Virus record (IMG/VR): IMGVR_UViG_2713896903_000004 | Length of the DNA: 17,818 nucleotides | DNA from: a virus | Taxonomy: Duplodnaviria > Heunggongvirae > Uroviricota > Caudoviricetes | Reading direction: 5' to 3' (one strand) | Shown here: positions 1 to 17,818 of the stretch, piece by piece | How positions within the stretch are numbered: the first letter of the stretch is position 1 | Layout of the letters: the number at the start of each line of letters is the position of its first letter | The notes under the pieces: model-generated | The model's input: only the letters and a program-made list of their open reading frames with translations | What the model was told of the DNA's origin: nothing | Databases searched by the model: none | Program-made: the position numbers and the translations under genes

Positions 1-475
1 ATACCTCAATCTCTCTGACCGTTCCGCCTGCTTCTTTGAATTTTGCAATCAGGCTGTCAGCCTTGTGCTCGAACTGACCATAACCAGCGCCCGGCAGTGA
101 AGCCCAGATATTGCTGCAACGGTCAATTGCCTGACGAATATCACCGCGATCAATCATCAGTAAAGCGCCACGCTCTTTAATCTGCTGCAATGCCACAGCG
201 TCCTGGCTTTTCGGAGAGAAGTCTTTCAGGCCAAGCTGCTTACGGTATGCATCCCACCAACGGGAAAGAAGCTGGTAACGTCCAGCTGCGGTTGATTTAA
301 GTTGCGGGTTTAGCGTGACAAGTTTGCGAGGATGATCGGAGTAATCCGTGAATAGCTCACCACCTACAATAACGTCGTAGCCGTGATTGCGGGTTGGCTG
401 TCGCCCGTTATCCGTTCCTTCTGACCACGCCAACATATCGAGAAAAGCTTTACGCTGGGAATTTAGTACCTGCAT
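1..475 (-). CDS. R: Endolysin, lambda R-type lytic transglycosylase (158 codons; stop codon cut by window edge)
   Basis: Minus-strand ORF from ATG at 475..473 translates MQVLNSQRKAFLDMLAWSEGTDNGRQPTRNHGYDVIVGGELFTDYSDHPRKLV...KFKEAGGTVREIEV, near-identical to my memory of phage lambda R. It starts 3 nt after the holin stop. It is absent from the ORF track only because its stop is truncated. Confidence 0.9.
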   Translation of the reverse strand, partial: MQVLNSQRKAFLDMLAWSEGTDNGRQPTRNHGYDVIVGGELFTDYSDHPRKLVTLNPQLKSTAAGRYQLLSRWWDAYRKQLGLKDFSPKSQDAVALQQIKERGALLMIDRGDIRQAIDRCSNIWASLPGAGYGQFEHKADSLIAKFKEAGGTVREIEV

Positions 476-478
476 AAA

Positions 479-805
479 TTACTCCTTCGAGCTACCAAAT
501 TTGTTGCCGATTACTCTCATTGCAGCACCACGAATAGCATCGACGCCGATCAGCCCAACGCCGCCACCAATGGCAACAGAAAGTGATTTAGGCCATCCGA
601 CATACTCAAGCGCGGATGCAAAGGTCAGCGTCAGAGCGCCACAGAGCAAAATCTCGAGCGTTTTTCTCTTCCAGCCACCACCACCGCCAAAATAGGCAAT
701 GCGCAAGCCAGCCATAACGATCGACATAATCACTGCGCCCAGCGGTGTGTCTCCACGCCACCAGCTCTGGACCAACTCCAGCCAAGTATTTGGGTTATGA
801 GGCAT
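479..805 (-). CDS. Holin (class I-like; three hydrophobic segments, charged C-terminus)
   Basis: 108-aa ORF immediately upstream of the endolysin. Hydrophobic stretches LGAVIMSIVMAGLRIAYF, TLEILLCGALTLTFASALEYV and LSVAIGGGVGLIGVDAI, with a basic tail. Not lambda-S-like in sequence; the call rests on position and topology. Confidence 0.7.
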   Translation of the reverse strand: MPHNPNTWLELVQSWWRGDTPLGAVIMSIVMAGLRIAYFGGGGGWKRKTLEILLCGALTLTFASALEYVGWPKSLSVAIGGGVGLIGVDAIRGAAMRVIGNKFGSSKE

Positions 806-940
806 TTGTAGTTATCTCTCACCTCGCTGATACAGCAGGTGCAAATTGAGGAAACATCATGTACCGCAAATCAGAAGCGGAAACGTCAAAGAAGCCGAGC
901 CAATGGATAACTGCGGGATAGACTAGGCCCAACGAATCCC

Positions 941-980
941 CAGGCCCAGAAACGACAAAACCCGCTCGACGGCGGGTTTA
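941..980 (-). terminator. Rho-independent terminator for minus-strand transcripts (tR'-like, upstream of holin)
   Basis: 8-bp stem aaacccgc / gcgggttt (958-965 and 972-979) with loop tcgacg. On the minus strand it is followed by the U-rich run uuuugucguuu. Confidence 0.6.
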
Positions 981-1024
981 AGCTGTGTGGCGAAGTAACC
1001 ACTCTTAACACAATACAATACTTT

Positions 1025-1053
1025 TTGCGTACGCGTTAGTGTTTTGATAGAAT
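1025..1053 (+). promoter_or_regulatory. Candidate sigma70 promoter for the AT-rich operon (TTGCGT-17-TAGAAT)
   Basis: -35-like TTGCGT at 1025-1030 and -10-like TAGAAT at 1048-1053 with a 17-nt spacer, about 45 nt upstream of the ATG at 1097. SD-like GGGGA at 1086-1090. Motif match only. Confidence 0.3.
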
Positions 1054-1096
1054 TTTCAGCCACATAAAAATCCATTCTTATAATTGGGGATATATA

Positions 1097-2272
1097 ATGG
1101 ATATAACTTGTTTAGAATGTGGCAATGTTCTTGACGACCCAACTGTAGCTTGCGATAAATGCGGTGCCACGCCTCATGTTGTAGTGCTGGGCAAACAATC
1201 GTACTTTCCTATTGGTGCTGTAACAGCAAATCTTGAAAAAAATGATTCAAGAGCATTTGATTATCGATTAGGTGAAGTTTGGGATCTAAAAAATGAAGTC
1301 ACATCTGAATTCATAACCAGAATTGAGAAAAAATTTAGCCGAAAAAACAAATTTCATAACTTCCTAGACTCAGATCACAACCCTTCATCCATTCCTACGA
1401 TCCTAAAAAAATACATTAATAAAAATAATGAATTCATTGATTTATCTAGAGCTATAATAGAGAGGCTTAAACATAATGCTAATAACGAATCGAGAGTTGC
1501 CCAACTTCAGGGGGGGAGCGTTGTTTTCATCCACTATAAGTCTACCGAACCAGAGGATTTGGGGAAACTTCTAATCGTAATGGTTGATAAACAAAGCGCC
1601 TATGACTTTGATTCGGATAAGTTGACCCCAACAAGATTAAATCCAATTAATACCGATGCCTTACGGCAGGCTGCGATGTTCGATTTAACTTTATTCGAAG
1701 CCAGTTATCCAGAAAACAAGGGTGACTCATATGTACATTTCTTGCAAGGTAAATCTAAAAGCGATTTTTTCAAAGACTCATTAGGTTGCCGACATGATTC
1801 GGACAATAAAAGAAGCATTCAGCAATTATTCAGTGCTATAGATATTTTTGCTAGTAAAAACTCACTCGGTCGTGTACTGCGTGATACTATTGACAATGAA
1901 GTTAAATCCTTACTGGAAAAAAAATCAAAAGATAAACACGGAAATAAGTCCGTTAAGATAGAGGATATTTCAAAAATAATTGACTCATGCCTGACTGATT
2001 CACACAAATGTAAGGGAACGTTTGTCGATTTTGTTAATCTTAATGGTTTCCAGATTGACCCTCAATTTGAACCAACTCCTAAAGCAGCTGAAAGCGCGCT
2101 TACAATTGAAGTGGCAGATAACGACAATAATTTTAAGTTGAAAATAATGCGTGGAGCTATTGGAGACGAAAAGTCAAATAAGCCTGTAATTCTCACTGAC
2201 AACAAATGCGAAATTGTGATAAAATTGAGTCAGGCAAATTATGATGAACTCAAAAGATATAGAGACAGCTAA
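1097..2272 (+). CDS. Hypothetical protein with N-terminal C4 zinc ribbon; possible NdpA/YejK-like (nucleoid-associated) central region
   Basis: 391-aa ORF in an AT-rich block. CxxC...CxxC at residues 5, 8, 19, 22 (CLECGNVLDDPTVACDKCG). The central segment (GGSVVFIHYKS..., YVHFLQGKSKSDFF) resembles my recollection of the YejK/NdpA family but is unverified. Stop TAA is 2 nt before the next ATG. Confidence 0.8.
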   Translation: MDITCLECGNVLDDPTVACDKCGATPHVVVLGKQSYFPIGAVTANLEKNDSRAFDYRLGEVWDLKNEVTSEFITRIEKKFSRKNKFHNFLDSDHNPSSIPTILKKYINKNNEFIDLSRAIIERLKHNANNESRVAQLQGGSVVFIHYKSTEPEDLGKLLIVMVDKQSAYDFDSDKLTPTRLNPINTDALRQAAMFDLTLFEASYPENKGDSYVHFLQGKSKSDFFKDSLGCRHDSDNKRSIQQLFSAIDIFASKNSLGRVLRDTIDNEVKSLLEKKSKDKHGNKSVKIEDISKIIDSCLTDSHKCKGTFVDFVNLNGFQIDPQFEPTPKAAESALTIEVADNDNNFKLKIMRGAIGDEKSNKPVILTDNKCEIVIKLSQANYDELKRYRDS

Positions 2273-2274
2273 TA

Positions 2275-3489
2275 ATGACAATTGCTGATGACTTATCAAG
2301 ATTAGCGCAGATTATTAACGGAGCCTCAAGCAGAGTTGAGGGCTACTACACTGTCATAAGTCTTGAAGAAAGCATTGTTATTGTAAATAGTTCTGAAATA
2401 ATTAGACTGTTACAATCTATAGGTTATAAAAAGGCAACAACCTGCATCGAAAATAATGAAATTTGGCTAGATCGCCAAGCTTCATCTTGGGATGACGCTA
2501 TAATTTATGAGAATGTTGAGTCTTTTTGGTCTAGAGTAAACACCCAAAACGCTCTTCCGAAAAATTATATCATCGGAACGCCGTTAATACTCCCTACTTC
2601 TAAGAATGAAAGCATCGAAAAAATCCATATTTTCTTTATGTGGAAAGATATCCTTTCATTAATTGCTGATCATCATAACAGTGACTGCTCTGTCTTATTT
2701 TTCACCAATGAAGACAAAAGTTATACAGTCGAACTCACGCATTTTTTACAATATAGCGAGATTAATCGCTTATCGAACTCGTCTCTTAAATATGAAATTA
2801 TAAAGGAGCTTCTCGACACAATAAAAATCAATGATTTACACAAAAGCGAGCGCAAGCTCGTTATACGCTCAGCCATAAACGAAGTATTTAAAGCAAATGG
2901 TACGTTCAATTTCTTTGACTTGCTTAACTCTACTGAACTCGTCAGGAAAAAATATGATGAACTATATGAGATTTACACAAAGAGGTTTTCTGTAAATAAA
3001 ATTCTTAACGAACTCGATGAGAAAAATCTTGAGTTCACGAGTAAAATTAACGAATTCATATCATCTAATCAGACAAAAGCATTGACTATTCCCGGTGCAT
3101 TAATAGCAGCTGGTGGCTTAGTGAAGGCTAATGAAACAACCGAAGCAATATTGATTATCGCAGGACTTTGGATGATAAAAAAAGTCAATTACATTTCTAT
3201 TGAGATATTCAATGAAACATTCGACAACTTACGTTCTCGAGTGGAGTCCGCTTTCGATAAGTATTTAAAGTTTGAAGAAAATAAAGAAATCAAAGATAAT
3301 GCAGATAGTATTAAGAGTAGCATTACAGGTTTGATTGATAAAGCTAAAAAAAGGATGAGAACTGTTAAATATCTCGCATCAGCCATGTTTTATGGAGGCC
3401 TTATTTACGTTGGATATAAGCAGTTCCCAGTCTTTTTTGAAAAATCGGCAGTAAATCTATTTTATTTTTTATGCCATACTATAAGCTAA
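2275..3489 (+). CDS. Hypothetical protein with C-terminal hydrophobic (possibly membrane-inserting) segments
   Basis: 404-aa ORF translationally coupled to the upstream gene. Hydrophobic stretches LTIPGALIAAGGLV, AILIIAGLWMI and LASAMFYGGLIYVGY in the last third. No recognisable catalytic motif. Its last 21 nt overlap the 3' end of Q on the other strand. Confidence 0.8.
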   Translation: MTIADDLSRLAQIINGASSRVEGYYTVISLEESIVIVNSSEIIRLLQSIGYKKATTCIENNEIWLDRQASSWDDAIIYENVESFWSRVNTQNALPKNYIIGTPLILPTSKNESIEKIHIFFMWKDILSLIADHHNSDCSVLFFTNEDKSYTVELTHFLQYSEINRLSNSSLKYEIIKELLDTIKINDLHKSERKLVIRSAINEVFKANGTFNFFDLLNSTELVRKKYDELYEIYTKRFSVNKILNELDEKNLEFTSKINEFISSNQTKALTIPGALIAAGGLVKANETTEAILIIAGLWMIKKVNYISIEIFNETFDNLRSRVESAFDKYLKFEENKEIKDNADSIKSSITGLIDKAKKRMRTVKYLASAMFYGGLIYVGYKQFPVFFEKSAVNLFYFLCHTIS

Positions 3490-3825
3490 CATTGCTAAAC
3501 AGCCGTCAACAAACCCCATTGCAGTTTGCAGTTCCTTCCTAATTGTGCCATCAGAGCATTTTCTCTTCTTCGCAATAGTGCGTAATGAGATACCGATAAC
3601 AAAGTGGGCGATGATGAGCTCATATTCCTCTGGTTTATACCTTCTCAACCGAGCCACACAACTGTCTATCATGATGCCTTCATCATCATCGCACTGGAGA
3701 CGTGACTTTTTACCGTGTGGTAGAAGCCCCTTGAAACCAGCCGCTATCGGCTGCCAGTCGACACCACTATTTTCTGCTGCAGCCCAAGCCCCCCAACGAT
3801 CTAAAACTTCGTACATATCACGCAT
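3469..3825 (-). CDS. Late-gene antiterminator Q (small QuuD-type Q family)
   Basis: 118-aa ORF MRDMYEVLDRWGAWAA...IAAGFKGL...CSDGTIRKELQ matches my memory of the DLP12 QuuD-type Q family. GGAGG about 10 nt upstream of the ATG. Positioned between replication genes and the lysis cassette. Confidence 0.75.
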   Translation of the reverse strand: MRDMYEVLDRWGAWAAAENSGVDWQPIAAGFKGLLPHGKKSRLQCDDDEGIMIDSCVARLRRYKPEEYELIIAHFVIGISLRTIAKKRKCSDGTIRKELQTAMGFVDGCLAMLAYSMA

Positions 3826-4082
3826 CAGCGCAGTACCTCCTGCACCAGTTTTTCAAACTTTCCAACTTTGGTTTCCAGCTCTGCCACACAATCAACGAGC
3901 TCATCCACCGCTTTTTGTGCGCGATGTTTCGCCTGCATCAGTTCCCTGAGCGCTGGCACCATATCCCGACGAATGGCATCTTTTGTTACACCTGTTTTTT
4001 CCAGTTGTTCCGCCTGTCGCAACATTTCCTGTGCCTGTTTACGTAGTTGTTCAGGGGTAAAAGTCATTGTCTGGTTGTTCAA
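3825..4082 (-). CDS. Hypothetical coiled-coil protein (nin-region position)
   Basis: 85-aa ORF rich in E/K/R/Q heptad-like sequence. TTG start overlaps the DnaB stop (TTGA) with GGAG upstream; an alternative ATG lies at 4067. Its stop overlaps the Q start by 1 nt. Confidence 0.55.
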   Translation of the reverse strand: MNNQTMTFTPEQLRKQAQEMLRQAEQLEKTGVTKDAIRRDMVPALRELMQAKHRAQKAVDELVDCVAELETKVGKFEKLVQEVLR

Positions 4083-5470
4083 AAGAAACGCTCCATCTTA
4101 CTGCTGTCAGTTCGTTTGTTGCTGTATCTGCGCGGCTGGGGCTGCTGCATTGGGGTGGAAAGAATCTGTGCGCTTTCCTGATCCACAGGCAGAAAATGTC
4201 CGTTATAAAAACGCCGGTAAATCGTCCCCAGAGAACCGTTACGTTGTTTCGTGATATTGATTTCTGCTATGCCCCGGGCCTGCGTATCCGGGTTGTACAC
4301 TTCATCCCTGTAAAGCATCAGAATGATGTCTGCATCCGCCTCTATTTCTCCGGAATTTTTCAGGTCTGAGTTCATGGGGCGTTTATTGGGTCTGGACTCC
4401 ACACCACGGGAGAGCTGGCTCAGCGCAATTAAGGGAAAACCACCGGATTTTGCCAGGCCTTTAAGCCCCTTTGAGATTTCACCCACGGCAAGGTCATGAC
4501 GCCCCGTGGTTCGGGTTTTTATCAGCCCGAGATAATCAACCACCACCAGCGCCGTTTCCGGATATTTAATCAGGTGGTGTTTCGTTGTTGCGCATATCTC
4601 GTCAATGGTCAGGTTCGCCTGGTCCACCATCCAGATATTGCGCCCGGTCATCCGCCCCACCCCTTGTGAGAAACGCGCCCAGTCTTCGTCTTCAAAGTGA
4701 GCGACAGATTTCAGACGTGATACCGGCATTCCTCCAGCCGCAGATACCATGCGCTCACCAATCTGGATGTTCGCCATTTCCATTGTGAACAGAAGAACAC
4801 CATGCCCCTGCTCAGTCACCTTGTCGATGATATCCAGCGCCAGTTCAGTTTTGCCCATTGACGGACGAGCCGCAATAAATACCAGGTCGCCGGGCTCCAT
4901 GCCGCCTGTTTTTGCGTCCAGTTCATCAATACCGGTCATCAACGTCCTGGATTTCTCCAGCCCCTGATTCCGGCATTCAACACGCTCAACCACTTCCGGA
5001 AGCACATCATCAATATGTACCGGCTGAATAACGCCCTTTTCCGTCGACAATGAGGCCATCATGTTCTGCGCATCCTTCAGGGCATCTTCAGCTGCTTCAC
5101 AGGTATGCGCATCACGTAATTTCTGCAACGCCTCATTCAGTGTTTTTTCTGCATCACGCAATGCGGCATTGCGACGCAACGCTGCAACATAGTGCTCCAG
5201 TGAAGACTTCACCCAGGTTTTACGCCCGGTATCAGTAATCACCGGAGCAAGTTCCGGCATCTCATTGCACAGCAGCACAGGATCAATCACACCTGAAACA
5301 CGAGCCTGTCTGCAGATGCCTGTGTAGATATCCCGATACGCTCGTACAGAAAAAACGTCCGCCGGTAGTGTGGCCAGAATATCCATCACTTCATGATCTG
5401 CCCCTCGCAGAAAAAACGCGCCAATGACAGCGCCTTCCAGGTCATCGTTACGCCAGACAGGAGAAGTCAT
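4079..5470 (-). CDS. Replicative DNA helicase, DnaB family
   Basis: 463-aa ORF with Walker A ARPSMGKT and typical DnaB C-terminal RecA-like motifs (LVVVDYLGLI, ALSQLSR). ATGA overlap with the upstream loader gene. Confidence 0.9.
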   Translation of the reverse strand: MTSPVWRNDDLEGAVIGAFFLRGADHEVMDILATLPADVFSVRAYRDIYTGICRQARVSGVIDPVLLCNEMPELAPVITDTGRKTWVKSSLEHYVAALRRNAALRDAEKTLNEALQKLRDAHTCEAAEDALKDAQNMMASLSTEKGVIQPVHIDDVLPEVVERVECRNQGLEKSRTLMTGIDELDAKTGGMEPGDLVFIAARPSMGKTELALDIIDKVTEQGHGVLLFTMEMANIQIGERMVSAAGGMPVSRLKSVAHFEDEDWARFSQGVGRMTGRNIWMVDQANLTIDEICATTKHHLIKYPETALVVVDYLGLIKTRTTGRHDLAVGEISKGLKGLAKSGGFPLIALSQLSRGVESRPNKRPMNSDLKNSGEIEADADIILMLYRDEVYNPDTQARGIAEINITKQRNGSLGTIYRRFYNGHFLPVDQESAQILSTPMQQPQPRRYSNKRTDSSKMERFF

Positions 5471-6345
5471 GCTGCCATACCTCTGATACGAGAACGATAG
5501 CTGGGCCAGTTAAACGACAACCAGTTGCGTCCCCCGTCTGTGATCCTGTCGGCAATGCGGGGGCTGATGAATGCCCACAACTCTTCCGGTGAAAGGTTGC
5601 TGATCAGGATGGTGGGCAGGATGCTTTCGTACCGGGCATTGATAATTTCCTGCAAAATAGCCATTTCAGCCGCGCTGCCAAACTGAACACCAACTTCGTC
5701 GATGATCAGCAAATCCATTGACGCATAATGCTCAATAACTTCATCCGCTGTTTTTTCGCTGTCATTCCGCCAGCAGTTTTTCACAGCACGGGTAAGGCGC
5801 ATCACGTCGGTGATCTCCACACTGGCCAGATAGTTACGGATGATGTGTTTTGCCATTGATACCGCCAGATGATTTTTCCCGGTTCCGCAACTACCAGTCA
5901 TAACAAGACTGGTACCGTTCTCCAGCATATCTGGCCAGTTCTCCGCATAGCGGCGACAGGCCGCAAGATTTCTGGCTGCGTCAGGATTAACCTCCAGATA
6001 ATTATCAAACTCGCAGTCCCGAAAACGCAGGGCAATTCCGGCGTTATCAGTCAGCTCTTCCGCCTTGAGGGACGACAGCTCCATGGTCAAATCGTTGGCC
6101 TCAGCGATCAAGCAGTCAGGGCAGCATGAAATTTTTTCTCTGTCCTCGCCATTACGATCGCTCCACACCAGTATATGCGTACTGTATTTACCGTGTTTTT
6201 CGCAATATCCGCGGCCTTCACGCATCAGGCAGGAACGATAAGGCCATGGCTTTTCGCCCTTCTGAGCAAATGCAATCTCTGCCCGTAACTCATCCATTCG
6301 CGCCTGTAGTCTTTTTTGTTGTTCACGCAGGTTAAACGTCATCAT
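5467..6345 (-). CDS. DnaC-like helicase loader (IstB-type AAA+ ATPase) with N-terminal Cys cluster
   Basis: Walker A GSCGTGKNHL and Walker B LLIIDEVG. N-terminal CEKHG...CCPDC. I prefer the ATG at 6345 (SD GAGGTGA 5 nt upstream) over the track's GTG at 6354. Confidence 0.85.
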   Translation of the reverse strand: MMTFNLREQQKRLQARMDELRAEIAFAQKGEKPWPYRSCLMREGRGYCEKHGKYSTHILVWSDRNGEDREKISCCPDCLIAEANDLTMELSSLKAEELTDNAGIALRFRDCEFDNYLEVNPDAARNLAACRRYAENWPDMLENGTSLVMTGSCGTGKNHLAVSMAKHIIRNYLASVEITDVMRLTRAVKNCWRNDSEKTADEVIEHYASMDLLIIDEVGVQFGSAAEMAILQEIINARYESILPTILISNLSPEELWAFISPRIADRITDGGRNWLSFNWPSYRSRIRGMAA

Positions 6346-6355
6346 CGCTGTCACC

Positions 6356-7180
6356 TCAGAATGTCAGTTTGTCACTGGATTTACCGAATTTGTCAGACAT
6401 GGCTCCCAGGCCAGCCAGGACATCGACCTGTCGCTGTCGCCCACCTCCGGGAGCGGCTGGCTGTTGCCAGAATTCTTCGAAGTGACGATCGGGTCCAAAG
6501 AACGTCGCAGCCTGCTTCACGAACTGTGTGCCGGTATTTCCTGTAGCACGTACCCAGGCGGCATACCGCTTCACGCCATCAAGCATGGTCTCCGGTTTTA
6601 TTCCCTCCCTGAGACGGGCTTTCCAGGCTTTGAAGGCTGCCGACTTGGAATTGCCACCAGCACGTTTGGGATATTCCTGCCAGGCCTGTTCAAATTCCGG
6701 TGAATATTCCTGTCGGGCAGAGCGCGCTGGTGCAGACGCGTCAGCGGGTGCGCCAATTGTTGGTTCATTGACTGGTTCTTTGACTGGTTCAAAAGAGTGA
6801 CTGGTTCTGGGTGAATCTCCTGCACTACCCCCTGGTGCAACTCCTGCACCACCTGGTGAATTTGCTGCACTAGGTAGTGAATTATTTGCACTACCACCTG
6901 GTGAATCTTTTGCACCATCAAGACGAAGAAGATAAATATTGCTCGAGTTCCCTTTTTCACCTTTCCGGGAAACTTTTTTTACCAGTCCCGATTCACAAAG
7001 AGCCGTAATATGATTCATCACAGAACGTTTGCTAATCTCGCACTGATCAGCAATATGCTGATAGCTGGGCCAGCACTCGCCCTGATCGCTGGCATTATCA
7101 GCCAGCTTAATCAGAACCAGTTTTCGCAACGGATTTCCCACGCGAATTTTCATCGCTTTCACCATCAGCTCCATGCTCAT
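6356..7180 (-). CDS. Replication initiator (O-like; N-terminal winged-helix, repetitive linker, C-terminal domain)
   Basis: 274-aa ORF. N-terminal HTH-like region (SYQHIADQCEISKRSVMNHITALCESGLV). A low-complexity Gly/Ser/Pro/Ala linker is encoded by the iteron DNA. GGAGG upstream. Precedes the DnaC/DnaB-like genes as in lambdoid replication modules. Confidence 0.7.
   Translation of the reverse strand: MSMELMVKAMKIRVGNPLRKLVLIKLADNASDQGECWPSYQHIADQCEISKRSVMNHITALCESGLVKKVSRKGEKGNSSNIYLLRLDGAKDSPGGSANNSLPSAANSPGGAGVAPGGSAGDSPRTSHSFEPVKEPVNEPTIGAPADASAPARSARQEYSPEFEQAWQEYPKRAGGNSKSAAFKAWKARLREGIKPETMLDGVKRYAAWVRATGNTGTQFVKQAATFFGPDRHFEEFWQQPAAPGGGRQRQVDVLAGLGAMSDKFGKSSDKLTF
6761..6916. repeat. 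Iteron array inside the initiator gene (putative origin of replication)
   Basis: Three copies of TGACTGGTTC (6769-6778, 6781-6790, 6799-6808), then about five tandem ~21-bp units of the form GGTGAAT-N-TGCAC-N-CCT (6810-6916). A more AT-rich stretch follows at ~6920-6990. Confidence 0.55.
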
Positions 7181-7401
7181 AACACACCTCCCAGGCGTTT
7201 AAACATTTTTCCGGACTGAAACACCACCAGTGGGTAACTGATGGTGTAGTTACGCCCCAGTAATTCACACACGACTTTCTGGCTTTCGGTGCTGACCAGG
7301 CAAACCCGCAGAACGTGACCGTTGCTGGTGGCGAACCACTGCCCCACACGGGGGCAACGGTTGTATCGGTGATACAGGGAATTAACGACGCGGCGAATCA
7401 T
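7177..7401 (-). CDS. Hypothetical small protein (74 aa, Cys-containing) immediately upstream of the initiator gene
   Basis: ATG at 7401 with strong SD GGGAGGTG 7 nt upstream. ATGA overlaps with both the upstream 220-aa gene stop and the initiator start. The track's longer 79-aa version lacks an RBS. Confidence 0.5.
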   Translation of the reverse strand: MIRRVVNSLYHRYNRCPRVGQWFATSNGHVLRVCLVSTESQKVVCELLGRNYTISYPLVVFQSGKMFKRLGGVL

Positions 7402-8060
7402 GGGCGCACCTCCCATTGATTACGGCGGAAAGCGGTGTGACTGAGACTGGTTTCAGTTTCATGGAATGCTTCAATGCAGCTCTCGTAGTACCGCATTGTG
7501 CGCAGACTTAACCCAAGCTGAAGCATCATCAGGCCATCAAGGGTGATGTAATAACCACGCAGGGAGTCACCATAGATGTGATAAGTACCCGGTATGAAAT
7601 TGCGGGTAAAAAATTCGCGCGAGCAGTTCAGATACTCGATTTTGTCGACGATGTTCTGGTGCATGCGCTTGAAATGGCAGGCAACATGCAGGGAGAAAAT
7701 AACGGCCTTGCCGTTGACGACTTCGATTTTCAGGTATGGGGAAGTTGGGACAGTAGCCATGATGGCAGCCTCCTTGATCGGTGAAATACTTCCACCACCG
7801 GAAACGCCAATTTCGCTGGTGGTGAACTGAACGGGGTTGGCGTAACCGGTGATCAAGGAAACCGGCGCATCTTTCGATGCCCCCGCCCAGCCCACCATAA
7901 CTTTGATGTGAGCAAATGCGGACGATAAAAAAGACGCTGGCGCGTCATATATCGCCTTGATCAATTCCAGGACGCCAATCCCGGCACCCGCTTTATAAGG
8001 TGCAGAGACAGTGTAACGTCCCGAAATTGCAGAATCAATATTTAGGATTGAAACATTCAT
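7398..8060 (-). CDS. Hypothetical protein (220 aa) occupying the cII slot
   Basis: 663-nt ORF in ~50% GC DNA, co-oriented and coupled with the downstream early genes. No recognisable HTH or catalytic motif. Weak RBS at the annotated ATG. Confidence 0.6.
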   Translation of the reverse strand: MNVSILNIDSAISGRYTVSAPYKAGAGIGVLELIKAIYDAPASFLSSAFAHIKVMVGWAGASKDAPVSLITGYANPVQFTTSEIGVSGGGSISPIKEAAIMATVPTSPYLKIEVVNGKAVIFSLHVACHFKRMHQNIVDKIEYLNCSREFFTRNFIPGTYHIYGDSLRGYYITLDGLMMLQLGLSLRTMRYYESCIEAFHETETSLSHTAFRRNQWEVRP

Positions 8061-8137
8061 ATGCTTACTGGTATTTTTGTTAACGTTCTTGGATTCTTGG
8101 GCCTGCTTTATGCAGTTGCCTGTATCAACGTTGAGCG

Positions 8138-8163
8138 AGCCGGGTCACTACCCGGCTTTTTTT
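8138..8163 (+). terminator. Intrinsic terminator oriented for + strand transcripts (antisense to the early-right operon)
   Basis: 8-bp stem agccgggt / acccggct with loop cact, followed by tttttt (8158-8163) on the + strand. On the minus strand the hairpin is followed by cgcucaacg, with no U tract. Overlaps the Rha stop codon. Confidence 0.55.
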
Positions 8164-8870
8164 CACCGGTGCCAGCCAATAACCTGAAATAACCCCATTT
8201 TCGGGTGATACCAGCGAGTCCCTCGCTGTTCTGCTTCCTCCATAACCCGATAAAAAGCAGCCATAAACGGTTCCACAGCAACAATTGCGCGACGTGACAA
8301 CAATCCGTCCGGCGTCATGAACTCATGGGTGTCTGTAGGAATTTGATAGGCGTTCACCAGATTGCGGCATTTATCATCTGACAAACCGGTTTTTGCTTTC
8401 AGTTGGCGATATCCGGCATAGCCCTCACGAATGTTGCCCTTTTTGATTTGCTCAACTGTTTCGGCAACGTGGCTGACTTTTTCTTCCACCTGAGTGATCC
8501 GTTTCTGCTGACGAACAGCTTCAAGAGCCATCGCGGCAACCATTTCGATTTCGCTCATTGGCTTACGGATCTGTTCTTCCAGTTCGCGCCAGCGATCTAC
8601 CAGGCGGGCTGTGAATTCGGGACAAAGCTGTGCGACGACAATGATGCTGTCGCGCTTACCTTGTTCGCCTTCGAAGATGTAAGCACCTACATTTCGTTTT
8701 AATCCTAAGTTGTTGATTATTTCGAAATTCGCCATTGGCGCACTTCGAATAATCCCCTTATCCATGAGCCTTTCAATGCTGCGCTTAACATCTTTGTGTT
8801 GGCTGCCCACCAACTCTGCGATTTCAAGGCTGGTCATGGATGCTTTGCCGTTAAAAATTGCGGTGTTCAT
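8163..8870 (-). CDS. Rha-family phage regulatory protein / antirepressor-like
   Basis: 235-aa ORF. N-terminus MNTAIFNGKASMTSLEIAELVGSQHKDVKRSIERL is typical of the phage Rha domain as I remember it. GGAG 8 nt upstream. ATGA overlap with the cro-like stop. Confidence 0.7.
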   Translation of the reverse strand: MNTAIFNGKASMTSLEIAELVGSQHKDVKRSIERLMDKGIIRSAPMANFEIINNLGLKRNVGAYIFEGEQGKRDSIIVVAQLCPEFTARLVDRWRELEEQIRKPMSEIEMVAAMALEAVRQQKRITQVEEKVSHVAETVEQIKKGNIREGYAGYRQLKAKTGLSDDKCRNLVNAYQIPTDTHEFMTPDGLLSRRAIVAVEPFMAAFYRVMEEAEQRGTRWYHPKMGLFQVIGWHR

Positions 8871-9130
8871 TGTTGGTCTCCTGTGGGCTTGTCATCTTCT
8901 GTGTGCGCTAAGCTTGGATGTGGAAAAAGCTCTGGTAGGTCTGGACGAAATTCATACGCTTGGATCTTTCCGTCGACAGCTGCAACCAATAACGGCACAA
9001 ATTCTGGTGAAATCTTGTTCTTGCAGTTCAACCAATCGCAGACTGTTGACTGGGCCTTTCCGCATCGCTTGGCTAAGGCTTGCTGACTTCCAAGAATCTC
9101 AATAGCTTTCTCTATGGCTTTATGTTTCAT
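8867..9130 (-). CDS. Cro/YdaS-like HTH regulator
   Basis: 87-aa product from the ATG at 9130 (SD GGAG 9 nt upstream). HTH-like LGSQQALAKRCGKAQSTVCDWLN. Divergent from the repressor gene across a ~120-bp operator region. The track's longer 104-aa version has no RBS. Confidence 0.65.
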   Translation of the reverse strand: MKHKAIEKAIEILGSQQALAKRCGKAQSTVCDWLNCKNKISPEFVPLLVAAVDGKIQAYEFRPDLPELFPHPSLAHTEDDKPTGDQQ

Positions 9131-9152
9131 AATCGCATCTCCTATTGAACGC

Positions 9153-9181
9153 ATAATAACAACAGGAAAAGCGATATTCAA
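9153..9181 (-). promoter_or_regulatory. PR-like early-right promoter (TTGAAT-17-TATTAT) driving the cro-like gene
   Basis: On the minus strand, -35 TTGAAT (9181..9176) and -10 TATTAT (9158..9153) with a 17-nt spacer, ~20 nt upstream of the cro-like SD. Confidence 0.5.
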
Positions 9182-9197
9182 CGTTAAACCTAGAATA

Positions 9198-9217
9198 TTT
9201 ATCGGAAAGCCGATAAA
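9198..9217. promoter_or_regulatory. Operator-like perfect palindrome TTTATCGG-N4-CCGATAAA between the cro-like and cI-like genes
   Basis: 8-bp inverted arms with a 4-bp spacer, just downstream of a TAGAAT -10-like element (9191-9196) oriented toward cI. Related CGATAAACCGAT / ATCGGTAAACC motifs recur at the PL-like promoter. Confidence 0.5.
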
Positions 9218-9249
9218 CTAGCCAAGATAGAGAGGGGAGGAAAATCGCA

Positions 9250-9942
9250 ATGACATTTTCAGAACGACTTGATTTAGCTATGCGCAACGCAAAATTTACG
9301 CAAGGTAGGCTGGCCAAAGAAGTGGGTATGGCTCAGTCCAGTGTTAATCAACTACTTAACAAAGCCAACGGTTCCAGAAAAACAGTCGAAATAGCAAAAG
9401 TTTTGGGCGTTAACCCGGAATGGCTCGCATCGGGTGTTGGTCCAATGGAAATCGTGACCTCTGCAGACTCACACCAAATACGTAACATTTCTGAAGATTG
9501 GGTTACTGATTCGTATGTCGTGGATGTTTTAGACATCAGATATAGTTGCGGACCTGGTAGTTATAACTCTGATTTTCCTGACATTGTCAGATCTATAGCG
9601 ATAGAACCAGGATACGCATCAAGAGTTTTTGGCGGCAGACCAGCATCAGCAATCAAAGCAATAAACGCCCACGGCGACAGTATGAAAGGCACAATAGACC
9701 CTGAAGACTTGGTATTTGTAGATGTATCAGTTCGCACATTTAATGGTGATGGTATATACGCCTTTACATACTCTGGAACATCGCACATCAAAAGACTTCA
9801 AAAAATCAAAGATACTCTAACGGTGATATCTGACAACCCAGCTTACAAGGATTGGGCTATCGAACCGGAAGACTTCGAACAACTTCACATTGACGGAAAA
9901 GTAATTGTCAGTTGGCCTATGACACTACACCGTTTTGCATAA
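9250..9942 (+). CDS. CI-like prophage repressor (N-terminal HTH, C-terminal LexA/S24 autopeptidase domain)
   Basis: 230-aa ORF with GGAGG upstream. HTH-like QGRLAKEVGMAQSSVNQLLN. C-terminal S24-like motifs GDSM (Ser) and a downstream KRL (Lys). Confidence 0.85.
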   Translation: MTFSERLDLAMRNAKFTQGRLAKEVGMAQSSVNQLLNKANGSRKTVEIAKVLGVNPEWLASGVGPMEIVTSADSHQIRNISEDWVTDSYVVDVLDIRYSCGPGSYNSDFPDIVRSIAIEPGYASRVFGGRPASAIKAINAHGDSMKGTIDPEDLVFVDVSVRTFNGDGIYAFTYSGTSHIKRLQKIKDTLTVISDNPAYKDWAIEPEDFEQLHIDGKVIVSWPMTLHRFA

Positions 9943-9956
9943 GCAAAAATCATTTA

Positions 9957-9986
9957 ACCCGCCCACTCTTAAGTGGGCTTTTTTTT
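9957..9986 (+). terminator. Rho-independent terminator downstream of the repressor gene
   Basis: Stem gcccact / agtgggc (9961-9967 and 9972-9978) with loop ctta, followed by T8 (9979-9986). Confidence 0.7.
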
Positions 9987-9994
9987 GGAAAAAA

Positions 9995-10036
9995 ATCGAT
10001 AAACCGATTGACAGGTGAAATCGGTAAACCTATTAT
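9995..10036 (+). promoter_or_regulatory. PL-like early-left promoter (TTGACA-17-TATTAT) with overlapping operator-like repeats
   Basis: Consensus -35 TTGACA at 10008-10013, a 17-nt spacer and -10 TATTAT at 10031-10036. ATCGATAAACCGAT overlaps the -35 and ATCGGTAAACC lies in the spacer. Confidence 0.55.
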
Positions 10037-10085
10037 CTTGACATAGGTATCGAACTCACCAAAGCAATTATAGAGGATGAGAAAA

Positions 10086-10583
10086 ATGTCATCGTATATG
10101 GGATTACCAACAAATCAGCACGATGCTCTTGAGAATATTCAGCTCTTAGTAGGGGCTGGTGCACTACTGTATAGCAGCAATAACCCTGAGTTAATTGAAC
10201 TTGCCAGCTCCATCCTGGCTGTAACTCAAAAATATAGCCTCACCGCGTCACGTTTATGCAAACAAAATTTAGCTATTAATTCCCAGAATCGGATTCGCAC
10301 CCAACGCGAAGCCTGCGGCTTAACAACCGCCGAACTCGCCAGGCTGCTCGAACTCGATGAAGAAATCATCATCCAGTGGGAGAGTGGAGAGTATGAACCA
10401 ACCATCAGTATGCTTATCCCACTGGCTAATGTTCTTGGCTGCGATCCGATGTGGCTGTTAACTGGCGAGGTTACTCCTCCGGAGCAACCAAAAAGTGAGG
10501 AGCAGCAACACCATGACGCATCTCAACAAGTTTGCTCCTTATCTCGCGAAGCTCTTCTACGGAAGAACCAATACCAATGGTGA
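10086..10583 (+). CDS. XRE-family HTH protein (first gene of the early-left operon)
   Basis: 165 aa from the ATG at 10086 (SD GAGGA 8 nt upstream); the track's start at 10077 abuts the SD. HTH-like segment CGLTTAELARLLELDEEIIIQWESGEYEPTISMLIPLANVLGCDPMWLLTG. Confidence 0.6.
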   Translation: MSSYMGLPTNQHDALENIQLLVGAGALLYSSNNPELIELASSILAVTQKYSLTASRLCKQNLAINSQNRIRTQREACGLTTAELARLLELDEEIIIQWESGEYEPTISMLIPLANVLGCDPMWLLTGEVTPPEQPKSEEQQHHDASQQVCSLSREALLRKNQYQW

Positions 10584-10711
10584 CATAATCGCCGCTTCGC
10601 CCCTCAAGGTACATGCGAACATTTTTATCAATCATTGCGGAAACAGTCTCAATATGAAAACACTTCTGAGACTCGCTATATAGCAGAACATATAAGTCAG
10701 CTGAGGAAGCC

Positions 10712-11077
10712 ATGAAAAAGTTCGAAAACATAACTGTTCTCCATGTTGATGACTTTGATTATACAAACCCGAAACTTCTCCCGAAGGTTGTAAAGGCAAT
10801 AGATGTTGCCGATATAGTGATTAGAGGAAAGAGAATTGTCAAAAACAGGCTCGCATGCACTTCAGGAGCAATGACAGAAACAACCTCACAACAAGATGAT
10901 TATGAAGGCATTTGTCTGGAGCCTGATTCATTTGCGGTAAATGTTTATCATTTATTGCATGCAACACAGGTATTACATATGTCAAGTAATCACGAAACAA
11001 AAACACTTGGCAGCGAAATTCTGAATTTTGCATGTGAATATGCAAAAGCTGCTGCCGAAAAAGAATTAGCGCAATAA
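10712..11077 (+). CDS. Hypothetical protein (121 aa)
   Basis: ORF with SD GAGGA 4 nt upstream of the ATG. Moderately AT-rich. No recognisable domain. Confidence 0.6.
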   Translation: MKKFENITVLHVDDFDYTNPKLLPKVVKAIDVADIVIRGKRIVKNRLACTSGAMTETTSQQDDYEGICLEPDSFAVNVYHLLHATQVLHMSSNHETKTLGSEILNFACEYAKAAAEKELAQ

Positions 11078-11155
11078 CAATAAATATTCCCTGAATGTTT
11101 ATTACGGTTTTATCGCCGGAGATTGTTGCAACCTTTATTCGCAGGAGATTATGTT

Positions 11156-11269
11156 ATGACTTTCCTGAAACATAAGGCATCGTATAAAACTGCCTGCCTC
11201 ATTGCACAACATGGAGATTCTTATCTTCATATAGCCAACCTGTATTTGCGCAAAGCATATGGGAGATAA
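11156..11269 (+). CDS. Small hypothetical protein (37 aa)
   Basis: Below the ORF-track size cut-off. ATG preceded by AGGAG at an 8-nt spacing. Ends 4 nt before the next start. Confidence 0.25.
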   Translation: MTFLKHKASYKTACLIAQHGDSYLHIANLYLRKAYGR

Positions 11270-11273
11270 GTCA

Positions 11274-11462
11274 ATGGAAGAAAAACAACAAAACATAACA
11301 CATAAAAAAGTAAGAGTGTTGCTAACCATTGAAAATGGTGAAGTAATTTACTCAAAACATCTGTTGGATAGTGAATTCGTTGGCTGCATGGATACATTTC
11401 TGTGGATGGCAAAAAGAGCTGGCTACACGATTATTCCACCAGCAAAGGAGCAAACATTATGA
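11274..11462 (+). CDS. Hypothetical small protein (62 aa)
   Basis: ATG at 11274 with SD GGGAG 8 nt upstream. Its stop overlaps the start of the next gene (ATGA). Confidence 0.45.
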   Translation: MEEKQQNITHKKVRVLLTIENGEVIYSKHLLDSEFVGCMDTFLWMAKRAGYTIIPPAKEQTL

Positions 11463-12040
11463 ATCATTCAGAGTTCCGACCAGAAGTTACTCCACATGGC
11501 ATAAAAATTGGCAATACAACCATTGATTATGTTGAAGCTGTGCGGCGTCTTAATGATGGTGAATACGATTATCCAAATTCACGCGGTTTAAGAATCCTTC
11601 AGTGCCTTGCCGAAGCTGATGATGCCGGATTGCTGGGGAAATTTTCCATCGATATGAAGGTTGCACAATGGCGCTGGCTGTATGTAACGATATTTATAAA
11701 CGAAGAGGAATATAAGAACGGCACCATTGATATCTCGAACGAAAACGGAACTACAGGTCGCGCAGTTATTTATAAAGGGAAATATGGTTGTATGGGTATC
11801 TACCCGGGACCAATTCGCATTGCCCTGCAAAACCATGTCGAATGGGGATTTATTGAAAAATATGGTGAAGATGAAGGTATGGGGCGAGTTCTGTTTCTCT
11901 ATCAAAAAATGCTCATCGCAGATCCTGATAATGGTTTCATTGTTTCTGCTATGGGACGCGAAGGGCTTGAACTCCTTCTGGATGAAATGATTAACGACCT
12001 GAATACTCATGGTATGCCAGAAGCGCCAGTGACACATTAA
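11459..12040 (+). CDS. Hypothetical protein (193 aa)
   Basis: ATG at 11459 with SD AAGGAG 8 nt upstream, translationally coupled to the preceding small ORF. No recognisable domain. Confidence 0.65.
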   Translation: MNHSEFRPEVTPHGIKIGNTTIDYVEAVRRLNDGEYDYPNSRGLRILQCLAEADDAGLLGKFSIDMKVAQWRWLYVTIFINEEEYKNGTIDISNENGTTGRAVIYKGKYGCMGIYPGPIRIALQNHVEWGFIEKYGEDEGMGRVLFLYQKMLIADPDNGFIVSAMGREGLELLLDEMINDLNTHGMPEAPVTH

Positions 12041-12086
12041 ATATTAAGAAGAAAATAATTCTTCCAGTTTTTTACTAACCGTTTAT

Positions 12087-12194
12087 ATGAAAAGCAACCG
12101 TGAATTAAACAGAGTAAAACTGATTTTAATCCTTGCCACAGTGGTGACACTAACTGAAATTATTATTCTCTTTATTGCGCTGTCAGTCGGTTAA
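12087..12194 (+). CDS. Possible small hydrophobic peptide (35 aa)
   Basis: MKSNRELNRVKLILILATVVTLTEIIILFIALSVG forms a single predicted TM helix. No clear SD, so speculative. Confidence 0.2.
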   Translation: MKSNRELNRVKLILILATVVTLTEIIILFIALSVG

Positions 12195-12217
12195 AAATAT
12201 CGGGATACCACAGACCA

Positions 12218-12406
12218 ATGAGACTGTATTTCACAATAGTAATTTTACTGGCAATTATCGCATGCATTTACGGATTACTCGTTCCGTTCCTTATATCCAT
12301 GAAGGATACGATAGCAGTTATTTCTGGCTTTGCACTGGCGTTTCTGACCCCGCCCTGCATTTATGCCATTTACAAGGGTCTTTCTTTCACTAAGGATAAA
12401 AGATGA
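12218..12406 (+). CDS. Small membrane protein (62 aa, two hydrophobic helices)
   Basis: Hydrophobic stretches FTIVILLAIIACIYGLLVPFLI and VISGFALAFLTPPCIYAIY. Its stop overlaps the SPFH gene start (ATGA). Confidence 0.5.
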   Translation: MRLYFTIVILLAIIACIYGLLVPFLISMKDTIAVISGFALAFLTPPCIYAIYKGLSFTKDKR

Positions 12407-13230
12407 AAAAAATTATTTTTGCTTTAGCCATTGTTCTGCCGACTATTGGCCTCGTCGGTTGCGATCGCGTTGAACCAGGTAATGTTGGCATCAAGGTAAA
12501 TAAACTGGGCGACGACAAAGGCGTCGGTGAGGTGGTCGGTGTTGGTCGCTACTGGACAGGCTGGAACACTGAAGTTTATATCTTCCCGACCTTTAAGCAG
12601 ATGAAGACCTACGATGATCCATTCAGTTTCCAGATGAGCGATGGAACAACCATTGGTTACCACATCGGAGTAGCCTACAAGGTTGATCCATCCAAAGTTA
12701 CCACGGTGTTTCAAACCTACCGCAAAGGTGTGGATGACATTACCGACACCGACCTGCGCCAGAAGATAGCAGATGCACTAAATCGGCTGGCCAGCAAAAT
12801 GACCACCGACAAATTTATCGACGGCGGCAAGTCTGAGCTGCTGGATGCAGCTCTAAAAGATATTCAGGCAGAAATGACGCCCATCGGTATTCAGGTAATG
12901 AGCCTGTCTTATGTAGGTAAACCGGAGTACCCGCCAACCGTTATCGACAGCATTAACGCCAAAGTCACGGCAAACCAGAAAACCCTGCAACGCGAGCAGG
13001 AAGTAAAACAGCGCGAAGCGGAAGCCAACATGTTGCGTGCGGAGGCTGCCGGACAGGCAGATGCAATTCGCACAAAAGCTCAGGCCGAAGCCGATGCTAT
13101 TCGTTTACGCGGTGAAGCTCTGCGCCAGAACCCCGGTGTTATGGAGCTGGAAGCCATCAATAAATGGAACGGCACACTGCCGCAATACATGACCAGCGGT
13201 GCCAATACACCATTTATCCAGGTTAAATAA
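12403..13230 (+). CDS. SPFH/band-7 (prohibitin/HflC-like) domain lipoprotein
   Basis: Signal peptide with lipobox LVGC (MKKIIFALAIVLPTIGLVGC). SPFH-like core and an Ala/Glu/Arg/Gln-rich coiled-coil tail (QREAEANMLRAEAAGQADAIRTKAQAEADAIRLRGEALRQ). SD AAGGA upstream. Confidence 0.75.
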   Translation: MKKIIFALAIVLPTIGLVGCDRVEPGNVGIKVNKLGDDKGVGEVVGVGRYWTGWNTEVYIFPTFKQMKTYDDPFSFQMSDGTTIGYHIGVAYKVDPSKVTTVFQTYRKGVDDITDTDLRQKIADALNRLASKMTTDKFIDGGKSELLDAALKDIQAEMTPIGIQVMSLSYVGKPEYPPTVIDSINAKVTANQKTLQREQEVKQREAEANMLRAEAAGQADAIRTKAQAEADAIRLRGEALRQNPGVMELEAINKWNGTLPQYMTSGANTPFIQVK

Positions 13231-13237
13231 CTTATAT

Positions 13238-13256
13238 GCCCGGCAGGCCGCCGGGC
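13238..13256 (+). other. GC-rich hairpin after the SPFH gene (no U tract; weak terminator or RNA-stability element)
   Basis: Stem gcccggc / gccgggc with loop aggcc, followed by taagggaaaag. Confidence 0.3.
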
Positions 13257-13270
13257 TAAGGGAAAAGCAG

Positions 13271-13630
13271 ATGAACACCCATAATGCCCAACCGCAAATA
13301 ATGAACTATGACCCGAATCTGACGTCATGCGGACGCATGGCAAAACAAACCGTTCGATTAACTTTCGGGTTATGGGAATACCGCGAAACATTCGAAGTCA
13401 CTGTCGGTGGCAACCTGACCGGACTCGATGTTATCAGTTGCGCTATTGAAAGCCTGTACGCAACGCTGCCTTATGAAGAAGTCGAGGATGAGCGCGATAT
13501 CATCGCCACCATTAATATCGGCGGCGTGAAATGCAAGGATGAAAACTTGATCGGAGAACTCTGGCTTGCCGGGATGCTTATCTCTGCAGAAATTATCAGT
13601 ATTGAACCCGCTACAAACATACCGCTCTGA
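13271..13630 (+). CDS. Hypothetical protein (119 aa)
   Basis: ATG at 13271, in frame with the longer track ORF 13199-13630. AAGGG-like SD upstream. Confidence 0.55.
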   Translation: MNTHNAQPQIMNYDPNLTSCGRMAKQTVRLTFGLWEYRETFEVTVGGNLTGLDVISCAIESLYATLPYEEVEDERDIIATINIGGVKCKDENLIGELWLAGMLISAEIISIEPATNIPL

Positions 13631-13661
13631 AGTTCTCACAACTCAGGGAACAGGAGAAAAA

Positions 13662-13904
13662 ATGTTCGCTTTGATTAATCAAGGGCAACTGTATACCGAC
13701 AGTGCCGGTTACCCGGTAAAAATTATTCGCTGCATAAATAACATCGTGTTGTACAGAAGAATGGATGGGCGAACACAGTCGGTAAAAATAAACGATTTTA
13801 ATGAACTGTTTGAACGGATCGCTCACCAGGAATACCGACAAATTCTGGCAGAAACAGAGCAGGAAGCTCATCTGAAAAAATTACGAGCCATGAAAAGGAA
13901 GTAA
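13662..13904 (+). CDS. Hypothetical protein (80 aa)
   Basis: ATG at 13662 with SD AGGAG upstream, in frame with track ORF 13566-13904. Confidence 0.5.
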   Translation: MFALINQGQLYTDSAGYPVKIIRCINNIVLYRRMDGRTQSVKINDFNELFERIAHQEYRQILAETEQEAHLKKLRAMKRK

Positions 13905-13907
13905 AGA

Positions 13908-14054
13908 ATGAATAAAGCATTTGAACGATGGGTCCACCAGCGTTACGGCAATCGCTATGACCTGACACGAGATGTCGACGGTTTCTACTGTCGTGAAATT
14001 GTGAAACGAATGTTTGAAGTGTGGTGCCACTGCCGCGGACTGAGTGTTGTGTGA
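13908..14054 (+). CDS. Small hypothetical Cys/His-containing protein (48 aa)
   Basis: ATG at 13908 with SD AGGAAG upstream. Contains FYCREIVKRMFEVWCHCRG. Below the track size cut-off. Confidence 0.3.
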   Translation: MNKAFERWVHQRYGNRYDLTRDVDGFYCREIVKRMFEVWCHCRGLSVV

Positions 14055-14061
14055 GGGAAAT

Positions 14062-14298
14062 ATGGGGAATGTGATTCAACTGGCTCCCAATGAATGGGTG
14101 TGTGAAAGCGTTCTTATCGCGATTACCGGACTCAAACCAGGCACAATTCTTCGGGCCCGGAAAGAATGCTGGATGGTTGGAAAAGAGTATATTCACGTAT
14201 CACCAGACGGTAATCCAAAGCCTTCCAGCGAGTGTATGTATAACAGAAAAGCAATAGATGCTTGGGTCGCTTCAATGAAAAACAAACAACCTGGGTGA
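14062..14298 (+). CDS. xis: Excisionase-like protein (Xis)
   Basis: 78 aa from the ATG at 14062 (SD GAGGG). The segment ITGLKPGTILRARKECWMVGKEYIHVSPDGNPKPSSECMYN matches my memory of the lambdoid-prophage excisionase family. Lies immediately upstream of int. Confidence 0.6.
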   Translation: MGNVIQLAPNEWVCESVLIAITGLKPGTILRARKECWMVGKEYIHVSPDGNPKPSSECMYNRKAIDAWVASMKNKQPG

Positions 14299-14353
14299 TT
14301 TAATGCCATGAAGTATGTAATCTCGTATCGCTCTTGGGCGTCTGGAGGTATCA

Positions 14354-15667
14354 ATGGATAAAGTCAAATATCCAACAGGCGTCGAAAACCACGGCGGCAC
14401 ATTACGCATCTGGTTTAATTTTAAAGGTAAACGTGTCAGGGAAAATCTTGGTGTCCCTGACACTGCCAAGAACAGGAAGATCGCCGGGGAACTACGGACA
14501 TCGGTATGTTTTGCCATCCGCACAGGAAGCTTTGATTATGCTGCACAGTTCCCTGACTCCCCTAACCTTCAGGCTTTTGGGGTAAGTAAAAAAGAAATTA
14601 CGGTGAAAGAACTTGAAGAAAAATGGCTGGATCTGAAACGAATGGAAATCTCTGCAAATGCATTCAATCGCTATGAATCCGTTGCAAGAACGATGGTTCC
14701 GAAAATTGGAGGCAGCAGACTGGTGTCATCGGTAACTAAAGAGGAATTGCTGTATATCAGGAAAGATTTGCTGACCGGGTATCAGAATTCAACGAAAAAC
14801 AAAGCAGCAGCAAAAGGACGGAGCGTCGTTACTGTAAATTATTACATGACGACAATCGCTGGAATGTTTCAGTTTGCTGCAGATCACGGTTACTTAGAAG
14901 CAAATCCCTTCCAGGGAATTAAGCCTCTTAAAAGAGCCAGGGCAGAGCCAGATCCGCTAACTCGTGACGAATTTATTCGCCTGATAGATGCTTGCCGACA
15001 TCAGCAGACGAAAAACCTGTGGTCATTGGCTGTGTACACAGGAATGCGTCACGGTGAACTGGTCTCCCTGGCCTGGGAAGATATCGATCTGAAAGCAGGA
15101 ACTATTACTATCAGGCGCAATTATACGAAACTCGGTGAGTTCACTCTACCTAAAACTGAAGCAAGTACAAACAGGGTTGTGCATCTTATCCAGCCCGCTA
15201 TCAGTGTCCTGAAAAATCAGGCTGAAATGACAAGACTGGGTAAGCAGCACCACATCAAGGTTCAACTACGTGAATATGGGCGTTCAGTGAATCATGAATG
15301 TACTTTCGTATTTAACCCCCAGGTGGTTAGAAAAAGCAAACAGGTCGGTTTTATCTACAAGGTAGATTCTATTGGCGACTCATGGGAAACAGCCATTAAG
15401 CGTGCGGGCATCAGGCACCGGAAAGCATACCAGTCACGACACACTTATGCGTGCTGGTCGTTATCTGCCGGAGCAAATCCAAGCTTCATTGCCAGCCAGA
15501 TGGGCCATGCAAGTGCCCAGATGGTGTTCAATGTATACGGAGCATGGATGACTGACAGTAATGCAGAACAGATCGCAATGCTGAATCAGAAGCTGGCAGA
15601 TTATGTCCCAATGATGCCCCATAGTCACCAAAATGGCACAAAAGGCTTATTAAAATCAGTAAGTTAA
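14354..15667 (+). CDS. int: Tyrosine integrase (lambda/Rac-type with N-terminal arm-binding domain)
   Basis: 437-aa ORF with SD GGAGG 5 nt upstream. Catalytic-domain motifs TGMRHGEL, SRHTYACW and the tyrosine region NVYGAWM. Adjacent to the host junction. Confidence 0.9.
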   Translation: MDKVKYPTGVENHGGTLRIWFNFKGKRVRENLGVPDTAKNRKIAGELRTSVCFAIRTGSFDYAAQFPDSPNLQAFGVSKKEITVKELEEKWLDLKRMEISANAFNRYESVARTMVPKIGGSRLVSSVTKEELLYIRKDLLTGYQNSTKNKAAAKGRSVVTVNYYMTTIAGMFQFAADHGYLEANPFQGIKPLKRARAEPDPLTRDEFIRLIDACRHQQTKNLWSLAVYTGMRHGELVSLAWEDIDLKAGTITIRRNYTKLGEFTLPKTEASTNRVVHLIQPAISVLKNQAEMTRLGKQHHIKVQLREYGRSVNHECTFVFNPQVVRKSKQVGFIYKVDSIGDSWETAIKRAGIRHRKAYQSRHTYACWSLSAGANPSFIASQMGHASAQMVFNVYGAWMTDSNAEQIAMLNQKLADYVPMMPHSHQNGTKGLLKSVS

Positions 15668-15675
15668 TCCTTAAT

Positions 15676-16095
15676 ACCCGTCATGTTAACTGCGTAGAGG
15701 GCAACACTACTCTGTATGCACTGCCGAAAGCGGAAGTTGTGCTGCGCTGGCGTGAGCAAACCAGCGACGATTTCCGTTTTTGTTTTAAGTTCCCGGCAAC
15801 TATTTCGCATCAGGCTGCATTACGTCATTGCGACGATTTAGTGACAGAGTTTTTCACCCGTATGTCGCCGCTGGCACCACGCATTGGGCAATTCTGGCTG
15901 CAATTACCCGCTACCTTCGGTCCACGGGATCTGCCTGCGCTTTGGCATTTTCTCGATACTCTACCTGGCGAGTTTACCTACGGTGTGGAAGTTCGCCATC
16001 CGCTATTTTTTGCCAAAGGGGAAGAAGAACAAACGCTTAATCGCGGCTTGCATCAACGTGGCGTTAATAGGGTAATACTAATCAGACACGTTTAA
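15676..16095 (+). pseudogene. yecE: Start-less internal fragment of a host DUF72-family gene (yecE-like), bounded by two integrated elements
   Basis: The reading frame is open from directly after the int stop, with no ATG or RBS. The product (…NCVEGNTTLYALPKAEVVLRWREQTSDDFRFCFKFPATISH…) resembles my recollection of E. coli YecE. A stop follows shortly after the sequence changes character near 16075. Confidence 0.5.
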
Positions 16096-16150
16096 ATACA
16101 CCATCCAAAGCGATACAATCACACTATTAGTTTTTTATGGTGTATAAACT

Positions 16151-17674
16151 ATGAAACGTGCAATCAGTTACATCCGATTCAGTTCTGAGAAGCAATCCCG
16201 AGGTGATTCACTACGCCGACAATCGAAGTTGGTCACTGACTGGCTTAAAGCTCGTCCTGAGTATCATCTAGATGAATCTCTTACCTTCCGTGATTTGGGG
16301 AAAAGTGCTTTTAGCGGTAAGCACTTGAAAGGTGGCTTAGGCGACTTCTTAACCGCTATTGAGAAAGGGCTTGTAAGAGCTGGTGATACGCTCTTGATAG
16401 AGTCTCTTGACCGTCTGTCACGGCAAGATGTAGACCGAGCAAGTGAACTACTCAGAAACATCCTTCGCTCTGGTGTCGATGTGGTCACATTATCCGATAA
16501 TGAACACTACACAAAGGAATCTCTTAAAGACCCGTTAGCCTTGATTAAGTCAATCCTGATTATGCAACGAGCGCATGAGGAAAGTTTGAGGAAGTCTGAG
16601 CGTATACAGGCTGCATGGGATGCAAAGAAAGAAGCCGCTAAAGCTGGTATCAAGATTTCTAAGCGTTGCCCTGCATGGCTTAAGCTTAATAATGACCGTA
16701 AAAGTTTCTCTGTAATCCCTGAGAAGGTAGCGACGGTAAAGCGATGCTTCCAGCTACGGTTAGAGGGTAAGTCTATCTTGGAAATTGTCAGAACTCTTAA
16801 TAGTGAGGGACATCAGACGCTTAACCAGTACAAAGCGGGTAAATTTAGTCAGACTTCTGTGCAAGACCTTTTGAAGAATCGCTCTGTAATTGGTTATTTC
16901 ACCCCCAAAGGCTGTGAAGAAATTTCAAACTATTACCCCTCTATCATCCCTGAGACTGATTTCTACAAAGTCCAGCAACTATCATATCCTCGTTACGGTA
17001 GAAAACCTGCTTCAGATAAACCATTGAGTGTGAATCTTTTCAAGGGTGTTATCCGTTGTTCTGAATGTGGTCATGCTCTGATTATCACAGGCTTTAGCGA
17101 TACAAGGAACGGGATATATCGCTGCCCTCTTCGTAATGAAAACCGTTGCAGTGCTAAGGGTCTGTCACGTAAGCAAACTGATGGAACATTACTTGCTTTG
17201 CTCTCTCGTCTTGACCGATTTGAGAATGGTACAACGAATGCCATTGATACACTGAAGCTACACCGTGAACACATTTCAAACAATATTGAGAAGCTGGTAC
17301 AACTCTCACTTGAAGTCGAAGACCTGACCGCTATTACCAGCAAGTTAAAACAGTTAAAGGGGGAGTTATCACAGGTTGATGCTGATATTGAGAAGGAGGC
17401 ACAACGCCTTAAATCTATTGACGTGGGTTGTTTGTCTGATTGTGACTTGAGTACAAAGGCGGGAAGGATTGAAGCACAACTGATTATTCGTAGTGCTGTT
17501 AAAGAAGTTGTTTTAAACACTGCTAAACGTCGCTGTAGAGTAACTTTTCACAATGGCAAGGTGATTGACCTGTCGATAACAGAAAACCCCGCTCAGGACA
17601 TTACAGAGGCTGAAAAGTCGCTTACTGAAATTGCTGAGAAGGGTCTGTTAGATGTTGACGCCTTCCAACTGTAG
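16151..17674 (+). CDS. Large serine recombinase (resolvase-type catalytic domain, recombinase domain, zinc ribbon, coiled coil)
   Basis: 507-aa ORF. N-terminal ISYIRFSSEKQ...SLRRQ with the catalytic Ser in RFSS. Cys cluster CSECGH...CPLRNENRC. C-terminal coiled-coil region. Confidence 0.85.
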   Translation: MKRAISYIRFSSEKQSRGDSLRRQSKLVTDWLKARPEYHLDESLTFRDLGKSAFSGKHLKGGLGDFLTAIEKGLVRAGDTLLIESLDRLSRQDVDRASELLRNILRSGVDVVTLSDNEHYTKESLKDPLALIKSILIMQRAHEESLRKSERIQAAWDAKKEAAKAGIKISKRCPAWLKLNNDRKSFSVIPEKVATVKRCFQLRLEGKSILEIVRTLNSEGHQTLNQYKAGKFSQTSVQDLLKNRSVIGYFTPKGCEEISNYYPSIIPETDFYKVQQLSYPRYGRKPASDKPLSVNLFKGVIRCSECGHALIITGFSDTRNGIYRCPLRNENRCSAKGLSRKQTDGTLLALLSRLDRFENGTTNAIDTLKLHREHISNNIEKLVQLSLEVEDLTAITSKLKQLKGELSQVDADIEKEAQRLKSIDVGCLSDCDLSTKAGRIEAQLIIRSAVKEVVLNTAKRRCRVTFHNGKVIDLSITENPAQDITEAEKSLTEIAEKGLLDVDAFQL

Positions 17675-17681
17675 ATAAGTC

Positions 17682-17710
17682 AGGGGCTTCATGGCCCCTT
17701 CCTTCTTTAG
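17682..17710 (+). terminator. Putative intrinsic terminator after the serine recombinase gene
   Basis: Stem aggggc / gcccct with loop ttcatg, followed by T-rich tccttcttt. The U tract is interrupted. Confidence 0.35.
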
Positions 17711-17818
17711 TAAGTACCACGCTTATTAGGGTTGACAGAGTATTTCCGCAGAGCATTACCTGCCTTGAGTACCTTTTCAGCACCTGAATTAGCTGAGTCT
17801 GAGAAGGTGCTTTGACCA

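Follow-up and report, generated by a model that had tools for sequence, protein, structure and literature searches.

The late genes of phage lambda are governed by a short unit, pR'-qut-6S RNA-tR', which follows the same logic as the one proposed here: the QBE lies between the -35 and -10 hexamers and a terminated leader precedes S. That leader is 194 nt long, and a pause element, AACGAT, occupies positions +1 to +6. The Q protein of lambda (family PF03589) is unrelated to the PF06530 protein that concerns us. Phage 21 has a Q of this same Pfam family, PF06530. Its unit is equally compact, measuring 85 bp from the -35 to the end of the terminator and yielding a terminated RNA of ~50 nt (the two layouts span about 85-100 bp, with a predicted RNA of ~50 nt here), and its QBE sits in the spacer between -35 and -10 (10.1101/651190), at a position equivalent to that of a palindrome found here. 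The resemblance has limits. Q21 comprises 162 aa and is 23% identical to our Q of 118 aa. Its QBE is made of two direct 8-bp repeats (ATTGAGCA and AATGAGCA), whereas ours would be a single 8-bp palindrome, and a search of the unit found neither the phage 21 QBE nor any direct repeat. Phage 21 has a consensus -35 where the hexamer here is a weak TAACGC, and an annotated pause element (SDPE) at +2 to +8 where no clear one is seen past +1. Finally, its promoter comes 7 bp after Q, while in our locus 2.46 kb of cargo lies between the two.

The DNA analysed, which we call the window, is a stretch of 17,818 nucleotides from a tailed phage (IMG/VR record IMGVR_UViG_2713896903_000004). Its features are collected in the table. 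Replication genes lie upstream of Q; on the same strand the late genes begin with the holin, whose ATG is at position 805 of the minus strand. Between Q and the holin is a low-GC block of two open reading frames on the plus strand, 1097-2272 and 2275-3489, coding for a nucleoid-associated-like (NA37/YejK-like) protein of 391 aa and a partner of 404 aa. They match the NCBIfam models DS1_1_antiphage (452 bits, cut-off 330) and DS1_2_antiphage (375 bits, cut-off 315); PADLOC with PADLOC-DB 2023 left the cassette 1097-3489 unrecognised. The DNA just 5' of the cassette (1044-1096, GC 0.31-0.33) contains two candidate promoter elements on the plus strand, both as consensus matches only: TTGATA-16-AAAAAT at 1044-1071, from a promoter scan, and a second candidate -10, TATAAT, read by eye at ~1079-1084. 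From the Q stop codon to the conserved core discussed below the window counts 2,459 bp. The cassette is an insertion that separates the 3' end of Q from the upstream edge of pR', and with good confidence we take positions 1049-950 of the minus strand to be a complete late control unit, made of pR', a Q-specific element, a leader and tR'. What has been observed is the anatomy of this stretch, the way it is conserved and linked to Q, and a start mapped at the homologous base of E. coli K-12.

Table. Coordinates of the late control region and its neighbours in the window
Feature	Position	Strand	Basis or remark
Lysozyme	1 to ~475	-	late gene
Holin S, first late gene 3' of the unit	479..805	-	Pfam PF05106; annotated S in SfII
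Intrinsic terminator tR'	950..979	-	stem-loop 979-958, U-rich tail to ~950; position kept in relatives
Predicted terminated leader RNA, ~50 nt, made without Q	950..1003	-	inferred from start site and terminator
Possible small 5' hairpin GUGG...CCAC	987..1002	-	predicted fold
Nearly invariant GTTAAGAGT spanning the start, -6 to +3	1001..1009	-	91-100% conserved except -5
Predicted late start A1003, 7 nt 3' of the -10	1003	-	homologous A in K-12 DLP12 is a Cappable-seq start
-10 hexamer TATTGT	1010..1015	-	T-12, A-11 and T-7 100% conserved
A5 tract, -23 to -19	1022..1026	-	73-99% A in 70 sequences
8-bp palindrome GCGTACGC, -31 to -24, putative Q binding element	1027..1034	-	type matches Q clade
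Weak -35-like hexamer TAACGC, 17 bp 5' of the -10, overlapping the palindrome	1033..1038	-	read from sequence
A-rich tract, UP-element-like, ~-45 to -39, upstream limit of the unit	1042..1049	-	conservation and end of homology
Low-GC DNA 5' of the cassette, candidate promoter divergent from pR'	1044..1096	+	promoter scan; consensus matches only
Cargo: two-gene DS1 anti-phage system	1097..3489	+	NCBIfam; Pfam NA37; antisense to Q and late genes
Q, late antiterminator, 118 aa, phage 21 family	3469..3825	-	Pfam PF06530; PHROG 79

Homology to other phages extends from the holin as far as 1045-1049, where it ends: SfII matches positions 73-1045 of the window, mEp460 positions 1-1049, and many others only 957-1033. 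There remain ~70 bp of non-cassette DNA 5' of the hairpin, in agreement with the short interval that the first-pass annotation had pointed out. SfII, mEp460, Stx2a_1447 and phage 434B all have Q, opposite-strand genes, the conserved stretch with its hairpin and the late genes, and the same order (PF06530 Q, antisense cargo, unit, late genes) recurs in PA-2, lambda_4C10 and the K-12 cryptic prophage DLP12. The intervening genes of these named relatives are the nmpC/lc porin, the PADLOC candidate system PDC-M53, or others; the exception in the viral set is phiP27, where a GIY-YIG nuclease gene lies between Q and the unit in the sense orientation. A 28-nt core of the unit retrieved 120 viral contigs, and in all 103 that had enough flank a PF06530 Q preceded the core on the same strand, at a distance of 27-3015 bp; in six of these 103 the core starts 27-38 bp after the Q stop. 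The published primer used for deletion of Q in Phi-stx2dact likewise shows a direct junction between Q and the unit (PMC6328086). Upstream of the core the contigs share a gap-free pattern: a palindrome of 8-9 bp, AAAAA, six bases, TAnnnT, then GTTAAGAG.

Since this sample fixes the core by construction, the survey was repeated from Q alone, with one genome per species of Enterobacterales, giving an unbiased set of 80 loci; an alignment of Q proteins with Q21 among them proved too diverse to be used in the search. The unit was found downstream of Q in 76 of these 80 species-level genomes, always on the Q strand, and the conservation figures given below come from 70 distinct sequences of the set. 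In relatives devoid of cargo it is no more than 40 bp away from the Q stop or overlaps it (-7 to 38 bp), so that the position of pR' is there the canonical one. A comparison with phages of the same Q type, which had been proposed as a check, thus places the unit beside Q wherever cargo is absent. The genes that directly follow it vary: S in the window; a methylase gene, tRNAs and stx in Stx phages.

A minus-strand terminator had been reported ~140 nt upstream of the holin, and it proved sound. The hairpin, AAACCCGC-CGTCGA-GCGGGTTT at 979-958, is followed on the minus strand by TTTTGTCGTTT down to ~950 and ends ~145 nt from the holin ATG. A stem of eight pairs, five of them G-C, closed by a 6-nt loop and followed by the U-rich tract, has the form expected of a rho-independent terminator, namely a G+C-rich stem-loop directly before a run of U. 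On the plus strand the T-run after the hairpin is absent, and the terminator is therefore unidirectional. The 58-nt RNA 1003-946 has a predicted folding energy of -19.6 kcal/mol (z = -2.5 against shuffled sequences). A scan for terminators performed no better than chance (six sites for 4.2 expected in 5 kb), and what makes the hairpin credible is that over 120 related loci have one at the same position, the stems being different (for example CCCGCC/GGCGGG or CCTCGC/GCGGGG). A crude detector, which misses several hairpins visible by eye, recorded hairpin and U-tract in at least 51 of the 70 unbiased loci. The label tR'-like that it had received is correct. The 3'-end mapping tables that we consulted (eLife 62438 supplements) have no entry at the homologous locus of DLP12 in K-12.

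Hairpin and U-tract lie 25-55 nt past the predicted start A1003. In relatives the predicted leader has a median length of ~59 nt, and beyond +17 it varies in both sequence and length. In the small GUGG/CCAC hairpin at its 5' end 77.5% of cells are paired, with weak covariation. A search of positions 780-1150 against Rfam at permissive settings brought no family to its gathering score (best E-value 0.33); an isrK-like match with E = 9.6 was set aside as due to chance.

The first-pass annotation had found only weak -35 and -10 candidates on the minus strand, and concluded that there was no convincing late promoter. The first half of this assessment stands for the -35: TAACGC matches TTGACA at three of six positions, and the loci of clades C and D (defined below) read TTTACG or TTTACA at this place. 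It does not stand for the -10. In the independent unbiased sequences, aligned in a gap-free frame, T-12, A-11 and T-7 are each present in 70 of 70, while positions -10 to -8 vary. Outer bases that are invariant around variable inner ones are what is expected of a sigma-70 -10 element, and for this reason we assign that role to the hexamer 1015-1010. The conclusion itself fails, as the conserved pattern of 38 nt occurs once in the window and in none of 200 shuffles. The A at +1 is likewise conserved in 70/70. Further upstream, positions -45 to -40 are A in 53-87% of the 70 sequences, and positions -29 to -23 are conserved at 97-100% with the exception of -27 (77% A), which is the one position that separates the two main types of palindrome. 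Past +1 the 70 sequences contain no conserved nAnnnT hexamer that could act as a sigma-dependent pause element, a component by which the known Q-loading sites are defined. Nearly invariant, instead, is TGnTAAGAGT spanning the start; the sole conserved -10-like hexamer is its AAGAGT, from -3 to +3. With this -10-like part, GTTAAGAGT may possibly be a pause or loading determinant.

Other candidates were considered for the promoter. A first TATTGT (1020-1015) and the overlapping TAAGAG/AAGAGT were both dropped as main -10, only the hexamer 1015-1010 being invariant and fitting the K-12 start. Between the terminator and S (957-806) there is only a poor and unconserved TTGACG-17-CGGTAC. We also observed an inverted repeat around the start, TAAG at 1007-1004 (-4 to -1) and CTTA at 982-979 (~+22 to +25) on the minus strand, with compensatory changes in some relatives (GATAAG/CTTATC, GTTAGG/CCTAAT). 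Since the 5' arm precedes the mapped start, only transcripts entering from further upstream would contain it, or else the repeat would reflect a symmetry at the level of DNA.

E. coli K-12 provides a mapped start. A Cappable-seq list places a plus-strand start at 576452 in U00096.2 coordinates (PMC4782308, supplementary file 1). The core in DLP12 starts at 577223 of NC_000913.3, and the start predicted by homology is the A at 577229. With an offset between U00096.2 and NC_000913.3 that we take to be 777 bp, 576452 becomes 577229; the same offset puts a neighbouring strong start, 576081, 7 nt 3' of a TATTAT hexamer. The listed start is thus the exact homologue of A1003, with the caveat that DLP12 belongs to another Q clade, whose -35 is better. 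Its signal is weak, with a relative read score of 1.7 for a threshold of 1.5; libraries of the Cappable-seq type usually capture short RNAs poorly. With ~16,000 starts in the list, we estimate at ~0.002 the chance that one of them would fall on one given base and strand. Together with the comparative evidence, this mapped start in a homologue supports the alternative that the first-pass annotation had kept in reserve, namely that a compact pR' survives in the short interval. One observation in the same prophage we count against our main reading: the neighbouring, much stronger start just mentioned (score 90), at NC_000913.3 576858, plus strand (4359 in our copy of the locus, L129), preceded by TATTAT, is aimed at the unit from 371 nt upstream, just 5' of the start codon of the opposite-strand nmpC, in cargo-specific DNA.

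A promoter that fires without Q, as the K-12 start indicates, and a strongly conserved start region and leader would also be expected if the unit were a self-contained gene for a small RNA of ~50 nt, kept for a role in trans, while the late genes were controlled elsewhere or read incidentally. There is a precedent in StxS, the pR'-tR' RNA of Stx phages, which is a functional Hfq-binding sRNA (PMC7547250). Yet StxS is itself a pR' leader, and a role as sRNA is compatible with a role as pR'. Moreover, the place of the unit is always the interval from Q to the late genes, on their strand; its upstream element co-varies with the clade of Q, for which an independent sRNA gene would have no need; and the leader has no Rfam family and varies past +17. 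We regard this explanation as unlikely, and retain a late control unit as our reading.

The place of the cassette bears on the other alternative raised at the outset, in which pR' and the Q loading site would be beside Q (~3470-3520), late transcripts would cross the cassette in antisense over ~2.4 kb, and the hairpin 979-958 would be the sole remnant of late control at its present place. Adjacency of Q and pR' is canonical in lambda, 82, 21 and 933W, and 2.4 kb is a distance easily crossed by a Q-modified polymerase. However, the second cassette ORF is convergent with Q and extends to 3489, past the Q stop codon (3469-3471), so that no intergenic DNA is left beside Q; a scan detected no promoter- or terminator-like site near the Q stop. 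Homology between Q genes is itself lost before the stop, after a conserved GF(I/V)(D/E)G: the last ~10 codons, which overlap the end of the cassette ORF (3469-3505, minus strand), differ with each type of cargo, Q ending in ...CLAMLAYSMA here and in ...ILLIIKPL in SfII. Because the tail of Q changes with the cargo, the left recombination junction must be within the Q coding sequence. In K-12, the Cappable-seq list has no plus-strand start between the stop of quuD and the 3' end of nmpC. A constitutive pR' beside Q would, in addition, expose the defence genes to antisense transcription in every lysogen, and it would leave unexplained an invariant -10 and a Q-matched palindrome next to the terminator. 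We therefore consider such an arrangement extremely improbable, and keep pR' downstream of the cassette.

The slot in which the cassette lies is used in a regular manner. In all 59 cargo-bearing loci of the unbiased set (L130-L209) the longest ORF of the interval is antisense to Q and to the late genes, and the cargo sampled there includes DS1-like proteins and AAA/KAP-type ATPases. Every locus with the clade A palindrome CGTACG, 52 of 52, has cargo of at least 473 bp, and the cargo-free loci of the unbiased set belong to clade B, apart from two with atypical palindromes. In Serratia genomes tandem arrays of the whole unit, from palindrome through -10 and start region to terminator, directly follow Q: ~8 copies, one every 109-112 bp, in L177 (4965-5819), and further arrays in L180 (4965-5284) and L176 (4982-5353).

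The Q of the window matches PF06530 with 160 bits for a cut-off of 26, and PHROG 79, to which it is assigned, is described as anti-termination protein Q-like. Among 43 unique Q proteins of the viral set, distributed in five clades, the clade corresponds without exception to the type of palindrome. Clade A, with this window and SfII, has ISLRTIAKKRKCSDGTIRKELQ in the region of the recognition helix and the palindrome GCGTACGC; clade B has ISKRKLAKARKKDEKLIRIEIQ and GCGGTCCGC; clade C, which includes DLP12, has ACGTACGT; clade D has ACGATCGT or ACAATCGT; and clade E, with phiP27, has GGAATTCC. In the 70 species-level loci of the unbiased set the cross-tabulation of Q clade and palindrome gives 51/0/0/13 (Fisher p = 8e-14, a value that ignores relatedness), and a few odd Q proteins carry odd palindromes. 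The association could in part be due to physical linkage and shared ancestry. Simple co-inheritance is disfavoured, since the same palindrome is seen with at least 10 different cargo lengths while variants of the -10 and the downstream flanks are common to different Q clades. From the sequences, GCGTACGC is thus the putative binding element specific to the Q of clade A. Its place in the spacer, where it overlaps the -35, corresponds to that of the QBE in both lambda and phage 21.

Q21 binds direct repeats and not palindromes, and the palindrome marks the boundary of the cargo in every cargo-bearing locus, as would an operator of some other regulator or a recombination site for the exchange of cargo. 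Early read-through coming from Q would, furthermore, meet the terminator 979-950 first, and the hairpin might then serve mainly to end early rightward transcription derived from pR, or transcription flanking the cassette. But the palindrome is kept in loci without cargo, and its type follows the clade of Q rather than the type of cargo, the diversity of cargo lengths being that just mentioned; a look beside the slot, which was not systematic, revealed no integrase or recombinase gene; and neither an operator nor a recombination site accounts for the invariant -10 and the mapped start. This explanation appears very unlikely to us, and we keep the palindrome as a part of the late promoter.

With somewhat more doubt than belief, we put forward a general proposal. 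Q proteins of the QuuD type (~103-127 aa) would recognise a clade-specific palindrome of 8-9 bp at -31 to -24 (GCGTACGC, GCGGTCCGC, ACGTACGT, ACGATCGT or GGAATTCC), in a geometry unlike that of the direct repeats of Q21, possibly with a -10-like element overlapping the start in place of a downstream pause site; and the junction between Q and its promoter would be a dedicated slot, almost only antisense, for accessory and defence genes outside the control of Q. Proteins of this type are very common in prophages of Enterobacterales, and a comparative study of pR' in Stx phages left pR' undefined for the PF06530/QuuD type (PMC6266700).

The following scenario is, in our view, probable. In the lysogen, RNA polymerase would start at about A1003 and be halted by the hairpin, so that a short RNA results. 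Once the prophage is induced, early transcription would supply Q (3469-3825); acting in trans, it would recognise the palindrome GCGTACGC (1034-1027) and load onto polymerase newly started at pR', presumably while it pauses. The loaded polymerase would then pass tR' and transcribe S, R and the remainder of the late operon, and the DS1 cassette would be transcribed divergently from pR'. As the cassette is upstream of pR' and divergent, late transcription would never cross it; late transcripts would start ~200 nt upstream of S. The distance between Q and its site is no obstacle, Q being a diffusible protein, and indeed pR' reporters carried on plasmids are activated by factors encoded by prophages (PMC6266700). 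A position of Q immediately upstream of pR', which is lost here and found in the cargo-free relatives, is accordingly typical but not mechanistically required, because Q acts in trans.

Elsewhere in the window, a search of its whole length against Rfam gave two matches above gathering score on the minus strand, C4 antisense RNA at 7815-7902 (82 bits) and isrK at 7927-8003 (64 bits), which indicate an antisense-RNA immunity or antirepressor region of the P1/P7 type in a lambdoid prophage.

What the analysis adds for this locus is the exact anatomy of the unit, the rule that links the clade of Q to the palindrome, and the strict antisense orientation of the cargo (59/59). The defence cassette stays outside the unit controlled by Q, without antisense late transcription, and is free for expression in the lysogen. 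Now that its exact bounds are defined, the 3' end of Q on one side and the upstream limit of pR' on the other, the slot could be used to find new defence genes. The correspondence between Q clade and palindrome offers a simple recognition code, amenable to test, for a branch of the Q21 family that is very common but has not been studied. In some Shiga-toxin phages (phiP27 and Stx2a_1447) stx itself is preceded by this unit, and there the position of pR' affects expression of the toxin.

Comparison with the systems that share this arrangement shows where the locus belongs. DLP12 (qsr') and PA-2 have the same architecture, with a quuD gene of family PF06530, the antisense nmpC/lc porin gene, the unit and the holin gene essD. 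The cargo of DLP12 is a porin gene where ours is a defence system, and DLP12 further differs by its clade C palindrome ACGTACGT, its -35 TTTACG and its S21-type holin. In the Stx phages (933W; Sakai Sp5 and Sp15) a constitutive pR' is terminated just downstream and a short RNA is made in lysogens, as we propose here, and accessory (moron) genes are present in the interval between Q and lysis, as they are here (PMC7547250). In contrast with our locus, pR' adjoins Q in these phages and the leader is 258 nt long; their cargo (tRNAs, stx) is 3' of tR', in the sense orientation and dependent on Q, whereas here it is 5' of pR' and antisense, and for this very reason independent of Q. The unit is an ordinary late promoter-terminator, of a kind already known, which a defence cassette has moved away from Q.

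Follow-up and report, generated by a model that had tools for sequence, protein, structure and literature searches.

The AT-rich block at positions 1000–3489 of the window is almost certainly a copy of the anti-phage system DS-1, and defensive. The window is the whole 17,818-nt stretch of Caudoviricetes DNA analyzed (IMG/VR record IMGVR_UViG_2713896903_000004) and belongs to a prophage at the yecE site that has DnaB/DnaC-type replication genes. The block has two plus-strand ORFs, and comparisons support its identification as horizontally acquired cargo in the moron slot between the Q and holin genes. The features are as follows.

479–805, minus strand: lambda-family holin, which opens the lysis cassette and borders the slot on its left (PF05106, 5.7e-25; matching E. 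coli records carry the annotation "phage holin, lambda family")
806–1045, minus strand: conserved non-coding leader ahead of the holin gene, common to prophages and phages with differing cargo (alignment)
1044–1096, plus strand: cassette-specific upstream region (consensus match only)
1097–2272, plus strand: ORF1, DS-1A, nucleoid-associated anti-phage protein of the NA37/YejK family, 391 aa (NF053868; PF04245, 5.5e-24; PDB 9be2 YejK, 4e-10)
1109–1162, plus strand: four-cysteine zinc ribbon at the N-terminus of DS-1A, CxxC...CxxC, residues 5–22 (alignment; weak PF13240 match)
2275–3489, plus strand: ORF2, DS-1B, anti-phage protein and putative effector, 404 aa (NF053869; phrog_5023; AF2 model pLDDT 85.5)
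2275–2928, plus strand: N-terminal alpha/beta domain of DS-1B, residues 1 to ~218–220, mildly acidic
2932–3189, plus strand: most conserved part of DS-1B, residues 220–305 (invariant alignment columns)
3391–3483, plus strand: C-terminal hydrophobic helices of DS-1B, residues 373–403 (alignment and AF2 model; YLASAMFYGGLIYVGY...NLFYFL)
3469–3825, minus strand: Q antiterminator, phage 82-type family (PF06530, 2.1e-47)

The DS-1 reference proteins are DS-1A WP_000355468.1 and DS-1B WP_000150292.1 (DeWeirdt et al., Science 2026, PMC13092281). ORF1 is identical to the former at 390 of 391 residues, with one conservative difference at residue 123 (R here, K there). ORF2 is identical to the latter over all the residues printed in Table S8 (399/399). 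Both ORFs pass the NCBIfam equivalog models for the system: ORF1 has 452.3 bits with NF053868 (DS1_1_antiphage, cut-off 330; model positions 3–369 of 369) and ORF2 has 375.2 bits with NF053869 (DS1_2_antiphage, cut-off 315; model positions 1–337 of 337). The A and B genes are co-directional, in that order, and within the gap criterion for one transcription unit (≤30 bp). Newer RefSeq records name them "nucleoid-associated anti-phage protein" and "anti-phage protein".

An earlier note on this DNA had considered the block an undescribed module. This part of the note does not hold, as both curated DS-1 models are passed and DS-1 is already named, assayed and present in annotation pipelines; for the same reason the window offers little new biology. 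The PADLOC search suggested there gives no match to either protein in any family of PADLOC v2 (2023; E up to 0.1); the NCBIfam models are positive for both. The PADLOC v2 library predates DS-1, so older tools would miss the system. An alternative in which the low G+C simply marks an accessory phage gene with a structural or metabolic role is rejected, given the published assay and the assigned families.

DS-1 comes from the DefensePredictor study and is experimentally validated in E. coli (DeWeirdt et al., Science 2026, PMC13092281). It was assayed in MG1655 from a low-copy plasmid with its native promoter, and is active in this non-lysogen (PMC13092281). The -log10 EOP values in Table S7 are 7.6 for Bas1, 2.7 for Bas26, 1.7 for Bas3, 1.7 for T3, 1.0 for T5 and 0.9 for T7 (PMC13092281). 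With Bas1, plating is down more than 10^7-fold and the block is complete, with the lowest dilution plaque-free; T4 is absent from the phages with a recorded effect in that table (PMC13092281). On the YejK domain, the paper only lists it among those newly validated in defense (PMC13092281). The plaque assays represent the reference allele only, and the window proteins are 99.7–100% identical to those assayed, which bears out the proposal that the block is a defense module.

Position, composition and boundaries of the cassette

The G+C content is 34.8% at window positions 1000–3489, compared with 51.5% at 1–999 and 51.2% at 3490–8000. GC3 values are 0.31 (ORF1) and 0.33 (ORF2) versus 0.43–0.56 in the flanking phage genes. 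The contrast that had been judged by eye, about one-third G+C against half in the flanks, with A/T-ending codons, is thus present when computed. The ORFs are tightly coupled, as had been noted: the ORF1 stop codon TAA is at 2270–2272, and after a 2-nt spacing the ORF2 start codon ATG is at 2275. Q is on one side of the pair and the holin gene on the other, both on the minus strand, which places the cassette in the Q-to-lysis interval on the strand opposite the late genes, where the earlier note had located it. The 3' ends of ORF2 and Q overlap by 21 nt. From this composition and position, a reader of the sequence by itself had correctly guessed a defense module, with a putative sensor and membrane effector.

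Comparison with related prophages places the left boundary of the cargo at approximately 1046–1052 and the right boundary at approximately 3503, within the final ~12 codons of Q. Matches from records that do not carry DS-1 stop at ~1045–1052. The final Q codons adjoin the cargo or run into it, and a comparison of the C-terminal tails shows them changing together with cargo type. Prophage comparisons also reveal that cargo is exchanged in the stretch from Q to the conserved holin leader. This swap site contains DS-1, PDC-M53, a PD-Lambda-1-like GIY-YIG protein, a TIGR04255 triplet, an uncharacterized triplet or a porin; PD-Lambda-1-like and PDC-M53 are defense candidates that occupy the slot in other prophages. 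As a swap site, the slot is a cheap place to seek further defense genes.

The leader at 806–1045 is also found in phage SfII and a lambda-like phage. It has a terminator-like hairpin (positions 958–979) followed by a T-run, and is the likely position of a putative late promoter and leader. A search for the late promoter pR' found no minus-strand sigma-70-like match near the Q end or in the conserved leader, and an Rfam search at gathering thresholds found only C4 and isrK, both away from the Q-leader region. The sole candidate for a cassette promoter is a weak sigma-70-like match, TTGATA-16-AAAAAT, at positions 1044–1071 (9/12), and such sites are no more common in the region than in shuffles (12 found, 9.7 expected). 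A GGGG Shine-Dalgarno-like motif is at 1086–1089, ahead of ORF1. As to a promoter of the cassette's own, the native upstream region is active in the published clone, but the only match here is weak and not above chance.

In an unlikely reading, the invariant placement of the cargo, which is convergent with Q, overlaps it and supplies its last ~12 codons, would be a built-in off-switch. If this is correct, early transcription through Q on prophage induction would run antisense over the cassette and silence the abortive system. The silencing of DS-1 would then spare the resident prophage from killing its own lytic cycle.

Properties and pairing of DS-1A and DS-1B

Residues ~64–376 of DS-1A belong to the same family as E. 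coli YejK (NA37), a housekeeping nucleoid-associated DNA clamp, and the invariant motifs HY, DLT and FF..G are shared. YejK is a dimeric clamp that encircles double-stranded DNA and is sequence-nonspecific (PMC11229321). DS-1A differs in that it is prophage-encoded, has DS-1B as a partner and carries an added N-terminal zinc ribbon; its identity to MG1655 YejK is 20%. In the alignment the ribbon is kept in all DS-1A-type homologues and is missing from YejK. The YejK pore arginines and lysines are only partly matched in DS-1A, as read from an alignment at 20% identity. DS-1A is below the cut-off of the YejK equivalog model NF001557 (82.1 bits versus 341). A transduced host yejK gene as the origin of ORF1 is ruled out by the 20% identity and this failed cut-off.

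The N-terminal domain of DS-1B (220 residues) has a net charge of -8 and a pI of 5.2, and is net negative in 46/46 homologues. A profile search with DS-1B against PDB sequences found nothing, i.e., the N-terminal domain is without a solved structural neighbor there. Residues 220–305 form a long helix and then a small-residue-rich hydrophobic helical hairpin (ALTIPGALIAAGGLV / AILIIAGLWMI). The AF2 model has helices at 220–268, 271–284 and 288–331, and the hydropathy peak is at residue 291. Hydrophobic helices are at 269–303 and 373–403, with a single 19-residue window above a Kyte-Doolittle mean of 1.4. With one such window and continuous long helices in the model, constitutive membrane insertion of DS-1B is not established. 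In an unlikely reading, the helical bundle would bury the hydrophobic hairpin as in alpha-pore-forming toxins and the protein would be soluble until triggered. The pair had been described as a soluble nucleic-acid-binding protein and a partner with a hydrophobic C-terminus; the NA37/YejK match of ORF1, and the alpha/beta N-domain and long helices in the ORF2 model, agree with this description.

In all 6 of the loci retrieved by exact-protein look-up, a DS-1A-type gene is immediately upstream of a DS-1B-type gene, and the same order is present in all 12 species-level genome loci, with identity as low as 26% (18/18 loci in total). Neighbors of the pair include AbiEii, AAA_21 and BstA genes, and some loci are on integrase-bounded islands, distant from Q and the lysis genes. 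DS-1 was not found in 50,697 isolated phage genomes, searched at both the DNA and the protein level. The pair turns up only in prophages and on a few plasmids, and half of those plasmids have an adjoining Q gene. A separate profile search gave 776 representative clusters, which carry no taxonomy. The relatives of DS-1B that are assignable to an organism are nearly all from Gammaproteobacteria; the exceptions are a weak partial match on a Methylobacter plasmid and one short contig in the bin of a Lactobacillales MAG.

Proposed mechanism and alternatives

Type II PANGU consists of a nucleoid-associated protein (NAP), Pag2A, and an effector, Pag2B, whose acidic N-domain mimics DNA and whose C-terminus is transmembrane (Li et al., bioRxiv 10.64898/2026.04.06.716658). 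On T4 infection the NAP leaves the nucleoid, where DNA is damaged, and binds the acidic N-domain of the effector (KD 19 nM); the system requires both genes, and the outcome is abortive-infection-like, with growth arrest at high MOI (10.64898/2026.04.06.716658). By analogy, DS-1A would be a DNA-state sensor and DS-1B a membrane effector, an assignment that could fall either way. The sensor role is suggested by the NA37 match, the match to YejK structure 9be2 and the behavior of the type II PANGU NAP. The effector role is suggested by a layout like that of PANGU, the consistently negative N-domain, and the helix and hairpin being the most conserved part of the protein. Functional coupling of A and B is implied by their adjacency in both sets of loci, with AbiEii, AAA_21 and BstA genes among the neighbors. 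The assignment is weakened by the incomplete match to the YejK pore residues, by the mild acidity of the DS-1B N-domain and by the single hydropathy window above threshold.

DS-1A would be a DNA clamp of the YejK type, supplemented by a zinc ribbon, that sits on the host nucleoid, and phage damage to or degradation of host DNA would release it. The released protein would bind the mildly acidic N-terminal domain of DS-1B, and the C-terminal helical hydrophobic part of DS-1B would then pass to a membrane-damaging state. The infected cell would no longer support phage growth, i.e., abortive infection. The whole explanation, in which DS-1 is cargo in the Q-holin slot and acts by nucleoid release and a membrane effector, is considered fairly probable.

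Three alternatives differ from this in what is sensed, in how the defense works or in what the pair is for. DS-1A may sense a specific phage molecule (a protein, or incoming or replicating DNA), perhaps via the zinc ribbon, with DS-1B still the effector. T4, T5 and T7 all degrade host DNA, yet the DS-1 effects on them are weak or unrecorded, and the set of affected phages is narrow, with effects of uneven size (above 10^7-fold for Bas1, 8–50-fold for T3, T5 and T7, and none recorded for T4). The presence of the four-cysteine ribbon in every DS-1A-type protein and its absence from YejK are also consistent with a specific trigger. However, expression level or phage counter-defenses could explain the uneven range, and the only mechanistic data on NAP-based defense indicate nucleoid release; a specific trigger is rather unlikely. 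In a direct defense, DS-1A would clamp or coat phage DNA and DS-1B would tether or sequester the complex at the membrane, blocking replication or transcription of the invader while the cell survives. YejK-type proteins do encircle double-stranded DNA with no sequence preference, DS-1B combines a soluble domain with putative membrane helices, and the Bas1 block is complete, with zero plaques at the lowest dilution. But a non-specific clamp has no obvious means of discriminating self from non-self DNA, and the related PANGU systems behave like abortive infection, with cells that stop growing when the MOI is high; direct defense is quite improbable.

The pair could also mainly serve the prophage, through regulation of prophage genes by the NAP or as a membrane protein of lysis timing, with resistance a side effect of plasmid expression. 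The cassette adjoins the lysis genes and overlaps Q, and a precedent for regulation of a mobile element is the NA37 paralogue NdpA2, which is reported to regulate transfer of the PAPI-1 element in Pseudomonas aeruginosa (PMC8565334). Against this, the low-copy clone defends from its native promoter, the pair is also present where Q and lysis genes are not nearby (beside AbiE, BstA and AAA_21, and on integrase-bounded islands), and the slot holds the PD-Lambda-1-like and PDC-M53 defense candidates in other prophages. A service to the prophage is very improbable as the main role.

Relation to known systems

The window has the same genes, order and 2-nt spacing as known DS-1, and the Q-DS-1-holin arrangement is also present in other E. 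coli prophages. Besides residue 123 of DS-1A, the prophage backbone differs: the TUM1226 example is at the thrW/proA site and the prophage of the window is at yecE. The classical morons of the Q-S interval are stx in 933W-type phages and the lc/nmpC porin in PA-2 and DLP12. They occupy the same slot, and the porin gene is likewise antisense to the holin, just upstream of the same conserved leader. They encode a toxin or a porin, whereas the cargo here is a defense system.

DS-1 resembles type II PANGU in architecture: each is a bicistronic defense operon in which a YejK-like NAP gene precedes a gene whose product has an acidic soluble N-domain, mildly so in DS-1B, and hydrophobic helices toward its C-terminus. 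One characterized PANGU example is also from E. coli, a uropathogenic strain, and restricts T4. There are several differences. Type II PANGU restricts T4 or Bas34, while DS-1 activity is recorded on Bas1, Bas3, Bas26, T3, T5 and T7; since T4 is restricted by the former and has no recorded DS-1 effect, the trigger or the system may differ. Expression was from the native promoter for DS-1 and by IPTG induction for PANGU. Cluster 2 of the PANGU preprint is said to span phyla, in contrast to the largely gammaproteobacterial DS-1B relatives. The preprint has no mention of a zinc ribbon in the NAP, and DS-1A has one. A combined reading, in which DS-1 would be a lineage apart from characterized PANGU (a zinc-ribbon NAP sensor, an effector N-domain of unsolved fold and a buried hydrophobic hairpin) and its placement would act as an off-switch, is unlikely. 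Concrete targets for examining in DS-1 the nucleoid-release model proposed for PANGU are the strict A-B pairing, the novel N-domain of DS-1B and the zinc ribbon conserved in DS-1A.

The cassette and its identification as DS-1

The segment at window positions 1000–3489 has a G+C content of 34.8%, compared with 51.5% on its left (1–999) and 51.2% on its right (3490–8000). Third-position G+C is 0.31 in ORF1 and 0.33 in ORF2, versus 0.43–0.56 in adjoining phage genes, in agreement with the AT-rich block and A/T-ending codons described in an earlier note on this DNA. The two reading frames are also coupled as described there; the junction reads ...AGC TAA TA ATG..., with the stop codon at 2270–2272 and the start codon at 2275. 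ORF2 and Q are convergent and overlap by 21 nt at the 3' end of Q.

Genes of the cassette and its flanks
479–805, - strand: lambda-family holin (PF05106, 6e-25)
1097–2272, + strand: ORF1, 391 aa
2275–3489, + strand: ORF2, 404 aa
3469–3825, - strand: Q antiterminator (PF06530, 2e-47)

A promoter belonging to the cassette had also been suggested as possible, and here alone the sequence does not bear out what the note observed. Positions 1044–1071 hold the sole candidate, which is weak (9/12), and promoter-like sites in the cassette region are no more frequent than in shuffled sequence.

ORF1 is assigned to NA37 (Pfam, 5.5e-24), the family of nucleoid-associated proteins (NAPs) that includes YejK, and the solved structure of YejK from E. 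coli, 9be2, is also a match (4e-10). The protein is not YejK itself (82 bits against a YejK cut-off of 341) but a distant YejK paralogue. Both proteins pass curated NCBIfam thresholds: ORF1 scores 452 bits against NF053868 ("nucleoid-associated anti-phage protein, DS1_1", cut-off 330) and ORF2 scores 375 bits against NF053869 ("anti-phage protein, DS1_2", cut-off 315). PADLOC v2 (2023) gave no match to either protein.

The cassette belongs to DS-1 on three counts, namely sequence, gene order and curated family thresholds, and the system is therefore already known. DS-1 (working id D390) was reported by DeWeirdt et al. ("DefensePredictor", Science 2026, PMC13092281) and consists of WP_000355468.1 and WP_000150292.1 from E. 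coli GCF_003886375, with sequences in the supplementary tables. ORF1 differs from DS-1A at one of 391 residues (position 123, R in the window and K in the tested protein), and ORF2 is identical to DS-1B at all 399 residues printed in the supplement. Newer RefSeq names for the pair are "nucleoid-associated anti-phage protein" and "anti-phage protein". The loss of phage plating conferred by DS-1 (-log10 EOP; Table S7, PMC13092281) is 7.6 for Bas1, 2.7 for Bas26 with small plaques, 1.7 for both Bas3 and T3, 1.0 for T5, 0.9 for T7, and about 0 for SECphi27, where only small plaques are seen; T4 is absent from the DS-1 rows. The main text of that paper touches on DS-1 only where the YejK domain enters its count of newly validated defence domains (PMC13092281). 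The earlier proposal of an undescribed defence module is largely right as to the kind of module, the defence phenotype being that of the reference allele, but wrong as to "undescribed", for the module already has a name.

Protein features and conservation of the pair

DS-1A has an N-terminal zinc ribbon (CxxC...CxxC, residues 5–22) that is present in five of five aligned DS-1A-type sequences and absent from YejK. From these alignments it appears to be a family signature, a modest addition of this analysis. The remainder of the protein has 20% identity to YejK. Mutation of the basic residues lining the YejK pore, R173/R176/K177 and R276/R280/K284, abolishes DNA binding; the first cluster aligns with a GKSKS loop in closer homologues, a match that is uncertain at 20% identity.

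The AF2 model of DS-1B (pLDDT 85.5) displays an alpha/beta domain (residues 1–218) followed by long helices at 220–268, 271–284, 288–331, 337–383 and 385–403. The best-conserved stretch of the family, residues 226–285 (KKYDELYEIYTKRFSVNK...SSNQTKALTIPGALIAAGGL), is a long helix leading into a hydrophobic hairpin rich in small residues, and a second hydrophobic region is found at the C-terminus (373–403). The hydrophobic C-terminal segments previously noted are present as helices in the model; membrane insertion is predicted from simple hydropathy and modelled helices. The N-domain has a net charge of -8 and a pI of 5.2, and in each of the 46 homologues aligned it is net negative. Structural matches to the full model are generic helical bundles only, and the N-domain, also a modest addition, represents an unsolved fold.

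The cargo proper (1053–3468) is found in 106 of 5,426 complete E. coli genomes, always at full length and with at least 99.7% identity, yet the surrounding prophage backbones differ. In strain TUM1226 it lies between Q and holin in a thrW/proA-site prophage whose terminase is P27-type and whose tail is sheathed; in the window, the backbone belongs to a prophage at the yecE site that carries DnaB/DnaC-type replication genes. This combination suggests that a single DS-1 allele spread recently via recombination between prophages. DS-1 is present on six plasmid records, three with an adjoining Q gene, and was not found in isolated phage genomes at the DNA or protein level. PHROGs contains both proteins (phrog_3767 and phrog_5023). 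The window as a whole has no counterpart in complete E. coli genomes, the best match having 67% coverage at about 93% identity.

The 69 close clusters of DS-1B all lack Pfam domains and come almost exclusively from Enterobacterales, with a few from elsewhere in the Gammaproteobacteria. When 1.84 billion representatives were searched with a profile, 776 clusters matched at E ≤ 1e-3, of which 370 reached E ≤ 1e-10; among the 150 of 776 matches listed, nearly all are ~380–450 aa. At every locus examined a DS-1A-type gene (~390 aa) is directly upstream of the DS-1B-type gene. These comprise six loci from an exact-protein look-up (Pseudoteredinibacter, Pseudoalteromonas, two Serratia and two Yersinia) and 12 further species-level genome loci, of which one ends at a contig edge and one (Photorhabdus) appears frameshifted. 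The pairing is strictly kept down to 26% identity. In Photorhabdus viridis (locus L024, 5594–6972) the DS-1A-like and DS-1B-like frames are in several pieces, so that the copy resembles a pseudogene pair in decay. Genes adjoining DS-1-type pairs include AbiEii/DUF6088, an AAA_21 ATPase, BstA and integrases. Homologues in Yersinia and Pseudescherichia (38–42% identical) also occupy the holin–Q slot, convergent with Q.

The Q–holin interval and other features of the window

Prophages that have the same holin and its ~240-bp leader but lack DS-1 diverge from the window at ~1045–1052, and those sharing the Q-to-integrase region diverge at ~3503. Comparison of these positions (806–1052 and 3469–3503; loci L002, L003, L010, L011, L025 and L026) indicates that cargo is swapped in the interval bounded by Q and the conserved holin leader.

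Alternative cargos in the interval
PDC-M53A/B pair, strain S19-651 (PADLOC, 1.6e-32 and 1.8e-54)
Pair with the gene sizes and layout of PDC-M53, same place, functional phage SfII
TIGR04255 protein with two uncharacterised proteins
Three uncharacterised proteins
GIY-YIG protein, same strand as Q (strong PD-Lambda-1 match, 2e-89)
Porin gene, lambda-like phage

Among the cargos, the GIY-YIG protein is the only one not antisense to the holin; the uncharacterised triplets could be defence systems. The final ~12 codons of Q vary together with cargo type (...GFVDGCLAMLAYSMA with DS-1; ...GVIEGILLIIKPL in S19-651, which has PDC-M53, and in SfII), which places the right-hand recombination junction inside Q, with each cargo supplying its own Q tail. 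Along with this junction, the pairing at low identity, the reuse of the slot by divergent variants and the cargo catalogue are further modest additions.

In every example the cargo end overlaps the Q stop codon or falls within about 30 nt of it, and for this reason the late promoter is probably within the conserved leader (806–1045, - strand). No convincing match to a sigma-70-type late promoter (pR') was found in the leader or beside Q. Thousands of E. coli genomes, as well as phages SfII and SfIV, conserve this leader, which has a strong terminator-like hairpin (958–979) with a T-run after it.

Other features of the window
7398–8060: mechanically called ORF (Ash and Rha matches)
7815–7902, - strand: C4 antisense RNA (Rfam, 82 bits)
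7927–8003, - strand: isrK Hfq-binding RNA (Rfam, 64 bits)
10712–11077: ORF, phrog_5451
11402–12040: ORF, phrog_1515
12403–13230: SPFH/Band-7 membrane protein gene, early-left region, conserved in related yecE-site prophages
15739–17674: region with host yecE (DUF72), truncated at about 16076–16095, beside the prophage integrase
16151–17674: large serine recombinase gene

As C4 and isrK are both within the called ORF, its true start is probably further downstream. The arrangement resembles the P1/P7-type antirepressor control module, here in a lambdoid prophage. A second low-G+C stretch (10600–12400, 36–38%) lies beyond the cI-like repressor and a CII-like HTH gene; its two ORFs have no Pfam or PADLOC match, and it may be another moron. 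The truncated yecE followed by the recombinase gene suggests a second integrative element.

Proposed mechanism and comparison with PANGU

PANGU operons are bicistronic and pair a YejK-like NAP with an effector (Li et al., bioRxiv April 2026, 10.64898/2026.04.06.716658). The type I NAP clamps long DNA and departs the nucleoid upon T4 EndoII-dependent genome degradation; once freed, it activates a toxSAS enzyme by binding that enzyme's acidic DNA-mimicking domain. The type II partner has an acidic N-terminal DNA-mimicking domain and a C-terminal transmembrane domain. A type II example from E. coli needs both genes, each non-toxic alone, and its cultures show abortive-infection-like behaviour; the NAP-GFP fusion leaves the nucleoid upon T4 infection, the N-domain and the NAP bind each other (KD 19 nM), and the authors state that the mode of effector activation is unknown (all from 10.64898/2026.04.06.716658).

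Since DS-1 appears to have the same architecture, a mechanism of this type is the most likely one, with DS-1A as reporter of host DNA and DS-1B as membrane effector. DS-1A would bind the nucleoid and report the state of host DNA; infection would release it, and the free protein would bind DS-1B and switch it on. Activated DS-1B would then act on the membrane, with damage and an abortive outcome. These steps are inferred; the analysis and the published assay show the identity, the defence phenotype of the reference allele, the family membership, the conserved pairing and the domain layout. Less likely explanations are that DS-1 directly senses some component of the phage, with the zinc ribbon of DS-1A as a possible sensor, that it sequesters DNA in a non-abortive mechanism, or that its role is primarily to serve the prophage. 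It is improbable that DS-1 is a distinct NAP–effector lineage with a soluble-to-membrane effector and is, in addition, silenced by the convergent Q overlap during induction of the resident prophage.

The preferred host-DNA reporter mechanism depends on the PANGU analogy, which is weakened by the only mildly acidic N-domain of DS-1B and by the simple hydropathy and helix prediction that supports membrane insertion. A further weak point is that no effect on T4, whose infection moves the type II NAP off the nucleoid, is recorded for DS-1. The likeness to type II PANGU, compared by description, is in the apparently shared architecture, and DS-1 may belong to that type.

What the first reader, a model, noticed from the sequence alone, without database searches (positions are those of the whole stretch)
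1097..2272. First cassette protein: C4 zinc ribbon fused to a possible NdpA/YejK-like DNA-binding region
Residues 5-22 form a classic CxxC-N10-CxxC zinc ribbon, visible directly. The central region carries motifs that I remember as characteristic of the 37-kDa nucleoid-associated protein family, which would make this a DNA-binding candidate sensor. The family assignment comes from memory and is unverified.
Basis: partly seen in the sequence, partly recalled or inferred. Interest (0 to 1): 0.7.

Follow-up and report, generated by a model that had tools for sequence, protein, structure and literature searches.

The report
Known DS-1 anti-phage sensor protein

Summary
The ORF at 1097..2272 (+) is real, at 391 aa. 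Residues 5-22 form CxxC-N10-CxxC. The four Cys are invariant in all 26 ribbon-bearing homologues aligned, and only 103 of 200,000 shuffles give such a motif.

The NdpA/YejK assignment is correct. Pfam NA37 scores 85.6 bits against a cutoff of 24.6. The AlphaFold2 model matches only YejK (PDB 9be2, E=1.9e-14), with the same order of secondary-structure elements.

The protein is already known. It passes the NCBIfam equivalog "DS1_1 nucleoid-associated anti-phage protein" and differs by one residue (R123K) from DS-1A of DeWeirdt, Mahoney and Laub (Science 2026). Those authors already annotated ZF (3-43) plus YejK (42-382).

The next ORF (2275..3489) is identical to DS-1B. The pair forms a 35%-GC cassette in a variable slot between antiterminator Q and the holin of a lambdoid prophage.

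New here:
- In 19 of 19 related loci the A gene is directly followed by a B gene.
- The ribbon is an optional N-terminal add-on, present in 6 of those 19 loci.
- The architecture resembles type II PANGU.

Likely mechanism, inferred: a nucleoid-bound clamp is released on phage attack and activates the membrane effector DS-1B. Novelty: already known. Interest: low.

The parts
1097..2272 (+). DS-1A gene: 391-aa protein with a zinc ribbon and a YejK/NA37-like nucleoid-associated domain (anti-phage)
   Evidence: ORF. NCBIfam NF053868 DS1_1_antiphage scores 452.3 bits against a cutoff of 330. It differs from the published DS-1A, WP_000355468.1, only by R123K. The exact sequence is WP_059276177.1, named from Escherichia albertii.
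1109..1162 (+). Codons 5-22: C4 zinc ribbon CLEC-N10-CDKC, within an acidic N-terminal extension (residues 1-36, net charge -3)
   Evidence: Seen directly in the sequence. Shuffle test gives 103 of 200,000. The four Cys are invariant in 26 of 26 ribbon-bearing homologues. The ribbon is absent from Pseudomonas-type and short clades. The DS-1 authors' HHpred annotated it as ZF 3-43.
1181..2254 (+). Codons 29-386: two-domain YejK/NA37 fold, with an N-domain to about residue 230 and a C-domain from about residue 237 carrying the C-terminal beta arm and last helix
   Evidence: Pfam PF04245 covers residues 64-376 at 85.6 bits. PHROG 3767 'nucleoid associated protein' covers residues 36-390. AlphaFold2 elements follow the YejK topology. 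Foldseek matches 9be2 at E=1.9e-14.
2275..3489 (+). DS-1B gene: 404-aa partner and putative membrane effector. Its start codon lies 2 nt after the DS-1A stop.
   Evidence: NCBIfam NF053869 DS1_2_antiphage scores 375.2 bits against a cutoff of 315. It is identical to WP_000150292.1. It has no Pfam or PADLOC hit and matches PHROG 5023, function unknown. The AlphaFold2 model has pLDDT 85.9.
3079..3183 (+). DS-1B residues 269-303: conserved hydrophobic helical hairpin (ALTIPGALIAAGGLVK / ANETTEA / ILIIAGLWMIKK), the most conserved part of the family
   Evidence: Invariant Q266, K268, A269, P273, G274 and A278. Mean Kyte-Doolittle hydropathy is 1.66 and 1.96, and the segment lengths are fixed in all 41 sequences. 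Helices 271-284 and 288-331 in the model.
3358..3426 (+). DS-1B residues 362-384: C-terminal hydrophobic helix, a putative membrane anchor
   Evidence: Hydrophobicity is moderate (family mean Kyte-Doolittle 0.94).
1050..3500 (.). Variable low-GC cargo cassette (about 35% GC against about 47% for the rest of the window) in the Q-holin slot of a lambdoid prophage
   Evidence: Composition. Similarity to related prophages stops at about 1041-1052 on the left and resumes at about 3499-3511 on the right. Those prophages carry other 2-3-gene cassettes on the same strand.
1044..1071 (+). Candidate sigma-70 promoter of the cassette (TTGATA-16-AAAAAT)
   Evidence: Consensus scan only, 9 of 12 matches. 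The number of such sites in the region is not above the shuffled expectation. Weak evidence.
3469..3825 (-). Antiterminator Q gene, convergent with DS-1B and overlapping it by 21 nt (context)
   Evidence: Pfam Phage_antitermQ at E=2.1e-47.
479..805 (-). Lambda-family holin, the first lysis gene (context)
   Evidence: Pfam Phage_holin_3_1 at E=5.7e-25.

Best explanation
Identity (near certain). The ORF is DS-1A, the first gene of the published two-gene anti-phage system DS-1. It sits with DS-1B as a horizontally acquired cassette between antiterminator Q and the holin of a lambdoid prophage, antisense to the phage late operon, so the lysogen can express it as a moron.

Mechanism (inferred by analogy with type II PANGU; not shown for DS-1).
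- DS-1A dimerises into a YejK-type clamp that rides non-specifically on chromosomal DNA through a basic pore. Conserved K/R positions include K79, R82, K83, K85, K219 and K226.
- Phages that destroy or remodel the host nucleoid deprive DS-1A of long DNA.
- The freed clamp binds the acidic N-terminal domain of DS-1B (residues 1-165, net charge -9).
- DS-1B then uses its conserved hydrophobic hairpin (269-303) and C-terminal hydrophobic helix to damage the inner membrane and abort the infection.

The zinc ribbon. The N-terminal C4 ribbon is an optional, acidic add-on to the clamp. It is under strong constraint where present but missing from whole clades that keep the A-B pair. It most likely tunes regulation or partner or trigger recognition rather than providing the core DNA binding.
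For: Identity.
- Both NCBIfam equivalogs score above their curated cutoffs.
- DS-1A has one substitution and DS-1B none against the tested proteins.
- RefSeq names the pair 'nucleoid-associated anti-phage protein' and 'anti-phage protein' in the same Q-holin slot.
- Published plaque data for D390/DS-1, as -log EOP: Bas1 7.6, Bas26 2.7, Bas3 1.7, T3 1.7, T5 1.0, T7 0.9.

Fold.
- Pfam NA37 hit.
- Only YejK matches among PDB structures.
- The element-by-element topology includes the beta6-beta7 hairpin and the C-terminal arm that make the YejK dimer.
- The YejK R173 position is kept as K219, in 98% of the family.

Obligate pairing.
- A is directly followed by B on the same strand in 19 of 19 loci from diverse Gammaproteobacteria.
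- The genes are 2 nt apart here and overlap in other loci.

Effector.
- No enzymatic domain is detectable.
- The N-domain is acidic, and the hydrophobic hairpin and C-terminal helix are conserved.

Mechanistic precedent. In PANGU systems, YejK-like proteins leave the nucleoid on infection and bind an acidic DNA-mimic domain of the effector. Type II pairs the NAP with a DMK-TM protein, both genes are needed, neither is toxic alone, and the phenotype is abortive.

Phage range. T5 and T1-type phages degrade host DNA according to the PANGU preprint. That T3 and T7 do so as well is my own knowledge.
Against: - No experiment on DS-1 beyond plaque assays is published. The DS-1 paper did not probe it further.
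- I could not obtain Pag2A or Pag2B sequences, so homology of DS-1 to type II PANGU is untested.
- The phage ranges differ. The two studied PANGU systems protect against T4 but not T1 or T5. DS-1 protects against a Bas1 phage (T1-like by my memory of the BASEL set) and T5-type phages, and no T4 effect is listed.
- The second YejK DNA-binding patch (R276/R280/K284) is not conserved; the aligned residues are P328 and E332.
- DS-1B's hydrophobic helices are short (16 and 12 residues) and only marginally pass a Kyte-Doolittle threshold.
- Structural similarity of DS-1B to pore-forming toxins is not significant (E>0.5).
- The ribbon region is modelled with low-to-moderate confidence.
Confidence: 0.6

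Rival explanations
1. Direct sensing. DS-1A recognises a phage molecule, such as incoming or replicating phage DNA, a DNA end or modification, or a phage protein. The zinc ribbon could be the recognition module. Recognition then switches on DS-1B without any need for host-genome degradation.
For: The DS-1 phage range (Bas1, Bas26, T3, T5, T7; no T4 listed) is almost the reverse of that of the studied PANGU systems (T4 yes; T1 and T5 no). This argues that the trigger is not simply 'any nucleoid degradation'. The ribbon is strongly constrained where present. Zinc ribbons commonly mediate protein or nucleic-acid contacts (general knowledge).
Against: The ribbon is absent from many family members that keep the A-B pair, so it cannot be the universal sensor. 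It is acidic (net -3 to -9), which is atypical for a nucleic-acid-binding ribbon. YejK-type clamps bind DNA without sequence specificity.
Confidence: 0.2
2. Toxin-antitoxin-like pair. DS-1B is a constitutively toxic membrane protein held in check by DS-1A acting as antitoxin or transcriptional repressor. Phage shut-off of host expression depletes DS-1A and frees DS-1B.
For: The genes are tightly coupled in the order A then B (2 nt apart or overlapping). Many abortive systems are toxin-antitoxin based (discussion of DS-6).
Against: In the architecturally similar type II PANGU, neither gene alone is toxic and both are required for defence. DS-1A is a 44-kDa clamp-fold protein, not a small labile antitoxin. 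No HTH or RHH repressor domain is present.
Confidence: 0.08
3. Prophage housekeeping. DS-1A is a phage-encoded nucleoid protein that serves the prophage itself, for example by regulating or silencing the AT-rich cassette or late genes, or by aiding DNA compaction. This would resemble NdpA2 control of the PAPI-1 element. Phage resistance in the plasmid assays would then be a side effect.
For: NA37 genes occur on mobile elements with regulatory roles (PMC8565334, listed). They also occur in Pseudomonas F116-like phages. The PHROG family is labelled simply 'nucleoid associated protein'.
Against: The two genes alone, cloned away from the prophage, give up to 7.6 logs of protection. A is always paired with B (19 of 19 loci), including outside lambdoid prophages, for example next to a filamentous Pf-type prophage in P. 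aeruginosa. The slot holds interchangeable cargo cassettes.
Confidence: 0.05

Closest known systems
DS-1 (working name D390), DefensePredictor screen; DeWeirdt, Mahoney & Laub, Science 2026 (PMC13092281; bioRxiv January 2025); NCBIfam NF053868 and NF053869
   Same: It is the same system. A differs by one residue (R123K) and B is identical. Gene order and spacing are the same, and so is the prophage slot next to antiterminator Q. The authors give the same domain annotation, ZF 3-43 plus YejK 42-382.
   Different: The host background is different: the exact A allele is the RefSeq protein WP_059276177.1, named from Escherichia albertii, and the flanking prophage genes are only about 87-93% identical to E. 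coli relatives. The published work gives no mechanism for DS-1.
Type II PANGU (Pag2A NAP + Pag2B DMK-TM effector); Li et al., bioRxiv 2026, 10.64898/2026.04.06.716658
   Same: A bicistronic operon encodes a YejK-like NAP followed by a partner with an acidic N-terminal part and C-terminal hydrophobic or TM helices. It is found in E. coli and acts against phage. It works as a sensor plus effector rather than as a toxin-antitoxin pair.
   Different: Sequence homology could not be tested because no sequences are held. The preprint mentions no zinc ribbon. The reported phage ranges differ: PANGU covers T4 but not T1 or T5, whereas DS-1 covers Bas1, Bas26, T3, T5 and T7. The preprint does not cite DS-1.
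E. coli YejK / NdpA (Pfam NA37, PDB 9be2; Schumacher et al., NAR 2024)
   Same: The two-domain fold and element order are the same, as are the dimerisation hairpin and C-terminal arm. The KNK, GG..F.HY and DFF.D.LG motifs are shared, and there is a basic residue at the R173 position.
   Different: Identity is only about 19%. The protein fails the YejK equivalog cutoff (82 against 341 bits). It carries an extra N-terminal zinc ribbon. It lacks a 3-residue insert holding R176, and the R276/R280/K284 patch is not conserved. It is encoded on a prophage cassette and is obligatorily paired with DS-1B, whereas YejK is a stand-alone housekeeping NAP.
Type I PANGU (Pag1A NAP + Pag1B GRel toxSAS)
   Same: It uses a YejK-like clamp as the sensor. 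The clamp is released from degraded DNA and captured by an acidic DNA-mimic domain of the effector.
   Different: The effector is an alarmone-synthetase toxin, not a membrane protein. DS-1B has no detectable enzymatic domain.

Membership tests
DS-1 anti-phage system | First protein matches the NCBIfam equivalog NF053868 (DS1_1) above its curated cutoff | tested here: met
   452.3 bits against a cutoff of 330, E=1.2e-135, profile positions 3-369 of 369.
DS-1 anti-phage system | Second protein matches the NCBIfam equivalog NF053869 (DS1_2) above its curated cutoff | tested here: met
   375.2 bits against a cutoff of 315, E=2.8e-112. The protein is identical to WP_000150292.1.
DS-1 anti-phage system | The two genes are adjacent, on the same strand, with A upstream of B | tested here: met
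   The stop codon ends at 2272 and the next ATG is at 2275. The same arrangement is seen in 19 of 19 related loci.
DS-1 anti-phage system | Confers resistance to phage when expressed | not testable with these tools
   Published for the K123 allele plus an identical B: Bas1 7.6 logs, Bas26 2.7, T3 1.7. The R123 allele in this window has not been tested.
NA37 / YejK-NdpA nucleoid-associated protein family (PF04245) | Profile match above the Pfam gathering threshold | tested here: met
   85.6 bits against 24.6, E=5.5e-24, residues 64-376.
NA37 / YejK-NdpA nucleoid-associated protein family (PF04245) | Two-domain YejK fold with the published element order | tested here: met
   The AlphaFold2 model has pLDDT 85.8. 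Foldseek finds a unique significant hit to 9be2 at E=1.9e-14, with TM-scores of 0.43 and 0.49. The modest TM-scores and 17 A rmsd fit different arm or domain orientation in a monomer model. The topology matches.
NA37 / YejK-NdpA nucleoid-associated protein family (PF04245) | Basic pore residues needed for DNA binding (YejK R173/R176/K177 and R276/R280/K284) | tested here: inconclusive
   R173 aligns with K219 (98% K/R in the family). R176 lies in an insert that is absent here. K177 aligns with S220, next to K221. The second patch is not conserved.
NA37 / YejK-NdpA nucleoid-associated protein family (PF04245) | Forms a ring-shaped dimer and binds dsDNA non-specifically | not testable with these tools
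   The hairpin and C-terminal arm elements are present in the monomer model. No multimer prediction or assay was available.
YejK proper (orthologue of the E. coli housekeeping NAP, NCBIfam NF001557) | Equivalog score above the curated cutoff | tested here: not met
   82.1 bits against a cutoff of 341. The protein is a divergent paralogous subfamily, not YejK itself.
Type II PANGU | YejK-like NAP gene in an operon (gap under 40 bp) with a non-NAP effector gene | tested here: met
   2-nt gap. The operon definition is given.
Type II PANGU | Effector with an acidic N-terminal DNA-mimic (DMK) domain and a C-terminal TM domain | tested here: inconclusive
   The N-domain (1-165) has net charge -9 (family mean -6.7, range -17 to +1). 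Hydrophobic helices lie at 269-303 and 362-384 but are short or only moderately hydrophobic. Surface electrostatics were not computable.
Type II PANGU | Sequence homology to Pag2A and Pag2B | not testable with these tools
   No sequences or accessions are held for the preprint.
Type II PANGU | NAP relocates from the nucleoid on infection and binds the effector's DMK domain | not testable with these tools
   This needs experiment. The published phage ranges differ.
C4 zinc ribbon | Two CxxC knuckles on a beta-hairpin scaffold, with conserved Cys | tested here: met
   Motif at residues 5-22. The four Cys are invariant in 26 of 26 homologues. Short strands at residues 3-4 and 11-12 appear in the model. 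The DS-1 authors' HHpred gave NinF/Zn_Beta_Ribbon at 86% and HypA at 0.83. Pfam ribbon models fall below threshold.
C4 zinc ribbon | Binds zinc | not testable with these tools
   Needs metal analysis.

The most novel reading that the evidence does not exclude
The acidic N-terminal extension of DS-1A may be a regulatory module. It is a C4 zinc ribbon in enterobacterial and some marine members, and an unstructured acidic tail in Pseudomonas-type members. It could act as an intramolecular DNA mimic or gate on the clamp pore, or as a docking site for a phage factor. Either role would set which phages trigger the system. That would explain why DS-1 covers T1-like, T5-like and T3/T7 phages, whereas the studied PANGU systems cover T4 only. 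DS-1 would then be a mechanistically distinct branch of NAP-based immunity rather than just another type II PANGU.
Probability: 0.15. Interest if true: 0.45.

Novelty: already known. Interest (0 to 1): 0.2.

Why it matters
As a discovery it matters little. The protein, its domain architecture and its anti-phage role are published (Science 2026) and already built into RefSeq annotation through NCBIfam models.

The useful residue is threefold.
[quoted passage not shown] The PANGU preprint does not mention DefensePredictor; whether the DS-1 paper cites PANGU was not checked.
- It shows that the A-B pair is invariant across Gammaproteobacteria while the zinc ribbon is optional. This turns the role of the ribbon into a clean, testable question.
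- It documents the Q-holin slot of these lambdoid prophages as an exchangeable cargo site, probably for defence genes.

Tried and rejected
- PADLOC-DB 2.0 (2023) gave no hit for either protein. This reflects the date of the database and is not evidence against a defence role.
- tblastn against 50,697 isolated phage genomes found no close DS-1A homologue. It found only matches of about 20% identity to NA37 genes of Pseudomonas F116-like phages. The system is therefore seen in prophages but not in sequenced virions of that set.
- Foldseek of the DS-1B model against the PDB gave nothing significant. The top hits were alpha-pore-forming toxins (AhlB, MakA, SmhB) and CorA at E>0.5, so I do not claim a pore-forming-toxin fold.
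- Pfam zinc-ribbon models are below threshold, so the ribbon cannot be assigned to a named ribbon family.
- I tried to establish whether PANGU-Ecu is DS-1, but no sequences or supplements are held.
I repeated it with permitted rows.
- The promoter scan around the cassette is not enriched over shuffles (12 against 9.7 +/- 3.1), so promoter assignment is weak.
- Other window ORFs (10077-13630) gave no defence-family hits beyond generic HTH matches.
- I considered that the ORF might start downstream and exclude the ribbon. I rejected this because the next Met is far inside the NA37 domain, RefSeq annotates 391 aa, and the ribbon is conserved in homologues.
Full report
**Observation**

The window has an ATG-to-TAA ORF at 1097..2272 on the + strand, encoding 391 aa. 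A GGGGA motif lies 7 nt upstream of the ATG. Residues 5-22 read CLEC-(10)-CDKC. The other four cysteines (231, 298, 305, 371) are scattered.

Only 103 of 200,000 shuffles of the protein contain any CxxC-N(4-25)-CxxC. In 26 ribbon-bearing homologues, 36-96% identical to the window protein, the four Cys and the N10 spacing are invariant while the intervening residues vary.

Stand-alone Pfam ribbon models score only E=0.07-0.28, and AlphaFold2 confidence in residues 1-30 is 56-64. The ribbon is therefore a well-supported sequence feature. Metal binding has not been shown.

**Family assignment**

- Pfam NA37 (PF04245) matches residues 64-376 at E=5.5e-24 and 85.6 bits, against a gathering score of 24.6.
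- PHROG 3767, 'nucleoid associated protein', matches residues 36-390.
- The only PDB sequence relative is E. coli YejK, 9be2. The E-value is 4e-10 with the single sequence and 8e-19 with a 56-sequence family profile.
- An AlphaFold2 model built on that alignment has pLDDT 85.8 and pTM 0.81. Its single significant Foldseek hit in the PDB is 9be2 (E=1.9e-14, probability 1.00).
- The TM-scores of 0.43 and 0.49 and the 17 A rmsd fit a monomer model whose long arms and domains sit differently from the crystal dimer.

The modelled element order is the published YejK topology: b1-b2-a1-b3-a2-a3-b4-b5-b6-b7-b8-a-b9-a4, then a5-a9, b11-b14 and a10. It includes the b6-b7 hairpin and the C-terminal arm that build the YejK ring dimer.

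The protein is not YejK itself. It scores 82 bits against the YejK equivalog cutoff of 341 and is about 19% identical.

Of the YejK residues shown by mutagenesis to bind DNA, R173 aligns with K219, which is K/R in 98% of the family. R176 lies in a three-residue insert that is absent here. K177 aligns next to K221. The R276/R280/K284 patch is not conserved.

**It is already known**

NCBIfam has an equivalog model 'DS1_1_antiphage, nucleoid-associated anti-phage protein' (NF053868). The ORF scores 452 bits against a cutoff of 330. The next ORF (2275..3489, 404 aa) scores 375 bits against 315 for 'DS1_2_antiphage'.

DS-1 is system D390 of the DefensePredictor study (DeWeirdt, Mahoney & Laub; bioRxiv January 2025, Science 2026). 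Its proteins are WP_000355468.1 and WP_000150292.1. The window's A protein differs from the tested one only by R123K, and the B protein is identical.

The authors' own domain table lists ZF at 3-43 (HHpred HypA, 0.83) and YejK at 42-382 (probability 1.0). A separate table lists a NinF/Zn-beta-ribbon hit at 3-26. The paper counts 'a YejK nucleoid-associated domain' among domains newly validated in defence.

Their plaque data for D390, as -log EOP, are: Bas1 7.6, Bas26 2.7, Bas3 1.7, T3 1.7, T5 1.0 and T7 0.9. No T4 entry is listed. They did not study DS-1 further.

PADLOC 2023 has no model for either protein. The exact A sequence is the RefSeq protein WP_059276177.1, named from Escherichia albertii.

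**Genomic setting**

The window is the early half of a lambdoid prophage. It contains:
- a holin at 479-805 (-);
- antiterminator Q at 3469-3825 (-);
- DnaB, a DnaC-like loader and a replication initiator;
- Rha/Ash regulators, a Cro-like gene and a CI-like repressor;
- an integrase at 14354-15667 (+).

The DS-1 pair lies between Q and the holin on the opposite strand. It converges on Q, with a 21-nt overlap.

The pair is 35% GC, against about 47% for the rest of the window. The same 2.5-kb segment is at least 99% identical in 107 E. coli records, and some match is found in 148 of 5,426 complete genomes. It lies next to a Q gene in all listed cases, and in the one example inspected it sits in the same Q-holin slot.

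In related prophages, similarity to the window stops at about 1041-1052 and resumes at about 3499-3511. Between those points they carry different 2-3-gene cassettes on the same strand. 'Cassette' is therefore the right word, and the slot is an exchangeable cargo site.

**What I can add about the family**

A search of 5.8 billion proteins found 111 clusters of DS-1A relatives, down to 32% identity, and 69 clusters of DS-1B relatives.

In every locus I could inspect, the A gene is immediately followed by a B homologue on the same strand. That is 19 of 19 loci: 16 from one-genome-per-species contigs and 3 from assemblies. The hosts include Pseudomonas, Stutzerimonas, Oceanimonas, Marinomonas, Pseudoalteromonas, Thalassotalea, Aliidiomarina, Marinospirillum, Vogesella and Pseudescherichia. 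One P. aeruginosa locus abuts a filamentous-phage module with Zot.

The ribbon is optional.
- All full-length enterobacterial members have it, as do a few marine and metagenomic ones (6 of the 19 loci).
- Pseudomonas-type members replace it with an unstructured acidic tail.
- A 362-aa clade has almost no N-terminal extension.
- On a neighbour-joining tree of the core domain, the ribbon occurs in the enterobacterial clade and in a separate pair that groups with ribbon-less sequences (no support values).
- The extension is acidic in both forms, with mean net charge -4.5 with the ribbon and -3.3 without. That is unusual for a nucleic-acid-binding ribbon.

**The partner, DS-1B**

DS-1B has no Pfam, PADLOC or significant PDB-fold match. 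Its model has pLDDT 85.9 and shows:
- an alpha/beta N-domain at residues 1-165, with net charge -9 (family mean -6.7);
- a helical region at 169-268;
- a strictly length-conserved hydrophobic hairpin at 269-303, preceded by the most conserved motif of the family (FSVNK..E.DEK......SKIN..ISS.QTKA..IPGA.IA);
- a coiled-coil-like stretch at 304-361;
- a C-terminal hydrophobic helix at 362-384.

**Mechanism**

A 2026 preprint on PANGU systems reports the following.
- YejK-like NAPs in two-gene operons are chromosome-bound.
- They are released when phage nucleases degrade the genome, and they then bind an acidic DNA-mimic ('DMK') domain of the effector.
- In type II PANGU the effector has an N-terminal DMK domain and a C-terminal TM domain. 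Both genes are required, neither is toxic alone, and the phenotype is abortive.

DS-1 has this architecture. My best explanation is therefore that DS-1A is a nucleoid-riding clamp that acts as sensor, and that once released it activates the membrane effector DS-1B.

The following are shown:
- the identity of the system;
- the fold;
- the invariant A-B pairing;
- defence by the near-identical published pair.

The following are inferred:
- DNA binding by DS-1A;
- its release from the nucleoid;
- binding of DS-1A to DS-1B;
- membrane damage.

There are cautions. Homology to Pag2A and Pag2B could not be tested because no sequences are held. The phage ranges are nearly complementary: the studied PANGU systems protect against T4 but not T1 or T5, while DS-1 acts on Bas1, Bas26, T5, T3 and T7. 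From my memory of the BASEL collection, Bas1 is T1-like and Bas26 is T5-like. A different trigger, or a modulating role for the ribbon, therefore remains possible. I give that rival about 0.2.

**Verdict**

However, the finding rediscovers a published, named and database-annotated defence protein, including its ZF + YejK architecture. Novelty is 'already known' and interest is low, at 0.2.

The only open, modestly interesting points are the function of the optional acidic zinc ribbon and whether DS-1 is a type II PANGU or a distinct NAP-sensor branch.

Noticed in passing
window 1050-3500, compared with L007 2338-4445, L008 2923-4460 and L009 2718-4445: The slot between antiterminator Q and the holin is an exchangeable cargo site. 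Related E. coli prophages keep the flanks at 87-93% identity. In place of DS-1 they carry different 2-3-gene cassettes on the same strand, antisense to the late genes. These are mostly hypothetical proteins, one with a TIGR04255-family protein. They are candidates for further uncharacterised defence systems.
   Followed up: partly
window 957-1049 (hairpin 958-979 on the - strand): A roughly 90-bp block holds a GC-rich hairpin followed by a T-run on the late-gene strand. It is conserved (88-93%) directly beside the cassette in L007 and L008, even where extra genes (a DNA methyltransferase) separate it from the holin. It may be the late promoter/terminator (pR'/tR'-like) module or a recombination flank for cassette exchange.
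   Followed up: partly
window 3469-3499: The right-hand similarity break falls inside the 3' end of the Q gene. DS-1B overlaps Q convergently by 21 nt. The last ten or so codons of Q therefore travel with the cassette and differ between prophages carrying different cargo.
   Followed up: no
L002/L003 5001-7422 (Pseudomonas aeruginosa): A ribbon-less DS-1A/DS-1B pair sits next to a filamentous (Pf-like) prophage module with Zot and DUF2523. The pair is therefore carried by very different mobile elements.
   Followed up: no
L025 3992-5529 (Halioglobus MAG): This looks like a degenerate DS-1 locus. The A gene (with ribbon) matches only profile positions 6-191, and the B gene starts at profile position 106, directly abutting it. 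This suggests an internal deletion spanning the A-B junction.
   Followed up: no
window 12403-13630: A prophage-encoded SPFH/Band-7 protein (275 aa) is followed by an overlapping DUF5406 protein, just upstream of the integrase. There were no defence-database hits. The function in the prophage is unknown.
   Followed up: partly
window 15739-17674: Beyond the integrase lie a truncated DUF72 gene fragment, likely the disrupted attachment-site host gene, and a large serine recombinase (507 aa; resolvase + recombinase + zinc ribbon). The recombinase suggests a second mobile element abutting the prophage.
   Followed up: no
window 9001-12500: A second lower-GC stretch (38-46%) in the immunity region holds the CI-like repressor, a 168-aa HTH protein (a weak DicA/RmrA-like HTH match only) and two ORFs (121 and 212 aa) with no family hit.
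   Followed up: partly

What the first reader, a model, noticed from the sequence alone, without database searches (positions are those of the whole stretch)
3469..3489. Cassette boundary lies inside the 3' end of Q: convergent 21-nt overlap and an apparently remodelled Q C-terminus
The Q stop (3469-3471, minus) and the second cassette gene's stop (3487-3489, plus) overlap convergently. The last four Q codons (Y-S-M-A) are read from AT-rich cassette DNA. As I remember the QuuD-type proteins, Q here ends about 10 residues early, which suggests the insertion replaced the native Q terminus and any pR' that followed.
Basis: partly seen in the sequence, partly recalled or inferred. Interest (0 to 1): 0.5.

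Follow-up and report, generated by a model that had tools for sequence, protein, structure and literature searches.

The report
Defence cassette junction inside Q's tail
The last eleven codons of this prophage's late-gene antiterminator Q travel with a neighbouring anti-phage cassette (DS-1) rather than with the rest of Q, but this is the usual mosaic pattern at a cargo hotspot between Q and its intact late promoter, not a damaged Q.

Summary
Q (3469-3825, minus, 118 aa, PF06530) and the second cassette gene (2275-3489, plus) overlap convergently by 21 nt inside AT-rich DNA.

Homology to relatives carrying other cassettes breaks at Q codons ~104-110 (window 3498-3514), so about 11 codons are cassette-linked, not four. 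In loci with the same cassette, the Q end and the cassette are 99.5-100% identical to the window while the Q body is about 93%.

Across about 100 related loci there are 22 Q tail spellings. Each goes with one spacer length, although near-identical spellings share a cargo.

Q is not truncated for its subfamily. Close relatives are mostly 113-122 aa, and a cassette-free relative has a 115-aa Q. QuuD (127 aa) is only 46% identical.

pR' was not lost. A conserved promoter-leader-terminator element homologous to the annotated pR'/qut/terminator of phage 933W sits at window 1039-955, directly beyond the cassette.

The cassette matches the NCBIfam DS-1 anti-phage models. The likeliest mechanism is exchange of cargo by homologous recombination between the Q body and pR'.

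This is ordinary phage mosaicism at a useful, possibly uncatalogued, defence hotspot.

The parts
3469..3825 (-). Antiterminator Q gene, 118 aa plus stop (Q21/Q933W family, PF06530).
   Evidence: ORF list; translation; Pfam 160 bits, profile positions 1-115 of 118; PHROG 79 'anti-termination protein Q-like'; weak sequence match to the Q21 structure 6P18, E=0.003.
3505..3825 (-). Conserved Q body, codons 1-107. It is shared with relatives whatever cassette follows, and serves as the homologous-recombination arm on the Q side.
   Evidence: blastn to L001, L003 and L004 stops at window 3497-3503. Per-codon conservation drops after G108. Mismatch maps.
3469..3504 (-). Cassette-linked end of Q: codons 108-118 (G-C-L-A-M-L-A-Y-S-M-A) plus stop. 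Residues 109-113 keep the family's hydrophobic pattern. Residues 114-118 (AYSMA) form a tail found only with this cassette.
   Evidence: 100% identity together with the cassette while the Q body is about 93%. 22 tail spellings, each with one spacer length. Sharp break against L051 and L063.
3469..3489 (.). 21-nt convergent overlap. Q codons 113-118 plus stop are read antisense to the last six codons plus stop of DS-1 gene 2. The TAA of gene 2 is the complement of Q codon L113 (TTA).
   Evidence: No stable hairpin on either strand. Conserved in 107 E. coli records.
2275..3489 (+). DS-1 gene 2, 404 aa.
   Evidence: NCBIfam NF053869 DS1_2_antiphage, 375 bits against a cut-off of 315; PHROG 5023; no Pfam or PADLOC hit.
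1097..2272 (+). DS-1 gene 1, 391 aa, NA37/YejK-like nucleoid-associated anti-phage protein.
   Evidence: Pfam PF04245. NCBIfam NF053868 DS1_1_antiphage, 452 bits against a cut-off of 330. A YejK domain is listed among newly validated defence domains in PMC13092281.
1042..3503 (.). Cassette-specific, AT-rich DNA, about 2.46 kb. It occupies the place of about 43 nt in the cassette-free relative L108.
   Evidence: GC profile; blastn end points; alignment to L108; upstream edge of the conserved element in 36 variants.
1044..1071 (+). Promoter-like site for the cassette (TTGATA-16-AAAAAT), back to back with pR'.
   Evidence: Consensus scan only. Not otherwise tested.
1010..1039 (-). Candidate late promoter pR': weak -35 (CTAACG/TAACGC, 1039-1033), a spacer holding the invariant block ACGCGTACGCAAAA (candidate Q-binding element), and -10 TATTGT (1015-1010).
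   Evidence: Position-for-position homology to the annotated pR' of 933W (TTTACG-16-TATCAT) and to the same region of DLP12. The -10 keeps TAnnnT in the variants listed. The spacer block differs between Q subfamilies (phiP27, 933W/DLP12).
950..1009 (-). pR' leader and terminator tR': conserved leader TAAGAGTGGTTACTTCGCCACACAGCTTAA, then hairpin 979-958 (AAACCCGCC..GAGCGGGTTT) followed by a T-rich run.
   Evidence: Terminator scan. RNA fold -19.6 kcal/mol, z=-2.6. Homologous to the annotated qut and terminator of 933W. Some relatives carry a different hairpin at the same place.
479..805 (-). Lambda-family holin, the first late gene downstream of pR'-tR'.
   Evidence: Pfam PF05106; RefSeq annotation of the identical region.
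3677..3681 (-). Crossover interval inside Q. Q nt 1-149 are identical to the Q of Stx1a phage LC567819. Q nt 145-357 are identical to the common E. coli DS-1-linked Q.
   Evidence: Mismatch lists.

Best explanation
**What it is.** Window 3469-3504 is one edge of a cargo hotspot that lies between the antiterminator gene Q and its target, the late promoter pR'.

**The hotspot.** In this Q subfamily, the DNA between Q codon ~108 and the -35 of pR' is a replaceable, AT-rich slot of 1.2-3.7 kb. It holds many different cargoes, most of them sets of genes convergent with Q.

**This window.** The slot holds the two-gene DS-1 anti-phage system.

**How cargo moves (inferred).** Cargo is exchanged between phages by homologous recombination. 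One arm is the conserved Q body. The other is the conserved pR'-leader-tR' element. Each cargo therefore brings its own version of the last codons of Q: five that keep the hydrophobic end of the last helix (C/V-L/I-x-M/I-L), plus 0-9 arbitrary residues.

**The overlap.** In the DS-1 class, Q's frame runs on for five codons (AYSMA) before it meets a stop. That stretch is also the antisense of the 3' end of DS-1 gene 2, which gives the 21-nt overlap.

**Consequence for Q (inferred).** Q is expected to be functional. After prophage induction it would act in trans, 2.4 kb away, on RNA polymerase paused at pR' (1039-1010). It would carry polymerase through tR' (979-958) into the holin and the other late genes.

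**Shown and inferred.** Shown: the anatomy, the linkage of the Q end to the cassette, the mosaic breakpoints, the conserved pR'-like element, and the existence of a cassette-free relative. Inferred: activity of pR', activity of Q, the recombination mechanism, and neutrality of the tail.
For: 1. **Universal layout.** In about 100 loci that encode this Q subfamily, the conserved element is found 1.2-3.7 kb downstream of Q wherever enough sequence is available (one locus, L062, has about 7 kb but no match). Each Q tail spelling goes with one spacer length, for example AYSMA with 2414-2416 nt.
2. **Nature of the cargo.** All cargo regions are AT-rich (GC 0.29-0.40). Most are filled by ORFs convergent with Q. 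Contents differ: DS-1; a methylase with an AAA ATPase; DUF262 with a HEPN nuclease; a TIGR04255-family protein with two hypothetical proteins; and others.
3. **Linkage of the Q end to the cassette.** For the same cassette, the Q end is 100% identical and the cassette 99.5-99.9%, against about 93% for the Q body and 90-100% for the element.
4. **Recombination footprints.** The window's own Q is a chimera with a crossover at nt 145-149. L051 shares the Q body but breaks at nt 312-328 into another cargo. The same DS-1 cassette is joined to different early and late modules in E. coli and Salmonella.
5. **pR' identity.** The element aligns with the annotated pR', qut and terminator of 933W. There the Q stop codon lies between the -35 and the -10. 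DLP12 has the same element upstream of essD, with IS5/nmpC convergent to quuD in the slot.
6. **Q is intact.** Pfam covers profile positions 1-115 of 118. Abundant natural variants end at residue 113 (and P0085). The cassette-free relative has a 115-aa Q whose stop codon ends 16 nt before the invariant pR' block.
7. **No mobile-element signature.** No terminal repeats flank the cassette, and neither cassette gene matches a recombinase family.
Against: - The pR' assignment rests on homology to an annotation that is itself labelled 'putative', and on conservation patterns. The -35 is weak, and the consensus promoter scanner reported nothing on the minus strand there.
- No transcription data were available.
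- Activity of Q with the AYSMA tail is untested. In the distant homologue Q21, the six C-terminal residues contact RNA polymerase (bioRxiv 10.1101/651190), so a tail effect cannot be excluded.
- A few close relatives keep a longer LEMD-type C-terminus (L104, L106). An older loss of a native extension in this lineage therefore remains possible.
- Homologous recombination is inferred from mosaic patterns, not observed. One cassette class is flanked by a 6-bp direct repeat, which hints at other routes.
Confidence: 0.75

Rival explanations
1. A single insertion event cut into a QuuD-like Q, removed about 10 native C-terminal residues and the adjoining pR', and left late-gene control altered or defective.
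For: - QuuD is 127 aa and this Q is 118 aa.
- A C-terminal extension with the motif xVxLEMD occurs in QuuD and Q933W, and in related form in phiP27 Q, L104 and L106. It is absent here.
- In 933W, pR' overlaps the 3' end of Q, so an insertion at that point could have separated or destroyed it.
Against: - pR'-tR' is present and conserved at 1039-955.
- The cassette-free relative of the same subfamily has a Q of 115 aa, shorter than this one.
- Close relatives are mostly 113-122 aa.
- The arrangement is shared by 107 complete E. coli records, Salmonella and many IMG/VR contigs, and its flanks are still recombining.
Confidence: 0.05
2. The junction is functional, not merely tolerated. By supplying the end of Q's last helix, the cassette makes its own simple deletion lethal for late gene expression (cargo anchoring). 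Alternatively or additionally, the terminator-less convergent overlap lets cassette transcription in the lysogen run antisense into Q and damp leaky Q expression, or the tail tunes Q activity.
For: - The cassette-linked segment includes conserved residues 109-113.
- The DS-1 class lacks the strong hairpin that separates Q from the convergent gene in most other classes. Its 75-nt fold energy is -8 kcal/mol, against -13 to -26 in most other classes.
- The overlap is kept, at 21-30 nt, in variants whose cassette is only 88% identical to the window's.
- The C-terminal residues of Q21 touch RNA polymerase.
Against: - Tails from 0 to 9 residues, with unrelated sequences, coexist on near-identical Q bodies, which argues for neutrality.
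- In another class the cargo lies wholly outside Q and a clean cassette-free derivative exists, so anchoring is not general.
- No expression data are available.
Confidence: 0.12
3. Cassettes enter by an insertion mechanism (illegitimate or microhomology-mediated, or site-specific) at a preferred target at the Q/pR' junction, rather than by homologous exchange between conserved flanks.
For: In the CICLILS class the three-gene cassette is flanked by a direct repeat (GTTATGA ... ATTATGA). The cassette-free contigs L108-L110 are exactly the one-copy product.
Against: - That pattern fits a microhomology deletion equally well.
- The DS-1 cassette in the window has no terminal direct or inverted repeats.
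- Neither DS-1 gene matches a recombinase family.
- Identity steps inside Q and inside the pR' element point to crossovers in the flanks.
Confidence: 0.08

Closest known systems
Q21/Q933W-family antiterminators and their pR'-qut-tR' units (phage 933W, phage 21)
   Same: - Same Pfam family (PF06530).
- N-terminal 113 residues colinear with Q933W and QuuD (46-47% identity).
- The promoter, leader and terminator element aligns with the annotated pR', qut and terminator of 933W.
   Different: - In 933W, Q abuts pR', with the Q stop between the -35 and the -10. Here 2.4 kb of convergent cargo lies between them.
- Q933W, QuuD and Q21 carry 14-31 or more extra C-terminal residues. This Q ends 5 residues after the shared core.
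- The -35/spacer block differs (TAACGCGTACGC here, TTTACGATCGT in 933W).
DLP12 defective prophage of E. coli K-12 (quuD - IS5/nmpC - essD)
   Same: - A gene convergent with Q (the porin nmpC, with IS5) sits between Q and the same conserved pR'-tR' element upstream of the holin.
- The DNA homology between QuuD and Q933W also ends inside the C-terminal codons of Q.
   Different: - Different Q subfamily (46% identity).
- The boundary lies after the LEMD motif, about codon 120, not at codon 108.
- A hairpin follows the quuD stop.
- The cargo is a porin, not a defence system.
DS-1 anti-phage system (NCBIfam NF053868/NF053869; DefensePredictor, Science 2026, PMC13092281)
   Same: Both proteins score above the curated equivalog cut-offs. 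The pair forms a two-gene operon with a YejK/NA37 domain in the first protein.
   Different: Nothing found here sets it apart as a system. What is added is its fixed address in enterobacterial prophages, between Q and pR', and the overlap of its second gene with Q. Distant homologues at 26% identity on marine plasmids do not share the last ~20 residues.
Defence hotspots of P2-like phages and P4-like satellites (Rousset et al. 2022, PMC9122126)
   Same: A variable slot between conserved phage genes that holds many alternative small defence-type cargoes.
   Different: - Different phage group and a different address (between a regulator gene and its target promoter).
- Here the conserved flank ends inside a coding sequence, so the cargo specifies the protein's last residues.
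Shiga-toxin cargo downstream of Q in Stx phages
   Same: Same neighbourhood. Stx1a phages of this Q subfamily carry a convergent three-gene cargo in the same slot.
   Different: The stx genes lie downstream of pR'-tR' and are read by Q-modified polymerase. The slot described here is upstream of pR', and its genes mostly point the other way.

Membership tests
Phage antitermination protein Q, Q21/Q933W family (PF06530) | Sequence match to the family profile above the curated threshold, over the full domain. | tested here: met
   160.3 bits against a cut-off of 26; residues 1-115 on profile positions 1-115 of 118.
Phage antitermination protein Q, Q21/Q933W family (PF06530) | Sigma region-4-like helix-turn-helix in the C-terminal half. 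| tested here: inconclusive
   - Sub-threshold hits to ECF sigma models over residues 40-104.
- The AlphaFold model gives confident helices at 68-87 and 92-117 (pLDDT 80-94). The N-terminal half is poor, and Foldseek found no significant PDB match.
Phage antitermination protein Q, Q21/Q933W family (PF06530) | A cognate late promoter with a promoter-proximal pause/Q-loading site and a downstream terminator, ahead of the late genes. | tested here: met
   Element at 1039-950, homologous to the annotated pR', qut and terminator of 933W and followed by the holin. Met at the level of sequence homology only; activity was not tested.
Phage antitermination protein Q, Q21/Q933W family (PF06530) | Antitermination activity on RNA polymerase. 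| not testable with these tools
   Needs a reporter or in vitro transcription assay.
   The window Q ends AML-AYSMA. QuuD continues MAL-DIRLEMDIVVNNSN and Q933W continues MML-GVRLEMDRYV.... Identity is 46-47%.
DS-1 anti-phage system | Both component proteins match the curated equivalog models and are adjacent on one strand. | tested here: met
   NF053868 at 452 bits (cut-off 330) and NF053869 at 375 bits (cut-off 315). The genes are 1097-2272 and 2275-3489, both on the + strand.
DS-1 anti-phage system | Protection against phage infection. | not testable with these tools
   Relies on the published validation behind the NCBIfam models. PMC13092281 mentions a validated YejK-domain system.
Prophage cargo (moron/defence) hotspot | Many unrelated gene sets at one address between conserved flanks, with atypical base composition. 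| tested here: met
   - 22 Q tail spellings, which group into fewer distinct cargoes.
- Spacers of 1.2-3.7 kb, GC 0.29-0.40.
- Conserved Q body on one side and the pR' element on the other.
Transposon, integron-cassette or other site-specific insertion | Terminal repeats or target duplication, and a recombinase or recombination site. | tested here: not met
   - No terminal direct or inverted repeats bound 1042-3503.
- Neither cassette gene matches a recombinase family.
- A 6-bp direct repeat flanks a different cassette class.

The most novel reading that the evidence does not exclude
The gap between Q and pR' in the lambdoid prophages that carry this Q subfamily is an uncatalogued defence hotspot with an unusual property. 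The conserved flank ends inside Q, so each cargo encodes the end of Q's last helix. In the DS-1 class this means the defence cassette cannot be lost by simple deletion without damaging the phage's late-gene switch; it can only be replaced. The terminator-less convergent overlap could also couple cassette transcription in the lysogen to antisense damping of Q.
Probability: 0.15. Interest if true: 0.55.

Novelty: new member of a known kind. Interest (0 to 1): 0.3.

Why it matters
- **For annotation.** A short, odd-looking C-terminus on a prophage Q, or a convergent overlap with the next gene, should not be read as a sign of a defective prophage.
- **For defence-system discovery.** The slot bounded by the Q motif G-F-(I/V)-(D/E)-G and the block TAACGCGTACGCAAAA of pR' is a simple sequence address. 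It already yields more than a dozen different, mostly uncharacterised gene sets in enterobacterial prophages, one of which is the validated DS-1 system.
- **For Q biology.** Natural variants give a ready-made series: tails of 0-9 residues on near-identical bodies, and Q placed from overlapping its promoter (933W) or 16 nt before it, to 3.7 kb away. This series can test whether the C-terminus, or cis proximity to pR', matters in the Q21/Q933W family.
- **Overall.** None of this overturns current understanding. It is a tidy example of modular phage evolution.

Tried and rejected
- **Rfam (window 1-4200).** Only two chance snoRNA hits, nothing for the pR' leader.
- **PADLOC-DB 2023.** No hit for the cassette or for cargo proteins of two other classes. 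NCBIfam later identified DS-1.
- **Consensus promoter scan.** Did not flag pR' on the minus strand. The assignment rests on homology instead.
- **Structure of Q.**
  - AlphaFold2 on 54 close homologues gave mean pLDDT 67, with the N-terminal half below 55.
  - Foldseek against the PDB found nothing below E=4.
  - Q's end could therefore not be mapped onto the Q21 structure. Sequence alignment to Q21 reaches only residue 86.
- **Repeat search (950-3600).** No repeats bound the cassette.
- **Hairpin search across the overlap.** Folding z-scores were +1.2 and +1.0, so there is no terminator.
- **tblastn of DS-1 gene 2.**
  - No match in the phage collection.
  - In plasmids, only Q-adjacent copies and 26%-identical marine homologues that lack the last ~20 residues.
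  - Which gene 'owns' the overlapped codons could therefore not be settled.
- **Literature searches** for a described Q/pR' hotspot found nothing specific. The Q21 paper gives the promoter and QBE sequences only in figures.
- **Pattern scans of IMG/VR for a cassette-free site.**
  - Gaps of 0-30, 62-92 and 93-123 nt found nothing.
  - The 31-61 nt gap found three contigs.
- **Rejected idea.** The 9-nt ATTCTATCA next to pR' as proof of a displaced native Q end. It is suggestive but not conserved in other DS-1 variants.
Full report
**1. The observation**

The ORF list gives a minus-strand ORF at 3469-3825 (118 aa) and a plus-strand ORF at 2275-3489 (404 aa). The sequence shows TAA at 3487-3489 on the plus strand and the complement of TAA at 3469-3471. 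The two genes therefore end inside each other, with a 21-nt overlap.

The minus-strand protein is a full-length member of the Q antiterminator family PF06530. It scores 160 bits and covers profile positions 1-115 of 118. Its last four codons read Y-S-M-A.

The DNA between about 1050 and 3500 has GC 0.33-0.36, against about 0.50 on both sides. Upstream of Q on the minus strand lie a small ORF, a DnaB-type helicase and a DnaC-like loader. Downstream, beyond the AT-rich block, lies a lambda-family holin at 479-805. The description is correct as written.

**2. Where the boundary really is**

Megablast and blastn against relatives with other genes after Q lose homology at window 3497-3503 and regain it at 957-1053. 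These relatives are the Stx1a phages, E. coli strain 361 and strain SCU-387.

A multiple alignment of one locus per Q tail type shows DNA conservation through GGnTTYnTnGAnGG (codons 104-108) and none after it. Per-codon amino-acid identity among 22 types is 1.0 at G108 and 0.27-0.50 for codons 109-113. These five codons still keep a hydrophobic pattern, C/V-L/I-x-M/I-L.

The sharpest case is L051.
- Its Q is identical to the window from nt 145 to nt 311.
- It then differs at nt 312, 321, 324, 328, 331 and onwards, and continues into a different cargo.
- In window coordinates the junction is 3514-3498.

About eleven codons of Q, not four, belong to the variable DNA.

**3. The Q end travels with the cassette**

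I compared 30 distinct loci that carry the same two-gene cassette with the window.

| Segment | Identity to the window (most loci) |
|---|---|
| Last 36 nt of Q | 100% |
| Cassette | 99.5-99.9% |
| Q body, codons 1-107 | about 93% |
| pR' element | 90-100% |

Salmonella prophages have a Q body only 88.8% identical in DNA. They nevertheless carry the same cassette (97.8%), the same AYSMA tail and the same 21-nt overlap.

In 5,426 complete E. coli genomes, the 91-nt junction sequence occurs in 107 records. That is the number that carry the whole cassette.

Across about 100 loci, each of the 22 tail spellings goes with one spacer length between Q and the next conserved element. Several spellings differ by one or two residues and share a spacer length, so the number of distinct cargoes is smaller than 22.

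**4. Q is a recombination substrate**

The window's own Q is a chimera.
- Nt 1-149 are identical to the Q of Stx1a phage LC567819.
- Nt 145-357 are identical to the Q found with this cassette in most E. coli.
- The crossover therefore lies at window 3677-3681.

The same cassette is joined to different replication modules and different lysis modules. No terminal repeats bound the cassette, and neither of its genes matches a recombinase family. Exchange by homologous recombination between conserved flanks is the simplest reading. It is an inference from the mosaic patterns.

**5. pR' was not lost**

The conserved element beyond the cassette reads as follows on the minus strand, window 1039-950:

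CTAACGCGTACGCAAAAAGTATTGTATTGTGTTAAGAGTGGTTACTTCGCCACACAGCTTAAACCCGCCGTCGAGCGGGTTTTGTCGTTTC

- **Upstream edge.** It is sharp, at TAACGCG, in 36 variants.
- **Homology to 933W.** The element aligns position for position with the region that the 933W record annotates as pR' (TTTACG-16-TATCAT), qut and a rho-independent terminator.
- **The -10.** The aligned hexamer is TATTGT here (1015-1010) and keeps TAnnnT in the variants listed.
- **The terminator.** The hairpin at 979-958 was found by the terminator scan and folds at -19.6 kcal/mol, z=-2.6. Some relatives have a different hairpin at the same place.
- **Match to the Q subfamily.** The block between the -35 and the -10 differs between Q subfamilies. 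It is TAACGCGTACGC here, TTTACGTACGT in DLP12, TTTACGATCGT in 933W and TTGCGGAATTCC in phiP27. The leader stays the same. This is what a Q-binding element matched to its Q would look like. By analogy with lambda, where the element lies between the -35 and the -10 (my recollection), I propose it as the Q-binding site.

Three weaknesses remain. The -35 is poor. The consensus scanner did not call the promoter. The 933W annotation itself says 'putative'.

**6. Cassette-free arrangements**

In 933W, the Q stop codon lies between the -35 and the -10 of pR'. This shows that, for this protein family, Q and pR' can abut.

I scanned IMG/VR for the pR' block within 0-123 nt of the Q motif. This found three contigs (L108-L110) of the window's own subfamily.
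- Their Q is 115 aa and ends GCICLILS.
- Its stop codon ends 16 nt before the invariant pR' block.

Against this relative:

| Stretch compared | Result |
|---|---|
| Q nt 1-321 | 83.5% identical |
| Q nt 322-348 | 40.7% identical |
| Resumption of homology | at CAC\|TAACGCG, window 1041 |

About 2.46 kb in the window thus stands in place of about 43 nt.

The same CICLILS tail also occurs with a three-gene convergent cargo flanked by a TTATGA direct repeat. The cassette-free contigs are its exact one-copy form. They may therefore be deletion derivatives rather than ancestors.

**7. Is Q shortened?**

Relative to QuuD (127 aa) and Q933W, yes. Those proteins continue after the shared core with (D/G)(I/V)RLEMD and more. 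Traces of that motif survive in phiP27 Q and in two close relatives, L104 and L106.

Relative to its own subfamily, no.
- The 120 best database relatives (82-94% identical) are mostly 113-122 aa. Those longer than 125 aa carry N-terminal extensions, and a few also have longer tails.
- Many end exactly at residue 113. One such protein is listed in more than a thousand blocks of the contig collection.
- The cassette-free relative is 115 aa.

Tails of 0-9 unrelated residues on near-identical bodies argue that residues after 113 are dispensable.

One caveat comes from the Q21 structure paper. It reports that the six C-terminal residues of one Q21 protomer order against RNA polymerase. I could not map this Q's end onto Q21, because the sequence alignment stops at residue 86 and my model was poor in the N-terminal half.

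**8. What the cassette is**

NCBIfam identifies the two proteins as DS1_1 (nucleoid-associated anti-phage protein) and DS1_2 (anti-phage protein). Both score above the equivalog cut-offs. The DefensePredictor paper lists a YejK nucleoid-associated domain among newly validated defence domains. The 2023 PADLOC library has no model for either protein.

**9. How the DS-1 junction differs from other classes**

| Feature | Most other classes | DS-1 class |
|---|---|---|
| Q stop to convergent gene | gap of 12-55 nt | overlap of 21-30 nt |
| 75-nt fold energy | -13 to -26 kcal/mol (strong hairpin, a likely bidirectional terminator) | about -8 kcal/mol |

One other class, L096, overlaps by 12 nt.

Convergent transcripts probably run into each other in the DS-1 class. 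Whether that matters is unknown.

**10. Generality**

DLP12 of K-12 has IS5 and nmpC, convergent to quuD, in the same slot. The same pR'-tR' element follows, and then essD. The DNA homology between QuuD and Q933W also ends inside the last codons of Q, after LEMD. phiP27 has a same-strand GIY-YIG nuclease gene in the slot.

I found no paper in the searchable library that describes this slot as a hotspot. That is not proof that none exists.

**11. Verdict**

The loss-of-pR' and truncation-by-insertion claims are not supported.

The feature is a normal mosaic junction at a cargo hotspot between Q and pR'. It holds a known defence system. Interest is modest (0.3). Its main value is a practical sequence address for finding prophage cargo, and a natural series of Q C-termini.

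Noticed in passing
window 3677-3681 (inside Q): The window's Q is itself a recombinant. Nt 1-149 are identical to the Q of Stx1a-converting phage LC567819. Nt 145-357 are identical to the Q linked to DS-1 in most E. coli.
   Followed up: yes
window 1097-3489: The two-gene cassette matches the NCBIfam DS-1 anti-phage models (NF053868, NF053869), while the 2023 PADLOC library has no model for it. In enterobacteria every copy examined here sits next to Q.
   Followed up: partly
window 1045-1053 (minus strand ATTCTATCA): Nine bases lying 6 nt upstream of the pR' block are identical to the last three sense codons (I-L-S) of Q in the cassette-free relative L108. This may be a displaced remnant of a native Q end, or chance. 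Other DS-1 variants differ at 1-2 of the nine positions.
   Followed up: partly
L108-L110 versus L111/L115 (IMG/VR and NCBI contigs): A three-gene convergent cargo (128, 81 and 292 aa) after a Q ending CICLILS is flanked by the direct repeat TTATGA. Three contigs lack the cargo and keep exactly one repeat copy. This is either a microhomology deletion or an insertion with a target duplication.
   Followed up: partly
window 3400-3540: There is no intrinsic terminator on either strand between the convergent Q and DS-1 gene 2. Most other cargo classes have a strong hairpin in a 12-55 nt gap there.
   Followed up: partly
window 987-1002 (minus strand GTGGTTACTTCGCCAC): A small conserved hairpin (GTGG/CCAC stem) lies in the pR' leader just upstream of tR'. 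It overlaps the stretch annotated as qut in 933W.
   Followed up: no
L103 (E. coli K-12 W3110, DLP12) 3380-6820: DLP12 has the same architecture: quuD, then IS5 plus the porin gene nmpC convergent to it, then the conserved pR'-tR' element, then essD. A GC-rich hairpin follows the quuD stop.
   Followed up: partly
window 3825-4082 (minus): An 85-aa ORF lies between the helicase gene and Q. Its stop codon overlaps the start of Q by one base. It is conserved in phiP27 and the Stx1a phages (PHROG 2565, unknown function).
   Followed up: no
L001 (Stx1a phage LC567819) 2700-4942: In Stx1a-converting phages, the three hypothetical genes convergent to Q occupy the same slot, and the pR'-like element lies between them and stx1A. 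Toxin genes and the unknown cargo therefore sit on opposite sides of pR'.
   Followed up: no

Follow-up and report, generated by a model that had tools for sequence, protein, structure and literature searches.

Gene organization around the initiator

The window analysed here is the whole stretch of 17,818 nucleotides, and the gene under study occupies positions 6356..7180 on its minus strand. The product is a replication initiator of 274 aa, consisting of an N-terminal winged-helix domain, a linker encoded by repeats and a helical C-terminal domain. The coding region of the N-terminal DNA-binding domain (aa 1-88; 6917..7180, minus strand) was delimited by alignment and by a match to Pfam HTH_36 (PF13730), which covers aa 17-67 with 43.6 bits against a cut-off of 25. 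The recognition helix was placed at about aa 49-63 (ISKRSVMNHITALCE) from the alignment of N-domains. The C-terminal domain (aa ~141-274) is encoded at 6356..6760 on the minus strand, and is inherited apart from the N-module, as described below. The protein was assigned to PHROG 270, 'replication initiation protein', with an E-value of 1.9e-89, and its residues 147-245 matched PHROG 1701, 'DnaD-like helicase loader', with an E-value of 2.6e-37. In a single-sequence AlphaFold2 model of low confidence (mean pLDDT 40.9), aa 38-87 formed a helix-helix-hairpin and aa 88-160 were without structure. A PDB sequence search with the initiator returned nothing relevant. At the DNA level, the gene is 97.7% identical to that for 'DNA replication protein O' of phage PhiR49_2, and genes about 87% identical to it are found in SfV, cdtI, mEp460 and many Stx2 phages. 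Of 5426 complete E. coli genomes, 1230 (23%) carry it. The PGAP label of the gene is only 'helix-turn-helix domain-containing protein', and the origin is unannotated.

Two genes lie downstream on the same strand. The first, at 5467..6354 (minus strand), encodes a DnaC/IstB-like AAA+ protein (Pfam IstB_IS21, 56.3 bits, and Bac_DnaA), which is the presumed helicase loader acting in trans, and the second, at 4079..5470 (minus strand), encodes a DnaB-like replicative helicase (Pfam DnaB_C, 244.7 bits, and the DnaB N-domain) as a further trans factor. Upstream of the initiator gene are Rha/Ash-type genes, a Cro-like gene and a divergent CI/S24 repressor gene, and a Q antiterminator gene and an integrase gene are located farther away. 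Judged from this gene neighbourhood, the locus is the early-right operon of a lambdoid prophage.

Two classes of repeats inside the initiator gene

The repeat block at 6761-6916 lies inside the initiator gene and holds two differing repeat classes. The original prediction had described it as one iteron array that also encodes a low-complexity linker. The block is real. It contains three exact copies of TGACTGGTTC, at plus-strand positions 6769, 6781 and 6798 and nowhere else in the 17.8-kb window, and five exact matches of GTGMAWNNNNTGCAC, at plus-strand positions 6811, 6835, 6856, 6877 and 6901, with spacings of 24, 21, 21 and 24. It also encodes, as predicted, a Gly/Ser/Pro/Ala-rich stretch, GAKDSPGGSANNSLPSAANSPGGAGVAPGGSAGDSPRTSHSFEPVKEPVNEP, at residues ~89-140. 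The idea of a single array was retained for the 15-mers, which are lineage-specific sites, but not for the TGACTGGTTC copies, which belong to a separate core that is constant across lineages.

All five exact GTGMAWNNNNTGCAC matches of the window fall within one 105-bp stretch. When up to one mismatch was allowed, nine matches were obtained on both strands, eight of them in the block, against an expectation of 1.65 +/- 1.42, and this number was reached in none of 200 dinucleotide shuffles. In the coding orientation, the unit is GTGCA-N5-T(G/T)CAC, which is 15 bp long, dyad-symmetric and present in five copies: iteron 1 (6901..6915, GTGCAAAAGATTCAC), iteron 2 (6877..6891, GTGCAAATAATTCAC), iteron 3 (6856..6870, GTGCAGCAAATTCAC), iteron 4 (6835..6849, GTGCAGGAGTTGCAC), which is a perfect dyad, and iteron 5 (6811..6825, GTGCAGGAGATTCAC). 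The last two iterons are separated by a 9-bp spacer (6826..6834, CAGGGGGTA) carrying a G5/C5 tract, and the core always begins 2 bp after the end of iteron 5. The five units, at a spacing of 21-24 bp or about two helical turns, extend over aa 89-125. Tandem-repeat analysis, which had been proposed as a check, was successful for one class only: TRF found a 12-bp array at 6761-6791 with a score of 55, but missed the degenerate 21-24-bp array, because the whole-unit identity of the 15-mers is only 61-78% and their conservation is confined to the two 5-nt half-sites.

Iterons of the relatives and their pairing with the recognition helix

Dyad units were found in the same place in all 12 close phage relatives of the N-domain, with a sequence specific to each lineage. 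A thirteenth locus, Vibrio D80, which is 28% identical, has dyad units and lacks the core. The half-site pairs included GTGCA/TKCAC, GGGCA/TGCCC, TGCCA/TGGCA, GTGAC/GTCAC and TAGGC/GCCTA. The SfV clade shares the form of the window, GTGCA-N5-TKCAC, in five copies (eight in cdtI); Stx2a_F403 has three copies of GGGCA-N5-TGCCC, Klebsiella phi12.5 four of TGCCA-N5-TGGCA, Vibrio D160 three of GTGAY-N5-GTCAC, and ZF40 four of CTGTGC-N9-GCACAG. The peptides encoded by the units are unrelated to one another (GGSANNS, GGAGAA, PPMPSDGT, PVPPKSTA, GMAGNG and PSDKMS).

The comparison was extended to 80 loci, one per species, which were picked by the protein similarity of the N-domain only and span Gammaproteobacteria including Pseudomonas, Shewanella, Aeromonas, Marinomonas and Xenorhabdus. 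The units lie at the same offsets from the core in all lineages of this set, namely -17, -41, -62, -83/-86 and -104/-107. The unit class of the window occurs in 3-8 copies per locus with a mode of 5, and 209 of 224 intervals are 21-24 bp. The half-site class follows the recognition helix, in a correlation that ignores phylogeny and is not strictly one-to-one: (K/R)RSV(M/I)NH goes with GTG[CA]A, KR(S/T)(V/A)MRH with GTGA[CT]..GTCAC, DRSTVRKH with TAGGC, SRSTVKSH with GGGCA, RTTAINH with GT[GA]TA, and (K/H)S.VR(N/K)H with TGCC[AG]. In 77 of 83 relatives, four or more G (46) or C (31) follow one another in the spacer that separates the last two units. The G and C runs are the same duplex flipped, and encode Gly-Gly or Pro-Pro.

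The repeats could in principle be a low-complexity linker that arose by slippage at the protein level, with no cis role for the DNA. The Gly/Ser/Pro/Ala-rich composition of the encoded peptide agrees with this, as do the unstructured aa 88-160 of the low-confidence single-sequence model and the variation in copy number among close relatives, from eight units in cdtI to one in SI8. However, it is the peptide that varies by lineage, while the DNA keeps its 15-bp dyad symmetry, its register and its 21-24-bp phasing; the G5/C5 spacer flips from Gly-Gly to Pro-Pro, the half-sites covary with the recognition helix, and the third codon positions of the adjoining core are the most conserved ones. We therefore consider slippage highly improbable. 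From the fixed offsets, the phasing, the half-sites that track the helix and the flipping G/C spacer, the sequence comparisons show selection on the linker DNA itself, with the winged helix as its predicted reader. We infer that the initiator would bind the 15-mers.

In Salmonella phage SI8 (1501-2133) the core is preceded by only a single dyad unit, and in SF10 by two, although the genomes of both phages were deposited as complete. A single unit may suffice in this lineage; otherwise these phages may replicate poorly or depend on another mechanism.

A core conserved at the nucleotide level

The family-wide conserved core is located at 6774..6810 on the minus strand, 3' of the iterons, and reads CC-AGAACCAGTCAC-TCTTTT-GAACCAGTCA-AA-GAACC. 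It is a candidate unwinding or helicase-entry element, and includes TGACTGGTTC copies one and two and the beginning of copy three. It is followed at 6761..6773 (minus strand) by an extension of the 12-bp GAACCAGTCAnn repeat, made of the remainder of copy three and ATGAACCA, so that the coding strand from 6810 down to 6761 is CC-AGAACCAGTCAC-TCTTTT-GAACCAGTCA-AA-GAACCAGTCA-AT-GAACCA. The copy number of GAACCAGTCAnn differs among close relatives (four in L057, fewer in L099). The consensus of about 35 bp on the coding strand, CC-AGAAYCAGTCAC-TCTTTT-GAACCAGTCA-nn-GAACC, carries two or three GAACCAGTCA direct repeats, is near-invariant in all lineages, and is unchanged even in those whose iterons differ strongly. 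In the 80 loci, 70 have at most four mismatches to the core 27-mer and the remainder are indel variants. Exact core matches in viral contigs were in an initiator-gene context in 115 of 120 cases, and four were cut by the contig end.

It is the DNA sequence of the core that is conserved, irrespective of what it encodes. In seven diverged phage lineages, identical residues were encoded by the same codon in 118 of 118 pairwise comparisons in the core, as against 301 of 808 (37%) in the N-domain. For 76 distinct relatives selected by protein, the entropies at codon positions 1, 2 and 3 were 0.42, 0.30 and 0.26 bit in the core, where the anchor pattern constrains positions 1-12 and the third-position entropy over the free positions 13-27 is about 0.42 bit. 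The corresponding values of the N-domain were 0.62, 0.48 and 1.44 bit in the same 76 relatives, and its third positions at residues with at least 90% conservation still had 1.34 bit.

Another explanation is that the core was preserved as the recombination junction between the N- and C-modules, or for the peptide that it encodes, and not for opening of the origin. The core stands exactly at the module boundary, with unrelated C-domains directly after it and the module junction just 3' of the GAACCAGTCAnn extension, at about position 6761. The peptide (RTSHSFEPVKEP / RTSHSFEPVKEPVNEP in this window) contains the motif RTSHSFEPV, which is itself well conserved and might be functional. A junction, however, can be used only where conservation already exists. 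Third positions are conserved above first ones, and the rare codon AGA is retained in 72 of 76 loci. Residue changes of T to I, H to N and F to L/S are seen, each through a single base change, whereas synonymous changes are rarer. The two GAAYCAGTCA 10-mers are better conserved than the 6-nt TCTYYT spacer separating them, as would be expected if a binding site were repeated. Preservation as a junction or a peptide is thus unlikely, though less so than slippage is for the linker.

Several other causes of the conservation were considered and rejected. A known RNA element was ruled out, as the covariance models of Rfam 15 gave no match at E <= 1 over 6300-7500. No internal promoter or terminator was present on either strand. 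A programmed -1 frameshift at TCT-TTT-GAA, with slippage onto TTT followed by TGA, was ruled out because these positions are the least conserved of the core (0.77-0.94 bit), with the variants CTT, TCT, CCT and TTA. The core is also not an extra iteron or half-site: it is out of phase, at 14 bp from the centre of the last iteron, and stays constant when the iterons change. The GTCAC within the core matches the right half-site of the GTGAC class. A DnaA box, an IHF consensus and a GATC cluster were looked for in the core by eye, which is a weak test, and none was seen.

Separate inheritance of the two modules

A tblastn search against phage genomes revealed separate histories for aa 1-138 and aa 141-274. 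In Stx1a phages the similarity is confined to aa 141-274, with 93% identity, and in Stx2a_F403, Salmonella SF10 and SI8, Klebsiella phi12.5, Pectobacterium ZF40 and Vibrio phages to the N-part, with 53-62% identity. Stx1_499 combines the same C-domain with an N-domain that is unrelated and has repeats of its own. The fusion point is TIGASADAS, and a DnaC-like gene with 86% identity and a helicase gene come next downstream. The N-domain, the iterons and the core are inherited as one module. From the swap in Stx1_499 and the two separate histories, the C-domain travels with the DnaC-like and DnaB-like genes.

SfV, cdtI and 118970_sal3 have the same N-module and a similar C-domain with different last ~25 residues, and the DnaC-like and DnaB-like genes are absent downstream in these phages. 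Because the two differences occur together, the C-terminal tail may decide between phage-encoded and host helicase delivery.

Comparison with known replication origins

In lambda, phased initiator sites are located in the middle of gene O, and the repeat DNA encodes the interdomain linker (PMC7466680). The N-domain of O binds the origin, the C-domain recruits the helicase system, and extra iterons add residues to the protein (PMC7466680). The present locus shares with lambda ori, and with the origins of the 933W and P27 Stx phages, the position in the middle of the initiator gene and the phased dyad sites. It further shares with lambda a linker encoded by the repeats and a distinct non-iteron element 3' of the sites in the coding direction. 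The phased dyad sites lie between the coding regions of the N- and C-domains, as in the lambda-type layout, and about 80 relatives are alike in this. The division into an N-domain that goes with the ori and a C-domain that goes with the helicase-delivery partner is likewise of the lambda type. At the place of the lambda-type 3' unwinding tract there is a conserved element of 57-59% AT, which is the stability minimum of the family mean and not the local minimum of the window.

The differences from lambda are also clear. O has a Phage_rep_O N-domain, whereas the present initiator has HTH_36; the units are 19 bp in lambda and 15 bp (5+5+5) here; lambda has a strongly AT-rich, purine-asymmetric tract in place of the direct-repeat core of 58% AT; and the partner is lambda P there and DnaC-like plus DnaB-like proteins here. 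The initiator did not match Pfam PF04492 (Phage_rep_O) at E <= 0.01, while P22 gp18, used as a positive control, scored 129.5 bits, and the profile-profile probability from hhalign was 3.3%. Membership of the lambda O family was ruled out on these grounds, so that by sequence comparison the initiator is lambda O-like in its architecture only. The term 'O-like' of the original prediction holds in that restricted sense. Its parallel to lambda, in which an array of initiator sites within the initiator's own gene encodes what would be a passive linker, has strong comparative support, with three details corrected.

P22 is comparable in that its annotated rep_origin lies 352-496 nt into gene 18, a DnaB-like helicase gene (gene 12) is located downstream, and the iterons are followed by two copies of the short direct repeat ACAAAAGACAATA. 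It differs in that gp18 is a true Phage_rep_O member, a DnaC-like gene is absent, and the iterons TCGGTAAA...TTTACCGA and the AT-rich tract are unrelated in sequence to those described here. At P22 4841-4985, GAATCAGTCAA directly follows the last iteron and is an 11-nt match to the core-repeat variant GAAYCAGTCAA; this match partly overlaps a P22 iteron and may be due to chance.

Dimer-binding inverted repeats are used as operators by plasmid Rep proteins such as RepE and pPS10 RepA. The dyads could accordingly be operator sites by which the early operon is autoregulated, or act as a roadblock to transcription, with the true origin elsewhere in the prophage. Intragenic sites could serve autoregulation instead of or alongside initiation, and the local AT-richness is weak. 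Against this, the sites are about 270-370 bp into the coding region and nothing resembling a promoter was seen near them, five phased copies with an adjoining repeat core correspond to the origin architecture of lambda and P22, and a swap of the helicase module leaves the array with the N-domain. An operator array with a distant origin thus appears improbable, and the reading as an origin is preferred.

Plasmid iterons are direct repeats outside the rep gene, and are bound by Rep monomers of the WH1-WH2 fold. The present locus resembles iteron plasmids (RK2 oriV/TrfA, F/RepE and P1, whose unwinding elements are 13-mer repeats) in that the initiator sites adjoin an unwinding region of short direct repeats, and differs from them in having dyad units within the gene. 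Pfam gave no Rep_3-type domain for the initiator. The unwinding elements of RK2 oriV and oriC are built of repeats, and their exact sequence matters, not AT content alone (PMC5043065). A likeness to the DnaD-type primosomal proteins was indicated by the PHROG 1701 match of the C-domain and by a sub-threshold winged-helix match of the N-domain; the latter scored 24.3 bits with the DnaD N-terminal domain (PF21984), below the gathering cut-off of 27. DnaD is not known to have an iteron array within its own gene. In the searchable literature we found no experiment on this origin type, no description of it and no quotation of its repeats; an earlier mention in a review of phage replication modules is possible.

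Duplex stability and polarity

The original prediction had placed an AT-rich flank on the 5' side in the coding orientation, and had taken the polarity to be opposite to that of lambda. The wing (KGEKGNSSNIYLLRLD) is encoded by the flank at 6917..6980, which has a moderately high AT content (62-65%) and is a second-line candidate for the unwinding site. Within +/-800 bp, only two 30-bp stretches are less stable than 6929-6958, which in this window also ranks below the core in stability; the core, with 58% AT, is outside the ten least stable 30-bp stretches. Across the family, the AT content of the flank varies with the composition of the host (0.50 to 0.66), and AT is hardly enriched at its third positions (0.48), whereas the AT content of the core is 0.57-0.59 whatever the host GC content. 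Averaged over 86 loci in 30-bp stretches, the minimum of duplex stability was on the core, at +4.3 to +5.0 kcal/mol above the locus mean, with a lower shoulder of +3.0 kcal/mol over the wing-coding DNA 5' of the iterons. Because the core is not among the ten least stable stretches of the window, its role as the melting site is one that we infer. The 5' flank is less likely than the core to be the opening site. In the coding direction, the conserved element that is not an iteron follows the iterons on their 3' side, and the polarity of the origin is probably the same as in lambda. The AT-rich flank is thus present as predicted, but the opposite polarity is not upheld.

Short direct repeats directly after the iterons were also seen in three other N-module types, those of Stx1_499 (12-bp, CAGAGAATACAA-type), Vibrio D80 (TCCTAACAGTAT twice) and P22 (ACAAAAGACAATA twice), and are reminiscent of the unwinding elements of oriC and RK2. 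In Stx1_499 (2325-2357 and 2451-2495) and Vibrio D80 (1760-1907), dyad repeats are followed by two to four 12-bp direct repeats and then by the junction to the C-domain. This order, dyads and then direct repeats, suggests a general rule for two-domain phage initiators.

A proposed mechanism of initiation

The layout matches the rep_origin in P22 gene 18 and lambda ori, and together with the comparative evidence it indicates that 6761-6916 is very probably a lambdoid prophage replication origin with initiator-bound iterons, embedded in its own initiator gene. After induction, dimers of the initiator would bind the five iterons through the winged helix, and the bound dimers would assemble into a phased nucleoprotein structure comparable to the lambda O-some. 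Stress arising from this structure would open the adjacent core or, less likely, the AT-rich flank on the 5' side. The C-domain would then bring the phage DnaC-like loader and DnaB-like helicase, and the Gly/Ser/Pro/Ala peptide would act as a passive tether between the two domains.

For the core as the site of opening or helicase entry, the comparative evidence leaves our expectation evenly balanced. A more specific proposal, which we make tentatively, is that CC-AGAAYCAGTCAC-TCTYYT-GAAYCAGTCA-nn-GAACC is an opening or helicase-entry element that depends on sequence and not on composition and is common to a very large family of gammaproteobacterial prophages. In this proposal the first ~45 residues of the N-domain, which are invariant, would recognise the element, or it would be captured in single-stranded form, while swappable iterons and helices would set the specificity and swappable C-domains the helicase system. 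If this is true, the origin would be a three-part plug-and-play device with a universal core fixed through the third codon positions of the initiator gene. This architecture of specificity iterons, universal core and swappable helicase-recruiting domain appears to be unannotated and undescribed. The design of the origin is familiar, but it is built here on a different initiator family and with a 35-bp core whose DNA sequence is kept in many bacteria.

Relatives of the locus are present in viable phages, including SfV, cdtI, mEp460 and the Stx2a and Stx2c converting phages, and in prophages of Pseudomonas, Aeromonas, Shewanella, Vibrio, Xenorhabdus and others. A recognised origin would be a defined cis element through which Shiga-toxin and serotype-converting phages could be studied or blocked in their replication. 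From the naturally occurring combinations of recognition helix and half-site, a winged-helix DNA-recognition code could be worked out. The core is a clear example of a gene segment in which a DNA signal prevails over synonymous drift, and makes the sequence-dependence of unwinding elements testable through synonymous recoding.

Other genes in the window

Two genes at 1097-3489 (plus strand) are convergent to the Q antiterminator gene (3469-3825, minus strand). The first encodes a homologue of the NA37 nucleoid-associated protein (391 aa, Pfam 85.6 bits), and the adjoining second gene encodes a protein of 404 aa with no match in Pfam or PADLOC. PADLOC likewise gave zero matches for the neighbouring cargo genes. 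The NA37 homologue and the 404-aa protein may be prophage cargo or a defence pair. At 14354-15667 and 16151-17674 (plus strand), a gene for a tyrosine integrase with an Arm-DNA-binding domain is closely followed by one for a large serine recombinase (507 aa). The presence of two different site-specific recombinases at one prophage end may reflect a second element or a nested insertion.

What the first reader, a model, noticed from the sequence alone, without database searches (positions are those of the whole stretch)
7398..8060. Uncharacterised 220-aa gene in the position normally held by cII
Lambdoid phages usually have a small HTH regulator between cro and the replication genes. Here a 220-aa protein with no recognisable HTH or enzymatic motif sits in that slot, coupled to a 74-aa Cys-containing ORF. 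Its RBS is weak. It could be a lysis-lysogeny regulator of a different fold or an accessory function.
Basis: inference. Interest (0 to 1): 0.45.

Follow-up and report, generated by a model that had tools for sequence, protein, structure and literature searches.

The report
RNA immunity cassette inside a phage ORF
The "uncharacterised 220-aa gene" is a known kind of phage switch: its first 100 codons overlie a promoter and two small regulatory RNAs (IsrK/seqA-like and C4/CI-like) that control translation of its last 120 codons, a Rha-type regulatory protein. It is therefore not a regulator with a new fold.

Summary
The ORF is real (7398..8060, minus strand, 220 aa, ATGA-coupled to a 74-aa ORF), but it is not an unknown protein.

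- **RNA cassette.** Codons 8-100 coincide with a conserved, mosaic cassette. It holds a promoter, an IsrK/seqA-like sRNA (8003..7927, Rfam 64 bits) and a C4/CI-like antisense RNA (7902..7815, 82 bits). The two C4 single-stranded elements pair with target copies upstream (a1, b1) and downstream (a2, b2).
- **Regulated start.** b2 covers a strong SD (AAGGAGG) in front of ATG 7760. The same start context is found at P4 kil and at the 73-codon ORF I take to be P1 icd.
- **Rha payload.** From ATG 7760 runs a 120-aa Rha-domain protein, the only part with a protein-coding substitution pattern (third-position excess 2.9 versus 0.91 in the cassette).
- **The "Ash domain" is translated RNA.** Pfam's model (PF10554) also matches the stop-containing translation of a P1-like c4 region and the P4 ORF that overlies CI RNA.
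- **The frame is still kept open.** The long frame is stop-free in 82 of 95 independent cassettes. This matches the nested eta/kil genes of P4, so it is probably translated from pR transcripts.

Verdict: a new member of the P1 immI / P4 immunity / Gifsy-1 isrK-orf45-anrP kind. Interest is low to moderate.

The parts
7398..8060 (-). Long ORF, 220 codons. PGAP names it 'ash family protein'. It is the positional and sequence counterpart of P4 eta. It starts 22 nt upstream of the cassette's -35 and runs in frame through the RNA cassette into the Rha-domain ORF.
   Evidence: The frame is stop-free in 82 of 95 cassettes.
8010..8038 (-). Internal sigma-70-like promoter (PisrK / PLE-like): -35 TTGATT 8038..8033, 17-nt spacer, -10 TACACT 8015..8010, predicted +1 at G 8003.
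   Evidence: Read from the sequence. It sits at the same place in all 12 aligned loci, with stronger hexamers in others (TTGACG/TATATT). The homology block shared with other phages starts at 8039. It scores 8 of 12, below the threshold of the scan.
7927..8003 (-). IsrK / P4 seqA-like sRNA with its own intrinsic terminator (stem-loop 7946..7933, U6 7932..7927). It carries target copies a1 (UUGGCG, 7978..7973) and b1 (UGAUCAAGG, 7963..7955).
   Evidence: Rfam RF01394, 64.2 bits (GA 50), full length. The c4-a1b1 model scores 22 bits, below GA.
7815..7902 (-). C4 / P4 CI-like antisense RNA. Hairpin loop b' is CCUUGAUCA (7858..7850). Single-stranded a' is CGCCAA (7842..7837). ATG 7898..7896 (M55 of the long ORF) corresponds to the first AUG of Gifsy-1 orf45.
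   Evidence: Rfam RF01695, 82.3 bits (GA 45), model positions 1-87 of 87. 27 pairs, none broken in 12 phages including a P1-like phage and P4, and 13 pairs with compensatory changes. The orf45 mapping uses PMC4825925.
7805..7810 (-). Downstream target a2 (UUGGCG), complementary to a'.
   Evidence: a1, a' and a2 co-vary between phages (8 distinct a' regions).
7769..7779 (-). Downstream target b2 (GAUCAAGG, 7779..7772), overlapping the Shine-Dalgarno AAGGAGG (7775..7769).
   Evidence: The cognate perfect duplex with b' is 9 nt here (family mean 9.2), against 4.1 for non-cognate pairs.
7398..7760 (-). Nested ORF of 120 codons from ATG 7760 (M101). It is a Rha-domain protein and the predicted immunity-controlled product. 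Its start context GGAGGCTGCCATCATGGCTAC is shared with P4 kil and with the 73-codon ORF in P1-like RCS47 that I identify as icd.
   Evidence: Coding signature pi pos1/2/3 = .059/.058/.171. PA2 annotates its gene from the equivalent ATG.
7177..7401 (-). 74-aa ORF of unknown function, translationally coupled (ATGA) with its own SD GGGAGGTG. It lies between the Rha payload and the O-like replication gene.
   Evidence: phrog_1153 E 1.3e-42. The same position is kept in Stx phages, SfV and E. coli prophages. No Pfam or PADLOC hit.
8084..8166 (+). Candidate ~80-nt antisense sRNA in the 102-nt gap between the 235-aa Rha gene and the long ORF. Promoter-like TTGAAA-18-TATTTT lies at 8048..8077. A plus-strand intrinsic terminator lies at 8137..8158, followed by T7. 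Whether it belongs to the module is uncertain.
   Evidence: elements kept in three sequence variants of the spacer; fold z -3.46. No Rfam family.

Best explanation
Window 8039..7744 (minus strand) is a self-contained RNA-immunity cassette of the P1 c4 / P4 CI type. It sits in the early-right operon between a Rha-family gene and the replication genes. The 220-codon ORF is the frame that happens to run through it.

**Shown here**
- A promoter (-35 at 8038, -10 at 8015) lies just upstream of an IsrK/seqA-like sRNA that carries its own terminator.
- Downstream lies a C4/CI-like RNA. Its two single-stranded elements, a' and b', are complementary to a1/b1 inside IsrK and to a2/b2 just downstream.
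- b2 overlaps the strong SD of ATG 7760.
- Only the sequence from ATG 7760 onward evolves like a protein. It encodes a 120-aa Rha domain and is coupled to a 74-aa ORF.
- The 'Ash domain' (residues 16-108) is the conceptual translation of the cassette.

**Inferred from the homologous, experimentally studied systems**
- In a lysogen, pR is shut by CI (9250..9942). The internal promoter still makes IsrK and, by read-through and processing, C4.
- C4 pairs with a2/b2 and hides the SD. The Rha protein is then not made, and the untranslated message is open to Rho-dependent termination, as at P4 timm. This also keeps the downstream O-like, DnaC-like, DnaB and Q genes silent.
- IsrK/a1b1 competes for C4 or remodels the leader, as shown for Gifsy-1.
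- On induction, transcripts from pR carry ATG 8060. Ribosomes translating the long frame run through the cassette, prevent RNA pairing and termination, and make expression immunity-insensitive, as P4 eta does. The extended isoforms would be 220 aa, and possibly 166 aa from ATG 7898.
- The Rha-domain product most likely acts as an antirepressor-type or DNA-binding regulator of the lysis-lysogeny switch.
For: **RNA identity**
- C4 scores 82.3 bits and isrK 64.2 bits, both full length and above gathering score.
- The same pair is found in all 11 homologous loci, including P1-like RCS47, and in P4 itself.
- The C4 fold has 27 pairs. None is broken in 12 phages and 13 pairs show compensatory changes.

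**RNA-RNA targets**
- a1/a'/a2 and b1/b'/b2 co-vary in three ways: 20 distinct combinations, and 8 a' and 7 b' regions.
- Cognate b2:b' duplexes average 9.2 nt, against 4.1 nt for non-cognate pairs.
- Nucleotide diversity peaks fall on exactly these six elements.

**Start codon**
- SD and ATG 7760 are conserved in every locus.
- The context is identical to that of P4 kil and is present at the 73-codon ORF of P1-like RCS47.
- The mosaic junction lies at about 7744.
- PA2 and APSE-7 annotate their CDS from the equivalent ATG.

**Coding test (65 unique sequences)**
- Cassette codons 8-100: pi at positions 1/2/3 = .197/.193/.178 (ratio 0.91).
- Codons 101-220.059/.058/.171 (ratio 2.9).

**Ash domain is translated RNA**
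- PF10554 scores 64.7 bits on the translated RCS47 c4 region, which contains two in-frame stops.
- It scores 59.7 bits on the P4 'cI AA1-137' ORF that overlies CI RNA.
- AF2 predicts no secondary structure for residues 1-110, although the whole model is weak.

**The long frame is kept open**
- 82 of 95 cassettes, chosen only by the SD-ATG motif, have no stop in that frame.
- Stop counts are 32 in that frame, against 428 and 147 in the other two. In shuffles 2.6% of frames are stop-free.
- In unrelated upstream contexts an ATG with a strong SD (GGGAGGTG, AAGGAGGTG) sits 6-7 codons before the -35.
- P4 has the same nested layout: a 214-aa ORF containing the 65-aa kil.

**Experiments in relatives**
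- Gifsy-1: isrK G28/G31 pair with C162/C159, which is a1:a' here. orf45 is translated and is needed for anrP. Its nucleotide sequence is conserved but its amino-acid sequence is not (PMC4825925).
- P4 timm is given as 8365-8209, which is the kil coding region (PMC3177188).

**Rha domain:**
Against: - Nothing here shows transcription, processing or translation in this phage.
- The internal promoter is only 8 of 12 to consensus and fell below the scan threshold.
- ATG 8060 has a weak RBS in this variant, so the eta-like read-through may be inefficient here.
- The Rha hit is just under Pfam's gathering score (27.2-29.1 bits versus 29.9) and under the TIGR02681 cut-off.
- No structure could be obtained to confirm the fold, and the PDB sequence search found nothing.
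- The molecular target of a Rha-only 120-aa protein is unknown. Antirepressor activity is inferred from family annotation and from AnrP and Ant, which have other domains (ORF6N/P22_AR_C in VT2-Sakai).
- The Forti 1999 eta/kil paper could not be read. Its content is cited from memory plus its title, and was checked only against the P4 sequence.
- The 95 cassettes are related to one another and come mostly from enterobacterial prophages.
Confidence: 0.75

Rival explanations
1. The annotation is right as it stands. The ORF encodes one genuine two-domain protein, with a folded N-terminal Ash domain plus a C-terminal Rha domain, made from ATG 8060. The RNA hits are incidental or secondary.
For: - PGAP and Pfam call it an 'ash family protein' with PF10554 plus PF09669.
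- The frame is open in 82 of 95 cassettes.
- In-frame 3-nt indels occur within the cassette.
- Strong SDs precede the long-ORF start in some variants.
Against: - There is no third-position excess in codons 8-100 (0.91, against 2.9 downstream).
- Variation is concentrated in six mutually complementary RNA elements.
- The Pfam model scores as well on a stop-interrupted P1-like c4 region, and on the P4 ORF over CI RNA, as it does here.
- P1-like, PA2, VT2-Sakai and APSE-7 homologues have stops in that frame.
- AF2 gives no secondary structure for residues 1-110 (a weak model).
Confidence: 0.08
2. Pure annotation artefact. The first 300 nt are never translated, and the only protein is the 120-aa Rha-domain product from ATG 7760. 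The open frame is a by-product of RNA sequence constraints and gene-caller behaviour.
For: - The RBS at 8060 is weak.
- An internal promoter and an intrinsic terminator lie inside the 'gene'.
- There is no coding signature.
- PA2 and APSE-7 are annotated without an ORF over the RNAs.
Against: - Stops are about 5- to 13-fold depleted in this frame relative to the other two, across cassettes whose variable elements differ.
- Start codons with strong SDs recur just upstream of the cassette in unrelated contexts.
- Gifsy-1 orf45, which overlaps the C4-like RNA, is translated and is needed for anrP expression (PMC4825925).
- P4 eta is reported to be translated (title; content from memory).
Confidence: 0.25
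3. A cII-type activator of lysogeny: a small DNA-binding protein that turns on cI and int transcription, as its position after cro might suggest.
For: Position between cro and the replication genes only.
Against: - Only a sub-threshold Phage_pRha match was found for the C-terminal half, and no other HTH family.
- The protein part is a Rha domain.
- The locus is homologous to antirepressor-control cassettes whose products promote lytic growth.
- The gene directly after cro is another Rha-family gene.
Confidence: 0.02

Closest known systems
Satellite phage P4 immunity region (PLE - seqA - CI RNA - seqC, with the nested genes eta and kil and the Rho-dependent terminator timm)
   Same: - Same Rfam pair: C4 74.9 bits and isrK 60.8 bits in P4.
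- Same SD-ATG context at the short nested gene.
- Same layout. A long ORF starts upstream of the constitutive promoter and runs in frame through the RNA genes into the short gene.
- Replication genes lie downstream in both.
- PF10554 hits the equivalent ORF.
   Different: - The payload here is a 120-aa Rha domain rather than the 65-aa Kil.
- The host element is a lambdoid prophage with CI/Cro, not a satellite.
- The upstream promoter would be pR rather than PLL.
- The a and b specificity sequences differ.
- Termination and eta-like read-through are untested here.
Phage P1/P7 immI operon (c4 antisense RNA - icd - ant)
   Same: - The C4 RNA has a' and b' elements with duplicated targets a1/b1 and a2/b2, and b2 covers the SD of the first gene.
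- P1-like RCS47 has isrK at 60 bits and C4 at 75 bits.
- It has the same GGAGGCTGCCATTATGGCTAC start.
   Different: - In P1-like phages the frame through c4 is interrupted by stops.
- The first gene there is a 73-codon ORF, which I identify as icd from memory, followed by ant.
- Here the first gene is itself a Rha-domain protein, in frame with the upstream ORF.
Salmonella Gifsy-1 isrK-orf45-anrP-isrJ locus (Hershko-Shalev et al. 2016, PMC4825925)
   Same: - An IsrK sRNA with its own terminator and read-through into a C4-like RNA (STnc1160) that overlaps orf45.
- The orf45 AUG at nt 107 corresponds to ATG 7898 (nt 106) here.
- The experimentally proven G28-C162 and G31-C159 helix corresponds to a1:a' here, with a 3-nt offset.
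- A Bro-network 'antirepressor-like' gene follows.
   Different: - In Gifsy-1, orf45 ends in an AUGA overlap with anrP. Here the equivalent frame is fused in frame to the payload and extended upstream past the promoter.
- The genomic location differs: near antQ there, between cro and the replication genes here.
- The payload domain in the VT2-Sakai homologue is ORF6N/P22_AR_C rather than Rha.
Pfam PF10554 Phage_ASH / NCBI 'ash family protein'
   Same: Residues 16-108 score 65.8 bits (GA 26). PGAP gives this name to homologues that are 88-97% identical.
   Different: The 'domain' shows no amino-acid-level constraint. Its model matches stop-containing translations of bona fide RNA genes. It behaves as a translated RNA cassette, not as a protein fold. 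P4 epsilon, sometimes equated with Ash (bioRxiv 10.1101/2021.03.30.437493), hits PF25738 instead.
Phage lambda cII, and oop RNA for the plus-strand candidate
   Same: General map position between cro and the replication genes. A short antisense transcript with a strong terminator next to the gene that follows cro.
   Different: There is no sequence or domain relationship to CII. No Rfam match was found for the antisense candidate. The mechanism here is RNA-RNA occlusion of an SD.

Membership tests
Rfam RF01695 C4 antisense RNA (clan CL00128, includes P4 CI-type RNAs) | Covariance-model score at or above the gathering threshold, over the full model | tested here: met
   82.3 bits against GA 45, model positions 1-87 of 87, at 7902..7815 on the minus strand.
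Rfam RF01695 C4 antisense RNA (clan CL00128, includes P4 CI-type RNAs) | A long closing helix plus two hairpins, maintained by compensatory changes | tested here: met
   27 pairs, none broken in 12 phages, and 13 pairs with changes on both sides.
Rfam RF01695 C4 antisense RNA (clan CL00128, includes P4 CI-type RNAs) | Single-stranded a' and b' elements complementary to duplicated targets upstream (a1, b1) and downstream (a2, b2), with b2 over the SD of the first gene | tested here: met
   Perfect duplexes of 7, 7, 9 and 9 nt in the window. The three copies co-vary across 20 combinations. Cognate pairs exceed non-cognate pairs.
Rfam RF01695 C4 antisense RNA (clan CL00128, includes P4 CI-type RNAs) | Processing from a longer precursor, and repression of the downstream gene in vivo | not testable with these tools
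   Needs Northern blots, RNA-seq and reporter fusions.
Rfam RF01394 isrK (P4 seqA-like leader sRNA) | Score at or above gathering, two 5' hairpins and an intrinsic terminator, located directly upstream of a C4-type RNA | tested here: met
   64.2 bits against GA 50, at 8003..7927. Terminator at 7946..7933 followed by U6. The same pairing with C4 is seen in all 11 loci and in P4.
Rfam RF01394 isrK (P4 seqA-like leader sRNA) | Its own promoter and transcription start; Hfq binding | tested here: inconclusive
   TTGATT-17-TACACT lies at the conserved position, but it is only 8 of 12 to consensus. The TSS and Hfq binding are not testable here.
Pfam PF09669 / TIGR02681 Rha regulatory-protein domain | Profile score at or above the curated cut-off | tested here: not met
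   Pfam 27.2 bits (full ORF) and 29.1 bits (C-part alone), against GA 29.9. TIGR02681 37.6 bits against 45.95. Both are marginally below the cut-offs.
Pfam PF09669 / TIGR02681 Rha regulatory-protein domain | Significant full-domain similarity to bona fide members | tested here: met
   - BLASTP E 8e-15, 32% identity over 108 aa, to the PA2 protein that scores 112 bits on PF09669.
- phrog_518 'Rha-like' E 4e-14.
- tblastn to Rha regulators of Paenibacillus and Lactobacillus phages.
Pfam PF09669 / TIGR02681 Rha regulatory-protein domain | Winged-helix-type fold and DNA or repressor binding | tested here: inconclusive
   The AF2 model has mean pLDDT 33, so only a low-confidence beta-beta-alpha-alpha-alpha-beta pattern is visible. 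There is no PDB relative by sequence.
Pfam PF10554 Phage_ASH as a protein domain | Profile score at or above gathering | tested here: met
   65.8 bits against GA 26, residues 16-108.
Pfam PF10554 Phage_ASH as a protein domain | Evolves under amino-acid-level purifying selection, as a folded domain would | tested here: not met
   - The pos3/(pos1,2) diversity ratio is 0.91 in codons 8-100, against 2.9 in codons 101-220.
- The model matches stop-interrupted P1-like c4 DNA and the P4 ORF over CI RNA.
- No predicted structure.
P4 eta/kil-type nested genes over an immunity RNA | A long ORF that starts upstream of the constitutive promoter and is in frame with a short gene whose SD lies in the downstream RNA target | tested here: met
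   In the window, ATG 8060 lies upstream of the -35 at 8038, and the nested ATG 7760 follows b2/SD. P4 has the same layout. The frame is conserved in 82 of 95 cassettes.
P4 eta/kil-type nested genes over an immunity RNA | Translation of the long ORF makes downstream transcription immunity-insensitive (suppresses Rho-dependent termination) | not testable with these tools
   Needs fusions, stop-codon mutants and Rho inhibition. The source paper was not readable.
Lambda CII-type lysogeny activator | A small HTH activator related to CII | tested here: not met
   No CII or other HTH family was found in the Pfam, NCBIfam or PHROG scans. The protein part is a Rha domain.

The most novel reading that the evidence does not exclude
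The same ~280 nt act at once as a promoter, two trans-acting RNAs with their target sites, and an open reading frame. On this reading the frame is selected only for being open, not for what it encodes. Translation from pR transcripts would be a general, P4-eta-like override of RNA immunity in many lambdoid prophages.

Two consequences would follow:
- Pfam PF10554, NCBI's 'ash family protein', and analyses that use them (for example as a marker for P4 epsilon) are really tracking an RNA gene.
- The Rha payload would be made as nested isoforms of 220, 166 and 120 aa with different regulation.

A further unexplained item is the conserved plus-strand promoter and terminator pair at 8048..8166. It could encode an oop-like antisense RNA that gates entry of pR transcription or translation into the cassette.
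Probability: 0.45. Interest if true: 0.5.

Novelty: new member of a known kind. Interest (0 to 1): 0.3.

Why it matters
**For this phage.** It identifies a second, RNA-based layer of immunity. The cassette sits directly upstream of the replication genes and Q, and it would have to be overcome for induction.

**For annotation.**
- A very common prophage 'protein family' is, over its defining domain, a translated RNA cassette. Matches occur in about a quarter of complete E. coli genomes, and in Stx phages, where switch behaviour affects toxin release.
- Studies that treat the Ash domain as a protein of unknown function (PMC8951638), or that use PF10554 as a marker for P4 epsilon (bioRxiv 10.1101/2021.03.30.437493), should be read with that in mind.
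- The a/b specificity types seen here (8 a' and 7 b' regions, freely recombined) predict which prophages cross-regulate one another.

None of this is a new mechanism. P1, P4, N15 (from memory) and Gifsy-1 established it.

Tried and rejected
- **AlphaFold2 on the 220-aa protein** with a 25-sequence alignment gave mean pLDDT 33. This was too poor for fold searches, so none were run.
- **PDB sequence search** of the 120-aa part found nothing.
- **PADLOC** found nothing for the 120-aa or 74-aa products.
- **Forti et al. 1999 (eta/kil)** is not held in the library. I checked the P4 sequence directly instead.
- **Literature search linking 'C4 antisense RNA' with 'Ash'** gave no paper. [quoted passage not shown]
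- **cII-like function** was rejected for lack of any homology.
- **Similarity between the 120-aa protein and the neighbouring 235-aa Rha-family protein** was not detectable by BLASTP.
- **The idea that the whole N-terminal part is simply untranslated** was weakened by the stop-codon asymmetry and by the recurring SD-ATG starts.
Full report
**1. The observation**

An ATG-initiated ORF of 220 codons lies at 7398..8060 on the minus strand. Its stop overlaps the start of a 74-aa ORF (ATGA at 7401..7398). That ORF matches phrog_1153 and has its own GGGAGGTG Shine-Dalgarno.

The window is a prophage early region, and the operon runs on the minus strand. The gene order is:
- an S24-type CI repressor (9250..9942, plus strand), divergent from the operon;
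- a cro-like gene (8867..9181);
- a 235-aa Rha-family gene (8163..8870), ATGA-coupled to cro;
- the ORF in question;
- the 74-aa ORF;
- an O-like initiator, a DnaC-like loader and a DnaB helicase;
- an 85-aa ORF;
- a Q antiterminator (3469..3825).

So the ORF is the second gene after cro, not the first.

**2. It is not an unknown protein**

Pfam finds Phage_ASH over residues 16-108 (65.8 bits). It also finds a Rha domain over residues 123-203, just under threshold. PHROGs place the protein in phrog_995 'transcriptional regulator' (2e-95), and NCBIfam finds TIGR02681.

Homologues are named 'ash family protein' by PGAP. They occur in Stx phages, phiP27 (L16) and SfV (orf37). DNA matches occur in 1352 of 5426 complete E. 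coli genomes.

The C-terminal 120 residues alone match a bona fide Rha protein of phage PA2 (BLASTP E 8e-15, 32% identity over 108 aa). They also match Rha regulators of Gram-positive phages.

**3. The key result: two RNA genes inside the ORF**

Rfam finds two RNA families inside the ORF, on the coding strand:
- C4 antisense RNA at 7902..7815 (82.3 bits, gathering score 45);
- isrK at 8003..7927 (64.2 bits, gathering score 50).

A sub-threshold hit to the 'a1, b1 targets of C4' model is also present.

The same isrK and C4 pair is present in all eleven homologous loci I fetched, including the P1-like phage RCS47, and in satellite phage P4 itself. P1 c4 and P4 CI are the founding, experimentally established RNA repressors of this class. 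I cite this from my own knowledge; the titles of the P4 papers are listed.

The C4 fold has 27 pairs. None is broken in 12 phages, and 13 pairs show compensatory double changes.

**4. Anatomy, read on the minus strand**

- Promoter: -35 TTGATT (8038..8033), 17 nt, -10 TACACT (8015..8010). The predicted +1 is G 8003.
- IsrK-like RNA: carries a1 (UUGGCG, 7978..7973) in its second hairpin loop, b1 (UGAUCAAGG, 7963..7955), and an intrinsic terminator (7946..7933 plus U6).
- C4-like RNA: hairpin loop b' (CCUUGAUCA, 7858..7850) and single-stranded a' (CGCCAA, 7842..7837).
- Downstream targets: a2 (UUGGCG, 7810..7805) and b2 (GAUCAAGG, 7779..7772).
- b2 overlaps a strong SD, AAGGAGG (7775..7769), placed 8 nt before ATG 7760. 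That ATG is Met101 of the ORF.

Between phages the three copies of 'a' and the three copies of 'b' change together. I found 20 combinations, built from 8 distinct a' regions and 7 distinct b' regions. Cognate b2:b' duplexes average 9.2 nt of perfect pairing, against 4.1 nt for non-cognate pairs. Nucleotide diversity along the ORF peaks at exactly these six elements.

The block shared with phages that carry other downstream genes runs from 8039 to about 7744. It is therefore a mosaic cassette that includes the first five or so codons after ATG 7760 ('MATVP').

The start context GGAGGCTGCCATCATGGCTAC is the same as that of P4 kil. It is also present at the 73-codon ORF in P1-like RCS47, which I identify as icd from memory. 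Phage PA2 annotates its Rha gene from the equivalent ATG. APSE-7 annotates the two RNAs and starts its Bro-N gene after them.

**5. Which part is protein?**

I compared 65 unique homologous ORFs from IMG/VR.

| Region | pi at codon positions 1 / 2 / 3 | Third-position ratio |
|---|---|---|
| Cassette, codons 8-100 | 0.197 / 0.193 / 0.178 | 0.91 |
| Codons 101-220 | 0.059 / 0.058 / 0.171 | 2.9 (4.7 in the first half) |

Only the Rha part evolves as a protein.

The Pfam Ash model scores 64.7 bits on the conceptual translation of the RCS47 c4 region, which contains two in-frame stops. It scores 59.7 bits on the old P4 'cI gene product (AA 1-137)' ORF that overlies CI RNA. P4 epsilon, sometimes equated with Ash, hits a different family, PF25738.

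So the 'Ash domain' is the translation of the seqA/CI/seqC-type cassette. [quoted passage not shown]

AlphaFold gave no secondary structure for residues 1-110, but the whole model was poor.

**6. The frame is nevertheless kept open**

I collected 95 unique cassettes chosen only by the SD-ATG motif.
- The frame in phase with the ATG is stop-free over the preceding 93 codons in 82 of them.
- It carries 32 stops in all, against 428 and 147 in the other two frames.
- Only 2.6% of shuffled sequences are stop-free.

In unrelated upstream contexts an ATG with a good SD (GGGAGGTG, AAGGAGGTG) sits 6-7 codons before the -35.

P4 has the same layout. A 214-codon ORF starts upstream of PLE, runs through seqA, CI and seqC, and ends as the 65-codon kil. 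As I recall from Forti et al. 1999 (title seen; paper not held), this is eta. Its translation from upstream-promoter transcripts prevents Rho-dependent termination at timm and makes transcription immunity-insensitive. Kil is the first, immunity-controlled gene of PLE transcripts. timm is given as P4 8365-8209, which is the kil coding region.

In Gifsy-1, orf45 overlaps the C4-like RNA. It is translated and is required for anrP expression. The proven isrK G28-C162 and G31-C159 helix corresponds to a1:a' here. The orf45 AUG (nt 107) corresponds to ATG 7898, which is Met55 here.

**7. Best explanation**

*Shown here:* an internal promoter, an IsrK-like sRNA, a C4-like RNA, duplicated co-varying targets with b2 over the SD of ATG 7760, a Rha-domain payload, and a coupled 74-aa ORF.

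*Inferred from the studied relatives:*
- In the lysogen the cassette's own promoter supplies C4. C4 occludes the SD, and the untranslated message is terminated. This silences the Rha protein and also the replication genes and Q that lie downstream.
- IsrK/a1b1 modulates this.
- After CI inactivation, pR transcripts carry ATG 8060. Ribosomes reading the long frame override the RNA block.
- The Rha product probably acts as an antirepressor-type or DNA-binding regulator. Its target is unknown.

*Rivals:*
- A genuine folded Ash-Rha protein. Disfavoured.
- A never-translated 5' part. Disfavoured and by the P4 and Gifsy-1 precedents.
- A cII analogue. No support.

**8. Comparison and novelty**

The locus passes the tests I could run for membership of the C4 and isrK RNA families. 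It has the eta/kil-type nested layout. It differs from its relatives as follows:
- from P1, where the frame is interrupted and the payload is a 73-codon ORF followed by ant;
- from P4, where the payload is Kil and the element is a satellite;
- from Gifsy-1, where orf45 is a separate frame ending in AUGA.

Here a Rha domain is fused in frame, and the cassette sits between cro and the replication genes of a lambdoid prophage. That C4 and isrK profiles hit 'Bro network genes', and that P4 CI lies inside one, has already been noted (PMC10111431).

I therefore rate this as a new member of a known kind. The useful by-product is the demonstration that PF10554 has no protein-level constraint. Recent papers still treat it as a protein domain or as a marker for epsilon.

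Noticed in passing
window 8048..8166, + strand: A promoter-like site (TTGAAA-18-TATTTT with TG, 8048..8077) lies about 60 nt before a strong plus-strand-only intrinsic terminator (8137..8158 followed by T7). This would give an ~80-nt RNA antisense to the spacer between the 235-aa Rha gene and the cassette. Both elements are kept in three sequence variants of the spacer whose middle parts differ. The fold z-score is -3.46 and there is no Rfam family. It could be an oop-like antisense RNA.
   Followed up: partly
L092 (phage P4) 7888..8584; literature: Pfam PF10554 'Ash' hits the obsolete P4 'cI AA1-137' ORF that overlies CI RNA. P4 epsilon (the helper derepression protein) hits PF25738 instead. 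A P4-satellite survey (bioRxiv 10.1101/2021.03.30.437493) equates Ash with epsilon and uses PF10554 as the epsilon marker, so it was probably detecting the CI RNA cassette.
   Followed up: partly
L103 (two motif matches, 9647 and 10959); L028 positions ~455-600: Some prophage contigs carry two cassettes about 1.3 kb apart. In L028-type loci the sequence just upstream of the cassette is the 3' end of another gene like the window's 120-aa Rha ORF, with the same GGGAGGTG-ATG-'MIR' junction as the window's 74-aa ORF. This suggests tandem duplication or recombination at that junction.
   Followed up: no
window 6761..6917 (inside the O-like gene 6356..7180): Iteron-like direct repeats: TGACTGGTTC three times (6769..6808), and several copies of a ~21-22-nt unit GGTGAAT-n-TGCAC(T/C)A (6811..6917). 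This is probably the replication origin inside the initiator gene, as in lambda.
   Followed up: partly
window 1097..3489, + strand: Two plus-strand ORFs lie beyond Q on the opposite strand. One is a 391-aa NA37 nucleoid-associated-protein homologue (PF04245, 85.6 bits). The other is a 404-aa protein with no Pfam or PADLOC hit. They may be cargo or 'moron' genes.
   Followed up: partly
window 12403..17674, + strand: On the CI side there are an SPFH/Band-7 protein (12403..13230), a tyrosine integrase (14354..15667) and a large serine recombinase (16151..17674). Two different recombinases sit next to each other at one prophage end.
   Followed up: no
L012-L091, ORF nt 211-276 (window ~7850..7785): The indels inside the C4/a2 part of the cassette (ORF nt 211-276) are four 3-nt insertions. 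A 1-nt deletion and an 8-nt deletion around the IsrK terminator (ORF nt 112 and 135) occur in largely the same loci and together remove 9 nt, so the frame is restored. This is consistent with selection for an open frame, but those loci were picked by tblastn, so the sample is biased.
   Followed up: partly

Follow-up and report, generated by a model that had tools for sequence, protein, structure and literature searches.

The closest described relative of the locus analyzed here is phage phiP27, whose L08, L07, L06 and L09 region shares its gene order and about 95% of its DNA sequence. The phiP27 counterparts belong to PHROG families 5451/4587, 340, 1515 and 6104, all of which are labelled ‘hypothetical’ or ‘unknown function’; the gene corresponding to the 37-aa ORF described below carries no annotation in phiP27, and in that corresponding to the 86-aa gene an insertion carrying L09 leaves just the first 36 codons. 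DefenseFinder was run in a published study on eight phages, one of which is more than 95% identical to phiP27 (PMC12502783). DNA-methyltransferase anti-RM systems were reported for every phage except one, and Ral or Gam for other phages; none of the hits named there corresponds to this block. A search of the literature by accession and topic returned no study of the block genes.

The arrangement of the locus is reminiscent of the PL operon of phage lambda, which is likewise flanked by the immunity region and xis/int, consists of genes for small proteins whose content varies among relatives, and is read from a repressor-controlled leftward promoter, a feature that is putative in the present case. 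Unlike lambda, the arm described here contains neither an N-type antiterminator nor Red/Gam, its first gene encodes an XRE-type HTH regulator, and its proteins exhibit no sequence or profile similarity to the products of ral, sieB, kil, cIII or the ea genes. A second point of comparison is the SinI/SinR pair of B. subtilis, in which an HTH regulator is encoded next to a small antagonist that is a homologue of its multimerisation domain, and a third is provided by type II toxin-antitoxin systems of the ParE type.

Genomic context and control region

The window, i.e., the whole stretch of 17,818 nucleotides that was analyzed, contains a phiP27-like (Traversvirus) prophage of E. coli located at yecE. 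The block of interest (positions 10712-12040) is 96.6% identical in DNA sequence to E. coli prophages adjoining yecE and 95% identical to phiP27. It is situated between the immunity region (cI/cro) and xis/int, on the same (+) strand as int (14354-15667) and as the gene for a cI-like repressor with S24 and HTH domains (9250-9942). With a GC content of 0.396, against 0.506 in the replication module, it is indeed moderately AT-rich, as an earlier note on this DNA had described it. Gene content is mosaic among relatives, with junctions at 10294, about 10470-10625 and 12040, and the gene architecture of the region varies over 89 related loci, while a separately exchanged membrane/SPFH cassette is found 3' of the junction at 12040. 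Taken with the PL-like promoter and operator palindromes (Table 1), this position and mosaicism agree with the assignment of the block to an early-left arm resembling that of lambda.

Table 1. Features of the early-left arm in the window
Feature	Position	Strand	Remarks
Intrinsic terminator after cI-like repressor gene	9961..9986	+	GCCCACTCTTAAGTGGGC then T8
Two operator-like palindromes ATCGN6CGAT	9995..10033	.	Sequence motif
PL-like promoter TTGACA-17-TATTAT	10008..10036	+	11/12 consensus positions; putative function
XRE/HTH_3 regulator, 168 aa, first operon gene	10077..10583	+	phrog_4836 ‘CII-like’
86-aa gene, absent from the earlier note	10471..10731	-	phrog_6104 (E 1e-49); conserved GGAG Shine-Dalgarno
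121-aa protein (phiP27 L08)	10712..11077	+	phrog_5451; Shine-Dalgarno GAGGA, 4 nt before ATG 10712
Candidate -10 hexamer TATAAT for 86-aa gene	10758..10763	-	Putative; inside 121-aa coding region
37-aa basic microprotein, pI 9.8	11156..11269	+	Shine-Dalgarno AGGAG, 8 nt before ATG 11156
62-aa protein (phiP27 L07)	11274..11462	+	phrog_340; Shine-Dalgarno GGGAG, 8 nt before ATG 11274
193-aa acidic protein (phiP27 L06)	11459..12040	+	phrog_1515; Shine-Dalgarno AAGGAG, 8 nt before ATG 11459
Mosaic junction, weak AT-rich hairpin and T-run	12040..12075	+	Junction is the stop codon of the 193-aa gene

The operator motif was found through D6, the one useful repeat pair in 8800-12500, a region in which repeats are otherwise short two-copy matches only. 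A perfect palindrome at 9995-10008 adjoins the -35 hexamer of the promoter, and the copy at 10020-10033, with one mismatch, falls inside the promoter spacer. The sole other perfect ATCGN6CGAT in the window, at 9201-9214, lies between the cro-like gene and cI, and the two perfect palindromes thus fall exactly at the two divergent control regions (cro/cI and cI/HTH). When up to one mismatch is allowed, the motif yields 14 matches compared to 6.6 expected. The promoter at 10008-10036 is likely to represent the start of the early-left operon. Between positions 10100 and 12040 of the + strand, neither a terminator-like site nor an above-chance promoter-like site was detected, the promoter scan being based on the two-hexamer consensus only and returning 10 sites against 10.0 expected over the scanned region; the block is therefore predicted to constitute a single transcription unit. 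Because the cI terminator, a near-consensus promoter and operator palindromes all precede it, the block is read as a putative repressor-controlled early-left operon, in which promoter, operators and timing are assigned at the level of consensus matches. The hairpin that follows the 193-aa gene is not significant (folding z-score -0.9), RNA structure in the intergenic segments 11072-11160 and 12030-12095 is no different from that of shuffled sequences, and Rfam returned zero matches within the block.

This apparent control bears directly on the proposal of the earlier note that the ORFs of the block might serve exclusion. The map position equals that of lambda sieB and rex, which would be in keeping with superinfection exclusion, or another prophage-encoded defence, expressed from the lysogen. 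Such a role is nevertheless very unlikely for the four ORFs of that note, since they lie downstream of an operator-bearing promoter and thus under apparent repressor control, possess no above-chance promoter-like site of their own, and encode proteins that, unlike SieB or RexB, are devoid of membrane segments (the maximum 19-residue Kyte-Doolittle mean is 0.6-0.9 in all four, compared to 2.9 for the neighbouring 62-aa membrane protein). Furthermore, PADLOC returned zero matches. Only the 86-aa gene, which the earlier note had not listed, fits a lysogen-expressed function: it opposes the early operon and, with its own candidate TATAAT -10 hexamer, could be expressed in the lysogen.

The regulator, the 86-aa gene and the 121-aa protein

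The four ORFs of 121, 37, 62 and 193 aa reported in the earlier note are genuine genes: all are under purifying selection, as judged by pN/pS and by differences per codon position computed against diverged relatives, and a Shine-Dalgarno sequence is found 4-8 nt before each of the four ATGs, in agreement with the good ribosome binding sites noted for them. The gene list itself was incomplete, as the 86-aa gene on the minus strand had been missed. It overlaps both of its + strand neighbours, the HTH gene at its 3' tail and the 121-aa gene over the first 20 nt. Compared to ASU11, it exhibits 62 differences distributed as 16/11/35, a pN/pS of 0.27 and zero stops, while the pN/pS of its core is 0.14-0.16 versus Salmonella and Citrobacter. 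Moreover, the regulator gene, the 86-aa gene and the 121-aa gene occur together in Salmonella and Citrobacter prophages and overlap there in identical fashion. NCBI's PGAP leaves the gene unannotated in the closest E. coli genome, and its product has no match in Pfam, NCBIfam or PADLOC. A GIY-YIG nuclease fold was considered for this protein and rejected, neither the GIY-YIG motif nor profile similarity being found. The gene probably has its own promoter, which would place it outside PL control; the candidate -10 hexamer is only partly conserved in distant relatives and was not picked up by the two-hexamer scan.

The regulator consists of a helical N-domain (residues 4-58) followed by the HTH (residues 73-127). 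Beyond about residue 135 its tail is not conserved and reflects the frame running on antisense to the 86-aa gene, with stops in ASU11 and a pN/pS of 1.6, and the same regulator ends at 139 aa in the related locus L066. Unlike that of phiP27, the regulator in the window carries a different N-terminal segment.

The 121-aa protein is composed of a 53-aa N-terminal extension (10712-10870), which occurs only alongside the 86-aa gene, and a C-domain (10871-11077) that belongs to phrog_4587. The C-half displays a pN/pS of 0.1-0.5 against diverged relatives. Homologues in Salmonella and Citrobacter keep the frame open through the N-half as well, giving an ORF of exactly 121 codons, and the pN/pS of this half is 0.35-0.6. 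Doubt concerning the N-half arose from its omission by PGAP, which annotates just the C-terminal 68 aa, and from the fact that close relatives show only non-synonymous changes; the notion that it is non-coding was rejected on the basis of the homologues of exactly 121 codons, at 35-65% identity.

Over its last ~65 aa, the 121-aa protein is paralogous to the domain that precedes the HTH in the adjacent regulators and does not itself bind DNA. Using hhalign, the C-domain matched the regulator of locus L001 with 95.7% probability (E 1e-8, 41% identity over 54 aa) and the window's own regulator with 88% (E 3e-6), and the relationship is supported by PHROG cross-hits and by BLASTP (E 0.002). In phages without the 86-aa gene, one to three free-standing copies of the domain, of 63-68 aa, are located directly 3' of the regulator. 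The N-domain of the window's regulator is not the variant that most resembles the 121-aa protein, and in L066 the same regulator is found with other small paralogues; partner pairs therefore do not co-vary in a simple one-to-one manner.

This paralogy suggests that the 121-aa protein may act as a SinI/SinR-like modulator of the neighbouring regulator, and its relatedness to that regulator points to regulation. As in SinI/SinR, the protein is encoded beside an XRE-type HTH regulator and possesses the regulator's non-DNA-binding helical domain. In contrast to SinR, where the common domain is C-terminal to the HTH, it is N-terminal here; furthermore, there is no sequence relation to SinI/SinR, the 121-aa protein has no Pfam match and, unlike SinI, it bears the additional 53-aa extension. 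The comparison concerns a possible mode of action and not family membership.

The 37-, 62- and 193-aa cassette

The earlier note regarded two of the ORFs as coupled. The overlap on which this would rest, an ATGA shared by the 62-aa and 193-aa ORFs, is present, but the count should be three: the stop codon of the 37-aa gene is just 4 nt from the 62-aa start, the GGGAG of the 62-aa gene is embedded in the final codons of the 37-aa ORF, and the 37-aa/62-aa junction of relatives L004 and L005 reads TAATAATG. The 37-aa, 62-aa and 193-aa genes are therefore translationally linked.

In about 70 prophage loci, as well as in Salmonella phage Fels-1, the cassette begins with a conserved 37-aa gene, which is usually unannotated; its family consensus is MTFIxDKxAY+TAxL...G...LYL+KAYG+. 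Its pN/pS is 0.23, with differences by codon position of 10/4/17 and 9/3/14. The order 37-aa to 193-aa gene is kept in about 80 loci with variable genes between the two, which identifies these genes as conserved landmarks of the operon and not as the variable morons envisaged previously.

The 62-aa ORF has a pN/pS of 0.4-0.5 against diverged relatives. Through PHROG its product is weakly linked to the C-terminal part of certain antirepressors (phrog_4792), whereas a comparison with the antirepressors of the window and of its relatives revealed no similarity. In 34 of the 44 loci with a 62-aa homologue, a gene for a 73-aa protein with a ParE-like toxin domain follows directly 3', and in L066 the start of this gene (PF24732, E 1e-19) precedes the 62-aa homologue's stop by 29 nt. 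The 62-aa protein could thus be the orphan, antitoxin-like partner of its relatives' ParE-like toxin, left behind in an addiction remnant, and the ATGA fusion of the window's 62-aa gene to the next gene looks as if intervening genes had been deleted. This explanation is most improbable, however, as the pairing is inconsistent: a ParE-like gene is present in 67 of the 89 related loci, of which 33 lack a detectable 62-aa homologue, it follows a phrog_1737 gene instead in L009, and ten loci have a 62-aa gene without ParE, among them the window, in which no ParE-like ORF was found. Unlike the partners in ParE-type pairs, moreover, the 62-aa protein has no antitoxin domain.

The 193-aa protein belongs to a family of about 117 clusters at 50% identity, with a median pI of 4.9 and homologues in many Klebsiella temperate phages. 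The ORF has a pN/pS of 0.17-0.29 against diverged relatives, and conserved residues comprise WRW 71-73, NG 87-88, Y105, R120, E128, Y148, G166 and the C-terminal His193. The C-terminal ~80 aa recur in relatives as short stand-alone paralogues (phrog_1737). A confident structure model was obtained, and it matched no known fold. Sequence searches of the PDB returned nothing, whether started from individual proteins or from a profile of 47 family members, and Pfam was blank for the 47 members as well as for ten longer homologues, which therefore provide no informative fusions.

Members of this family also occur beside a DUF927 primase/helicase in alpA-containing elements, a neighbourhood with which a replication-linked role would be equally compatible: in L081 and L082, 10 nt separate the homologue from the DUF927 gene downstream of it, and an SSB-like gene comes next. 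The absence of Red, RecET or Erf-type genes from the early-left arm would likewise leave room for an accessory role in replication or recombination. Such a role of the 193-aa protein has a low probability, given that its acidity argues against DNA binding and that the gene is far from the replication genes in lambdoid relatives.

Functional interpretation

As the earlier note had stated, the four ORFs contain no recognisable domain: Pfam, NCBIfam and PADLOC were blank, and sub-threshold matches of the block ORFs and the 86-aa ORF to DUF1980_C, HTH_IclR, MsbB and Cas11a were dismissed as noise. The proteins each align with their PHROG family over the full length (E 1e-23 to 1e-89), none of these being a functional PHROG match, and no function could be derived for the four ORFs from Pfam, NCBIfam, PADLOC, PDB-sequence or fold matches. 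Homology to recombination or structural proteins, which would have spoken against the view taken in the earlier note, was not found.

The best explanation, held tentatively and with slightly less than even confidence, is that the block represents the promoter-proximal variable part of a repressor-controlled leftward early operon, containing two conserved small-protein modules, in a phiP27-like lambdoid prophage. The block would be silent in the lysogen and transcribed from the PL-like promoter after induction or infection. Module A (10077-11077) would comprise the XRE-type HTH regulator, the opposite-strand 86-aa gene and the 121-aa protein, which may pair with the N-domain of the regulator, presumably as a heterodimer, and modulate it in the way that SinI antagonises SinR. 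Module B (11156-12040), the linked cassette of 37-, 62- and 193-aa genes, would perform an early function for the phage itself, such as host takeover, lysis-lysogeny tuning or counter-defence, and is not viewed as a lysogen-expressed exclusion system. The proteins of both modules are small, soluble and mostly acidic, and would most likely act by binding other proteins.

The anti-restriction or anti-defence function proposed in the earlier note has no positive evidence in its favour, as Pfam, NCBIfam, PHROGs and PADLOC revealed no resemblance to described proteins of anti-restriction, anti-defence or exclusion, such as Ral, Lar, Ocr, ArdA/B, Gam and Abc2, though the 37-, 62- and 193-aa proteins may have such a function. 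These three, perhaps with the 121-aa protein, might be early inhibitors that bind host effectors of restriction, RecBCD or abortive infection. This is conceivable yet unlikely. The early-operon position and putative repressor control, the small size, solubility and acidity of the proteins, the low GC content and mosaic surroundings, an arm without recognisable Gam, Abc2 or Ral, and a 193-aa fold without known counterpart are all consistent with it. On the other hand, the DefenseFinder hits published for a close relative of phiP27 (PMC12502783) include none that would map to the block, the 37-aa and 193-aa core in about 80 prophages is unlike the presence/absence pattern usual for anti-defence accessory genes, and the 121-aa protein has its relative in a phage regulator. 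Regulation and anti-defence cannot be told apart by the lack of homology.

A joint reading, in which the block holds two unrecognised units, is considered quite doubtful. The first would be a three-gene switch, in which the regulator, the free-standing 121-aa copy of its partner domain and the 86-aa gene, which runs antisense over the ends of both, would gate early-left transcription or lysogen-specific expression; in the second, the new-fold 193-aa protein and the 37-aa microprotein of the 37/62/193 cassette would inhibit a host target, for instance a defence or repair complex, early after induction.

Implications for phiP27-type prophages

Prophages of the phiP27 type include Shiga-toxin-converting phages, and their early-left operons encode almost entirely proteins of unknown function. 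For this block, whose genes are overall ordinary accessory genes, the real reading frames are now established, including the largely unannotated 37-aa microprotein and the 86-aa gene, and one of the proteins is newly recognised as a detached copy of a regulator's partner domain. Assays of interaction, induction and counter-defence can now be aimed at defined genes. A role of the 37/62/193 cassette in host takeover or anti-defence, if borne out, would make it a new family; otherwise the region would stay ordinary accessory DNA.

Genomic context of the early-left block

The block of four plus-strand ORFs (window positions 10712-12040), together with its flanks, shares 95% identity with Shiga-toxin phage phiP27 and 96.6% with chromosomal E. 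coli prophages. Of 5,426 complete E. coli genomes, 368 matched some part of a 2.1-kb query and 67 matched at least 80% of it. In the best-matching genome the prophage adjoins yecE, yecN and cmoA, and its gene order (Q, DnaB, helicase loader, Ash/Rha, cro-like, cI-like, HTH regulator, small hypotheticals, SPFH, DUF5406, DUF4222, xis, int) is also that of phiP27, in which the block carries the labels L08, L07 and L06, each 'unknown'. Because the window follows this layout, the earlier note's placement of the block in the early-left arm is correct. Its description as moderately AT-rich also holds (GC 0.396 versus 0.506 in the replication module).

Features of the window, with substitution ratios for the ORFs of the block
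Feature	Position	Strand	pN/pS
Two-gene insert	1097-3489	+	
Q	3469-3825	-	
C4 antisense RNA match	7815-7902	-	
isrK sRNA match	7927-8003	-	
Rha	8163-8870	-	
cro-like gene	8867-9181	-	
ATCGN6CGAT, first perfect copy	9201-9214		
cI-like repressor with S24 domain	9250-9942	+	
Intrinsic terminator	9961-9978		
ATCGN6CGAT, second perfect copy	9995-10008		
Putative PL promoter	10008-10036		
HTH_3 protein (HTH regulator)	10077-10583	+	
86-aa gene	10471-10731	-	
121-aa ORF	10712-11077	+	0.1-0.5 (C-half)
37-aa ORF	11156-11269	+	0.23 (26-31 differences, mostly third position)
62-aa ORF	11274-11462	+	0.4-0.5
193-aa ORF	11459-12040	+	0.17-0.29
Membrane/SPFH region	12087-13230	+	
SPFH protein	12403-13230	+	
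int	14354-15667	+	
DUF72 ORF and serine recombinase	15739-17674	+	

Several further features of the window were observed. The N-terminal segment of the HTH regulator (10077-10293) is a mosaic swap, the closest E. coli prophage being homologous only from 10294 on, and the cI and HTH pair is also found, 98-100% identical and with other genes downstream, in the IMG/VR contigs L066 and L075. Past int, a truncated DUF72 (yecE-like) ORF followed by a 507-aa large serine recombinase looks like a second element integrated in tandem at the same site. An AT-rich insert (GC 0.35), lying on the opposite strand to the Q antiterminator, has two genes, one for a 391-aa NA37 nucleoid-associated-like protein (PF04245, 5.5e-24) and the other for a 404-aa product without a domain; it returned no match in PADLOC and resembles a moron occupying the place of stx in Stx phages. 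The C4 (82 bits) and isrK (64 bits) matches, both above the Rfam gathering score, fall inside or beside the Ash/Rha-type gene in the early-right arm, which suggests that an antirepressor or antiterminator is under antisense control of the P1/Gifsy kind.

Four sense ORFs and an overlooked antisense gene

All four ORFs reported earlier are present, each with a Shine-Dalgarno sequence 4-8 nt from its start. The region was aligned with five relatives and substitutions were counted by codon position, and the resulting patterns indicate that all four ORFs are real genes. The N-terminal half of the 121-aa ORF was doubtful at first: PGAP annotates just the final 68 aa, and in close relatives this half shows a few changes, non-synonymous only. 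The doubt was dismissed, as the whole frame is kept open in homologues at 59-65% identity and Salmonella and Citrobacter prophages carry an ORF of exactly 121 codons (N-half pN/pS 0.35-0.6). The coupling proposed for two of the genes extends to three: the 62-aa and 193-aa ORFs overlap in ATGA, the 62-aa start lies 4 nt past the 37-aa stop with its Shine-Dalgarno within the final 37-aa codons, and the 37-aa/62-aa junction in two diverged relatives reads TAATAATG; the 37-, 62- and 193-aa genes are therefore linked as one cassette.

Treating the block as four genes omitted a minus-strand gene of 86 aa (phrog_6104, E 1e-49), which is absent from the PGAP annotation of the closest E. coli genome. 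Its start shares 20 nt with that of the 121-aa ORF, and at the 3' end it runs into the unconserved HTH ORF tail. Compared with phage ASU11, the 86-aa frame shows 62 differences (codon positions 16/11/35), no stops and a pN/pS of 0.27, whereas the plus-strand HTH tail over the same DNA contains stops and gives a ratio of 1.6. Homologues of 82-88 aa occur in E. albertii, Salmonella and Citrobacter, and the non-overlapping core has a pN/pS of 0.14-0.16 against those of the latter two. By these patterns the minus-strand frame, rather than the HTH tail, is the real one.

The trio of HTH regulator, 86-aa gene and 121-aa gene recurs with identical overlaps in Salmonella and Citrobacter prophages. The GGAG Shine-Dalgarno of the 86-aa gene, which is antisense to VLH codons conserved in the 121-aa gene, is kept in all trio loci; a TATAAT approximately 27 nt upstream of its ATG, within the 121-aa gene, is conserved in part only. 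In phiP27, an insertion cuts the 86-aa gene to 36 codons. Phages without the 86-aa gene carry just a 63-68-aa version of the 121-aa protein, straight after an HTH protein of only 139 aa, which argues that the 86-aa gene and the 53-codon N-terminal extension of the 121-aa ORF behave as a single inserted unit.

Predicted transcriptional control

The strong intrinsic terminator after cI is followed by T8, and the sequence TTGACA-17-TATTAT matches 11 of 12 promoter consensus positions. In the whole 17.8-kb window, the ATCGN6CGAT palindrome is perfect at two places only: between the cro-like gene and cI, and abutting the -35 hexamer. A one-mismatch copy sits inside the promoter spacer. Read from the sequence, these sites would represent OR and OL, and the promoter PL. 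The plus strand of 10100-12040 revealed no terminator-like site and no promoter-like site above chance. A putative operator-bearing PL with no such internal sites argues that the lysogen most likely represses the four ORFs, which would be expressed early; the 86-aa gene alone would be placed to escape this control.

A small protein related to the adjacent regulator

The final ~65 aa of the 121-aa protein belong to phrog_4587 and are similar to the N-terminal region of the neighbouring HTH regulator (BLASTP, E 0.002), whose gene is the first of the putative early-left operon. A profile of this small-protein domain aligned with residues 21-74 of the regulator of the closest E. coli prophage (hhalign 95.7%, E 1e-8, 41% identity) and with residues 4-58 of that of the window (hhalign 88%, E 3e-6), and in relatives the regulator is directly followed by between one and three free-standing copies of the domain. 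In the SinI/SinR system, a small protein copies the non-DNA-binding domain of a neighbouring HTH regulator; by analogy, the 121-aa protein, likewise carrying a copy of the non-DNA-binding domain of its neighbour, may bind the HTH regulator and modulate it. The analogy is one of proposed mechanism only; SinI/SinR has no sequence relationship to the 121-aa/regulator pair and the domain order differs. The partner domains of regulator and small protein show no simple co-variation between phages.

The 37-, 62- and 193-aa families and their operon

Sequence searches of the four products against Pfam, NCBIfam, PADLOC and PDB returned no match, and no membrane segments were found; all four belong to PHROG families of unknown function. 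A word-indexed search with the 193-aa protein recovered close enterobacterial relatives only. By exhaustive profile search the family comprises 117 clusters (50% identity), almost all of which are stand-alone proteins ~200 aa long. This family is acidic (median pI 4.9) and conserves a WRW motif, NG, Y105, R120, E128, Y148, G166 and a histidine as final residue. Its AlphaFold model is confident (pLDDT 85.5, pTM 0.82), and no known fold was found for the family with this predicted model. Relatives encode, in the same operon, short free-standing proteins paralogous to the C-terminal ~80 residues (phrog_1737; hhalign 87-94%). Temperate phages infecting Klebsiella, Escherichia and other hosts have homologues, as do prophage-like 'plasmids'; in two alpA-containing viral contigs (L081 5616-8739 and L082 3416-6539) a 127-aa short paralogue precedes the 193-aa homologue, a DUF927 primase/helicase lies 10 nt downstream of that homologue, and an SSB-like gene comes next.

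The 37-aa microprotein is basic (pI 9.8) and tightly conserved (MTFIxDKxAY+TAxL...G...LYL+KAYG+) in ~70 loci plus Salmonella phage Fels-1, its gene invariably heading the cassette just past the regulator genes. The Fels-1 homologue (L093 4501-4605) is unannotated in S. Typhimurium LT2.

The 62-aa protein (phrog_340) weakly matches one antirepressor family in its C-terminal part; compared with the antirepressors present in the window and in relatives, it showed no similarity. Among 89 loci the most frequent order is 37-aa, phrog_1737, (62-aa), ParE-like, phrog_1886, 193-aa, the phiP27 group, including the window, having the shortest form (121-, 37-, 62-, 193-aa) and no ParE-like gene. That gene (73 aa; PF24732, E 1e-19) often directly follows the 62-aa homologue; it also occurs behind a phrog_1737 gene where no 62-aa homologue is detectable, and an antitoxin role for the 62-aa protein is therefore weakly suggested at best. 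It was located between 62-aa and 193-aa homologues in L066 (5722-5943), L020 (5352-5573) and L009 (~5346-5567).

The 193-aa stop codon is a mosaic junction. Beyond it lie an ORF for a hydrophobic 35-aa product and the gene of a 62-aa membrane protein (phrog_1130), the latter ATGA-coupled to that of an SPFH/Band-7 lipoprotein. The three are exchanged together: by inspection of the alignment they are ~97% identical to those of an Stx2d phage, although the 193-aa gene of that phage has just 78% identity; ASU11 and PhiR49_2 lack them. This cassette outranks the four ORFs as a candidate for membrane-level exclusion or an FtsH-related function.

Anti-defence, exclusion and accessory character

The anti-restriction, anti-defence or exclusion roles suggested in the earlier note found no positive evidence; no known family matches. 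Soluble proteins under putative repressor control fit exclusion from a lysogen poorly. One protein is linked to the regulator of the phage itself, and two of the other three behave as conserved core landmarks, not as variable morons. A published DefenseFinder analysis of eight EHEC phages, one of them >95% identical to phiP27, reported methyltransferase-type anti-RM in all but one and named no item mapping to the block (PMC12502783). Counter-defence by the 37/62/193 cassette appears rather unlikely.

The sequences themselves are already known as hypothetical phiP27 ORFs and as PHROG families; the frame assignments, the antisense gene and its conserved trio, the regulator-domain paralogy, the 37-aa microprotein family and the 193-aa family without a known fold are new. 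The suggested character and location of the block are supported: it consists of early accessory genes of lambdoid prophages.

What the first reader, a model, noticed from the sequence alone, without database searches (positions are those of the whole stretch)
12087..13230. SPFH/band-7 lipoprotein with coupled small membrane proteins: candidate membrane-level exclusion module
A 275-aa lipoprotein (lipobox LVGC) with a prohibitin-like SPFH domain and coiled-coil tail follows a 62-aa two-helix membrane protein (ATGA overlap) and a possible 35-aa hydrophobic peptide. SPFH proteins organise membrane microdomains. A prophage-encoded set in the early-left arm suggests superinfection exclusion or lysogenic conversion of the envelope.
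Basis: partly seen in the sequence, partly recalled or inferred. Interest (0 to 1): 0.6.

Follow-up and report, generated by a model that had tools for sequence, protein, structure and literature searches.

The report
Phage SPFH lipoprotein with membrane partner
A prophage carries a tightly conserved pair of genes, a small two-helix membrane protein and a lipid-anchored SPFH scaffold protein, that is shared by many unrelated phages and some bacteria, and whose role in infection has not been tested in any paper I could search.

Summary
ORFs 12218-12406 (62 aa) and 12403-13230 (275 aa) overlap by ATGA in the early-left arm of a phiP27-like prophage. p275 is a true SPFH/Band_7 protein (Pfam E 1e-30). 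Its AlphaFold model (pLDDT 92) matches HflK/C, prohibitin, erlin and stomatin cage subunits over its full length. It has a signal peptide, lipobox LVGC and Asp at +2.

p62 is a real gene (phrog_1130), an N-in/C-in hairpin with a conserved Px[LM][IV]S..[ST] turn. The pair is an ancient two-gene module. The partner sits directly upstream in about 76 of 80 loci from many phyla. It is fused in frame to the SPFH protein in at least 14 of 150 family clusters.

The module occurs in temperate and virulent phages (N4 gp19-gp20, SSU5, P88, PVP-SE1). It also sits at a syntenic chromosomal site in Dyella.

The 35-aa ORF is not part of the module and is poorly supported.

No evidence supports superinfection exclusion. 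There is no PADLOC hit, p275 is under strong purifying selection, and the genes lie in an early operon with no promoter of their own. Most likely this is a periplasm-facing inner-membrane SPFH cage with a transmembrane partner, acting on the host. Its role for the phage is untested.

The parts
12218..12406 (+). p62: 62-aa inner-membrane hairpin (two TM helices, N-in/C-in) with the conserved periplasmic turn motif LVPFLISMKDT. It is the integral-membrane partner of the SPFH lipoprotein.
   Evidence: ORF. phrog_1130 E 2.5e-23. 35 homologue clusters of 62-65 aa in Enterobacteriaceae. Intact in 81/81 close loci, pN/pS 0.24. Alignment of 22 diverse partners has an invariant Pro and a near-invariant Ser. 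K+R versus D+E counts: N-tail 38/6, loop 9/19, C-tail 84/20. No Pfam family.
12403..13230 (+). p275: SPFH/Band_7 lipoprotein precursor of 275 aa. Its start overlaps the p62 stop (ATGA).
   Evidence: Pfam Band_7 E 1.1e-30. phrog_200. AlphaFold pLDDT 91.7. Foldseek full-length matches to HflK/C 7vhq (6.9e-14), prohibitin, erlin and stomatin. pN/pS 0.033.
12403..12462 (+). Signal peptide (residues 1-19) and lipobox L-V-G-C (Cys20 at 12460-12462). Asp21 follows at 12463-12465 (position +2).
   Evidence: Read directly from the sequence. Cys20 is kept in at least 90% of 76 relatives. 97 of 150 family representatives have a recognisable lipobox. In E. coli, Asp at +2 marks inner-membrane retention (established rule, own knowledge).
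12466..13026 (+). SPFH domain (residues 22-208; SPFH1 strands 20-94, SPFH2 96-175 in the model).
12934..13227 (+). Long wall helix (residues 178-242), short helix (244-254) and flexible C-terminal tail (255-275) with family-invariant W255 and G257 and near-invariant P260. This is the presumed oligomerisation and cap region.
   Evidence: Model secondary structure and pLDDT. Invariant columns. Prohibitin-2 and HflK coiled-coil matches.
12087..12194 (+). p35: 35-aa hydrophobic ORF. It is doubtful as a gene and not part of the conserved module. It could at most be a leader ORF for p62, which has only a weak ribosome-binding site in this window.
   Evidence: Present in phiP27-like and Stx phage relatives but replaced in 33 of 81 close loci, where p62 has an AGGAGG site of its own.
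13239..13257 (+). G+C-rich hairpin (GCCCGGC-aggcc-GCCGGGC) just after the p275 stop, with no U tract. It is not a canonical terminator, and the next gene (DUF5406, 13271-13630) follows at once.
   Evidence: Fold -17.1 kcal/mol, z -1.8. Not called by the terminator scan.
9961..10036 (+). Context: a strong terminator after cI (9961-9978) followed by a near-consensus sigma-70 promoter (TTGACA-17-TATTAT, 10008-10036). The promoter is flanked by CGDTAAACC repeats that recur upstream of cI. This is the likely repressor-controlled early-left promoter that drives the operon containing the module.
   Evidence: The motif occurs 3 times in the window (9182, 9997, 10022), expected 0.33, and 1 of 200 shuffles reached 3.

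Best explanation
p62 and p275 form a self-contained two-gene membrane-scaffold module that phages have borrowed from bacteria.

Shown or strongly implied:
- p275 carries a signal peptide and lipobox, so it should be exported and lipidated at Cys20.
- With Asp at +2 it should stay on the periplasmic leaflet of the inner membrane.
- It has the complete architecture of cage-forming SPFH proteins: membrane-proximal SPFH1, SPFH2, a wall helix of about 65 residues, and a conserved C-terminal cap segment.
- p62 is an N-in/C-in hairpin whose short conserved turn lies at the periplasmic membrane surface.
- The two genes are translationally linked, co-inherited across phyla, and fused in many lineages as TM1-TM2-signal/anchor helix-SPFH.

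Inferred:
- p275 assembles into an HflK/C- or prohibitin-like ring or dome over a patch of inner membrane, facing the periplasm.
- p62 supplies the transmembrane fence and the cytoplasmic tails that a lipid anchor alone cannot give.
- The module is transcribed with the early-left operon, so it is made soon after induction or infection rather than in the quiet lysogen.
- It acts on a conserved host feature by walling off or stabilising part of the inner membrane. The best precedent for a client is an FtsH-type membrane protease.
- It does not act on a component of a competing phage.

My confidence in the structure and topology part is about 0.7. My confidence in the host-directed early role is about 0.4.
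For: SPFH identity and full-length structural match to HflK/C, prohibitin, erlin, stomatin, flotillin and QmcA cage subunits. Lipobox with conserved Cys.

Partner linkage:
- The script found a separate upstream 2-TM ORF with the motif in 59 of 80 genome loci, a 2-TM ORF without the regex motif in 2, and in-frame fusions in 5.
- Six more partners were found by eye, plus 1 pseudogene and 2 loci where an IS1-like insertion splits the pair. That is about 76 of 80.
- At least 14 of 150 family representatives at 50% identity are natural fusions that keep the lipobox helix.
- The fusion model gives three N-terminal helices followed by the SPFH domain, with pLDDT 76-87 over the helices.
- The positive-inside rule gives N-in/C-in.
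- All five Enterobacter/Klebsiella-type prophage places tested through the p62 homologue carry Band_7 immediately downstream.

The same pair occurs in N4 (gp19-gp20), SSU5 (061-062), P88 (gp11-gp12), phi1026b and PVP-SE1. No third neighbour is conserved over 20 SPFH lineages.

Cellular origin: the locus is syntenic in about 24 Rhodanobacteraceae genomes, and it has housekeeping neighbours in Dyella and Leptospira.

Host-directed role: pN/pS is 0.033 and identity is 92% between unrelated phage types.

Early expression: the module sits in cox- or cI-proximal early operons and in the N4 and PVP-SE1 early/middle regions. Promoter-like sites near the module are no more frequent than chance. A strong promoter with operator-like repeats lies downstream of cI.
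Against: - Oligomerisation, lipidation, localisation and the p62-p275 contact are all inferred. No multimer model or experiment was possible.
- Arg at +3 may weaken the Asp+2 retention signal. Only 15 of 97 family lipoboxes have Asp at +2, so outer-membrane sorting in some hosts cannot be ruled out. The fusions do argue for the inner membrane.
- No client is identified.
- Matches to the HflK and HflC equivalog models are far below cut-off, so an FtsH link is analogy only.
- The operator inference rests on three 9-mers.
- A Pasteurella prophage SPFH protein, PM0222, was detected in lysogen cultures and changed envelope and virulence phenotypes (PMC9872710). This shows that expression from a prophage, and lysogenic conversion, can happen.
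Confidence: 0.45

Rival explanations
1. Superinfection exclusion. The p62/p275 assembly alters the inner membrane or periplasm so that the DNA of a second phage cannot cross. It would be made early, as T4 Imm/Sp or T5 Llp are.
For: The module is made of envelope proteins in an early operon, and it is present in virulent as well as temperate phages. In N4 it directly follows gp18, annotated 'superinfection exclusion, similar to P22 gp17'. In PhiSH19 the SPFH gene neighbours a 'superinfection exclusion protein' (PMC3220722). Small 2-TM proteins and lipoproteins are typical exclusion factors (own knowledge).
Against: No PADLOC model matches. No literature link was found. The same module is a syntenic chromosomal gene pair flanked by housekeeping genes in Dyella, and has housekeeping neighbours in Leptospira. 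p275 is nearly invariant across phages with different entry machineries and hosts (pN/pS 0.033). The N4 gp18-like gene is absent from this window and from all other loci fetched.
Confidence: 0.2
2. FtsH-directed regulator. The periplasmic SPFH cage captures or competes for FtsH as HflK/C does. That would tune the stability of the phage's CII-like regulator and Xis, making it a functional analogue of lambda CIII in the same early-left position. In virulent phages it would tune host FtsH substrates.
For: The closest solved relatives by sequence and fold are HflK/HflC in complex with FtsH, and prohibitins, which partner m-AAA proteases. The topology matches HflK/C (periplasm-facing, inner membrane). 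The same operon encodes a protein matching a PHROG annotated 'CII-like regulator', at 10077-10583. A Bruynoghevirus paper raises the HflK/C and lysogeny idea for phage SPFH proteins but calls the role unclear (PMC8540360). Prokaryotic SPFH1, SPFH3 and SPFH4 families are linked to FtsH (PMC2636767).
Against: HflK/HflC model scores are 22.7 and 24.7 bits against cut-offs of 159 and 134. No FtsH-contact residues could be tested. The idea does not obviously explain the module in strictly virulent phages or in hosts that keep their own HflK/C.
Confidence: 0.2
3. Lysogenic conversion or virulence factor. The lipoprotein is made in the lysogen, changes envelope properties, is shed in outer-membrane vesicles and stimulates TLR2, as reported for Pasteurella PM0222.
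For: PM0222 is a prophage-encoded HflK/C-like protein of 25-35 kDa. It was detected in whole cells and vesicles. Its deletion changed capsule, adhesion, serum sensitivity, biofilm and mouse virulence (PMC9872710). The module is found in 571 of 5426 complete E. coli genomes, including Stx phages.
Against: I could not verify that PM0222 belongs to this family. There is no promoter or terminator above chance around the module. The likely operon promoter carries operator-like repeats. Presence in many strictly virulent phages (N4, PVP-SE1, phiEa21-4, phiCbK, crAss-like) cannot be explained by conversion. Asp at +2 predicts inner-membrane retention, not surface or vesicle exposure.
Confidence: 0.12
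4. Lysis-timing device. p62 is a class II holin- or antiholin-like hairpin, and p275 restrains or organises it in the membrane.
For: p62 has the size, two TM helices and basic C-tail typical of class II holins and pinholins (own knowledge). Single members of the partner family gave faint hits to holin families (E 0.04-0.06).
Against: Those hits are not significant. The module is never next to an endolysin or spanin in the loci examined, lies in early rather than late regions, and exists as a chromosomal housekeeping-context pair.
Confidence: 0.05

Closest known systems
HflK/HflC (E. coli FtsH-modulating SPFH cage; PDB 7vhp, 7vhq, 7wi3, 9cz2)
   Same: It is a periplasm-facing, inner-membrane-anchored SPFH protein with SPFH1-SPFH2-long helix-C-terminal cap. 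It is the best sequence hit in the PDB (E 1.3e-3) and the best fold hit (6.9e-14).
   Different: It is anchored by a lipid rather than an N-terminal TM helix. There is a single SPFH gene rather than a K/C pair. Scores against the HflK and HflC equivalog models are far below cut-off. It has a dedicated 2-TM partner. No FtsH link is shown.
SPFH-NfeD operons (QmcA-YbbJ, PDB 8z5g; stomatin PH1511-PH1510; FloT-YuaF)
   Same: An SPFH scaffold gene is paired in one operon with a small membrane-protein partner gene. The two are occasionally fused, and the pair is spread by lateral transfer (PMC2636767). QmcA is among the fold hits (7.5e-8).
   Different: p62 has no NfeD/OB-fold domain and no Pfam match at all. 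The SPFH domain faces the periplasm, not the cytoplasm. The anchor is a lipobox.
Phage N4 gp19-gp20, SSU5_061-062, P88 gp11-gp12, phiP27 L05 (PHROG families 1130 and 200)
   Same: These are the same two-gene module. N4 gp20 is 62% identical to p275, SSU5 80%, P88 92% and phiP27 L05 99%. Each has an overlapping or adjacent upstream hairpin protein with the same motif.
   Different: None of them has been characterised. p62 is not even annotated in phiP27. The partner proteins are only 20-30% identical between lineages while the SPFH proteins stay at 60-90%.
Pasteurella multocida PM0222 (Pmorf0222), a prophage-encoded HflK/C-like protein
   Same: It is a prophage-borne SPFH protein of similar size. 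It is the only functionally studied phage-derived SPFH protein that I found (PMC9872710).
   Different: Its reported role (TLR1/2 agonist in vesicles, virulence) concerns the animal host, not phage biology.
Known envelope-level exclusion factors (T4 Imm and Sp, T5 Llp, HK97 gp15, P22 SieA)
   Same: They are small inner-membrane hairpin proteins or lipoproteins expressed early or from prophages (own knowledge).
   Different: There is no sequence or profile similarity (PADLOC negative). Those factors are lineage-specific and fast-evolving, whereas p275 is conserved from Leptospira to E. coli and has cellular copies.

Membership tests
SPFH / Band 7 superfamily (Pfam PF01145) | SPFH domain scoring above the Pfam gathering threshold | tested here: met
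   107.5 bits against a cut-off of 23.6, residues 22-208 covering profile positions 2-176 of 176.
SPFH / Band 7 superfamily (cage-forming members) | Membrane anchor, then SPFH1, SPFH2, a long coiled-coil helix and a C-terminal segment, superposable on solved cage subunits | tested here: met
   Model pLDDT 91.7. Foldseek alignments of 260-300 columns to HflK/C, PHB1/2, erlin1/2 and stomatin, with E 1e-13 to 1e-11.
SPFH / Band 7 superfamily (cage-forming members) | Assembly into a large ring or cage oligomer on the membrane | not testable with these tools
   Only single-chain prediction was available. The conserved C-terminal W255, G257 and P260 are compatible with a cap but prove nothing.
Bacterial lipoprotein | Sec-type signal peptide ending in a lipobox [LVI][ASTVI][GAS]C | tested here: met
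   MKKIIFALAIVLPTIGLVGC followed by DR. The Cys is kept in at least 90% of 76 relatives, and 97 of 150 representatives have a lipobox. Actual acylation is not testable here.
Inner-membrane-retained lipoprotein (E. coli Lol-avoidance rule) | Asp at position +2 after the lipidated Cys | tested here: met
   Asp21 is read from the sequence. Natural fusions that tether the SPFH domain to three TM helices independently place it at the inner membrane. The influence of Arg at +3 is not assessed.
HflK / HflC (TIGR01933 / TIGR01932 equivalogs) | Score above the curated equivalog cut-off | tested here: not met
   22.7 against 159.4 bits and 24.7 against 134.4 bits. It is a relative, not an orthologue.
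NfeD-type SPFH partner | NfeD C-terminal OB-fold domain (PF01957) on the partner protein | tested here: not met
   No Pfam hit for p62 at E <= 0.01. NfeD is not among the listed matches (the 25 families matched by most members) for 22 diverse partners at E <= 1. A 62-aa protein leaves no room for the domain.
Known anti-phage defence or exclusion systems (PADLOC-DB 2.0) | Match to any defence-system protein model | tested here: not met
   No hits for p35, p62, p275 or their immediate neighbours.
Superinfection exclusion (functional class) | Reduced DNA entry or plating of a second phage on expressing cells | not testable with these tools
   This needs an experiment. There is only weak guilt by association in N4 and PhiSH19.
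Class II holin / pinholin (for p62) | Location in a lysis cassette with an endolysin, and a significant match to a holin family | tested here: not met
   The module lies in early regions with no lysis genes nearby. The best holin-family E-values are 0.04-0.06, in single members only.
PHROG 200 / PHROG 1130 (phage protein families) | Significant profile match | tested here: met
   p275 matches phrog_200 at E 1.7e-114 and p62 matches phrog_1130 at E 2.5e-23.

The most novel reading that the evidence does not exclude
The 2-TM hairpin plus periplasmic SPFH lipoprotein would be a previously unrecognised, near-universal phage early-gene device. It would be used by temperate, virulent, jumbo and crAss-like phages alike. 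It would build an HflK/C-like cage on the outer face of the inner membrane, either to seal the infected cell against incoming DNA and lysis from without, or to take control of FtsH-type proteolysis. That would make it a new mechanistic class of membrane-level host takeover or exclusion, with a new partner protein family replacing NfeD.
Probability: 0.25. Interest if true: 0.75.

Novelty: new variant of a known kind. Interest (0 to 1): 0.5.

Why it matters
SPFH scaffolds such as HflK/C, prohibitins, stomatins and flotillins are now known to be membrane cages, but their clients and purpose in bacteria remain largely open.

This module is carried by several hundred sequenced phages: 383 of 50,697 phage records. 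It is also found in about one in ten complete E. coli genomes, including Stx-converting phages and P1/SSU5-type phage-plasmids. The only papers that comment on its role call it unclear (PMC13239085, PMC8540360).

The analysis shows three things:
- The unit is two genes, often fused.
- It faces the periplasm.
- It is cellular in origin and made early.

Together these give a defined, small, portable system in which the function of an SPFH cage can be tested genetically, for example with N4 delta gp19-20 or by plasmid expression. They also show which experiments would separate exclusion, protease control and membrane protection.

Tried and rejected
- The viral-contig scan with p275 returned only 98-100% identical loci. 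These were useful for polymorphism counts but not for diversity.
A 12-sequence alignment worked.
- PADLOC on the module and its neighbours found nothing relevant.
- Rfam found nothing in 11900-13400 on either strand. The idea that p35 is a type I toxin with an antisense RNA therefore has no support beyond two chance-level minus-strand promoter matches.
- The promoter and terminator scan gave counts at or below the shuffle expectation, so no autonomous 'moron' signals were found. The hairpin after gene L06 is not significant (z -0.4). The hairpin after p275 is stable but lacks a U tract.
- Pfam on 22 diverse partner proteins gave only scattered, non-significant hits.
- The N4 gp18 ('Sie, P22 gp17-like') homologue search found none in the window or in any fetched locus.
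- Neighbour clustering for a third conserved component found none. Only the cI-like repressor recurs.
- The p62 90%-identity cluster contains 110-217-aa members named 'SPFH partial'. I suspected fusions, but they are plain SPFH fragments, so this is a clustering artefact.
- Ten literature searches found no functional study of the phage module apart from PM0222. One search ('phiP27/L05') was wasted on unrelated hits.
- I could not confirm that PM0222 belongs to this family.
Full report
**1. What is in the sequence**

The window carries the left arm of a phiP27-like prophage. Region 11400-14400 is 93% identical to phage phiP27 over its whole length.

Gene order on the + strand:
- a cI-type repressor (9250-9942; HTH plus peptidase S24)
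- an HTH protein (10077-10583)
- three small unknowns
- the three ORFs of the finding
- DUF5406 (13271-13630)
- a DUF4222 protein
- excisionase (14044-14298)
- integrase (14354-15667)

Replication genes and Rha/Ash antirepressor-type genes run the other way on the - strand. 'Early-left arm' is therefore a correct description.

The three ORFs are 12087-12194 (35 aa), 12218-12406 (62 aa) and 12403-13230 (275 aa). The last two share ATGA.

**2. The 275-aa protein**

It is an SPFH protein by every test.
- Pfam Band_7: E 1.1e-30 over the whole profile.
- phrog_200 'lipoprotein': E 1.7e-114.
- Only weak, sub-threshold similarity to the HflK and HflC equivalogs.

An AlphaFold model built on 76 diverse relatives is confident (pLDDT 91.7). 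It shows a signal helix, a beta-rich SPFH1 (20-94), SPFH2 (96-175), one uninterrupted helix 178-242, a short helix and a floppy tail.

Foldseek aligns 260-300 columns of this model to the subunits of solved SPFH cages. These are HflK/C, prohibitin 1/2, erlin 1/2 and stomatin (E 1e-13 to 1e-11), then flotillin and QmcA.

The N-terminus is a textbook lipoprotein signal (MKK, hydrophobic stretch, LVGC). The Cys is kept in at least 90% of relatives. Asp follows the Cys, which in E. coli is the inner-membrane retention signal (established rule, own knowledge).

**3. The 62-aa protein is real, and it is the partner**

It matches phrog_1130. It has 62-65-aa homologues across Enterobacteriaceae. It is intact in all 81 close loci, with pN/pS 0.24 and an excess of third-position changes.

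The decisive evidence is comparative.
- P88 (P2-like), RCS47 (P1-like), N4, SSU5, PVP-SE1 and phi1026b each have a small hairpin protein just upstream of the SPFH gene. It usually overlaps the SPFH start.
- In 80 genome loci from many phyla (Enterobacterales, Xanthomonadales, Burkholderiales, Leptospira, Bacteroidota, Firmicutes and others) a script found such an ORF with the motif P-x-[LM]-[IV]-S-x-x-[ST] in 59. It found a 2-TM ORF without the regex motif in 2 and in-frame fusions in 5.
- Inspection rescued six more, one pseudogene and two cases split by an IS1-like insertion. Only four distant loci lack it.
- Among 150 family representatives at 50% identity, at least 14 are natural fusions of the form TM1-turn-TM2-(signal/anchor helix with lipobox)-SPFH.
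- A model of one such fusion gives three N-terminal helices with pLDDT 76-87.

Charge counts over 22 partners (N-tail 38 K+R to 6 D+E; loop 9 to 19; C-tail 84 to 20) put both ends in the cytoplasm and the conserved turn at the periplasmic surface.

The partner has no Pfam family and is not NfeD. No third gene is conserved next to the pair.

**4. The 35-aa ORF**

It is open in all 48 loci that contain this stretch, although one has ATA in place of the ATG start. In the other 33 close loci the homology breaks at the p62 start, and p62 there has its own AGGAGG site.

Its substitution pattern is equivocal: pN/pS 0.53, codon positions 10/4/10, and diversity 0.043 against 0.053 for the adjacent intergenic DNA. 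It has no family and no exact copy in the 15-billion-protein collection. No Rfam match covers the region.

I treat it as not part of the module. I put the chance that it is translated at about 25%. If it is, it may serve as a leader for p62, whose ribosome-binding site is weak in this window.

**5. Where the module lives**

tblastn finds p275 relatives in 383 phage records.
- Temperate: phiP27/Stx phages, P88, P1-like phages, SSU5-like phage-plasmids, and Pseudomonas and Burkholderia temperate phages such as phi1026b.
- Virulent: N4-like, rV5/PVP-SE1-like, phiEa21-4-like, Bruynoghevirus, phiCbK, crAss-like and Lak megaphages.

It is present in 571 of 5426 complete E. coli genomes, at 418 chromosomal and 241 plasmid places.

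It is also cellular. About 24 Rhodanobacteraceae genomes share the same flanking genes. In Dyella and Leptospira the neighbours are ribonucleotide reductase, succinate dehydrogenase, BlaR1-like and MacB-like genes.

The mature SPFH part is 92% identical between lambdoid, P2-like and P1-like phages, and pN/pS is 0.033. The partner and the signal peptide diverge to 20-30% identity.

**6. When it is made**

- In P88 it lies in the cox-to-A early operon.
- In N4 and PVP-SE1 it lies among early/middle genes.
- In five Enterobacter/Klebsiella-type prophages it sits, as here, in a tightly overlapping gene string between cI and xis-int.

In the window, cI is followed by a strong terminator (9961-9978) and an 11/12 sigma-70 promoter (10008-10036). 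The 9-mer CGDTAAACC occurs only three times in 17.8 kb: once upstream of cI and twice around the -35 of that promoter. The expectation is 0.33, and 1 of 200 shuffles reached 3. This suggests shared operators.

Promoter-like and terminator-like sites near the module are no more frequent than in shuffled sequence. The inference, of moderate strength, is expression early after induction or infection, not from an independent lysogen-active promoter.

**7. Mechanism**

Shown:
- SPFH fold with the full cage-subunit architecture
- lipoprotein signal with Asp at +2
- hairpin partner with a periplasmic conserved turn
- obligate genetic linkage, and natural fusions

Inferred:
- p275 is acylated and retained in the inner membrane facing the periplasm.
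- It oligomerises into an HflK/C-like ring.
- p62 provides the transmembrane fence and cytoplasmic tails, one per subunit.
- The assembly delimits a patch of inner membrane.

The cellular copies and the extreme conservation of p275 point to a conserved host target, either a membrane property or a protein such as FtsH. They do not point to a variable component of a rival phage.

What the phage gains is unknown. I rank the options as follows:
- host-directed membrane compartmentalisation or protection during early lytic growth: about 0.45, which overlaps with the FtsH-specific version
- the FtsH-specific version on its own: 0.2
- superinfection exclusion: 0.2
- lysogenic conversion or virulence: 0.12
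- lysis timing: 0.05

These numbers are not exclusive because the FtsH version overlaps the first option.

**8. Comparison with what is known**

It works like HflK/C in topology and architecture. It resembles SPFH-NfeD operons in having a scaffold plus a small membrane partner that is sometimes fused. It is a member of neither: it fails the HflK and HflC equivalog cut-offs, and the partner lacks the NfeD domain.

It belongs to PHROG families 200 and 1130, which have no assigned function.

The literature I could search has no functional study of the phage module.
- Two papers explicitly call its role unclear (PMC13239085; PMC8540360).
- One paper shows that a prophage SPFH protein in Pasteurella is expressed and affects envelope and virulence (PMC9872710). 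I could not verify that this protein is in the same family.
- No defence database model matches.

**9. Verdict**

The 'coupled membrane proteins' idea is strongly supported for p62. The exclusion or lysogenic-conversion interpretation is untested, and several lines of evidence lean against it.

Novelty: a new variant of a known kind. It is an SPFH scaffold with a periplasmic lipid anchor and a previously undescribed non-NfeD hairpin partner, widely carried by phages.

Interest is moderate (0.5). The protein family is already annotated. The two-gene and fused architecture, its breadth across phage lifestyles, and its cellular origin make a long-standing question directly testable: what bacterial SPFH cages do, and why phages carry them.

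Noticed in passing
window 7815-7902 (-) and 7927-8003 (-): Rfam C4 antisense RNA (82 bits) and the isrK Hfq-binding RNA (64 bits) lie next to or inside the Ash/Rha ORF 7398-8060 (-) and beside a Rha-type gene at 8163-8870 (-). This looks like a P1/P7-style antisense-controlled antirepressor module in a lambdoid-like prophage.
   Followed up: no
window 9961-10036 and 9182-9218: A strong terminator directly after cI is followed by an 11/12 consensus promoter. The 9-mer CGDTAAACC occurs only at 9182, 9997 and 10022 (expected 0.33), and a related CCGATAAAC lies at 9210. These are candidate shared operators.
   Followed up: partly
window 1097-2272 and 2275-3489 (+): An NA37/NdpA-like nucleoid-associated protein gene abuts an unknown 404-aa gene, beyond the replication genes (DnaB 4079-5470, DnaC-like 5467-6354, initiator-like 6356-7180, all on the - strand). 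There is no PADLOC hit, and the function in the prophage is unknown.
   Followed up: partly
window 16151-17674 (+): A 507-aa large serine recombinase (Resolvase, Recombinase and Zn_ribbon_recom domains) starts about 480 bp after the tyrosine integrase. This suggests a second mobile element abutting the prophage end.
   Followed up: no
L086 and L087, about 4233-5000 (Shigella flexneri and E. coli chromosomes): An insertion of about 770 bp with IS1-like ORFs separates the p62 homologue (4027-4233, its C-terminus altered) from an otherwise intact SPFH gene (5001-5828).
   Followed up: partly
L167 2145-3379 (Salmonella phage PVP-SE1): An extra 54-aa soluble-looking gene (gp117) is inserted between the hairpin partner gp116 and the SPFH gene gp118. 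This is the only phage locus seen where the pair is not adjacent.
   Followed up: no
L095 about 4800-5000 (Candidatus Symbiopectobacterium): The p62 homologue is interrupted by a stop codon while the SPFH gene remains open. This may be decay in a genome-reducing symbiont.
   Followed up: no
L085 1907-2221 (phage N4 gp18); PhiSH19 75,137-75,457: In two unrelated virulent phages a gene of about 105 aa annotated 'superinfection exclusion' (P22 gp17-like) lies next to the SPFH module. No homologue is in this window or in the other loci fetched.
   Followed up: partly
window 12403-12450 against 12451-13197: DNA similarity to P88 and to P1-like phages (87-89%) covers only the mature SPFH coding part. 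The signal peptide and the partner gene are replaced by very divergent versions. This points to a recombination boundary inside the 5' end of the SPFH gene.
   Followed up: partly

Follow-up and report, generated by a model that had tools for sequence, protein, structure and literature searches.

An internal yecE fragment between a phiP27-like prophage and a large-serine-recombinase element, probably left by two insertions into one gene

Analysis of a 17,818-nt stretch of DNA (hereafter the window), which is the entire draft contig BBVN01000044.1 (GCA_001514745.1), indicated with a probability of about 95% that positions 15686..16079 are a piece from the middle of chromosomal yecE, cut off from the rest of the gene by two site-specific insertions that took place independently of each other. 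To the left lies the integrase-proximal part, ~15.7 kb, of a phiP27-like prophage (1..15685), and to the right the left end of a serine-recombinase element of ~11 kb (16080..17818), which is cut by the contig end 144 nt past the recombinase gene. Judged by its divergence from E. coli (aspS ~95% and yecE ~85% identical), the host lineage fits a non-coli Escherichia. From the BBVN accession series we take it to be, probably, Escherichia albertii.

The segment 15686..16079 corresponded to yecE nt 86-479 and was identical at 394 of 394 positions to an uninterrupted yecE of the same lineage, with complete departure from that gene on both sides. This reference (L019) was found by searching metagenome contigs with the empty site predicted from a contig that carries the element only (L005). 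It is a 204-kb metagenome contig with an unbroken yecE of 819 nt, flanked by yecD and yecN in the order aspS-yecD-yecE-yecN-cmoA, and the full match to a copy in this position identified the fragment as orthologous to chromosomal yecE. In alignments with K-12 yecE, homology extended from nt 86 to about nt 479 at 84.9% nucleotide identity (84-85% against E. coli yecE generally), and the product aligned to residues 27-160 of the 272 of K-12 YecE. The Pfam family DUF72 (PF01904) was matched with an E value of 5.7e-34 (118.5 bits, cut-off 25.3) over profile positions 14-138 of 217 only, i.e., neither the domain nor the gene is complete. The fragment has no start codon, and foreign DNA takes the place of the gene termini at both ends. 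It was annotated on the plus strand as an internal pseudogene remnant of the host gene (nt 86-479 of 819; residues ~29-160 of 272). Because 28 N-terminal and 112 C-terminal residues are missing, the remnant cannot encode a DUF72 protein, and the open reading frame that is left is most likely without function.

This open frame (15625..16095, +) is chimeric: its first 61 nt come from the prophage and its last 16 nt, with the TAA stop codon (16093-95), from the element, and the yecE fragment lies in between. No ATG, GTG, or TTG precedes a GTG at 15739; the start assigned by PGAP to the equivalent 'yecE' of E. coli is an ATT, corresponding to window position 15649. An initial annotation, made from the letters alone, had described an ORF without start codon after the tyrosine integrase gene as resembling a DUF72/YecE protein, which the Pfam match and the identity to intact yecE bear out. 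Its statement that the ORF continues in the integrase frame was wrong, since the yecE frame is -1 relative to int and overlaps the last 43 nt of that gene. The recombinase gene, placed about 75 bp further on, is indeed close by, the exact gap being 55 nt from the ORF stop and 71 nt from the yecE breakpoint. Likewise, the yecE homology, taken to end at 16075, reaches 4 nt further, to 16079, and, as anticipated, none of it runs into the recombinase region. Both breakpoints could thus be mapped against the uninterrupted gene, to window positions 15686 (nt 86) and 16079 (nt 479).

The left junction, as read from its sequence, is the att core already known from Stx-type phages that integrate in yecE. 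The integrase-proximal core TTAACTGCGTA (15686..15696, +; yecE nt 86-96) occurs once in the window and its final A is the host allele; from about 15674 onwards, the flanking DNA already resembles yecE imperfectly. In the phiP27 record, an attL/attR of 11 bp, TTAACTGCGTG, is marked at either end of the phage. The att at yecE has been given as CAYGCAGTTAA (reverse complement) by Delannoy et al. (PMC5592225), and a 21-bp att was used for yecE Stx phages by Nakamura et al. (PMC8112680). In E. coli EC12, a host polymorphism of the core, TTAACTGTGTG, was present in the integrase-proximal copy and absent from the distal copy, from which strand exchange can be located within TTAACTG. The initial annotation was right that Stx phages are known to insert into yecE (PMC9413875, PMC8112680, PMC5592225, PMC3603311). 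Integration into a tRNA or tmRNA gene was rejected, there being no such gene in the window.

Adjoining this core is a tyrosine integrase gene of the yecE-targeting class (14354..15667, +; 437 aa), with the Pfam domains Arm-DNA-bind_2 (9.6e-24) and Phage_integrase (2.5e-18). Its nucleotide identity was 95.7% to the phiP27 integrase gene and 96.6-98.6% to the integrase genes of E. coli prophages beside yecE. Just 5' of it lies an excisionase-like gene (14062..14298, +; DUF1233, PF06806, matched in L007, a record of the same contig), the E. coli counterpart of which is annotated as an excisionase family protein. The prophage was assigned to the Stx type on its arm-binding and catalytic integrase domains, the adjoining att, and the upstream xis. 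Positions 1..15685, which leave the contig at its left end, were 94.3% identical to phage phiP27 (AJ298298) over 63% of the stretch and comprised a lambdoid early region, in which Pfam matches identified a Q antiterminator (3469..3825, -), a DnaB-like helicase (4079..5470, -), a DnaC-like protein (5467..6354, -), a CI-like repressor (9250..9942, +), and an SPFH protein (12403..13230, +). Beyond Q, the ~3.5 kb to the contig start contained an NA37-like gene and an unknown gene, and an NCBIfam and PADLOC scan of these two genes returned no defence or named family. Since the late region lies outside the contig, "Stx-type" refers here to the integrase, the att, and the early region. The att core, the position in yecE, and the xis-int-att layout are the same as in phiP27 and other yecE Stx1/Stx2 phages; compared to phiP27, the host is a non-coli Escherichia and about 37% of the windowed prophage region is unshared.

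The right junction is assigned, again from the sequence, to a large-serine-recombinase crossover at yecE nt 478-479. The recombinase gene (16151..17674, +; 507 aa) had Pfam matches above the cut-offs to Resolvase (1e-17), Recombinase (3.9e-15), and Zn_ribbon_recom (3.6e-7), and the N-terminus of its product, SYIRFSSEKQ, carries the resolvase-type R-x-S motif. The protein was 87-89% identical to the E. coli copies, with a dN/dS of 0.13. The E. coli attB (GGGTGATTTTAGACAG), attL (GGGTGATTTTCATCAG), and attR (TGCTAATCTTAGACAG) have no more than TT (yecE nt 478-479) in common, while in the window's lineage attB (GGGTAATACTGGACAG), attL (GGGTAATACTAATCAG), and attR (TGATAATACTGGACAG) share TAATACT, ending in CT. 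The crossover dinucleotide CT of attL is located at 16078..16079 in the window. The crossover thus spans 2 bp without a long direct repeat, as expected for an element moved by a large serine recombinase. Because the dinucleotide differs between this lineage (CT) and E. coli (TT), the predicted attP would carry the central dinucleotide of the host species. Positions 16080..17674 had 100% identity to complete copies of the element in two contigs, L005 and L006; the far end of these copies adjoins yecE nt 478-819 and then yecN.

Each of the two insertions was also found alone in yecE, with an identical junction: the prophage in SY033 (L004) and hundreds of other genomes, and the element in Z0117EC0032 (L002) and in three contigs (L005, L006, L009) of the window's own lineage, the recombinase segment of which was 100% identical to that of the window. 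Both were present together (loci L001, L016, L007, L008, L010, L011, and L023-L031) in two draft and three Logan assemblies of the lineage, 11 complete E. coli genomes, and nine IMG/VR loci. The origin of the window as a short-read draft contig that ends soon past the recombinase gene could have pointed to an assembly chimera, in which two contigs, each ending in part of yecE, were misjoined. Given that the same join recurs in the 11 complete E. coli chromosomes, a second draft of the lineage with the same arrangement (BBVO01000033.1), the three Logan assemblies, and the nine IMG/VR loci, such a misjoin is hardly conceivable.

The order of the three yecE pieces was determined in E. coli EC12, where yecD and yecE nt 1-96 are followed by a prophage of ~50 kb, yecE nt 86-479, an element of ~12 kb, and yecE nt 478-819 with yecN. 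The 5' and 3' parts of the gene, predicted beforehand to lie at the distal ends of the two elements, were thus recovered there, with all three pieces in order. The accompanying proposal of two independent elements inserted in the same gene is supported in that each occurs alone with the same junction and both breakpoints are recombinase att sites. E. coli SCU-387 was rejected for the comparison, the far end of its prophage abutting potB rather than yecD; EC12 was used because this potB junction indicates an inter-prophage rearrangement.

A further explanation is that of a prophage within a prophage, in which the yecE-like stretch would be an attB mimic inside one mobile element that served as the target of the other. 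Prophages can carry yecE-derived segments of ~100 bp, 87% identical, that serve yecE-type Stx phages (PMC8112680), and 21-bp yecE-like attB sequences have been reported inside PPompW prophages (Nakamura et al. 2021, PMC8112680). The stretch in the window, however, matches the lineage's native allele at 100% over 394 bp, which is not what such a mimic looks like. Moreover, the same DNA runs upstream into yecE nt 1-85 and yecD in the element-only contigs, and the far end of the EC12 prophage abuts yecE nt 1-96 and yecD. A mimic is consequently highly improbable, and the fragment is best explained as host DNA left between two insertions.

The occupancy data also bear on whether the whole arrangement could be a single composite element, with two recombinases and a captured yecE piece (e.g., by imprecise excision), that moves as one unit. 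The integrase gene, fragment, and recombinase gene are contiguous and co-oriented, with no terminator-like site found in a window scan between the integrase and recombinase genes, and the IMG/VR prophage calls cover both elements. Against such a unit, either half can be found in yecE without the other and with an unchanged junction, the two are very unlike in their divergence from their E. coli counterparts, the element is paired with at least three integrase classes, and their co-occurrence does not exceed chance. We consider it extremely improbable, and two separate insertions remain the preferred reading.

In a set of 5426 complete E. coli genomes, the integrase class was present in 328 and the yecE/element junction in 260 (about 5%). 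Both occurred in 11 genomes, where ~15.7 would be expected if they were independent, an estimate that ignores phylogenetic non-independence and leaves out integrases too diverged for megablast. There was no sign of either attraction or exclusion between the two. A functional link between prophage and element was rejected as unsupported, co-occurrence not being above chance. Among the IMG/VR loci, integrases ~96%, 86%, and 72% identical in nucleotide sequence to that of the window were all found at the same core beside the element, indicating that the double state arose repeatedly.

The arrangement most probably came about as follows. A phiP27-like prophage integrated through its tyrosine integrase at the 11-bp core TTAACTGCGT(G/A), yecE nt 86-96, which set int and attR directly upstream of yecE nt 86 and moved yecE nt 1-96 some 40-50 kb off, to the far end of the prophage. 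The ~11 kb element integrated through its large serine recombinase, with a 2-bp crossover at yecE nt 478-479; its attL and recombinase gene thereby came to lie just past nt 479, and yecE nt 478-819 was displaced by about 11 kb. Within yecE, 382 bp separate the two target sites. Because neither insertion destroys the site of the other, either element is predicted to be still able to excise alone.

The identity to E. coli shifted sharply at both breakpoints. The integrase gene was 96.6-98.6% identical at the nucleotide level (dS 0.05), the yecE fragment 84-85% (dS 1.0 for the 5' part of yecE), and the recombinase segment 85-86.5% (dS about 0.5-0.55). The near identity of the integrase gene across species (dS 0.05) indicated that the prophage is a recent cross-species arrival. 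The element is about as diverged from its E. coli copies as the host locus is, and its segment is 100% identical between the element-only and the doubly occupied contigs of the lineage. We infer from these sequence comparisons that the serine-recombinase element was resident first and that the prophage arrived later.

Integration hot spots with tandem prophages or with prophages inside prophages have been described (PMC8112680; Bobay et al. 2013, PMC3603311), and the genes that prophages are listed to disrupt on integration include yecE (PMC8112680, PMC3603311). As in such multiple-occupancy hot spots, two mobile elements are found here at one host locus. Unlike in the multiple occupancy described, the recombinases are unrelated and the two sites lie apart, with no shared att or att mimic. 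Because two different sites within one gene were used, a genuine internal gene fragment was left between the elements. The double insertion is itself ordinary: phage insertion into yecE is well documented, and the arrangement is what two site-specific recombinases that act at separate points of a hot-spot gene ordinarily produce. Of its two halves, the prophage is well known already; only the nature of the second element deserves more work.

The window holds only the first 1.7 kb of this second element. The complete copy in L005 is ~11 kb long, and that in EC12 ~12 kb. In L005, it encodes the recombinase, a Dit-like protein of 256 aa, a tape measure protein of 687 aa, a Dam methylase, a small invertase, a replication-initiator-like protein (PHROGs, E 5e-9), and five unknown proteins. 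Pfam, PHROGs, and NCBIfam scans of this copy yielded no match for a capsid, portal, or terminase gene. At 11-12 kb and with head and packaging genes absent, it is a small integrative element without a full set of virion genes, and not a prophage in the usual sense. The last 36 codons and stop of the Dit-like/baseplate gene are present in the window (17707..17817, -), where they match the C-terminus of the gene at 11557..12327(-) of L005. The element genes were under purifying selection (dN/dS 0.10-0.17), and the copies were mosaic.

Several features linked the element to Felix O1-like phages. The Dit-like protein was 77% identical to the product of the Felixounavirus gene directly after the tape measure gene, and the nucleotide identity of its gene to that of phage PHB11 was 82.7% in the window's lineage, 88% in EC12, and 93.6% over 535 nt in SCU-387. 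The tape measure protein was 28% identical to that of the phage overall, with 56-72% over the first ~50 residues and ~50% at the extreme C-terminus; its middle was diverged and shorter than that of the phage (687 aa vs. 735 aa in total length). The order of small ORF, tape measure gene, and Dit-like gene is the same in the element and the phage. Additionally, a non-coding motif of ~50 nt, with GGT-rich repeats and an inverted repeat around TATAAAAAT, was 85-100% identical to two intergenic regions of PHB11 (Felixounavirus). In a comparison of the recombinase with 50,697 phage records, its nearest relative was a YbcK-like protein of 35% identity. By these sequence comparisons, the element's links are with virulent rather than temperate phages, and sequenced temperate phages include no close relative of it.

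A scan of a genome collection with the recombinase gave two partial loci only, in Shigella flexneri and Escherichia sp. None of the nine IMG/VR recombinase loci was a free element; all were prophage calls spanning the doubly occupied locus. The predicted attP of the element had no match in IMG/VR, and thus no sign of its excision or packaging was seen. PADLOC and NCBIfam scans of the element proteins detected no defence or named family beyond an orphan methyltransferase and a tape-measure domain, and none of the Pfam, PHROGs, NCBIfam, and PADLOC scans pointed to a named satellite family. In the searchable literature, no paper was found that connects a serine-recombinase element with yecE or a satellite with Felixounavirus.

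A possible, still rather doubtful interpretation of this gene content is that the element belongs to an undescribed yecE-targeting family of ~11-12 kb in Escherichia that interacts with virulent Felix O1-like phages. It could then be a satellite similar to the phage-inducible islands of Vibrio (PLE), excising and riding in Felixounavirus virions. Alternatively, it could be a mobile defence island, the tape measure and baseplate-hub proteins of which would poison or re-tool the tail assembly of the phage. If the element does interact with Felix O1-like phages, the neighbouring prophage would be a chance neighbour only.

The element and the Vibrio PLE are both small and integrative, have a large serine recombinase but lack capsid and terminase genes, and are linked in sequence to a virulent myovirus, not to a temperate phage. 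The replication-initiator-like gene of the E. albertii-type copy is a further point of likeness. The host and the phage differ, being Escherichia and, as the putative partner, Felix O1-like phages here, and Vibrio and ICP1 for PLE. We know of no PLE with the tape measure and Dit-like tail genes that this element carries. The resemblance in serine recombinase, small size, and virulent myovirus partner may serve as a lead, not as a classification. The element was not filed under PLE-like, P4-like, PICI, or cfPICI satellites. Should it parasitise or block Felix O1-like phages, which find wide use in the biocontrol of Salmonella and E. coli, it would be the first of its kind for this phage group and, after the Vibrio PLE, the second serine-recombinase island aimed at a virulent myovirus.

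The double insertion matters mainly for annotation and typing. A yecE scored as "occupied" in screens of Stx-phage sites can reflect either of the two unrelated elements or both, and whole-gene PCR or BLAST assays of yecE cannot separate these occupancy states. The locus also supplies a clean natural attB, attL, and attR for a large serine recombinase, with CT as the central dinucleotide in this lineage vs. TT in E. coli.

The integrase gene, yecE fragment, and recombinase gene are all co-oriented, and read-through from an induced prophage into the recombinase gene is possible on the basis of this layout. A consensus scan placed a promoter-like TTTAAA-17-TACAAT at 16091..16119 (+), with 9 of 12 matches, such sites being no commoner in the window than by chance. 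Both hexamers are kept in the E. coli copies, which are ~85% identical overall, within the 71-nt gap between attL and the recombinase gene. Finally, five assemblies of doubly occupied strains break about 60-145 nt after the recombinase gene, and this shared break point suggests that the element may be interrupted or repeated there.

The serine-recombinase element lies partly within the window (16080–17818). Full copies were located at 9930–20919 of L005 (an element-only contig of the window's lineage), at approximately 20405–32278 of L002 (the element-only E. coli strain Z0117EC0032), and at approximately 14679–26748 of L016 (a yecE locus carrying both elements), giving the element a size of about 11–12 kb. 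It was carried by 260 of 5426 complete E. coli genomes, at an identical position in yecE, and no published description of a serine-recombinase element in yecE was found in the searchable literature. Copies of the element showed a mosaic structure, with dN/dS values of 0.10–0.17, and no head or packaging genes were present. A tape-measure and Dit-like gene pair, as well as a non-coding motif of approximately 50 nt, were common to the element and virulent Felix O1-like phages; in comparison with the Felixounavirus phage PHB11, the nucleotide identity of the Dit-like gene was at most 93.6%.

At the centre of the att sites used by the serine recombinase (window 16078–16079; around 20918 in L005; and the L002 and L016 junctions), the dinucleotide was CT in the window's lineage vs. 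TT in E. coli. In both, it matched between host site and element. Because the difference was present in host site and element alike, the inferred attP of the element tracked the host allele.

Contig ends in the doubly occupied strains followed a common pattern: all five short-read assemblies ended 60–145 nt past the recombinase stop. The shared assembly break (window 17736–17818, the contig end) fell inside the Dit-like gene in BBVN, BBVO, and the three Logan assemblies of the DRR0171xx series. In metagenomes, contigs from strains with the element alone were continuous across this point, and the doubly occupied strains may have a repeat, an inserted IS or a second copy beginning at this position.

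The integrase genes beside the element in nine IMG/VR loci with both elements (L023–L031; about 8200–9935 of each locus) showed approximately 96%, 86%, and 72% nucleotide identity to the window integrase gene, and all three classes were found at one yecE core (nt 86), adjoining the element. In E. coli lysogens with the prophage alone, the PGAP annotation includes a "yecE" of 256 aa (3250–4020 in L004, strain SY033) starting at an ATT codon within the integrase 3' end, equivalent to window 15649. The predicted fusion would carry 12 phage-encoded residues in place of YecE residues 1–27.

Comparison of yecD/yecE in L019, a metagenome contig with intact yecE (5311–6692, reverse complement), with L005 (8888–9945) showed that yecD of L019 was 96% identical to K-12 but the adjacent yecE only 86%, while yecD of L005 was approximately 85% identical. 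These differences in K-12 identity suggest that a recombination boundary lies where yecD meets yecE, next to the insertion hot spot. In E. coli SCU-387, potB rather than yecD adjoined the distal end of the prophage in yecE (L014, 21108–21514), implying that prophages of this strain have undergone a large rearrangement with one another.

Within the window prophage, a protein of 391 aa that matched the NA37 nucleoid-associated domain (1097–2272, + strand; E = 5.5e-24) was encoded next to a 404-aa protein without a Pfam or PADLOC match (2275–3489, + strand), the pair being convergent with the antiterminator Q gene (3469–3825, − strand). The equivalent position in SCU-387 encoded a DUF262 protein together with a HEPN-like nuclease, and this position beside Q may serve as a slot for moron or defence genes.
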